Positions 1 to 19,366 of a stretch of DNA of 19,366 bases are shown one piece after another. Within the stretch, counting starts at the first letter, position 1; each line of letters opens with the position of its first letter. A program made the translations under genes and the position numbers. The notes under the pieces are model-generated. The model searched no databases, was not told the origin of the DNA, and worked only from the letters and a program-made list of their open reading frames with translations. The DNA comes from Archangiaceae bacterium (GTDB lineage: Bacteria > Myxococcota > Myxococcia > Myxococcales > Myxococcaceae): positions 1-19,366 of the forward strand of contig JAYVCD010000313.1 in the NCBI GenBank assembly GCA_043750125.1, in the 5' to 3' direction.

Positions 1-1207
1 GCGAGAAGCCGAGCACGGTGGCGGCCTCGAGCTGACCCACCGGAACGCTTTCCAGCCCGGCGCGGTAGTTCTCGGCTTCGGCGGCGGCGTAGTTCAGACC
101 GAGCGCGACGACTCCGGCGATGAAGGGCGAGAGCTTCAGGCCGAGCTCGGGCAGGCCGAAGTAGATCATCGTCAGCTGAATCAGCAGCGGCGTGCCGCGG
201 AAGAACTCGATGTACATCACGCAGGCCAGGCTCACCGGCTTCGGCCCATACCTTCGGCCCATCGCCAGCGAAATTCCGAGCACGATCGCCAGCATCATCG
301 CGAGCAAAGAGACTGCGATCGACAGCAGCGCGCCCTTGAAAAACAGGGGCAGCACCTGGGGGTAGCGGGTCGTCACCCGTTCCCAGAACGGAGGGAGCTT
401 TCCGACCGCCGCGCGCCACCTCAGGAACTCTTCGGGGGAGCTGCGCGCGATGGGGTCGGGGTCGCCAAAGAGCTGGGCGATTTCCGGACTCCACAGGCCC
501 CACTTCTCGTAGAGCGCGCGCAGCGTTCCATCGTGGATCAACGCCTCGAGCGCAGCGTTGACCTTCGCGCGCCGCGGTTCATCGTCGAGGCGAAAAGCGA
601 TCGCATATTCGACGCTTCCGAAGTCGCCCGGAACGGTCTGAAAGTCCGGGTCGATCTCTGCGTAGAAGAGCGCAATCGGAGCGTCGAGCAGCACCGCGTC
701 GATGCGCCCGAGCTTCAGGTCGGCGTAGATCTGATCCTGCCCGCCTTCGTAGGTCCGCACTTCGGCGCCGGCGCGGGTCAAAATCCGTTCGGCCATCGAG
801 CCGGGAAGCGTTCCGACCGGGCGGCCCTTCAGCGCGTCCATCGTCCGCGGCGCGCGCGCATCGCCGTTGCGAATGGTCAGTCGCTCGGGGGCGGAAAAGT
901 ACGGGCGGCTGAGCAGCACGACGCGCGTCTTCTCGTCGGCGACTTCGATCCCGTTGAGCGCGATGTCGAAATCGCCGCGTGCGAGCAGCTCGATCAGCTT
1001 GTCCCAGGGACCTTGAATCGGCCGGGCGCGCACCCCGAGCTTCCGGCCGAGCTCACCGGCGAGCTCCACCTCGAAGCCGACGAGGTGATTGGGGTCGGTC
1101 GGGTCTTGAAAGACGTAGGGCGCGCCGCCTTGCGCGTCTGCGCCCCACCGCAGTTCGGGTTCAGGGGCGGCCGCCAGCAGCGCGGCCGCGAGGAGAAGAG
1201 CGTTCAT
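1..1207 (-). CDS. Polar amino acid ABC transporter, fused substrate-binding domain plus permease (3' end runs off the window)
   Basis: Not in the ORF track because it has no stop in the window. Manual translation from ATG 1207 gives MNALLLAAALLAAAPEPELRWGADAQGGAPYVFQDP...VGFEVELA...LARGDFDIALNG...LSRPYF (family 3 binding protein), then TM helices and YIEFFRGTPLLIQL...AAEAENYRAGLESVPVGQLEAATVLG (HisM/GlnP permease with EAA loop). Confidence 0.92.
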   Translation of the reverse strand, partial: MNALLLAAALLAAAPEPELRWGADAQGGAPYVFQDPTDPNHLVGFEVELAGELGRKLGVRARPIQGPWDKLIELLARGDFDIALNGIEVADEKTRVVLLSRPYFSAPERLTIRNGDARAPRTMDALKGRPVGTLPGSMAERILTRAGAEVRTYEGGQDQIYADLKLGRIDAVLLDAPIALFYAEIDPDFQTVPGDFGSVEYAIAFRLDDEPRRAKVNAALEALIHDGTLRALYEKWGLWSPEIAQLFGDPDPIARSSPEEFLRWRAAVGKLPPFWERVTTRYPQVLPLFFKGALLSIAVSLLAMMLAIVLGISLAMGRRYGPKPVSLACVMYIEFFRGTPLLIQLTMIYFGLPELGLKLSPFIAGVVALGLNYAAAEAENYRAGLESVPVGQLEAATVLGFS

Positions 1208-1250
1208 GCTTCAGCCCGAAGCGGCCCAGCTCAGGCCCAGGCTCCGCACG

Positions 1251-2324
1251 TCACGGAGGGCCGGCAAAGCTCGACGTGCCGCTCAGCGATTCGAGGAACG
1301 CCTTGAGCTGCGCCTTCTCTTTTGCCGAGAGCATCACCCGCTTGAGCTTCGGGTCGAGCAGCGGGTTCTTCGTTCCGCCCGACGCCATGATGTCGATTGC
1401 GTCGTTCAGGGTCTTCGCCGAGCCGTCGTGAAACCAGGGCCCGGTGAGCGCGACGTTGCGCAGGGAAGGCGTCTTGAACTTGCCCTCGTCCTTGTCGTCC
1501 TTGGTCGCGTCCTTTCGGCCGTGGTCCCGCTCGGCCTCGGGCTTGTCGAAGCCGATGCCGGTGTTGTGGAAGTCGACATCGCTGAACAGCGGCAGCACGT
1601 GGCAGTTGATGCAGCCGGCCTTCTTGAAGACCTCGAAGCCCTTCTGGGCGTCGGCGGAAATCGCGGTCTTATCGCCCGCCTGGAACTTGTCGTACGGCGC
1701 GTTGGCGTTGTTGAGCGCACGAAGGAACGACGCGAGCGCCTTGGGGACGTTGTCGGCGGTCGCGACTTCACCGTAGGCGCGCTTGAAGCGGGCCTTCACT
1801 TCCGGGTTCACGTTGAGCGCGGTGGCGATCGCGGCCGGGTCGGCTCCCAGCTGCCCTTTCCACGCCGCGGCGCTGACCGCTTCGAGGGTGGGGGCGCGGC
1901 CGTCCCAGTACCAGCTCGCGTGGTAGGCGAGGTTGAGCACGGTGGGGGTGTTGCGCTTGTTCATCGCTCCGCCGACCTTTGCGTCGACCGCGTTCGAGGT
2001 GGCCCACGCCTTCTCGGGAAGGTGGCAGCCCGAGCAGCTCATCGAGCCGTCCTTCGAGAGCGCCTTGTCGAAGAAGAGGCGGTGGCCGAGGTCGACCGTG
2101 TCGTCGGTGAAAGGGCTGTCGACCGGCGCCTCGACAGACGCCAGCGGAGGCGAGCGCGGCGGAGCAGGCGGTGAGGCCGGCAAGGTGATGACCGGCTCGG
2201 GCGCGGGCGCCGGTTTCTCTGAACCGGGAGCAGGAGCGGGAGCAGGCTCAGGAGCCGGCTGGGGTGCGGATTTGCACGCGATCACGGCGAGGACGAGCAC
2301 AGAAAGCAGCAGGCGGATTCGCAT
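1251..2324 (-). CDS. Di-haem cytochrome c peroxidase (CcP/MauG family), predicted lipoprotein
   Basis: Two CXXCH motifs (CSGCH, CINCH) plus LGHRLFFDKALS, RNTPTVLN, WDGRAPTLE and FKTPSLRNVALTGPWFHDGS. Start moved to ATG 2324, which gives the signal peptide MRIRLLLSVLVLAVIA-C followed by a Pro/Ala linker. Confidence 0.92.
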   Translation of the reverse strand: MRIRLLLSVLVLAVIACKSAPQPAPEPAPAPAPGSEKPAPAPEPVITLPASPPAPPRSPPLASVEAPVDSPFTDDTVDLGHRLFFDKALSKDGSMSCSGCHLPEKAWATSNAVDAKVGGAMNKRNTPTVLNLAYHASWYWDGRAPTLEAVSAAAWKGQLGADPAAIATALNVNPEVKARFKRAYGEVATADNVPKALASFLRALNNANAPYDKFQAGDKTAISADAQKGFEVFKKAGCINCHVLPLFSDVDFHNTGIGFDKPEAERDHGRKDATKDDKDEGKFKTPSLRNVALTGPWFHDGSAKTLNDAIDIMASGGTKNPLLDPKLKRVMLSAKEKAQLKAFLESLSGTSSFAGPP

Positions 2325-2380
2325 GGGGCGGGGGTTTAACGCGAAGTCGGGGCAACGGCACGAGGTACAGTTTGCGCCGC

Positions 2381-2635
2381 GTGAAACGGGCAGACACGAG
2401 GCGATCAGCGTCCGAGCGGCTCGAGGCAGCATTCGGGCTCACGGATTTAGGGCTTCAGATGATGCGTCAGCGACTGCGACGCGAGAACCCCAAAGCAAGC
2501 CGCCAAAAACTGACTACGCTGTTCGAGCAATGGCTGCTGCGAAGACCCCCGGACGCCGAAGGAAAGCCAGTGTCCCCCGAGCGGCTCCTTCGCCAACTCT
2601 TGCTGCCGCCGCGACAGGTGCACACTTCGCACTGA
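2381..2635 (+). CDS. Small helical protein upstream of a nucleotidyltransferase (putative antitoxin-like partner); 3' end possibly aberrant
   Basis: From GTG 2381: ...ASERLEAAFGLTDLGLQMMRQRLRRENPKASRQKLTTLFEQWLLRRP. It resembles the short proteins I recall preceding DUF6036/AbiEii-like nucleotidyltransferases, and its tail overlaps the NTase N-terminus in another frame. Confidence 0.6.
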   Translation: MKRADTRRSASERLEAAFGLTDLGLQMMRQRLRRENPKASRQKLTTLFEQWLLRRPPDAEGKPVSPERLLRQLLLPPRQVHTSH

Positions 2636-3161
2636 TTGGTGGCCAGGCGGTCGCCGCGCGGACCGAGCCCCGCTTCACCGAAGACGTGGACCTCGCCGTC
2701 TCGGTCGCCGATGACGAGCAAGCCCAGCAGATCGTTTTCGGCCTCACTCAGAGGGCTGGCGAATGAAAGGCGCGGTCGAACAGAGAGCGACCGGTCGGCT
2801 CGCGACCGCTCGACTCTCTGCCCCTGGAGAGAAAACGGACGTGTTGGTCGACTTGTTGTTTGCCAGTTCTGGCATCGAGCCCGAAATCGTTGCTGCGGCG
2901 ACACCGATGCGACTGCTCGAGATTTCGTCGCTCCCGGTCGCGACCGTCGGGCACTTGATCGCGATGAAGGTCCTCTCAGAATCGAAGGCCCGGCTTCAGG
3001 ACAGAATCGATCTCGAAAAGCTTCTCACCCTCGCAACCACCCACGACCTCAACCTCGCAGAGCGCAGCTTGCAGTTGATTTTGTCCCGCGGATTTGCACG
3101 CAAGAAGAACCTGATCGAGCTGCTGGGGAAGCTCCGCCGAAGGCACAGCTCGAGGAATTGA
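2600..3161 (+). pseudogene. Frameshifted DNA pol-beta superfamily nucleotidyltransferase (DUF6036/AbiEii-like)
   Basis: One frame gives HFALIGGQAVAARTEPRFTEDVDLAV (GG and DxD motifs) and stops at 2766. The C-terminal half (VEQRATGRLATARL...VDLLFASSGIEPEIV...HLIAMKVLS...RLQDRIDL) is in another frame, 2763..3161. Adding one G in gagggctggc (2751-2760) joins them as LTQRGWRMKGAVEQ. No suitable start codon precedes the N-terminal half. Confidence 0.75.
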
Positions 3162-3173
3162 CTGAGCCTCAGA

Positions 3174-3381
3174 TCAGGGCGCGTGGGCTTCGATCCACTT
3201 CAATACGTCGGCCTTCACCTGCGCCTTGAGCGGCTCGTGCGGCAAGTCGTGCCATTGCTTCGCATAGAGCTTGAGCGGCTTGTCCGTGCAGGACCAACAG
3301 AGGAAGGGTCAGCTCTTCGCAGCGGGCAAAGATGTCCTCGATTCCGTTGGCCGCCGCGCGCGCCGAACGGGCCGGCAGGTC
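3174..3381 (-). pseudogene. Relic of the C-terminus of an alpha/beta hydrolase (lysophospholipase / Hydrolase_4-like)
   Basis: The minus strand reads DLPARSARAAANGIEDIFARCEELTLPLLVLHG, then after a frame change near 3285 reads TDKPLKLYAKQWHDLPHEPLKAQVKADVLKWIEAHAP*. The segment normally lying between LHG and DKxLKLY, and the whole N-terminus, are missing. Confidence 0.7.
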
Positions 3382-3442
3382 GCGGCGCGGAGCTCAAAGG
3401 CAGAGACCGGGCGAATGTCCTTCAGCTGCGCTGCGATTGCCG

Positions 3443-4156
3443 TCAGAAAGAGTAGCCGAGCCCCGCGCTCACCCTTTGCTCTCCGAGCGGGACGAGCTCG
3501 ACCGAGAGATCAAACCCGGCCGGGAGCCCGACCACCAGGCCGGCGCCGACCTGAAAATGGTAGATGTCGGTGCCCACGTCGGAACGTCCGCCTTCGACCG
3601 CCACCACCGGCCCGCCGAACGCGCGTCCGACCAGGTAGGGTGTGAATCGTTTGGCGAAGGTGTAGCCGGCGGTCACCGAGCCGCGAAGGTCGGCGGCGTA
3701 GAGCGCGTCATCGCCTCCGCGGGAAGGCACGGCCAGCGACACGGCGACCGAAGCGCCGACCATCACGAACGGAATGGGGCCTTTTTGATCGACGATCGAC
3801 CAGGAAGCCCCCACCCCGGCGAAGAGCCCACGCAGGACCTCGGCCCCCGGGGCTCCGAGCCGCGCAAAGGCGATGCCGCCCCCGCTGACTTGCAGGGTGA
3901 CGCGCTTGGAAAGCTTCTTCTCGAAGGAAGCGCCCAGGGCCATTTCCTCGATGTCGAGAAAGCCCCGCTCGGCGAAGGACAGGCGCGAACGAAACGCGCC
4001 GAACGCGAGGCCGACCCGGGAATCGGGCGGCTTTTCTCCGTGACACAGCTGAGCCAACCCGGTCGGACCGACCGGAGCCGAGATGCCTCAAGCACGCGCG
4101 TCGCGGGGGTACAACACAACAAGAAGCAGGGTGGCGGCGGTCAGGATGATGCGCAT
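3443..4156 (-). CDS. Outer-membrane beta-barrel-like protein with an in-frame TGA at codon 23 (candidate selenoprotein, 237 aa)
   Basis: ATG 4156 gives MRIILTAATLLLVVLYPRDARA, then TGA (4090-4088), then GISAPVGPTGLAQLCHGE..., in frame with ORF 3443..4057. The product has alternating hydrophobic strands and ends in SAGLGYSF with a terminal Phe. A SECIS-like hairpin follows the TGA. Confidence 0.7.
4054..4081 (-). promoter_or_regulatory. Candidate bacterial SECIS hairpin
   Basis: mRNA reads UGA-GGCAUC-UCGGC-U-CCGGUC-GGUCC-GACCGG-GUUGG. This gives a perfect 6-bp upper stem (4075..4059), a bulged U and a G-U-rich lower stem. The loop GGUC falls at +22..+25 counting the U of UGA as +1. Confidence 0.65.
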
Positions 4157-4168
4157 GGGGAACGCGAA

Positions 4169-4411
4169 CTAACGTGGCGCGTCGGAAGATTCCAGTCGTC
4201 GTGTTTCCGCGTGCTTTTTTATGTCTCGCCAGAGGTACGCGGTCACCGCGGCGATGACGCCAAGGTCGTCGAGCCAGCCGAAGAAGGGGATGAAATCGGG
4301 GATGGCATCGAGGGGCATCACCCCGTAGAGCGCTCCCAGAAAGACGAGGCTCTTCTTCGCCAGCGAGACCTGGCCGTCGCGGAAATATCGGCTGATGTCT
4401 TGCAGCTTCAT
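4169..4411 (-). CDS. DUF1232 / YkvA family small membrane protein
   Basis: Motif LYGVMPLDAIPDFIPFFGWLDDLGVI. AGGAG lies 5 nt before ATG 4411; ATG 4414 is an alternative start. Confidence 0.88.
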   Translation of the reverse strand: MKLQDISRYFRDGQVSLAKKSLVFLGALYGVMPLDAIPDFIPFFGWLDDLGVIAAVTAYLWRDIKKHAETRRLESSDAPR

Positions 4412-4473
4412 CATTGCTCCTACGAACGAAGAGGCTGACCCATTCCACCGCCTGGTCCAGACTGAAGCAACCC

Positions 4474-5256
4474 ATGGGAAAGAAGAAGATCAAGCTGAGC
4501 GACAAGACGCCCAACGCCTATGACTTTGTGGTCAACCCGAAGGGGACGCTGACCCTGGCCGACATCGACCCGGCCGAGTCGATTGGCGAAACGAAAGAAG
4601 AGTACGAAGAAGCGCTGAAGAAGCTGCAGAAGAAGTTGTTCGAGCTGCAGGTGCGCTACTTCCTCGAAAAGCGGCGGGCGATCATCGTGTTCGAAGGCTG
4701 GGACGCGGCGGGCAAGGGAGGGGTGATCAAGCGCTTGACCTCTCTGATGGACCCCCGAGGCTACAAGGTGTGGCCGATTGCCGCTCCGAAGGACGCCGAG
4801 GCGCGGCACCATTACCTCTGGCGGTTCAACACCCGGACGCCTGAGCTGGGCGAGCTGTCGGTCTTCGATCGCAGCTGGTACGGCCGGGTGCTGGTCGAGC
4901 GGGTCGAAGGGTTCGCCTCTGCAGACCAGTGGCAGCGGGCCTACGACGAAATCAACGCCTTCGAGCGGACGCTGACCGACGACGGAATCGTGATTCTCAA
5001 GTTCTTCCTCCACATCGACAAGAAGACCCAGCTCGAGCGCTTCAAGGCCCGGGAAAAAGACCCGGTGAAGAACTTCAAAATCGGCCCGGACGACTGGCGC
5101 AATCGCAAGCGCTGGCCGGATTACGAGCGGGCGATTCAGGACATGTTTGATCGCACCCACCGGCCCGACGCGCCGTGGCACGCGGTGCCGGCCAACGACA
5201 AGAAGTACGCGCGCATCGCCGTGCTGCGCAGCTGCATCGAAGCGCTCGACGTCTGA
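4474..5256 (+). CDS. ppk2: Polyphosphate kinase 2 family protein (polyphosphate:nucleotide phosphotransferase)
   Basis: Walker A region FEGWDAAGKGG, plus HHYLWRF, FDRSWYGRVLVERVEG, EINAFER, KFFLHI, DWRNR and APWHAVPANDKKYARI. Start taken at ATG 4474. Confidence 0.93.
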   Translation: MGKKKIKLSDKTPNAYDFVVNPKGTLTLADIDPAESIGETKEEYEEALKKLQKKLFELQVRYFLEKRRAIIVFEGWDAAGKGGVIKRLTSLMDPRGYKVWPIAAPKDAEARHHYLWRFNTRTPELGELSVFDRSWYGRVLVERVEGFASADQWQRAYDEINAFERTLTDDGIVILKFFLHIDKKTQLERFKAREKDPVKNFKIGPDDWRNRKRWPDYERAIQDMFDRTHRPDAPWHAVPANDKKYARIAVLRSCIEALDV

Positions 5257-5906
5257 TGACCGGGCCGCACATCCCTCCCGCCCCGGCCCCGCTCGAGCCG
5301 GGCCAGTCGTTTCCCGGAGGCTGGTCGGTCGTCACCCTCTGGCCGTTGAGGCTGGAGCAGCAGGTCGATTCCGAGCTGCTGCGCCGGTCGGTGGTGCCGC
5401 TGGGGCCGCTGCTGCTGGGCGCGTTCGTGATTGCCGCCAGCTGGGAAGCACCTCCGGGAATTCGGCTTGCCGCCTGGCCGGTGGGCTTCGCGCTGCTGGC
5501 GGTCTTCGGGCTGGGGGTGCTGAACCTGATTCGCAGCGTGCGGCGAAAGCGAGAAGGCATCGTCCTCGCCGTCGACGCGCAGAGCGTGACCGGCTACCCC
5601 GAAGCGCGTTCCTGGCTCGGCGACTACTTCGTCCGGCTGGGCACGCATCCGCGGTCGGCGGTGAAGAGCGTGAGCCTGTGCGTCTACCGCGACCCGAAGC
5701 GGGGAACTTCGGCGCGCGCGAAGGTTCGCATCGAGCTCGAAGCCGACGCGGCGCTGGTGGGCCCCGAGGCGTCGGGCGACGACGCGCAGTGGCCGGCGGT
5801 GCGAGAGGCGCTGTTGCCTGCGGCGGCGGCGATCGCTGCGGCGCTGGGAAAGAGGCTGGTGCTCGACGACCCGGAAACGAAACAGCGGTTCGAAGTCGAC
5901 TGGTGA
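5256..5906 (+). CDS. Hypothetical membrane protein with two predicted TM helices and a soluble C-terminal domain
   Basis: ATG overlaps the ppk2 stop (TGATG). Two hydrophobic stretches: VVPLGPLLLGAFVIAASW and WPVGFALLAVFGLGVLNLI. Confidence 0.7.
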   Translation: MTGPHIPPAPAPLEPGQSFPGGWSVVTLWPLRLEQQVDSELLRRSVVPLGPLLLGAFVIAASWEAPPGIRLAAWPVGFALLAVFGLGVLNLIRSVRRKREGIVLAVDAQSVTGYPEARSWLGDYFVRLGTHPRSAVKSVSLCVYRDPKRGTSARAKVRIELEADAALVGPEASGDDAQWPAVREALLPAAAAIAAALGKRLVLDDPETKQRFEVDW

Positions 5907-5910
5907 AGCT

Positions 5911-6588
5911 TCAGGCCCACAGGCCCAACGCGACCAGCACCCCGACCAGCCGCAGCACGCTGTCCGGGCTGGTCGAGCCGGCGAGGACCGCGTCGAGAGA
6001 CTTTCCCGCGGCGAGCTCGCGGCAGACGCGCAGCTCGCTGGGGCCCAGCTCGAGCCGGGTGAAGACTTCGGCTTTGAGGTCGAGCGCCAGGGGCTGCTTC
6101 GGCCGTTCGGCGATGGAGTCGCGAATCGCCTGAAGGTTGATTCGCTTGCGGAAGGCGGCGGTCACGGCCCCCTCAAGGGGAATTCGAACCATCGGCTCGA
6201 CTCCAACACTGGCCACCAGGGTCACGGTGCCGGAAGACGCCATCGCGTTTTCCAGCCGCAGCCGCGCCTGGCGTTCGAGCGCGCTCGCCAGGTCGGTGGG
6301 GGTCAACAGCCCGTCGGCGATCAACTGATGCCCCAACAGGGTGCCCCGCTTTCGGGCTTCGTTGGCGACGGGCTCGATCAACACCGGATCCAGCCGACCT
6401 TCGGCGGCGAGCATGTTGCCCAGGCGCTCGGAGACGACCGGGCTCTCAGAGTTGATGAGACAGCCGCGCGAGACGTGGAGCACCCGCATGGCCCCGTCGG
6501 CCTTCGAGAGTGCTTTGAACGACCCGTCGGCCGAGCGCCGGGTGAGGTCGGAAAGAACCAACAGCACCATTGGATTCAGACTGGGCAT
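5911..6588 (-). CDS. Hypothetical protein, DUF4388-like, with MshEN-like RLG/LLG motifs
   Basis: ERLGNMLAAEGRL...LLGHQLIADGLLTPTDLASALERQ and a C-terminal helical segment ending VLRLVGVLVALGL. It starts 10 nt after the upstream stop. Confidence 0.7.
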   Translation of the reverse strand: MPSLNPMVLLVLSDLTRRSADGSFKALSKADGAMRVLHVSRGCLINSESPVVSERLGNMLAAEGRLDPVLIEPVANEARKRGTLLGHQLIADGLLTPTDLASALERQARLRLENAMASSGTVTLVASVGVEPMVRIPLEGAVTAAFRKRINLQAIRDSIAERPKQPLALDLKAEVFTRLELGPSELRVCRELAAGKSLDAVLAGSTSPDSVLRLVGVLVALGLWA

Positions 6589-6598
6589 CCGTCAGTTC

Positions 6599-7828
6599 TC
6601 AGCCATTGAGGCTTGCGACTTCGAGGTTCGAGCGCTCGGTCATCAAAGCGAGCTCAGCGTCGGTCGGGAAGCCCTTTGACTTCCAGCGCTCGGGTCGGTC
6701 GTCGGTGCGGGTCATCAAGCGGCCGACGACTTCGAGCGCGATTTCGAAACGGGCGGGCCAGACCTTCGGCTTCAATTCCCCTTCTCCGACGAGGCGGACG
6801 AAGTCGATTCGATCCGTTCGCGGCAGCAGTCCGTCGACTTCTTCCGTCCACGGAGTGCAGGTGTAGATTTCGCCCCCGTCGGTCCGGAAAGCCGAGAAGC
6901 GGGAGACGAATTGCGCCTCGCCTTTGTATTCGTACCAGGCGTCGAGCAGCTCTTTTTGCTGGGTGTAGGAATTGGCGCGCGACTGCAGCGCGAGGAAGTA
7001 GAGCTTGTCGAACGCGGCGCTGTCAGCCGGAGGTAGCCAGGCCTGCCAGCCGTCGCCGACCTGCTTGAAGGCGACTCCGGTGATGGCCCGCGGGTCCTGC
7101 ACCGCGTCGCGGGCGATTTCCGCCATGTTCGCCAGCGCCTGCGGGTCTTCGCTGCCGGCGATCATCAAGACGCTCGCGGCGGGGATCATCGCGACGTGTT
7201 CGCCCTTCACCTGCAGTCGCGAAATTTCTTCGCCCAGCAGCAGGCGGGCCGCGTCGTGACCATCGCCCCACGGCGAGGCCCACAGCCCGGGAGCCAACTG
7301 GCGAAACGGTTCTTTCGAGCGCAGCCGAAGGTTTGCGACCGCGTGCTGTTCGAGCTGGGCCAGCGACATGCCCCAGAGCGTCAGGCGCGAGGCGGTCACG
7401 TCCATCGCGGACGTAGGCAAGTCGAACACCGCGTTGACTTCGAGCTCGTCGTTGAAGTGCCGGTAGGGAATCTGCAGCAGGGCGCGTTCGGCTTCGAGCT
7501 CGACCTGGGCCGCCAGTTGGCGCTCGAGCACCGCGTGGTAGACGGACTCGCGCAGCCGGGGGAGCACGCCGCGCAGCACCTCGTCGAGGGGCGGAAACGC
7601 GCCGTTGTCGAGCAGGCTCCACAGGCGCCGCTGCAGCACCTTCTCGCGCTCGTGGAGCGCGGCGGCGGTGAACTCGTTGTACCCGTGCTTGAGAAAGCAA
7701 AAGCGCCAGAGGCCCTTTTCGCCTTCGACGATCAGGCAGAAGCGGGCGGCGTCGAAGCGAATCTCTCGCGTCATCCCCCGCGCTCGCAGGTGCCCGGTGG
7801 CCAAGTCTGCAAATTCGGCGGGAGTCAT
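6599..7828 (-). CDS. Hypothetical protein with a DUF1444/YtpQ-like central region
   Basis: Long ORF with GC-rich codon usage. AVANLR...WGDGHDAARLLL...LQVKGEHVAMIP...LMIAG resembles DUF1444. Start taken at ATG 7828 (MTPAEF) because the upstream extension overlaps the yjbQ relic. Confidence 0.7.
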   Translation of the reverse strand: MTPAEFADLATGHLRARGMTREIRFDAARFCLIVEGEKGLWRFCFLKHGYNEFTAAALHEREKVLQRRLWSLLDNGAFPPLDEVLRGVLPRLRESVYHAVLERQLAAQVELEAERALLQIPYRHFNDELEVNAVFDLPTSAMDVTASRLTLWGMSLAQLEQHAVANLRLRSKEPFRQLAPGLWASPWGDGHDAARLLLGEEISRLQVKGEHVAMIPAASVLMIAGSEDPQALANMAEIARDAVQDPRAITGVAFKQVGDGWQAWLPPADSAAFDKLYFLALQSRANSYTQQKELLDAWYEYKGEAQFVSRFSAFRTDGGEIYTCTPWTEEVDGLLPRTDRIDFVRLVGEGELKPKVWPARFEIALEVVGRLMTRTDDRPERWKSKGFPTDAELALMTERSNLEVASLNG

Positions 7829-7873
7829 CTTTGGGTTGCGAGCCTTACTACGAGTTGTCAGGGTCTTTAAGGT

Positions 7874-8088
7874 ATGTCGGTACTTCGTCAGGCCCAACAC
7901 ACGCTGCAGTTGGCGACCCGGGGGCGGGGGCTTTACGTCAATCACCCCTCAGGTGTCGCGGTGGGTTGAGGAAGAACAGCGGGCGGACGGGCTGTGCGTG
8001 CGCGGTTCCGGTCCAGGGGCTGTACCTGTTCGAGCACCGGCACGCGCCGAAAGTTAGACGCGTCGTCCTCCACTACCTCGGCACGTGA
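7874..8088 (+). pseudogene. yjbQ: Relic of a YjbQ/UPF0047 (secondary thiamine-phosphate synthase family) gene
   Basis: ATG 7874 gives MSVLRQAQHTLQLATRGRGLY, a frameshift gives ITPQVSRWVEEEQRADGLCV, and the sequence then jumps to QGLYLFEHRHAPKVRRVVLHYLGT*. These match the YjbQ N- and C-termini; the conserved core (HTSA, ENADP, AHI) is absent. Confidence 0.75.
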
Positions 8089-8109
8089 TGATGTTGTAGT
8101 CGTAGGGAA

Positions 8110-8931
8110 ATGACGCTCGACGAGCTGAAGATTCACGTCACCCAGGCTTATGCCGACCGCGAGAAGCTGAAGGAATACCTCTACGCGCGCGCGGTCCGCG
8201 ACACGGTCGAGCTGCTCGACCGGGGAGCGATTCGGGTGGCGGCGAAGGGACCGGACGGCTGGCAGGTTCACGCCTGGGTGAAAGAGGCAATCTTGCTGTA
8301 CTTCGCATTGCAGGAAATGAAGGTGATCGAGATGGCGCCCTTCGAGTTCCACGACAAGATTCCGCTGAAGAAGGGCCTGGCGGACGCGGGCGTTCGGGTG
8401 GTGCCTCCGGGGACGATTCGGTACGGGGCGTTCGTCGAACGGGGCGCGGTGGTGATGCCGGGGTACGTGAACATCGGGGCCTATGTCGGCGGCGGGACGA
8501 TGGTCGACACCTGGGCCACGGTGGGCAGCTGCGCGCAGATTGGCCGCAACGTGCACCTCTCTGGCGGAGTGGGAATCGGCGGAGTGCTCGAGCCGTCGGG
8601 CGCGACTCCGGTGATCATCGAAGACAACTGCTTCATCGGCAGCCGCTGCGTGGTGGTCGAAGGGGTGATCGTCGAGGAAGAAGCGGTGCTGGGCGCCAAC
8701 GTGGTGCTCACCTCGTCGACCCACATCATCGATGTCAGCGGGCCGGAAGAAGTGGTGCTCAAGGGCCGAATTCCCCGGCGCAGCGTGGTGATTCCCGGAA
8801 TGCGGACGCGAAAGTTTCCCGCCGGCGAGTACCTGACCCCGTGTGCGTTGATCATCGGGCAGCGGAAGGCGAGCACGGATCAGAAGACCTCGCTCAACGC
8901 CGCGCTTCGGGACTTCGCGGTGTCGGTGTGA
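8110..8931 (+). CDS. dapD: 2,3,4,5-tetrahydropyridine-2,6-dicarboxylate N-succinyltransferase
   Basis: LLDRGAIRVA, WVKEAILLYF, DKIPLK, RVVPPG, hexapeptide repeats MPGYVNIGAYV...MVDTWATVGSCAQIG, LSGGVGIGGVLEP and KTSLNAALR. Confidence 0.96.
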   Translation: MTLDELKIHVTQAYADREKLKEYLYARAVRDTVELLDRGAIRVAAKGPDGWQVHAWVKEAILLYFALQEMKVIEMAPFEFHDKIPLKKGLADAGVRVVPPGTIRYGAFVERGAVVMPGYVNIGAYVGGGTMVDTWATVGSCAQIGRNVHLSGGVGIGGVLEPSGATPVIIEDNCFIGSRCVVVEGVIVEEEAVLGANVVLTSSTHIIDVSGPEEVVLKGRIPRRSVVIPGMRTRKFPAGEYLTPCALIIGQRKASTDQKTSLNAALRDFAVSV

Positions 8932-9983
8932 CCCTCGCCGAACGGGCGCTGCGGCTGGTCGAGATCCCCAGCCCGATTGGGCACGAGCGGCAGATTGCAG
9001 ACTTCGTCGAGCAGTGGGCCCGCGGGCGCTTTCCCGCAGACCAGGTTTTTCGGCACAGCCATTCGCTGGTGGTGGGAGACCGCTTCGACCCCCGGCCGCA
9101 CGTGGCGCTGATTGGACACCTCGACACCGTGCCCGCACATGGGCAGGCGCCCGAGGCGCGGATCGAAGCGGGGCGGCTGCACGGCCTGGGCAGCTCGGAC
9201 ATGAAGGGCGCGCTGGCGGTGATGATGTCGCTGGCCGAGCGGCTGAAGCTCGACCGGCTGCCGGTGAATTTGCTGCTCGTCTTTTACGAGCGGGAAGAAG
9301 GGCCGTATCTGGACAACGGGCTGGGCCCGCTGATGGCCCAGGTGCCCGAGCTGTCGAAGCTCGCGTTTGGAATCGCGATGGAACCGACCGACAACCGGGT
9401 GCAGGTCGGATGCATGGGCACGCTGCACGCGACGGTGAGCTTCGAGGGGAAGAGCGCGCACTCGGCCCGGCCGTGGCAGGGGAAGAACGCGATTCATGCC
9501 GCGGGAACGCTGCTGACCGAGCTCGAGGCGCGGGGGCGGCACGAGGTGCGGACGGACGGGTTTGCGTTTTACGAAGTGATGACCGCGACGCTGGCGAAGG
9601 GCGGGCGCGCGCGGAACGTGGTCCCCGACGCGTTCGAGCTGAACTTGAACTACCGGTTCTCGCCCTCGAAGAGCCTGGTTCAGGCGCAGGAAGACGTGCG
9701 GGCGCTGGTCGCCGGGCGCGCTTCGGTCGAGTTCACCGACCTCTCGCCGTCGGGGCGGGTGTGCGGGGGAAATGCCTACTTTCAAAAGCTGCAGAAGCTG
9801 ACCGCGCTCGAGGCCGAGTCGAAGCAGGCGTGGACGGATGTCGCGCGTTTCTCGCAGGCGGGGGTCGATGCGGTGAACTTCGGGCCCGGAGAATCAGCGC
9901 AGGCGCACCAGCGCGATGAGAGCGCGCCCGTCGCCGCGTTGGAACAGGCGCACCGGATTCTGACTTCGTTCTTCGAAAGCTAG
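8928..9983 (+). CDS. dapE: Succinyl-diaminopimelate desuccinylase (M20 peptidase family)
   Basis: GHLDTVP, GLGSSDMKG, YEREEG, MEPT, AHSARPWQG, WTDVARF, NFGPG and AH motifs. The GTG start overlaps the dapD stop (GTGA). Confidence 0.93.
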   Translation: MTLAERALRLVEIPSPIGHERQIADFVEQWARGRFPADQVFRHSHSLVVGDRFDPRPHVALIGHLDTVPAHGQAPEARIEAGRLHGLGSSDMKGALAVMMSLAERLKLDRLPVNLLLVFYEREEGPYLDNGLGPLMAQVPELSKLAFGIAMEPTDNRVQVGCMGTLHATVSFEGKSAHSARPWQGKNAIHAAGTLLTELEARGRHEVRTDGFAFYEVMTATLAKGGRARNVVPDAFELNLNYRFSPSKSLVQAQEDVRALVAGRASVEFTDLSPSGRVCGGNAYFQKLQKLTALEAESKQAWTDVARFSQAGVDAVNFGPGESAQAHQRDESAPVAALEQAHRILTSFFES

Positions 9984-10104
9984 CTCGCCAACGGTCGCAA
10001 GTTCCCGCGGCGCGCCCAGCTCGAGGAGCCGCCTGCGCGTCTGCTCGAGGTTCGAATGGGGAAACACCAGGAAGTAACCGTACTCGCCGGTCTTGCACCT
10101 TCGG

Positions 10105-10212
10105 CGCTACCTTGCAGCGGAGCTGATCGAGGGAGAGTCGTTGATGCAGCGGATCAAGCGCGGACCATTGGCTGAGGACGACTTGCTCTCCCAGGGTCCG
10201 GCGGGAAGGTGA
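10105..10212 (+). pseudogene. Short fragment resembling Ser/Thr protein kinase subdomain V
   Basis: RYLAAELIEGESLMQRIKRGPLAEDDLL resembles the YLVMELxEGESLxxRLxxGPL segment of Hanks-type kinases. There is no start codon and no other subdomain. Confidence 0.55.
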
Positions 10213-10226
10213 TCGTCGCAGCTCGC

Positions 10227-10263
10227 TCGACATATCACGAGCCGGGCGTTTAGCATCATGATG
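10227..10263 (+). promoter_or_regulatory. Putative sigma70-type promoter and palindromic operator of vapBC
   Basis: TCGACA (10227-10232), an 18-nt spacer and TAGCAT (10251-10256), ending 6 nt before the GTG start with no SD sequence. The perfect palindrome CATCATGATG (10254-10263) overlaps the -10 element and the start. Confidence 0.6.
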
Positions 10264-10502
10264 TGCGAACCACTGTCACCATTGATGATGCTTTGATGAT
10301 GCAGTTGAAGACAGAGATGCGCCGCGCCGGCGAGTCTCTTCGAGAGACCCTCGAACGGGTCTTGCGGCGTGGGCTGCAGCCGCAGACTCAGTCGAAACGC
10401 CCGCGCTTCAAGATCAAGGCGCGTCCGATGGGCCTGAAGCCTGGGTACAGCTACGACAACATCGGCGAGCTGCTGTCCCGAATGGACCGAGAAGGCATCT
10501 AA
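10263..10502 (+). CDS. vapB: VapB-type antitoxin (ribbon-helix-helix)
   Basis: N-terminus MRTTVTIDDAL, 79 aa, stop overlapping the PIN gene start (TAATG). Confidence 0.88.
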   Translation: MRTTVTIDDALMMQLKTEMRRAGESLRETLERVLRRGLQPQTQSKRPRFKIKARPMGLKPGYSYDNIGELLSRMDREGI

Positions 10503-10939
10503 TGCACGTCCTCGACGCCAACATCCTGCTCTACGCCTACGACGCTGACAGCGCCCACCACAAACGGGTCTTCGCAGCTCTCGACGAATTGCTTGCCACT
10601 GGCGAAACGGTTTACCTGCCATGGCTGGCGGTCGTGGCGTTCGTTCGAGTCGCCAGCTCGCCGGGGCTGCTGAAGAGACCCTTGAGCCTGAGTGACGCGT
10701 TCGGGATAATCGAAGAGCTGTTCGACGAACCGAACGTTCGAGTTCTCGACCCTGGGCCGACTCATCTGCGCGAGTTTCGTGACGCGGCTGAGGATGGGCA
10801 GGTGACGGGTCCGATGGTGACCGACGCACATCTCGCAGCACTGGCAATCGAGAACGGGATTCAATTCTGGTCCGCCGACAAGGACTTCTCGCGATTCTCA
10901 CGGCTTCGCTGGAAGAACCCCCTGCTGCGCGCGAAATAG
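10502..10939 (+). CDS. vapC: VapC PIN-domain toxin
   Basis: VLDANILLYA, VTDAHLAALAIE and SADKDFSRF; 145 aa. Confidence 0.93.
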   Translation: MHVLDANILLYAYDADSAHHKRVFAALDELLATGETVYLPWLAVVAFVRVASSPGLLKRPLSLSDAFGIIEELFDEPNVRVLDPGPTHLREFRDAAEDGQVTGPMVTDAHLAALAIENGIQFWSADKDFSRFSRLRWKNPLLRAK

Positions 10940-11003
10940 TGTCTTTAAATACACTGAGGAACTGATTGTTGCGACACTGATAAGCTGGGGTGCATGATTT
11001 CGC

Positions 11004-11068
11004 TGCTGGCGCAGCGCAATCCAGGACGCTGGACCAAAACTGGCCAACGTTGCCGAATCGGGGCTGAA
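11004..11068 (+). repeat. Dispersed 65-bp direct repeat, copy 1 (copy 2 at 19194..19258)
   Basis: Ungapped manual alignment gives 58/65 identities, with core GCAATCCAGGAnGCTGGACCAAAACTGGCCnACGTTGCCGAA. Confidence 0.85.
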
Positions 11069-11112
11069 GTGGCCGAAAGTTCGGCGCGTGCAGCCCCCCG
11101 CTCGATTTTTCC

Positions 11113-11319
11113 TCAAGGTTTCTTCGGCGCGGGCGGCGGCGGGGTGAGAGTTCTCACTGGAAACGGTTCGCCTTGATCGTCGATTCCGGGCGCAAAGCTG
11201 GTCATCTTTCCTGGCTTTCCTTTTCCATCGGGCGTGGGCAACGCCTTCCGCAGTCCGGCGCTGTCCTTCTTCATCCGCTCGAGAATTTCTTTCTCTTCTT
11301 TCGTCAGCTCGTCGCTCAC
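11113..11319 (-). CDS. 68-aa protein coupled to the annexin-ART gene (candidate immunity or accessory protein)
   Basis: GTG start overlaps the upstream TGA (GTGA), with GAGGTG 5 nt upstream. It has a charged N-terminal helix (MSDELTKEEKEILERMKKDS) and a Pro-rich tail. Confidence 0.7.
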   Translation of the reverse strand: MSDELTKEEKEILERMKKDSAGLRKALPTPDGKGKPGKMTSFAPGIDDQGEPFPVRTLTPPPPAPKKP

Positions 11320-14021
11320 TTCACCACCTCGCTCAAATAGACCGTGGTGCGCCCGGTCGTCTTGTCGAGGTCCTTGGACAACACCTTGAACGCGGTGCCC
11401 GGCGTGAAGAGGACCTCTTTCTCGGCCGCGTAGTCCGACAGAAACGAGACATCGCGCCCATTTTTCACCGCGTTGATGACGAACAAGGTGTTGGCGTTGC
11501 CGAAGTTCTTGGCGACCGACTCATCGAGGGTCGTGCTGAGGAACGCCTTCTCTGCGATCACCTCGCCCTTGACGTACTTGTCGAGGACCGCGGGATCCAG
11601 ATGGGCCCCACGAAACACCGTCCCCTGGTGGGACGGCAGCTGATTGAGCGCAGAAGAGGCTCCCTTCACTCCGCTCGCCATTCCTTCCTGCGTCTTCCAC
11701 AGCGCGGTTTCACCTCGGAGCGCCGAGTTCATCTTCCGGTAGTAGTCACCGGTGTAAGCCTTGAGCGCCATCAGATCTTCTTTCGGAATCTTCGCGATAC
11801 CGGGGTTGGCGGCCTGCAGATCCCTGACCTTGCTCTCGTACTTGTAGGCATTTTCGGTCAGCCATTCCTTCGATTGGGCCCGGGTCGACACATCGGATTG
11901 GTACCGGGAAAGATCGATCTTCTCGCCCCCTACGTCGCTGTTGGTCGACACGTAGACGACCTTCGGCGGTGCCAGACCCTTGAGGCCGCCGATCGTCCCG
12001 CTGGTCGCCGCTCCGAACGCAGCGCCGAGCGCGCCGGCTTTGGCGACATTGCCTACTCCCGCGACAATTCCCTTGTCCCAGGTGCTGTCGGTGAACGCGG
12101 AGCCGCTCGCGCCGTTGATCCCACCGCTCACTGCGCCCTGGGTCGCGCCGTCGACCGCGGAGATCGCGACCCGCGCCGCCACGCTGCCTTCCGCCTTGAG
12201 CACCGAGCCCATCGCACCGCTCACCACCTTCTGCGCCGCACCACCGCCGATCAAGCTCGAGACTCCGTCGGCCGCGCCAATCGCCCCGTCGAGCGCTGCG
12301 GCGCCGGCGCTGTAGCCCTGGCCGGCGATCAAGCCCTTGGTCACGACCCGGGCGGTGGCTCCCCCGCCCGCGCCTGCCAGGGCCGCGACCACCAGCGGAG
12401 TCCCCGCTCCTGCCGTCGCCACCGCGATTCCGATTGCGGCAGTCGTGGTTACAACCGTCGCCACTGCATTGCCTGCGCTGTCCTTCGATTCGCGGTACAG
12501 CGAGACGTCGTCCTGGGTGTAGCCGATCAATTCGCCCAGCCGCTGGCTCTCGACCGCGTCGAGCTTTCCGTCTTTCTTCGCGTCTGCGTAGAAGGTGTTG
12601 GCGCGGTCGATGTTGCCGTCGAGCAGCTTGCCCTTGCCATTCAAGCCATCCATCACGAATTTGCTCGCCGCGTTCGCCAGGCCGCTGCGCTCGAAGGCGC
12701 GGGCCTCGTTCATCTTCTTCAGTGCCTGTTCGGGTGACGTGGGGATGCCAGCCAGGTTCTGCTTGAGCTCGAACGCATCACGGCCACCGACTTCGCCGCG
12801 CAGATCTTTGACCAGGTCGCTGCCGAACTGGGCCTGGTAGTCGGTCTTCAACTGGGCGATCTCTTCGCGGGTCCGGCCGGCGAGCACCTGAGTGATCTTC
12901 GCTTCGTCCGTTCCCATGCCCGTCATCGCCATTCGCAGCTCTTCGACGTCCGAGACCTTGCCGGTCGTCAGCAGCGACTTCGCGCGGAGCAAATCTTCAC
13001 CGCGCAGCTCTTTGTGCAGGTCGCTGAGCAGCTCGACGCCATTGACCTTCTTGTACTCGGCAGCGATCGCAGCCCGCTCGGTCCCCGATTTTCCCTCGAG
13101 GGTGGCCATGATCGCGCTCTCGTCGGTGCCCATGCCCTTCATCGCGGCTTTCAGCCTGGCCGCCGCCGCGCCCACTGCGTCGCCTTTGAGCAGCGCCTGC
13201 GCCTGCTGCCTCTGCGGGCCGGTGAGCTCTTTGTTCAGATCGGTGCTCAGCTCTGAGCCGGTTTGATTCTTGTACGACGCCAAAATCGCCGCGCGCGCTG
13301 CGGGGCCCTTGCCTTCGAGGGTCTTGAACAACGCTTGTTCGTCGGTCCCCAGCCCGGACATCGCCTTGCGCAGGCTCGCGGCATCGGCGCCCGCGGCATC
13401 TGAGTTGAGCAGCGCCCGGGCCCGGATCAGATCCGAGCCGCCCAGCTCTTTCGACAGCGCGTGGTCGAGGCTTCCGTGGTTCGTCTCGAAGCTCTGCTTG
13501 ATGGCCTTCAGGTCCTCGGGTTTCTTGCCTTGGAGCGCGCCGAACAGGCTCGACTCGTTGGTTCCCATTCCCTTCATCGCCCCGTAGAGCTGCTCGGCAG
13601 CCGCGGCCGACGCGTCACCTTTGAGCAGCGCTCGAGCGCGGGTCTGGTCCGTCCCCGACAGCTCTTTGTTCAGATCGGTGACCAGGTCGCGCTTGTAGTG
13701 ATCGGCGTACGTCTTCTTGATCGTGCCGATCTGCCCCGGCGATTTACCCTCGAGCGTGCGGAAGATCGCCGCCTCGTCGGTGCCCGCGCCGAAAATGCCG
13801 CCTTTCATCGCCTTGTACAGCGCGCTCGCATCGGGAGCGGCGTTGTAGGGCGGCTCCACGCTCGCCTTCACCGGCCGTGCTGCCACCGCCTTTGGAACCC
13901 AGCCCGCGGCGGGCTTGCTCACCAGTGTCGCCGCGACTGGCTTTGCGACAGGCACGGCTGCAGCAGTGGGTGCGATTGAGACTGGCTTGAGGGTTGCCGG
14001 GCGGCGGGGACCGTCGATCAC
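11316..14021 (-). CDS. Annexin-repeat protein with a hydrophobic Gly/Ala segment and a C-terminal R-S-E ADP-ribosyltransferase domain (~901 aa)
   Basis: Start set at GTG 14021 with AGGAG (14028-14032) 6 nt upstream. Five AMxGxGT(D/N)E repeats are followed by a hydrophobic run AVATVVTTTAAIGIAVATAGAGTPLVVAALAG. ART motifs are AYTG..Y..MNSALR, VFRG, FLSTT and EKEVLF. Confidence 0.9.
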   Translation of the reverse strand: MIDGPRRPATLKPVSIAPTAAAVPVAKPVAATLVSKPAAGWVPKAVAARPVKASVEPPYNAAPDASALYKAMKGGIFGAGTDEAAIFRTLEGKSPGQIGTIKKTYADHYKRDLVTDLNKELSGTDQTRARALLKGDASAAAAEQLYGAMKGMGTNESSLFGALQGKKPEDLKAIKQSFETNHGSLDHALSKELGGSDLIRARALLNSDAAGADAASLRKAMSGLGTDEQALFKTLEGKGPAARAAILASYKNQTGSELSTDLNKELTGPQRQQAQALLKGDAVGAAAARLKAAMKGMGTDESAIMATLEGKSGTERAAIAAEYKKVNGVELLSDLHKELRGEDLLRAKSLLTTGKVSDVEELRMAMTGMGTDEAKITQVLAGRTREEIAQLKTDYQAQFGSDLVKDLRGEVGGRDAFELKQNLAGIPTSPEQALKKMNEARAFERSGLANAASKFVMDGLNGKGKLLDGNIDRANTFYADAKKDGKLDAVESQRLGELIGYTQDDVSLYRESKDSAGNAVATVVTTTAAIGIAVATAGAGTPLVVAALAGAGGGATARVVTKGLIAGQGYSAGAAALDGAIGAADGVSSLIGGGAAQKVVSGAMGSVLKAEGSVAARVAISAVDGATQGAVSGGINGASGSAFTDSTWDKGIVAGVGNVAKAGALGAAFGAATSGTIGGLKGLAPPKVVYVSTNSDVGGEKIDLSRYQSDVSTRAQSKEWLTENAYKYESKVRDLQAANPGIAKIPKEDLMALKAYTGDYYRKMNSALRGETALWKTQEGMASGVKGASSALNQLPSHQGTVFRGAHLDPAVLDKYVKGEVIAEKAFLSTTLDESVAKNFGNANTLFVINAVKNGRDVSFLSDYAAEKEVLFTPGTAFKVLSKDLDKTTGRTTVYLSEVVK
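12750..13832 (-). repeat. Five tandem ~72-aa annexin repeats (protein-level repeat)
   Basis: GAGTDE, GMGTNE, GLGTDE, GMGTDE and GMGTDE are each followed by a Glu after 38, 37, 38, 38 and 38 residues (KELSG, KELGG, KELTG, KELRG, GEVGG). Confidence 0.9.
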
Positions 14022-14167
14022 TGAGGACTCCTGGTGAGGGGAAACGTGCCCCTGGATGAGACGAGGGCGAACGAAACCCGGATGCTCAAACAACACAACG
14101 TATATCGAAAGCCGTGGCAGATGTAACGGCACGTCCGCTCCGTGAAGCGGCCTCTTCCTGATGACTT

Positions 14168-14204
14168 CTCCCCCCGCGTCAGCTCGAGCGGGGGGGAGTT
14201 TTTT
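14168..14204 (+). terminator. Intrinsic terminator-like hairpin
   Basis: CTCCCCCCGC, a loop, GCGGGGGGGAG, then TTTTTT directly after. Confidence 0.6.
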
Positions 14205-14339
14205 GCCCGGGAACAACTCTTCGAACTCGGGTCGCAGGACACTGCCGCAGCCCTGCAGGTCGGGCCCCATTGCATTGGGCGTCCGAAGTCCGATCAACTA
14301 TGAGATATTGAGGGGCGTAGTAGCCCAGGGGGGGCTCAG

Positions 14340-15548
14340 ATGCCAACAGTCGCGAACGATCAAGACCGTCTTCGGTCGCTGAGGAGCTACGAGCTGCTCG
14401 ACACTCCACCAGAGGCCGTCTTCGACGCCGTGGTGCAGATCGCCTCGAGGCTCTTCACGGTTCCGATTGCGCTGATCTCATTGGTCGATGAGACCCGCCA
14501 GTGGTTCAAGGCCAGGGTGGGGCTCGAGCCGCCTCAGACGCACCGGGACGTCTCCTTTTGCGATCACGCCATTCGGCAGGCCGGGCCGATGATCGTCACC
14601 GATGCGCTGACGGACCCCCGCTTCGCAACCAACCCGCTGGTCCTCGGAGATCCAAAGATCCGTTTCTATTGTGGCGTGCCGCTGCGAACACCCGAGGGGC
14701 ACGCGCTCGGAACGCTGTGCATCATCGACCGCGTCCCGCGCCGCCTCGACCGCGACGAGATCGAACTGCTCACCCGGTTGGCAACAATCGTCGAGACCGA
14801 ATTCGAGCTTCGCAGGCGGCTCCGCCTCATCGACCTGAAGATCCAGGACGCCACGAAGACGCAGCGGGCCAAGGAAATGTTGGCGAGCATGCTGGTGCAC
14901 GATCTCCGCAGCCCCCTGACGACGATTGCGTTGTTGGCGAGCGTGCTGGCCAACGACAGTCCGCAGTCGCAAGAGATGGTCGCCGAGTTGATGGAAGCGG
15001 CAGAGACGATGCGGCGGATGCTCAACGACGTGCTCGACATCTGCCTCGCAGAGAGTGGGGAGCTGAAGCCTCGCGTTCGGCCGCTGGTTGCGCCGCAGCT
15101 GATTCAAGCGCTGGCCCCTGGGTGGCGTCGCGCGGTGCAGGCCAGGGCGCAGCGCCTGATCCTCGACCTCCCCGAGGTGGCTCATTCCTTCGAGGGCGAT
15201 CCGGAACTGCTCAGCCGGGTGCTGGCGAATCTCGTGGGGAACGCGATCCAATACGGCCCGACGGGCCAGACGATCACCGTTGGCACCCGGTTGCTGCCGA
15301 CCGGGGCAACGGGCTTCGAGGTCCTCGACCGTTGTCCGACGATTCCCACCGAGCAGACAGACGCGATCTTCGCGGCCTTCGAGCGCTTCGAGGATGGCCG
15401 AATGCACCCCGGTGGCCGCGGCCTCGGCCTTGCGTTCTGCAAGCTGGCGGTGGAGGCCCACGGGGGCACAATCGGGGTGGAGCCTGCCGAGGGGGGCAAC
15501 CGCTTCTATTTCACCCTGCCCCCGCCGCCGCAGCACGCCCGCGCCTGA
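14340..15548 (+). CDS. GAF-domain sensor histidine kinase (soluble)
   Basis: GAF region LLDTPPE..FD...PIALISLVD...QWFKA...SFCDHAI...DPRFATNPLV...RFYCGVPL...LGTLCIID. H-box HDLRSPL, N-box NLVGNAIQY and G2 box GRGLGLAFCK. The G1 box is degenerate (DRCPTI). Confidence 0.92.
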   Translation: MPTVANDQDRLRSLRSYELLDTPPEAVFDAVVQIASRLFTVPIALISLVDETRQWFKARVGLEPPQTHRDVSFCDHAIRQAGPMIVTDALTDPRFATNPLVLGDPKIRFYCGVPLRTPEGHALGTLCIIDRVPRRLDRDEIELLTRLATIVETEFELRRRLRLIDLKIQDATKTQRAKEMLASMLVHDLRSPLTTIALLASVLANDSPQSQEMVAELMEAAETMRRMLNDVLDICLAESGELKPRVRPLVAPQLIQALAPGWRRAVQARAQRLILDLPEVAHSFEGDPELLSRVLANLVGNAIQYGPTGQTITVGTRLLPTGATGFEVLDRCPTIPTEQTDAIFAAFERFEDGRMHPGGRGLGLAFCKLAVEAHGGTIGVEPAEGGNRFYFTLPPPPQHARA

Positions 15549-15560
15549 GGTCGACGGGGG

Positions 15561-15972
15561 TCGTTGCCTCACCGAATCTGCTACCGGCCGTGGCGGACCA
15601 GTGGAGGCCACAATGGGAACGAAAATCAGCGCGGAAGCGAGACAGCAGTTGGTGCAGGCGATCGGCGAGCGGTACCGAGGCGGCTCGAAGGACGAGAAGG
15701 TTCGGATCCTGGACGAGTTCGTCGCGGTCACGGGATTCCACCGGAAGCACTCGATTCGGATCTTGAACACCACCGAGCCGAGCTCGCCGAAGCGACCTCC
15801 ACGTCTGCGACTCTACGACCAAGCGGTCCGGGAGGCCCTCGTCGTCCTTTGGGAGGCTTCGGACCGAATCTGCGGCAAGAGGCTCAAGCCGCTGGTTCCG
15901 TTGTTGATCGTGGCGCTGGAGAAGCATGGGCACCTTCGGCTTGACGAGGTCATTCGCACGAAGCTGTTGATG
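15561..15972 (+). mobile_element. Truncated IS remnant: N-terminal ~120 aa of an ISNCY-like (integrase-core type) transposase with a possible left end
   Basis: ATG 15613 with GGAGG gives MGTKISAEARQQLVQAIGERY...EKVRILDEFVAVTGFHRKHSIRIL...YDQAVREALVVLWEASDRICGKRL. Similarity stops near 15972, before any DDE domain. TCGTTGCCTCA at 15561 resembles the terminus I recall for such elements; no partner repeat was seen. Confidence 0.8.
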
Positions 15973-16150
15973 GTGCCTCCGCTTCCAACTGCCCACAGGT
16001 CGTTCGAAGCCGCCCCCCAGATCCCTACCGCAGTCACATCGTTGGGGCCACTTCCCCAGACGCCGTTGAGGTCCTCGCTCACGCCTGGAACCGCCCCCCA
16101 GCTCACCCCGTCGAAGTGAACGAGTCCGGCGCTGCCCGCTGGCCAGATGT
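15970..16150 (-). pseudogene. Fragment of a VWGSGxxDVWAVG-repeat beta-propeller protein
   Basis: VHFDGVSWGAVPGVSEDLNGVWGSGPNDVTAVG joins directly to IWGAASNDLWAVGSGGTI, so two repeat units are fused without their linker. The fragment abuts the broken transposase. Confidence 0.65.
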
Positions 16151-16363
16151 GACCCGCAGAGCGCTGCCCCACGCCAATCGCGCCGGTGCCGAGGGTCACT
16201 TCGTGGTGACTGCCTTGAAGGGCGGTCATGAGATCTCCACCCGCGCGACCCACGACCGGCCAGAACTGTGAAAGCGAATCGAGGACGCCCGCATCGAAAG
16301 ATGTAGACGGATCCACCCCGCCCGCTTTTCGTGGATGGAATGTCGCGTACGGTCCGCCCTGTG

Positions 16364-17338
16364 ATGGCTTCAACGCGCCAGCTGCCGTGGGTAGAAGGAT
16401 CGCAGCCGCTGATGCTGGCTCCGATGCAGGGCGTCACCAATCGGGCGGTGCGGCACGTCTTCGCGCAGTGGGTTCGGCCCGACGTCCTCTTCACCGAGTT
16501 CATGCGCGTGCGCCCCGGAACGGTCGCGGGCGCGGCGCGGCTGTCAGACGGGGACCTCGACGACGCGAAGGCCCAGGAGCACGGGATCCCCCTCGTGGTG
16601 CAGCTCATCGGGCGGGATCGCGAGCCGCTGGTCGAGGCGGCCATCGCCGCGCAGGACGCCGGAGCGCGGCACGTGAACCTCAACATGGGCTGCCCCTACG
16701 GGAGAATGAACGTGGGGTGTGGCGGCGGAATGCTCGAGCGACCGGAGACGCTGCCCGACATCCTCCACGCACTGCGCGAGACCCTCTTCGGCTCGTTCTC
16801 CGTCAAGGTGCGCGCGGGCTACGACAACCCGGAGCAGATCTTCTCTCTGCTGCCGATCTTCGAGGCTGCGGGCGTCGACTTCCTCGTGCTGCACGCGCGC
16901 ACTGTGGTGCAGCGGTATGAAGGCCACGCGGATCATCGAATTACTGCGCGCGTGGTGAAGCAAACGCGGTTGCCGGTGATCGCGAACGGCGACATCTGCA
17001 CCCCGGAAGACGGAAACCGGGTGCGGAGCGAGACCGGCGCCGCGGGGCTGATGCTTGGCCGCGGAGCGATGCGAGATCCGCTCCTGTTCGATCGGCTGCG
17101 CGGCCGGGCGCCCCTGCAGCCGTCCTCGGAAGATTTGTTGGTCGCCCACCAGCGCTACCTGCGCGGGCTCGCTCAGAGCTACGGCGCGCTGTTCGGCGGC
17201 GACGCCCAGGTGTTGGCAAAGTTGAAGAGCTCTCTGGCGGTCATGGGCCTGCCGGAAGAGAGCCGCCCATTCCGCACGCTGCGCAAGGCGCAGACGGTCG
17301 AGGCGTTCTGTCAAGCGGTCGAGCAACTGGCGCCCTGA
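16364..17338 (+). CDS. tRNA-dihydrouridine synthase (Dus) family flavoprotein
   Basis: LAPMQGVT, FTEF, VQLIG, NLNMGCP, SVKVRAG, VLHART, PVIANGDI and MLGRGA. The start is uncertain (16331, 16340 or 16364) and the subfamily was not assigned. Confidence 0.9.
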   Translation: MASTRQLPWVEGSQPLMLAPMQGVTNRAVRHVFAQWVRPDVLFTEFMRVRPGTVAGAARLSDGDLDDAKAQEHGIPLVVQLIGRDREPLVEAAIAAQDAGARHVNLNMGCPYGRMNVGCGGGMLERPETLPDILHALRETLFGSFSVKVRAGYDNPEQIFSLLPIFEAAGVDFLVLHARTVVQRYEGHADHRITARVVKQTRLPVIANGDICTPEDGNRVRSETGAAGLMLGRGAMRDPLLFDRLRGRAPLQPSSEDLLVAHQRYLRGLAQSYGALFGGDAQVLAKLKSSLAVMGLPEESRPFRTLRKAQTVEAFCQAVEQLAP

Positions 17339-17731
17339 CGTTGACGGTGAAGAGCTCGGCGCCTGCGGACTGATCGAGCTCTGCAGGATTTAACCGATGG
17401 GAATCGGCTTGCCTCGGTTAACCAGTTCGCCCTGTTGCGGATCTCCTGAAAAAGTTGGGCCCGGTTCCCACTGCGGCGTGAGCCTGAAACGATTCAAGGA
17501 CAGCCGCTTCGAAGGTCCGATGAATTCCAGGTCGCGTTGAAGCTTGCGTTTGCGACGATGCATTCGGCGCTCTTTCCCAGGATCAATGGATCTTCATCCT
17601 CGAGGACCTCGACGCCGCTGGCTTCGCTGAGCAGGAGAAACCGCCCCCACCGCAGCGCCTACGTAGCCGCGACAGCTTGGTTCGGTGGGAAAAAGCGATC
17701 GGCTCCTCCGAGCGCTTGGTAAGTCTGGGCG

Positions 17732-19030
17732 GTGAACAACTCATCTCGATGGTTGTGTGTGGCGTTGTCCGTAGTCCTCGTTGCGTGCTCCGGAAGCTCT
17801 GGCGGTGGCTCTGGCGGTGGCTCTGGCGGAGGGGCCGGAGGAGGGGCCGGCGGCGGACAGGCCTGCACGGCCAACACGATGACCGACAAAAACAACTGCG
17901 GTCACTGTGGCCGGGTGTGTGAAAGCGGGACGTGCTCCGGCGGCGCCTGCCGGCCGGTGCTGGTGATCAACACGCCGGACTCGCCGACCGGATTCCGGTA
18001 CCGCGCGCAGGTCTCGAACGGCAAAGTCTATGTGTGGGAGTACACGACGGCTCCCGCAGTTCCTCACTTCTACCTGTACAGCGCCCCGGCGCCAGCGACG
18101 GCCATCACCTCGGCGCCCGCGGGAACCGTGATTCAGGACATTGTTCAAAACGCCAACCCGAACCTGAACATCAGCGCTGCCACATTCGACTCCACGTTCC
18201 TCTACGAAGCCGAGCCGGGCACGACCACTGGCCTGGTGTCGCGCAAGAAGCTCGACGGCAGCGAGCCGACGGGCACGCCGACGGCGCTGTTCAGGCTGCC
18301 AGGCGTCGACCCGGGCTACCCCGCCAGCGGCGGCAAGCCGGCGAAGCCTTCGTCGATGCTGGTATGGAGCAACATCGTCGTCGACGGCACCGCGGCGTAC
18401 CTCACCGGCACGACCACGGCGAACGGCGGCGCATTCCCGGAAGACGACAACTCGGCCATCTACGTCATCGCTCCGTTCCCCGCGACGTCGACGATTCAGG
18501 CCACCAAGCTCACCGGAACCGACAACCTCGGCTACATCATCACCGACCTGACGGTCGCCAATGGGCACCTGTTCTGGTTCGACAACCACCCCGACGTGAC
18601 GCTTCGCACTCTGTGGACGGTGCCGACCACGGGCGGTACGCCGGTCAAGCTCGAGGTTGACGTCTCATCTGCCGACCACGCGTCCATCACGAGCGACGGC
18701 ACGTACGTGTACTGGGACCTCGCCAACTCTCAGGGTCAACTGAAGCGCTGCGCGCTGGCGAACCTCACCGCCGCAAGCGCGACGGTGGTCACCGATGTTC
18801 AGAGCCCAATCGAGGGTCTGGTCGTCGACGATTCGTTCGTCTACTACGCCACGCTCGACGATCTCCGCACGGCGTGGCGCGTTCCGAAGGCTGGCGGCAC
18901 CGCCGAACCTCTGGGCAGCGCGGCGATTCCTCCGAACGTCCGAATCGATCGGCTTATCGGTGTCGACGCCGCGTACCTCTACTTCTCGGATCTCGATGCA
19001 AAGCTGTACCGCATGTACAAGACGCCCTGA
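17732..19030 (+). CDS. Predicted lipoprotein with a Gly-rich linker, a Cys-rich module and a DUF5050-like beta-propeller
   Basis: Lipobox VLVA-C, then GGGS/GGGA repeats and DKNNCGHCGRVCESGTCSGGAC. Propeller-type strands include DGTYVYW, VDDSFVYY and VDAAYLYF with xVPxxGG turns. Confidence 0.8.
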   Translation: MNNSSRWLCVALSVVLVACSGSSGGGSGGGSGGGAGGGAGGGQACTANTMTDKNNCGHCGRVCESGTCSGGACRPVLVINTPDSPTGFRYRAQVSNGKVYVWEYTTAPAVPHFYLYSAPAPATAITSAPAGTVIQDIVQNANPNLNISAATFDSTFLYEAEPGTTTGLVSRKKLDGSEPTGTPTALFRLPGVDPGYPASGGKPAKPSSMLVWSNIVVDGTAAYLTGTTTANGGAFPEDDNSAIYVIAPFPATSTIQATKLTGTDNLGYIITDLTVANGHLFWFDNHPDVTLRTLWTVPTTGGTPVKLEVDVSSADHASITSDGTYVYWDLANSQGQLKRCALANLTAASATVVTDVQSPIEGLVVDDSFVYYATLDDLRTAWRVPKAGGTAEPLGSAAIPPNVRIDRLIGVDAAYLYFSDLDAKLYRMYKTP

Positions 19031-19193
19031 GGCGTTCGCCCACAAGAACCCGCGCACTCCGCGGAAGTTCTGCGCGACCCACGCGCAGCGACCAAGATCA
19101 CGACGCCGCTGTGAGGTTGTCTCTGCCGATCAAGCTTTGCGAGAAACTTCGGTGCCCCGAGGTGAGGAGCACGGCGCATTTGGACGGTGCCAT

Positions 19194-19258
19194 TGATGGC
19201 GGAGTGCAATCCAGGAAGCTGGACCAAAACTGGCCGACGTTGCCGAACCGGGGCCGAA
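19194..19258 (+). repeat. Dispersed 65-bp direct repeat, copy 2 (copy 1 at 11004..11068)
   Basis: 58/65 identical to copy 1, same orientation, offset 8190 bp. Confidence 0.85.
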
Positions 19259-19366
19259 AGTCCCTGTACTAGTACGACAGATCAGAAGTTCGTGCCCGGG
19301 AATGCGGGCCGTGGTTGACGGTTGAGAGCGCCGTGACCTCGTTACTTCCGATGACTCGTGGTGAGC

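Follow-up and report, generated by a model that had tools for sequence, protein, structure and literature searches.

Introduction

The known repertoire of prokaryotic selenoproteins was inventoried in 2026 as 119 families (PMC13188914, Table 1). Among the families listed there are the GSU2204-family MtrB/PioB-like barrel (NF041027) and the FCYXU-type TonB-dependent receptor (NF049945), both of them outer-membrane beta-barrels that comparative genomics predicts to contain Sec. For the Geobacter ext cluster, the part of PMC5877670 that deals with it proposes the cytochrome ExtKL as the selenoprotein, and not the porin ExtI, which the initial annotation of the DNA studied here had named in that role. 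Cytoplasmic thioredoxin-fold enzymes of anaerobes dominate the selenoprotein inventory at large.

Here we analyze a gene in the window, by which we mean the whole stretch of 19,366 nt that was examined, that carries an in-frame TGA directly behind a predicted signal peptide and continues into a predicted outer-membrane barrel. Comparison with homologous loci leads us to read it as a genuine, exported Sec-containing barrel protein, with a probability of roughly 0.88. The gene appears to represent a so far undescribed family of small outer-membrane barrel selenoproteins of Myxococcota. Table 1 of PMC13188914 holds, among its 119 families, no entry matching this myxobacterial barrel family, nor was the family found, judging by titles and the openings of abstracts, in the literature on myxobacterial selenoproteins and selenocysteine.

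Results

The ORF caller (translation table 11) places the start of this gene at an internal TTG (4057), and an in-frame ATG lies upstream at 4156-4154 on the minus strand; both coordinates, as initially annotated, are correct. Read from that ATG, the gene comprises the following features.

3443..4156, minus strand: complete coding sequence of the predicted selenoprotein precursor, 237 residues plus stop, with residue 23 read as Sec
4091..4156, minus strand: predicted signal peptide of 22 codons, MRIILTAATLLLVVLYPRDARA, with a basic n-region, an uncharged 14-residue core and A-x-A ahead of the TGA
4088..4090, minus strand: in-frame TGA (codon 23), read as Sec from the column comparison across loci; predicted mature residue 1
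4059..4075, minus strand: predicted bSECIS hairpin CCGGUC-GGUCC-GACCGG, with its loop (4069..4065) starting 18 nt after the UGA
4043..4045, minus strand: sole Cys codon (TGT), mature residue 16, 15 residues past the TGA, candidate partner of Sec
3446..4021, minus strand: predicted beta-barrel domain, mature residues 24-215, with the GYSF end
3443..3445, minus strand: true stop codon, again TGA, after ...GLGYSF

The signal peptide encoded by codons 1-22 ends in PRDARA. Behind the TGA (4090-4088) the reading frame continues with GISAPVGPTGLAQLCHGE..., and the mature N-terminal stretch GISAPVGPTGLAQLC leads into the barrel. Translation bears out the single Cys at 15 residues from the TGA and the GYSF terminus, and the lack of a Shine-Dalgarno sequence ahead of ATG 4156 was likewise found as described. 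The gene is present as a single copy in its own genome. Gene callers truncate the family, with database matches of ~204 aa that start just past the TGA column, four NCBI-sourced entries included. A 485-aa entry (P0146) was considered as a fused long form and rejected; its C-terminal extension is Arg/Pro-rich, has no Pfam match and probably stems from a missed stop.

To define the column occupied by the TGA, 70 of 74 homologous loci were examined (the other four, in which the match is confined to the C-terminal part, were dropped), and 69 of these loci, all myxobacterial, proved assessable. The column reads TGA in 49 of the 69, corresponding to 49 species-level genomes, and Cys in 20 (18 TGC and 2 TGT). 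The residue right after it is Gly in all 69 rows, and a second Cys lies 10-15 residues past it in every one of the 69 U/C rows (67/67 in the locus-row tally). On either side of the TGA, both the reading frame and the sequence are kept, and the upstream signal peptide is conserved: position -1 is Ala in 69/69 rows, position -3 is Ala in 63, Val in 3, Thr in 2 and Gly in 1, and 63/69 rows pass a crude n+/h-run signal-peptide test. Cleavage after A-R-A is predicted by the -3/-1 rule alone.

Six of ten further regions fetched from the phylum sample show the identical succession of signal peptide, TGA and Gly; these six additional TGA forms come from a second family within the same order and from one other family. 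Within the 401 Myxococcota genomes sampled, 69 carry the barrel family, and 54 of 73 match rows were flagged '1 TGA'. A profile search returned 471 family representatives at the 50%-identity level; among N-terminally complete representatives, Cys occupies the column in 26/27, and the second Cys is present in 26/27, whereas 56 representatives are truncated at the N-terminus. The recurrence of this arrangement is far beyond chance. Other residues also occur at the column: Ser in P0063, Thr in L115 and, in the selB-bearing genome of locus L113, Gly (GGA). The second Cys is absent from the Ser and Thr variants and kept in the Gly variant. The Sec/Cys residue is thus dispensable in some lineages. 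Frameshifts occur in three related loci (L057, L088 and L089). The true stop is TGA in 35 of 46 full-length Sec-form genes, which argues that TGA has not been reassigned genome-wide and still acts as a stop.

The possibility of an assembly error at the TGA, raised at the outset, was addressed with public contigs from four runs, two of them possibly from the source sample. All runs listed as containing this stretch are DNA runs. Where they cover the site, the contigs show no other letter; runs X3 and X4, which contribute only a 196-nt variant contig with three differences, add nothing firm.

Across 56 sequences (42 distinct), the hairpin behind the TGA stays in the same register, with 95.6% of cells paired, as against 19-54% for slid partners. 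Compensatory changes affecting both sides were detected in five of its six base pairs, a level reached by 0/500 shuffles. The barrel hairpins present a 5-nt loop starting with GG, a stem of 6-7 bp, a spacing of 18 nt and an MFE of -9.9 to -18.3 kcal/mol, in agreement with all four published bSECIS criteria, which concern loop, stem, spacing and MFE (PMC13188914, Fig. 2 legend). Folded alone, the window hairpin is no stabler than shuffled sequences (z = -0.66), a comparison that is uninformative in DNA of 65% GC; covariation and register, rather than folding energy, support the hairpin. The codons that form it encode residues P-V-G-P-T-G of the barrel protein and show synonymous constraint, with Gly8 written as GGT in 45/47 genes (against 9.3% of 1369 other Gly codons), Val7 as GTC in 42/42 and Pro9 as CCG in 46/46. 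No common hairpin was found among the 20 Cys forms.

We built a covariance model (R1) from 49 barrel hairpins. In the genome of origin, its only significant match is the barrel site (51 bits), and Rfam searched at gathering threshold gives 0 matches in the window. An FdhA-like gene of the same genome (CNRT-U-HAPSV) carries the hairpin CGUCGUC-GGUCU-GGCGACG, an element also present in two relatives, with its loop likewise 18 nt after the UGA. The two hairpins of this genome thus have the loop GGUCY and the 18-nt spacing in common. R1 matches the FdhA hairpins locally and non-significantly (8.3 bits, E 0.56), and so provides no cross-validation.

The initial annotation proposed a search for the Sec machinery. 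The genome has selB, selD (itself with a Sec TGA) and tRNA-Sec; selA was not found in its assembly, which is 89.4% complete, and is present together with tRNA-Sec in 5/5 related Sec-form genomes tested. Across the family, selB scores over the cut-off in 30/37 Sec-form genomes versus 3/20 Cys-form genomes, and the seven Sec-form genomes below the cut-off are fragmented assemblies, three of them with selB fragments. The U/C label requires only two changes on the tree, so that the association with selB is phylogenetically clustered and does not represent many independent events.

The outer-membrane beta-barrel originally proposed is backed by an AlphaFold2 prediction and a fold search, which yield a predicted closed antiparallel barrel. 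The N-terminal 20 residues are modeled with low confidence (pLDDT 56-77), and the Sec...Cys loop is not placed by the model. Eight polar residues of the protein are invariant: D134, R136, R156, D175, H178, Q180, E198 and E204 (mature numbering). The C-terminal residue of the beta-signal is Phe in 55, Tyr in 2, Trp in 1 and Leu in 9 of 67 rows, the window protein ending in GYSF. Neither Pfam nor NCBIfam, the latter including the models of the listed outer-membrane selenoproteins NF041027 and NF049945, yields a match to the window protein at E up to 1; PF13505 (OMP_b-brl), also without a match to the window protein at that level, weakly matches 12 of the 150 family members listed (best 6e-6). 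A search of PDB sequences by profile was negative (best E 0.65). For the protein-atlas comparison, the natural Cys-form homologue P0034 was used as a stand-in for the read-through protein.

The barrel gene is flanked on the same strand by two genes that recur in related loci.

4169..4414, minus strand: DUF1232 gene, 81 aa, upstream of the barrel gene (Pfam PF06803, 3.4e-13)
1251..2432, minus strand: di-haem cytochrome c peroxidase/MauG-superfamily gene, downstream (Pfam CCP_MauG, 1.7e-42; two CxxCH)

The stop codon of the DUF1232 gene (TAG, 4171-4169) ends 12 nt ahead of the barrel ATG, a gap that suggests that the two genes are probably co-transcribed, and a DUF1232 gene lies upstream of the barrel in 28 related loci. 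The di-haem enzyme is probably a lipoprotein, as its start (MRIRLLL..VIAC) indicates, and 25 related loci have its gene downstream of the barrel in the same orientation, seven of them within ~100 nt. The synteny in Myxococcia runs PPK2, DUF1232, barrel and di-haem enzyme. Outside Myxococcia, flank clustering and a Pfam search of 138 ORFs in nine Polyangia loci found no conserved gene partner, the contexts being heterogeneous, and any function assigned to the family therefore rests on analogy. The neighbouring genes had been described as decayed. This holds for two out-of-frame remnants of an alpha/beta-hydrolase C-terminus, read by eye at ~3393-3174 on the minus strand; the barrel gene and the genes on either side of it are intact.

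Discussion

The initial reading of the TGA as a Sec codon, and not as a mutation, gains its support from the 49 TGA and 20 Cys among 69 loci, the covarying bSECIS and the Sec machinery. In the mechanism that we propose, translation would start at ATG 4156, and the UGA at codon 23 would be decoded as Sec by SelB and tRNA-Sec under the direction of the GGUCC-loop hairpin. Only 22 residues are made before the UGA, so failed recoding would presumably yield a mere signal-peptide fragment. The complete precursor would be exported by its classical signal peptide and cut after A-R-A, which by the -3/-1 rule would leave Sec as the N-terminal residue of the mature protein. Its body is predicted to form an outer-membrane beta-barrel of ~10 strands, to which a flexible linker of 8-28 residues, rich in Pro, Glu, Gly and Ala, would tether the U-G-x13-C segment; standard outer-membrane protein topology suggests that this segment faces the periplasm.

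Interchange of Sec and Cys, together with a conserved Cys nearby, usually marks a redox-active site. A Se-S pair of Sec with the downstream Cys is plausible here, because the second Cys is present in all U/C rows and missing from the Ser/Thr variants. By analogy, we tentatively take a redox-active selenol/thiol pair to be the most likely function, in which selenenic acid or selenylsulfide chemistry on the inner side of the outer membrane would act on disulfides or peroxides. This pair would adjoin the lipoprotein di-haem peroxidase in members of the Myxococcaceae and Archangiaceae. A broader proposal is more doubtful. The signal-peptidase cut might expose a free N-terminal 1,2-aminoselenol. 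Paired with Cys16 and tethered to the outer membrane on its inner side, it would serve as a hook for catalysis or metal capture, would constitute a new class of envelope selenoenzyme and would be a main reason for the retention of the Sec machinery by many soil Myxococcota. If this were true, the UGA at codon 23 would make insertion of the barrel into the envelope conditional on selenium supply.

The main alternative to a redox pair, which we regard as unlikely though worth serious attention, is that Sec and Cys serve as a hook for metals or metalloids (Cu, Hg, Ni, or Se/Te species) and not as a redox catalyst, with a site comprising the N-terminal amine, the selenolate, Cys16 and nearby His or acidic residues. 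Many members do have a His 1-5 residues past the second Cys (CHGE, CTGKH, CSLxEHEEE), but the Polyangium forms lack it. Scattered Polyangia loci adjoin TerC (L066), TerB (L070), a cytochrome c-rhodanese (L076) or sulfite reductase/CysK (L077), yet such neighbours vary by locus, none is conserved, and metal-resistance genes are absent from the window.

It is improbable that the N-terminal peptide of the barrel is instead the substrate of a MauG/MbnH-like neighbour that would install a cofactor or cross-link on Sec/Cys. Passages of PMC11892367 describe MauG-type enzymes as oxidising partner proteins, and the recurrent downstream position of the di-haem gene would suit such a partnership. The enzyme reaches 192 bits with the model of the MbnH family and 191 with that of MauG, but these values fall far under the respective cut-offs of 363 and 444. 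Its best solved relatives are canonical peroxidases (3o5c, 151 bits; 1iqc, 146 bits), MauG reaching only 67 bits, and the di-haem linkage is absent from the Polyangia loci.

Lipidation is less probable still. A Sec or Cys at +1, directly behind a signal peptide whose -1 residue is small (invariably Ala), could be taken for a lipoprotein-type modification site, which would make the protein a lipidated barrel acylated on Sec, and a few Cys forms indeed read ALAC, ASAC or VVAC. In a lipobox (PROSITE PS51257), the hydrophobic core is immediately followed by [LVI][ASTVI][GAS]C. The 69 rows do not conform to this definition: position -3 is mostly Ala, a charged c-region (PRDARA in the window protein) intervenes between core and site, and position -2 is Arg, His, Lys, Asp or Glu in 47/69 rows, from which we infer that the end of the signal peptide is not a lipobox. 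The true lipobox of the neighbouring di-haem enzyme, in the same genome, reads LAVIAC straight after the core. Moreover, the second Cys is lost together with the first, which fits a Cys-Cys or Sec-Cys pair and not a thioether.

Finally, a nonsense mutation, a lesion in a pseudogene or a misassembly as the origin of the TGA, with no full-length protein made, can be dismissed, since the adjoining hydrolase remnant, the ATG without Shine-Dalgarno and the frameshifts in three related loci are outweighed by a TGA held at one column in 49 species-level genomes and six further regions, by the frame and sequence kept on either side of it, by the covarying hairpin and by the agreement of the run contigs where they cover the site.

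The genuine, exported selenoprotein that we favour belongs to a family that appears in databases as truncated hypothetical proteins of ~200 residues. Recognising it would set right the gene models of many genomes, and the inventory would gain a widespread selenoprotein of soil bacteria that are probably aerobic. As a natural case of predicted N-terminal Sec in the cell envelope, it bears on selenium biochemistry and on the coordination of export with UGA recoding. Cultured carriers exist (Polyangium jinanense SDU13 and Polyangium sp. y55x31 and 6x1, loci L051-L053), which makes the prediction directly testable.

Compared with described systems, the predicted selenoprotein combines familiar elements in a different arrangement. 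NF041027 and NF049945 are much larger barrels and belong to other families; none of the other families listed is predicted to begin its mature chain with Sec. OpcA (1k24) and the omptins OmpT and Pla are also 10-stranded outer-membrane barrels, but their likeness to the window protein is one of fold alone, with 8-13% sequence identity and no Pfam match, and they lack its N-terminal Sec/Cys loop. Relative to SelB/SECIS insertion of the fdhF/FdhA type, the UGA stands here at codon 23, directly behind the signal peptide, and as a consequence the SECIS would be translated into the mature N-terminal peptide. With GPx, Prx and Dsb-like selenoproteins (PMC13188914, Table 1) the barrel protein shares the interchangeability of Sec and Cys and the presence of a second Cys nearby. 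It differs from them in having no thioredoxin fold, in a spacing of U-x9-14-C instead of UxxC or CxxU, and in carrying its Sec/Cys pair on what is predicted to be the flexible tail of a membrane barrel.

The barrel gene and its in-frame TGA codon

Translation of the minus strand from 4156 to 3443 reproduces the gene proposed in the initial annotation, with a signal peptide, an in-frame TGA codon and a barrel ending in GYSF. The sole Cys does lie 15 residues past the TGA, and the ORF list (table 11) indeed places the gene start at TTG 4057.

From 4156, minus strand: start ATG and a typical 22-residue export signal, MRIILTAATLLLVVLYPRDARA
4090-4088, minus strand: in-frame TGA, then GISAPVGPTGLAQLCHGE...

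The gene body is rich in Gly and aromatic residues and its true stop is also TGA; the stop codon of a DUF1232 gene lies 12 nt upstream of the barrel ATG on the same strand. No Pfam or NCBIfam model is matched by the window protein.

Compared with 5.8 billion predicted proteins, this protein retrieved 34 relatives, nearly all of about 204 residues and starting just past the alignment position of the window TGA (the column), two of them with the peptide directly after it, which is the pattern expected if a shared TGA stops gene callers. One relative is longer and carries both a signal peptide and, at the column, a Cys. Scanning one genome per prokaryotic species yielded 74 loci, with titles almost all naming Myxococcota or older deltaproteobacterial names for this phylum. 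The N-terminal region was read in frame for 70 loci, leaving out four in which the C-terminal part alone matched, and 69 were assessable at the column, the contig of the remaining locus beginning past it. Homologues were expected to keep TGA (Sec form) or Cys (Cys form) at this position, and the assessable loci carry TGA (49), TGC (18) or TGT (2), preceded by Ala and followed by Gly in 69/69 rows.

Within the phylum, a profile search over 401 Myxococcota genomes detected the family in 69, concentrated in the window's own family (53/171) and in another family of its order (13/67), with whole genera lacking it (e.g. 0/32 and 0/21). One TGA was flagged in 54 of the 73 match rows, and ten rows inspected include six with TGA (L116 among them) and one, L114, with Cys, besides the variants L113 and L115. 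A broader profile search gave 471 representatives at the 50%-identity level. Locus L113 (genome G272) has GGA (Gly) at the column and keeps the hairpin described below and the downstream Cys, and L115 (G250) has Thr there and lacks that Cys; both genomes have selB. Three Sec-form genes (L057, L088 and L089) contain one or two frameshifts, which may be MAG assembly errors or real decay; in L088, two frameshifts interrupt the frame that carries the TGA. TGA terminates 35 of 46 Sec-form genes of full length and so is still the ordinary stop. Public contigs from four DNA runs of one study contain the stretch, and those of two runs are identical to it over 3443-4374, though these two runs may themselves stem from the source sample.

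A conserved hairpin downstream of the TGA

Beginning 12 nt past the UGA, loop 18 nt past the UGA: hairpin CCGGUC-GGUCC-GACCGG, within Pro-Val-Gly-Pro-Thr-Gly codons

Folded alone, the window hairpin does not exceed shuffled sequence in stability (z = -0.66). Across 56 sequences (42 distinct), standard pairs occupy 95.6% of cells, versus 19-54% with slid partners; both sides have changed in five of the six hairpin pairs, and the observed pairing values were reached by 0/500 shuffles. Other stems in the same register are CCCGUC/GACGGG, CCCGGC/GCCGGG, CCCAUC/GAUGGG, GCCGAC/GUCGGC and CCGUG/CACGG, and the register is unchanged in a low-GC genome with CCUGUUG/CAGCAGG. The hairpin is thus kept as a structure across homologues, and its synonymous sites are frozen: GGT encodes the loop Gly in 45/47 genes, versus 9.3% of 1369 other Gly codons in the same genes, and Val7 and Pro9 are GTC and CCG without exception. 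No hairpin is common to the 20 Cys-form genes.

The element agrees with all four published bacterial SECIS criteria as worded in the Fig. 2 legend of PMC13188914, which gives a loop of 3-9 nt, a stem of 4-16 bp and a G in the first two loop positions, and further a distance of 16-37 nt from the UGA and an MFE <= -7.5 kcal/mol. Two other genes of the same genome carry Sec codons with downstream hairpins:

G000:C416 (locus L093), TGA at 1612: FdhA-like Sec gene with downstream hairpin
G000:C278 (locus L001), TGA at 1528: SelD, TGG-U-GAKLSPG, with the expected Sec codon and downstream hairpin

The FdhA-like molybdoenzyme (CNRT-U-HAPSV) serves as a positive control, its hairpin CGUCGUC-GGUCU-GGCGACG likewise placing the loop 18 nt after the UGA, and the element occurs also in two related genomes. 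As a cross-check, a covariance model built from the barrel hairpins failed to recognise the FdhA hairpins significantly.

Selenocysteine machinery and Sec/Cys exchange

The machinery that recoding calls for was recovered in part: selB, selD and tRNA-Sec score over curated cut-offs in the window's own genome, and selA was not found in this assembly (460 contigs, 89.4% complete). Both selA and tRNA-Sec occur in 5/5 Sec-form relatives tested, among which are the closest relative and two Polyangium strains in culture. The selB gene exceeds its cut-off in 30 of 37 Sec-form genomes versus 3 of 20 Cys-form genomes, and three of the seven Sec-form genomes below it have selB fragments at contig ends. 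On a tree made without the N-terminal 25 residues, two changes suffice for the U/C label, so the selB association does not amount to many independent events. All 20 Cys rows fall in one well-supported clade, which also contains a Sec form, L083, nested next to a Cys form. Both L083 and L088 have TGA inside this otherwise all-Cys Polyangia clade, with a different stem (GCCGAC-GGUCU-GUCGGC), and the sister L090 has TGC at the column and retains a near-identical hairpin; this is a recent exchange of Sec and Cys, in one direction or the other.

Export, gene neighbourhood and possible function

The upstream signal peptide, as predicted, is conserved among homologues (basic start, uncharged core, A-x-A). 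The C-terminal residue is aromatic in 58/67 rows, Pfam OMP_b-brl is matched weakly by 12 of 150 family members, and proteins lying near a Cys homologue in language-model space carry porin or OMP_b-brl labels. A Pro-, Glu-, Gly- and Ala-rich segment of 8-28 residues separates the second Cys from the first strand, so the loop joining Sec to this Cys looks like a flexible tail, which by usual barrel topology would face the periplasm.

In Myxococcaceae and Archangiaceae the gene belongs to a conserved string of PPK2 (divergent), DUF1232, barrel and di-haem peroxidase genes, the last sharing the barrel strand at 25 loci, seven of which place it no more than about 100 nt away. Outside Myxococcia, no neighbour gene is conserved in the locus flanks compared.

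1251..2432, minus strand: di-haem CCP/MauG-superfamily enzyme with a Pro/Ala-rich linker and two CxxCH motifs

This enzyme probably starts at MRIRLLL... with the lipobox LAVIAC. Its closest solved structures are those of canonical periplasmic cytochrome c peroxidases, and its scores on the MbnH and MauG models do not reach the cut-offs. Canonical peroxidases have a Met haem ligand near PYMHDG; the window enzyme reads PWFHDG there, its class being either peroxidase or MauG-like.

The second Cys occurs 10-15 residues downstream in 69/69 U/C rows, and its absence from both Ser/Thr variants at the column (protein P0063 and L115) fits a Sec-Cys pair. Sec/Cys exchanges, where known, mark redox or metal sites; we therefore favour, at about 40%, a redox-active selenol/thiol loop whose targets at the outer membrane would be peroxides or disulfides. 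A hook binding metal or metalloid, the other kind of site so marked, ranks next and is rather unlikely. Lipidation of the barrel protein is a minor option, as position -2 holds Arg, His, Lys, Asp or Glu in 47/69 rows and the charged c-region PRDARA precedes the cleavage site, which points to signal peptidase I rather than a lipobox; the …LAVIAC lipobox of the neighbouring di-haem enzyme is also unlike the barrel signal peptide. Modification of the barrel protein by that enzyme is likewise minor. At single Polyangia loci the barrel gene adjoins TerC (L066), a TerB-like protein (L070), a cytochrome c-rhodanese fusion (L076), or sulfite reductase and a CysK-like enzyme (L077); these neighbours hint at a chalcogen theme, though none is conserved.

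Other genes in the window

11316..14297, minus strand: protein of 993 residues carrying five annexin repeats, with an ADP-ribosyltransferase domain at its C-terminus
10263..10939, plus strand: 79-residue ORF, then a PIN-domain ORF (Pfam PIN, 1.9e-12)
About 3393..3174, minus strand: two out-of-frame pieces seen by eye, ...EELTLPLLVLHGQ... and ...KLYAKQWHDLPHEPLKAQVKADVLKWIEAHAP
2..1207, minus strand: ORF running off the window end, with SBP_bac_3 and the start of BPD_transp_1 (ABC permease)

The 993-residue protein matches Pfam Annexin (5.5e-57) and ADPrib_exo_Tox (1e-15), with 74 bits on NCBIfam XopAI, below cut-off; this domain pairing looks unusual for a bacterium. The plus-strand ORFs look like a VapBC-type toxin-antitoxin pair. 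The two pieces resemble what is left of an alpha/beta-hydrolase C-terminus, from a decayed gene lying between those of the barrel and the di-haem enzyme, and the terminal ORF appears to join a binding protein to a permease.

Comparison with known selenoproteins

Table 1 of a May 2026 review (PMC13188914) lists 119 prokaryotic selenoprotein families or subfamilies, most with NCBIfam or Pfam identifiers; the window protein matches none of those identifiers, and no entry in that table resembles the barrel family. Passages of the deep-Sep paper, a 2022 review and Haft's 2022 preprint mention no such protein, and full-text literature searches turned up no myxobacterial selenoprotein of this kind. 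The Geobacter porin ExtI, named as a precedent in the initial annotation, does not stand as one, the relevant part of the ExtI paper (PMC5877670) proposing ExtKL instead. On the comparative evidence, the barrel gene is to be regarded as a genuine, previously unlisted selenoprotein family using ordinary bacterial recoding. Outer-membrane entries in Table 1 of PMC13188914 are two, the GSU2204-family MtrB/PioB-like barrel and the FCYXU-type TonB receptor; what is unusual in the barrel family is its outer-membrane location together with Sec as the predicted first residue of the mature protein.

What the first reader, a model, noticed from the sequence alone, without database searches (positions are those of the whole stretch)
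11316..14021. Annexin-repeat / membrane-insertion segment / ADP-ribosyltransferase fusion: candidate Ca2+-dependent membrane-targeting toxin
Seen: a ~60-aa Pro/Ala-rich leader with no signal peptide, five annexin repeats (~12750-13832), a helical linker, a long Gly/Ala hydrophobic region (~11970-12470) and a C-terminal domain with FRG (~11610), STT (~11530) and EKE (~11420). Established: annexin repeats bind anionic phospholipids through Ca2+ and are mainly eukaryotic, with only sporadic bacterial examples. R-STS/T-ExE is the catalytic signature of cholera-toxin-like ARTs, and ExE usually marks Arg-specific enzymes. Binding, translocation and enzyme domains in this order is the layout of single-chain AB and polymorphic toxins. 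Inference: the annexin array docks on a target membrane and the hydrophobic segment delivers the ART, possibly in predation or anti-eukaryote defence. I cannot confirm from here that the architecture is undescribed.
Basis: partly seen in the sequence, partly recalled or inferred. Interest (0 to 1): 0.9.

Follow-up and report, generated by a model that had tools for sequence, protein, structure and literature searches.

The report
Annexin-led ADP-ribosyltransferase toxin with partner gene
This gene encodes a bacterial toxin in which five annexin repeats and a greasy membrane segment carry an ADP-ribosylating enzyme, followed by a tiny conserved gene that probably protects the producer; it is a new member of a toxin class predicted in 2012-2014 but never tested.

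Summary
The CDS at window 11319-14021 (-) encodes 901 aa: a Pro/Ala leader, five annexin repeats (Pfam E 2.5e-57), helical linker, Gly/Ala hydrophobic region and an R-S-ExE ADP-ribosyltransferase (ART).

Ninety-seven database proteins share the linker/hydrophobic module. The 87 with C-terminal tails of at least 80 aa fall into 44 unrelated tail clusters.

It recurs after the ART in 8 of 17 metagenome ART loci, including one protein without annexin. It travels with the ART cassette, so it is probably an immunity protein. That points to bacterial targets, or at least a target the producer shares, rather than eukaryote-only ones.

The concept is not new. Zhang et al. 2012 and Kodavali et al. 2014 described annexin-toxin fusions and proposed annexin-assisted membrane breaching. 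Thirteen other annexin+ART clusters are already in databases.

The export route is unknown. No T6SS or eCIS markers were found in the 89%-complete genome, but two T3SS-type export gates were.

Verdict: a new member of a known, untested kind, of moderate interest.

The parts
11319..14021 (-). Toxin CDS, 901 aa (stop codon at 11316-11318)
   Evidence: ORF list, translation, Pfam Annexin + ADPrib_exo_Tox + ART. GC3 is 0.82, like neighbouring genes.
14028..14032 (-). Shine-Dalgarno-like AGGAG, 6 nt before the GTG start at 14019-14021
   Evidence: Read from the sequence. Homologue P0003 starts at the equivalent residues. The in-frame upstream extension 14022-14297 has GC3 of 0.66.
13842..14021 (-). 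Leader, residues 1-60: Pro/Ala-rich, predicted disordered, no Sec or lipoprotein signal
   Evidence: 14 Ala and 11 Pro of 60, no Cys. pLDDT 38-50. 0 of 92 family members starting with M have a signal-peptide-like hydrophobic N-terminus by a crude hydropathy criterion.
12747..13841 (-). Five annexin repeats, residues 61-425, each with the G-x-G-T-[DN]-E loop. Repeats 1-4 also have the downstream KEL[STGR]G acidic cap; repeat 5 has GEVGG instead.
   Evidence: Pfam 5 stretches, E 2.5e-57. Motifs at residues 78, 151, 223, 296 and 368. PDB annexin VI E 1.3e-45. AF2 pLDDT >90. Foldseek annexins E 3e-15.
12477..12746 (-). Helical linker, residues 426-515: four helices, the last one long and running into the hydrophobic hairpin
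   Evidence: AF2 helices H430-445, H448-460, H463-484 and H489-534, pLDDT about 90-98. Conserved across the family (E444, R445, D505, Y509). No Pfam or PDB sequence match.
12354..12476 (-). Hydrophobic helical hairpin, residues 516-556, with invariant G538 and near-invariant P542 at the turn
   Evidence: Kyte-Doolittle 19-aa windows >=1.4 occur only here, apart from one in the leader. G538 is invariant in 42 of 42 and 26 of 26 aligned sequences. Low pLDDT.
11952..12353 (-). Gly/Ala/Ser-rich, weakly charged amphipathic helices, residues 557-690
   Evidence: Composition and charge map. Predicted helices H553-569, H572-607, H614-642 and H652-681 at low to medium pLDDT. Shared by 97 proteins.
11790..11951 (-). 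Junction, residues 691-744. Homology with the non-ART family members ends here (q ~660-707), and the ART-specific N-terminal helices begin, including the invariant 'DL' of the DLSxY motif.
   Evidence: BLAST end-points and the A4 alignment.
11319..11789 (-). ADP-ribosyltransferase core, residues 745-901. Catalytic codons: R804 (11610-11612), S829-T830 (11532-11537), E867 (11421-11423), E869 (11415-11417).
   Evidence: Pfam. NCBIfam XopAI at 74.8 bits, below its 300-bit cut-off. PDB matches Vis 1.1e-14, Tre1 5.6e-13, XopAI 3.5e-12 and ExoS 1.3e-9. Catalytic residues invariant in 10 of 10. pLDDT about 80-97.
11116..11319 (-). 68-aa ORF (stop codon at 11113-11115) whose GTG overlaps the toxin's TGA (GTGA). 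Candidate cognate immunity protein of the ART.
   Evidence: Sequence. Homologous 61-110-aa ORFs overlap or start within 13 nt of the ART stop in L076-L081, L083 and L088. 35 database proteins match at E <= 0.01, all unnamed or 'hypothetical'. GC3 is only 0.65.

Best explanation
This is a two-gene toxin-immunity cassette of a probable Myxococcaceae bacterium. The taxon is inferred from the names of its closest homologues. The toxin belongs to a large polymorphic-toxin family.

**Shown from sequence**
- The family's constant N-terminal part is a disordered leader without a Sec signal, an annexin array, a helical linker, and a hydrophobic hairpin embedded in Gly/Ala-rich amphipathic helices.
- The variable C-terminal part here is an R-S-ExE ADP-ribosyltransferase.

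**Proposed mechanism (each step inferred)**
1. The toxin is made in the cytoplasm and held inactive by the co-translated 68-aa protein.
2. It leaves the producer by a route not identified here.
3. At the target cell, the annexin repeats bind anionic phospholipids through Ca2+.
4. The hairpin and amphipathic helices insert into the membrane and carry the ART across.
5. In the target cytoplasm, the ART uses NAD+ to ADP-ribosylate an arginine of an unknown protein.

The target is most likely a competing or prey bacterium, because an immunity-like partner is conserved.
For: **Domains and catalytic residues**
- Pfam, PDB sequence matches and the AF2/Foldseek results agree on annexin and ART.
- R804, S829-T830, E867 and E869 are invariant in 10 of 10 relatives.

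**Polymorphism of the family**
- Of 188 family proteins held, 134 match the linker/hydrophobic module.
- 97, including the query, cover it fully.
- 87 of those have tails of at least 80 aa, which fall into 44 BLAST clusters. The largest clusters are 21 HExxH proteins and 9 ARTs.
- Pfam finds TNT, RelA_SpoT, RHS, eCIS_core, FHA and other domains in long members.

**Immunity-like partner**
- The 68-aa ORF overlaps the toxin stop (GTGA).
- It recurs directly after the ART in 8 of 17 metagenome ART loci. Two of these were not used to build the profile: L076 at E 4.9e-11 and L088 at 2.2e-9.
- One locus, L083, has a 377-aa ART protein with no annexin and no hydrophobic module.
- Five further small-ORF clusters share their longest-contig lengths with annexin-ART clusters. 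This suggests the same contigs, by inference.

**Related genome loci**
- 47 of 53 loci complete at the 3' end have a same-strand ORF starting between -30 and +150 nt of the toxin stop.
- Tail clusters and downstream-ORF clusters mostly coincide. L032, L036 and L050, whose records are labelled with three different bacterial groups (Saprospiraceae, Acanthopleuribacteraceae, Candidatus Cybelea), share both.

**Accessory status**
- Window 9954-16380 has no DNA match in 4 same-genus genomes, apart from short or 70%-identical partial matches to the kinase gene that lie elsewhere in those genomes. The left flank is syntenic.

**Annexin Ca2+-site motifs**
- The G-x-G-T loop is kept in all 5 repeats. 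The KEL-x-G acidic cap is kept in repeats 1-4, with GEVGG in repeat 5. The assignment of these motifs to the type II Ca2+ site is from general knowledge.
Against: - No function was measured. Membrane binding, translocation, NAD use, target and toxicity are all inferred.
- The 68-aa ORF has weaker codon bias than its neighbours (GC3 0.65 against 0.81-0.86). It has no known family and is unusually small and probably largely disordered for an immunity protein. Its binding to the ART was not tested here.
- 9 of the 17 metagenome ART loci lack the small ORF. These are the more distant or partial ARTs, at 30-39% identity.
- The 47-of-53 count is inflated by chance ORFs in GC-rich DNA.
- The hydrophobic region is modelled with low confidence and has no fold or sequence match.
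- No secretion apparatus could be tied to the gene. The two nearest upstream ORFs at the related genome loci (84 ORFs in all) show no recurrent secretion-system family among the 25 most frequent families listed.
- The five-repeat array does not superpose globally on the four-repeat annexin disc (TM to target about 0.3, rmsd about 13 Å).
Confidence: 0.6

Rival explanations
1. An anti-eukaryotic effector, for example against amoebae, fungi or nematodes. The annexin array targets phosphatidylserine or PIP2-rich eukaryotic membranes. The ART modifies a eukaryotic protein such as actin or a small GTPase. Delivery is by an injection device such as eCIS or T3SS. The small ORF is only a self-protection or chaperone factor.
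For: - Annexins are mainly eukaryotic, and eukaryotic annexins are the best structural matches.
- The ART's solved relatives include effectors used against eukaryotes: XopAI, ExoS/ExoT, SpvB and HopU1.
- Geller et al. 2021 list Annexin among eCIS-associated domains they predict to be anti-eukaryotic (PMC8213781, passage read).
- Zhang et al. 2012 assign annexin toxins to PVC-type delivery.
- 1 of 22 long family members carries an eCIS_core domain.
Against: - A conserved, translationally coupled partner tracks the ART cassette.
- Tail-matched downstream genes are the rule at the related genome loci examined.
- Other tails are typical antibacterial toxins: RelA_SpoT and TNT, a protein named as a zeta toxin, and Colicin D according to Kodavali et al..
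- The equally close ART relative Tre1 is an interbacterial toxin (its role is from listings and recall).
- The own genome shows no eCIS_core, Pvc16_N, VipB or phage-sheath match, at 89% completeness. The eCIS_core and Pvc16_N searches had no positive control.
Confidence: 0.2
2. The annexin and hydrophobic module acts in the producer, not the target. It anchors the toxin to the producer's own inner membrane or loads it into membrane vesicles, and release occurs by vesiculation or lysis. The hairpin is a membrane anchor, not a translocation device.
For: - No signal peptide is present, and a two-helix hydrophobic hairpin would leave both ends in the cytoplasm.
- Kodavali et al. predicted a 'cytosolic, membrane anchored' topology for one bacterial annexin toxin.
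- No secretion genes are linked to the locus.
Against: - Anchoring alone does not explain how a cytoplasm-acting, NAD-dependent enzyme would reach a target's cytoplasm.
- The module is strongly conserved upstream of 44 different toxin tail types, as delivery or translocation modules of polymorphic toxins are.
- The topology was not tested here.
Confidence: 0.15
3. Not a weapon. It is an endogenous regulatory ADP-ribosyltransferase that modifies a protein of its own cell at the membrane, with the 68-aa protein as its regulator.
For: - It has a cytoplasmic location by default, since no export signal was found.
- A histidine kinase gene lies next door.
- Regulatory ARTs exist in bacteria (general knowledge).
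Against: - The same N-terminal module carries dozens of unrelated tails, including proteases, a TNT domain (an NADase family, by recall) and other toxin domains.
- The gene is sporadic and absent from 4 same-genus genomes.
- The nearest characterised ARTs are all toxins or effectors.
Confidence: 0.05

Closest known systems
Annexin-containing polymorphic toxins of Haliangium ochraceum, Microscilla marina and Burkholderiales JOSHI_001 (Zhang et al. 2012, PMC3482391; Kodavali et al. 2014, PMC3894181)
   Same: - Annexin domain(s) lie N-terminal to a bona fide enzymatic toxin domain.
- Predicted transmembrane regions are present.
- Myxococcales are among the hosts, including a five-repeat Corallococcus protein.
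- The same hypothesis was published: that annexin aids membrane breaching and delivery (passages read).
   Different: - Those papers name lethal-factor-like/M90 peptidase, Ntox3, lipase and Colicin D tails. 'ADP-ribosyl' occurs 0 times in the 2014 text.
- Zhang et al. describe a single annexin domain and PVC-type delivery with an N-terminal PVC-metallopeptidase.
- Here there are five repeats, no such peptidase, no eCIS markers found in the genome, and a conserved 68-aa partner gene that those passages do not mention.
- Their figures and supplements could not be seen, so an ART example there cannot be excluded.
Tre1-Tri1 (Serratia proteamaculans T6SS ART effector and immunity; PDB 6DRE/6DRH)
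   Same: - The R-S-E ART core aligns over query residues 47-183 at E 5.6e-13, with the catalytic R, ST and ExE in register.
- It is an interbacterial toxin with a cognate immunity gene (role recalled; papers seen only as listings).
   Different: - Tre1 is annotated 'PAAR repeat-containing protein', which is T6SS-linked; here the carrier is an annexin/hydrophobic module, and no T6SS sheath gene was found in the genome.
- The candidate immunity here is a 68-aa protein of no known family. Tri1 is recalled as an ADP-ribosylhydrolase-fold protein.
Vis (Vibrio splendidus NAD+:arginine ART), XopAI, ExoS/ExoT, SpvB, HopU1
   Same: - They are the best sequence matches among solved structures (Vis 1.1e-14, XopAI 3.5e-12, ExoS 1.3e-9).
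- The ExE motif is shared. It usually goes with arginine specificity (general knowledge).
   Different: - About 30-35% identity over the core only.
- The NCBIfam XopAI score is 74.8 bits against a cut-off of 300, so it is not an XopAI orthologue.
- Those proteins have different carriers (T3SS signals and others) and no annexin.
Helical translocation or pore-forming domains built round a buried hydrophobic hairpin (colicin pore domains, diphtheria toxin T domain), and the transmembrane segments of T6SS effectors such as Tse6
   Same: This is a 'works like' comparison only. The layout is a hydrophobic helical hairpin flanked by amphipathic helices, placed between a binding module and an enzymatic cargo.
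   Different: - There is no sequence match. The only fold search used the whole-protein model, and its 50 listed best matches were all annexins or annexin fusions. The region is modelled at low confidence.
- The resemblance is recalled, not tested.

Membership tests
Annexin (PF00191) | A repeat of about 70 aa with five helices that matches the family profile above the curated cut-off | tested here: met
   191.3 bits against a cut-off of 25, in 5 stretches. Five five-helix units in the AF2 model at pLDDT >90. Foldseek and phmmer hits to solved annexins.
Annexin (PF00191) | Type II Ca2+ site: the G-x-G-T loop plus an acidic residue about 38 residues downstream | tested here: met
   G-x-G-T-[DN]-E is present in all 5 repeats, followed by KEL[STGR]G in repeats 1-4 and GEVGG in repeat 5. 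These are sequence motifs only. Ca2+ binding was not measured, and the motif definition is from general knowledge.
Annexin (PF00191) | Canonical four-repeat disc | tested here: not met
   There are five repeats. Global superposition on annexin tetrads is poor (TM to target about 0.3, rmsd about 13 Å). This feature defines typical eukaryotic annexins, not the Pfam repeat family.
R-S-E (cholera-toxin-like, C3/ExoS-type) ADP-ribosyltransferases (PF03496 / PF01129) | Profile match above the curated cut-off | tested here: met
   PF03496 at 58.3 bits (cut-off 23.4) and PF01129 at 44.1 bits (cut-off 22.3).
R-S-E (cholera-toxin-like, C3/ExoS-type) ADP-ribosyltransferases (PF03496 / PF01129) | Catalytic Arg, Ser-Thr-Ser/Thr and Glu-x-Glu in register with solved enzymes | tested here: met
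   R804, S829-T830-T831 and E867-K-E869 align with the corresponding residues of Vis and Tre1. They are invariant in 10 of 10 relatives.
R-S-E (cholera-toxin-like, C3/ExoS-type) ADP-ribosyltransferases (PF03496 / PF01129) | NAD+-dependent ADP-ribosyl transfer to a defined acceptor | not testable with these tools
   This needs an enzyme assay.
XopAI (NCBIfam NF041404, equivalog) | Score above the equivalog cut-off | tested here: not met
   74.8 bits against a cut-off of 300. It is a related ART core, not an XopAI orthologue.
Polymorphic toxin systems (sensu Zhang et al. 2012) | Conserved N-terminal trafficking or delivery region joined to diverse, unrelated C-terminal toxin domains | tested here: met
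   97 proteins share the module. 87 tails of at least 80 aa fall into 44 clusters. The domains found differ between members.
Polymorphic toxin systems (sensu Zhang et al. 2012) | Cognate immunity gene immediately downstream that co-varies with the toxin domain | tested here: inconclusive
   Gene arrangement and co-variation are met. The 68-aa ORF follows the ART in 8 of 17 metagenome ART loci plus the window, including an annexin-less ART protein. Tail clusters and downstream clusters coincide. Protective function and binding were not tested.
Polymorphic toxin systems (sensu Zhang et al. 2012) | A recognisable secretion route (T2SS, T5SS, T6SS, T7SS, PVC and so on) | tested here: not met
   There is no signal peptide, and no PAAR, RHS, VgrG, LXG or eCIS_core domain in this protein. 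No secretion genes lie nearby.
eCIS/PVC payloads | N-terminal eCIS_core (DUF4157) domain, or a location next to eCIS structural genes | tested here: not met
   The domain is not in this protein. The own genome has no match to PF13699, PF14065 or PF04984, at 89% completeness; the first two searches had no positive control. Only 1 of 22 long relatives has eCIS_core. An AAA ATPase was found in 5 of 84 upstream ORFs.

The most novel reading that the evidence does not exclude
The annexin array, helical linker and hydrophobic hairpin form a self-contained, Ca2+-triggered membrane-translocation device. It would let myxobacterial and other predatory bacteria move many different enzymes across a prey cell's cytoplasmic membrane without a needle or contractile injector. 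It might be the missing cargo and translocon of the needle-less T3SS*/Kil contact-killing machinery. A 2024 review says that machinery lacks needle and translocon homologues (PMC10849154, passages read). The 68-aa partner would then found a new family of very small ART immunity proteins.
Probability: 0.2. Interest if true: 0.8.

Novelty: new member of a known kind. Interest (0 to 1): 0.5.

Why it matters
Annexin-led toxins have been predicted from genomes since 2012, but my literature searches found no experimental work on them.

- **Size and spread.** The family is large: 309 representative proteins match the whole query at E <= 1e-30. Within the set examined, 44 tail types sit behind one conserved module. 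It is concentrated in Myxococcota but also occurs in other phyla.
- **A tractable test case.** This gene offers a compact one: an ART with a clear catalytic signature, next to a tiny candidate immunity gene. That pair can be used to test two things. The first is whether bacterial annexins bind membranes with Ca2+ and deliver cargo. The second is what this ART modifies.
- **If delivery is autonomous.** It would be a new way for proteins to cross bacterial membranes, and a clue to how myxobacteria kill prey.
- **If not.** It remains an ordinary addition to the polymorphic-toxin catalogue.

Tried and rejected
- **Downstream ORFs.** Pfam on the small ORF and nine other downstream ORFs found no family. 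My guess that one of them was SUKH-like was not confirmed.
- **Linker/hydrophobic region (431-700).**
  - The PDB sequence search gave only a chance-level hit, E 0.097.
  - The ESM Atlas gave neighbours below 0.9, including clusters carrying PT-TG, TNT and DUF637. These are leads only and were not used as evidence.
- **Junction motif.** I looked for a conserved motif, like VENN in CdiA, between module and tail. A loose pattern matched only 24 of 91 members, mainly the ART ('DLSxY') and HExxH ('hhDE') classes. I dropped the idea of a general motif.
- **Promoter and terminator scan of 10850-14450.** It found 0 promoter-like sites and 2 terminator-like sites on the wrong strand, below the shuffle mean. 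This is uninformative.
- **Secretion genes upstream of relatives.** No T6SS or eCIS structural family appeared in the 25 most frequent Pfam families among 84 upstream ORFs. Only those 25 of 86 families were visible.
- **First AF2 model (26-sequence alignment).** The ART came out at low confidence. It was replaced by the 42-sequence model.
- **Foldseek with the whole model.** All 50 listed best matches were annexins or annexin fusions, so it says nothing about the other domains.
- **Complex prediction.** A prediction of the ART with the 68-aa protein returned no model, so their binding is untested.
- **Simple insertion.** I rejected the idea that the gene sits in a simple insertion between conserved flanks. 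The left flank is syntenic with one congener, but the right-hand Dus gene lies on another contig there.
- **Earlier findings.** A look-up returned nothing.

Full report
**1. What is in the sequence**

The long minus-strand ORF is 11316-14297. It most likely starts at the GTG at 14021. An AGGAG lies six nt upstream of that GTG. The 65%-identical homologue P0003 begins with the same residues. The in-frame extension upstream has poorer codon bias, GC3 0.66 against 0.82 for the gene. The protein is 901 aa.

Pfam finds Annexin (E 2.5e-57, five stretches), ADPrib_exo_Tox (8.2e-16) and ART PF01129 (2e-11). NCBIfam finds only a sub-threshold XopAI match, 74.8 bits against a cut-off of 300.

| Part | Residues | Window coordinates |
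|---|---|---|
| Leader | 1-60 | 13842-14021 |
| Annexin repeats | 61-425 | 12747-13841 |
| Helical linker | 426-515 | 12477-12746 |
| Hydrophobic hairpin | 516-556 | 12354-12476 |
| Gly/Ala-rich helices | 557-690 | 11952-12353 |
| Junction | 691-744 | 11790-11951 |
| ART core | 745-901 | 11319-11789 |

FRG, STT and EKE are at residues 803, 829 and 867.

**2. Domain checks**

- **Annexin, by sequence.** The annexin region matches solved annexins by sequence, with annexin VI at E 1.3e-45 and 71 distinct PDB sequences at E <= 1e-10.
- **Annexin, by fold.** Foldseek gives E 3e-15 to 1e-10. The five-repeat array does not superpose globally on the four-repeat disc, at TM to target about 0.3.
- **Ca2+-site motifs.** Each repeat keeps the G-x-G-T-[DN]-E loop. 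Repeats 1-4 keep the downstream KEL-x-G acidic residue, and repeat 5 has GEVGG. I take these to be the type II Ca2+ site from general knowledge.
- **ART.** The core matches Vis (1.1e-14), Tre1 (PDB 6DRE/6DRH, 5.6e-13), XopAI (3.5e-12), ExoS, ExoT, SpvB and HopU1. In an alignment of ten relatives, R804, S829-T830, E867 and E869 are invariant.
- **Structure models.** A first AF2 model left the ART poorly defined. A model from a 42-sequence alignment reached mean pLDDT 81.7, with annexin, linker and ART well defined. Residues 526-553, 589-632 and 670-690 stayed below 50.
- **Hydrophobic region.** Residues 515-700 are 24% Ala, 21% Gly and 12% Val, with few charges. Only 516-556 is hydrophobic enough for a membrane-spanning hairpin. 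G538 is invariant and P542 nearly so.

**3. The family**

A word-indexed search found 48 proteins. An exhaustive HMMER search found 5462 representatives at E <= 1e-3, of which 309 were at E <= 1e-30.

Most hits align to query residues about 55-680 and then diverge. Of the 188 relatives held:
- 134 match the linker/hydrophobic module;
- 97, including the query, cover it fully;
- 87 of those have tails of at least 80 aa, which fall into 44 BLAST clusters.

The largest tail cluster, 21 proteins, has an HExxH motif visible in the printed tails. One member gives sub-threshold Pfam hits to Peptidase_M90 and the anthrax lethal-factor domain. The second cluster, 9 proteins, is this ART. Other members carry TNT, RelA_SpoT, RHS, eCIS_core, FHA, DnaJ or PI3/PI4-kinase domains. 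One is named by its source as an AvrRxo1-like zeta toxin.

None of 92 members that start with M has a signal-peptide-like N-terminus, by a crude hydropathy test.

In GTDB genomes, 61 loci were found. They are mostly Myxococcota (Corallococcus, Myxococcus, Pyxidicoccus, Archangium and MAGs). Some records are labelled Bdellovibrionota, Vulcanimicrobiota, Saprospiraceae, Chloroflexi, Acidobacteria, Obscuribacter, Ideonella or Rhodobacterales.

**4.

A 68-aa ORF (11116-11319, minus strand) starts with a GTG that overlaps the toxin's TGA (GTGA). GAGGTGG lies just upstream. Its codon bias is weak (GC3 0.65), so I looked for conservation.

A metagenome scan with the ART alignment returned 17 loci. 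In L077-L081 and L083, a 64-81-aa ORF overlaps or starts within 13 nt of the ART stop and aligns with the window's ORF. L5, L13, G45, D48, G50 and F53 are invariant. A profile built from these also found the ORF in L076 (E 4.9e-11) and L088 (2.2e-9), which were not in the profile. The nine loci without it hold the more distant or partial ARTs.

In L083, the ART protein is 377 aa, has a Gln/Asn/Ser-rich N-terminus, and has neither annexin nor hydrophobic module. The small gene still follows it. It therefore travels with the ART cassette and not with the annexin carrier. That is the behaviour of an immunity gene rather than a carrier-specific chaperone.

The protein database holds 35 such small proteins, all unnamed or 'hypothetical'; the few that carry a source name are from Myxococcaceae or Myxococcales MAGs. 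Five share longest-contig lengths with annexin-ART proteins, which suggests they lie on the same contigs. Whether the two proteins bind was not tested.

**5. The same arrangement across the family**

Of 53 genome loci with a complete toxin 3' end, 47 have a same-strand ORF of at least 50 aa starting between -30 and +150 nt of the stop. That figure is inflated by chance ORFs in GC-rich DNA.

Clusters of toxin tails and clusters of downstream ORFs largely coincide. One pair is shared by L032, L036 and L050, whose records are labelled Saprospiraceae, Acanthopleuribacteraceae and Candidatus Cybelea. None of ten downstream ORFs has a Pfam family.

**6. Genomic setting and export**

The window is a whole contig of a 6.17-Mb, 89%-complete MAG. 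The gene is single-copy there.

Four same-genus genomes lack the gene, with only ~66-residue weak hits. Window 1089-9953 is syntenic with one of them. Window 9954-16380 has no counterpart there beyond short or partial matches to the kinase gene. The Dus gene sits on another contig. This is an accessory region, and it also holds a PIN-domain toxin-antitoxin pair.

Neighbouring genes are unrelated to secretion. In the own genome I found no match to eCIS_core, Pvc16_N, VipB or Phage_sheath_1. The first two searches lacked a positive control. I did find two FHIPEP (T3SS-type export gate) genes.

Among 84 upstream ORFs of related loci, no secretion-system family recurs in the 25 families shown. An AAA ATPase appears five times. 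The export route is therefore open.

**7. Mechanism**

- **Shown from sequence:** the architecture, the intact catalytic signature, the polymorphic family, and the conserved coupled partner.
- **Inferred:** neutralisation by the partner; export; Ca2+-dependent binding of the annexin array to anionic lipids of the target; insertion of the hairpin and amphipathic helices; entry of the ART; and arginine ADP-ribosylation of an unknown target using NAD+.

The conserved partner and the antibacterial nature of several sister tails make bacteria the more likely targets. A eukaryotic target is not excluded.

**8. Comparison with what is known**

- **Zhang et al. 2012** (PMC3482391, passages read) reported annexin domains in PVC-delivered polymorphic toxins of Haliangium and Microscilla. 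They proposed that the domains help breach target membranes.
- **Kodavali et al. 2014** (PMC3894181, passages read) catalogued bacterial annexins with toxin domains and transmembrane regions, including Myxococcales and a five-repeat Corallococcus protein. 'ADP-ribosyl' does not occur in that text.
- **Geller et al. 2021** (PMC8213781, passages read) list Annexin among eCIS-associated domains.
- **Literature searches.** Five searches found no paper describing an annexin-ART fusion or any experiment on these proteins. The library lacks most subscription journals, and I could not see figures or supplements.
- **Databases.** Fourteen of 25 long proteins matching the ART profile, including the query itself, are annexin+ART. 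NCBI names some of them 'ADP-ribosyltransferase'.

**9. Verdict**

This is a new member of a known but experimentally untouched kind. What this work adds is the 68-aa candidate immunity family, the size and diversity of the carrier family, and the absence of an identified injector. Interest is moderate (0.5). It would be higher if the carrier proves to be an autonomous translocation device.

Noticed in passing
window 10263-10939 (+): A VapBC-like toxin-antitoxin pair. A 79-aa ORF (10263-10502, no Pfam hit) overlaps by one base a 145-aa PIN-domain ORF (10502-10939, PF01850 E 1.9e-12). It lies in the same accessory region as the annexin toxin.
   Followed up: partly
window 9954-16380: This stretch holds VapBC, the 68-aa ORF, the toxin, a GAF histidine kinase and an unassigned 391-aa ORF. 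Four same-genus genomes have no DNA match to it beyond short or 70%-identical partial matches to the kinase gene. The left flank (1089-9953) is syntenic with G004:C30. The Dus gene (16381-17331) is conserved but lies on a different contig there.
   Followed up: partly
L004 8876-9421 (+) compared with protein P0008: In L004 the annexin toxin ORF ends after its HExxH domain. A separate 181-aa ORF follows, starting 'MENRGYWNPGHHDP...'. The first ~70 residues shown match the C-terminal domain that is fused in frame in P0008 (1243 aa). The same toxin module therefore exists both split and fused.
   Followed up: no
proteins P0094 (511 aa), P0174 (366 aa), P0231 (365 aa): Relatives that have the ART without annexin repeats. 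P0094 matches query residues 432-899 (linker, hydrophobic module and ART) and P0174 matches 507-899. They are either natural short forms or truncated gene calls on short contigs. P0231 is labelled 'partial'.
   Followed up: no
proteins P0015, P0016, P0018-P0020, P0023: In a first look at 32 relatives, six have fewer than 95 residues after the end of their alignment to the hydrophobic module. The carrier may therefore have an activity of its own, for example pore formation, or these may be truncated or decayed copies.
   Followed up: no
own genome G000:C132:10813-12834 and G000:C381:1225-3156: Two FHIPEP (SctV/FlhA-type) export-gate genes, at 770 and 700 bits. No T6SS sheath, phage sheath, eCIS_core or Pvc16_N match was found in this 89%-complete MAG.
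   Followed up: partly
upstream ORFs of related loci (alignment A6): 5 of 84 nearest-upstream ORFs carry an AAA ATPase domain, and 3 carry the 'WHD variant' domain. This might mark a minority of loci that sit beside eCIS-like clusters. The tally did not show which loci they are.
   Followed up: no
L083 4332-5465 (+) and protein P0235: The same ART subfamily occurs with other N-termini. One is a Gln/Asn/Ser-rich 200-aa region on a 52%-GC metagenome contig. Another is a 440-aa protein of the cyanobacterium Anthocerotibacter panamensis.
   Followed up: partly
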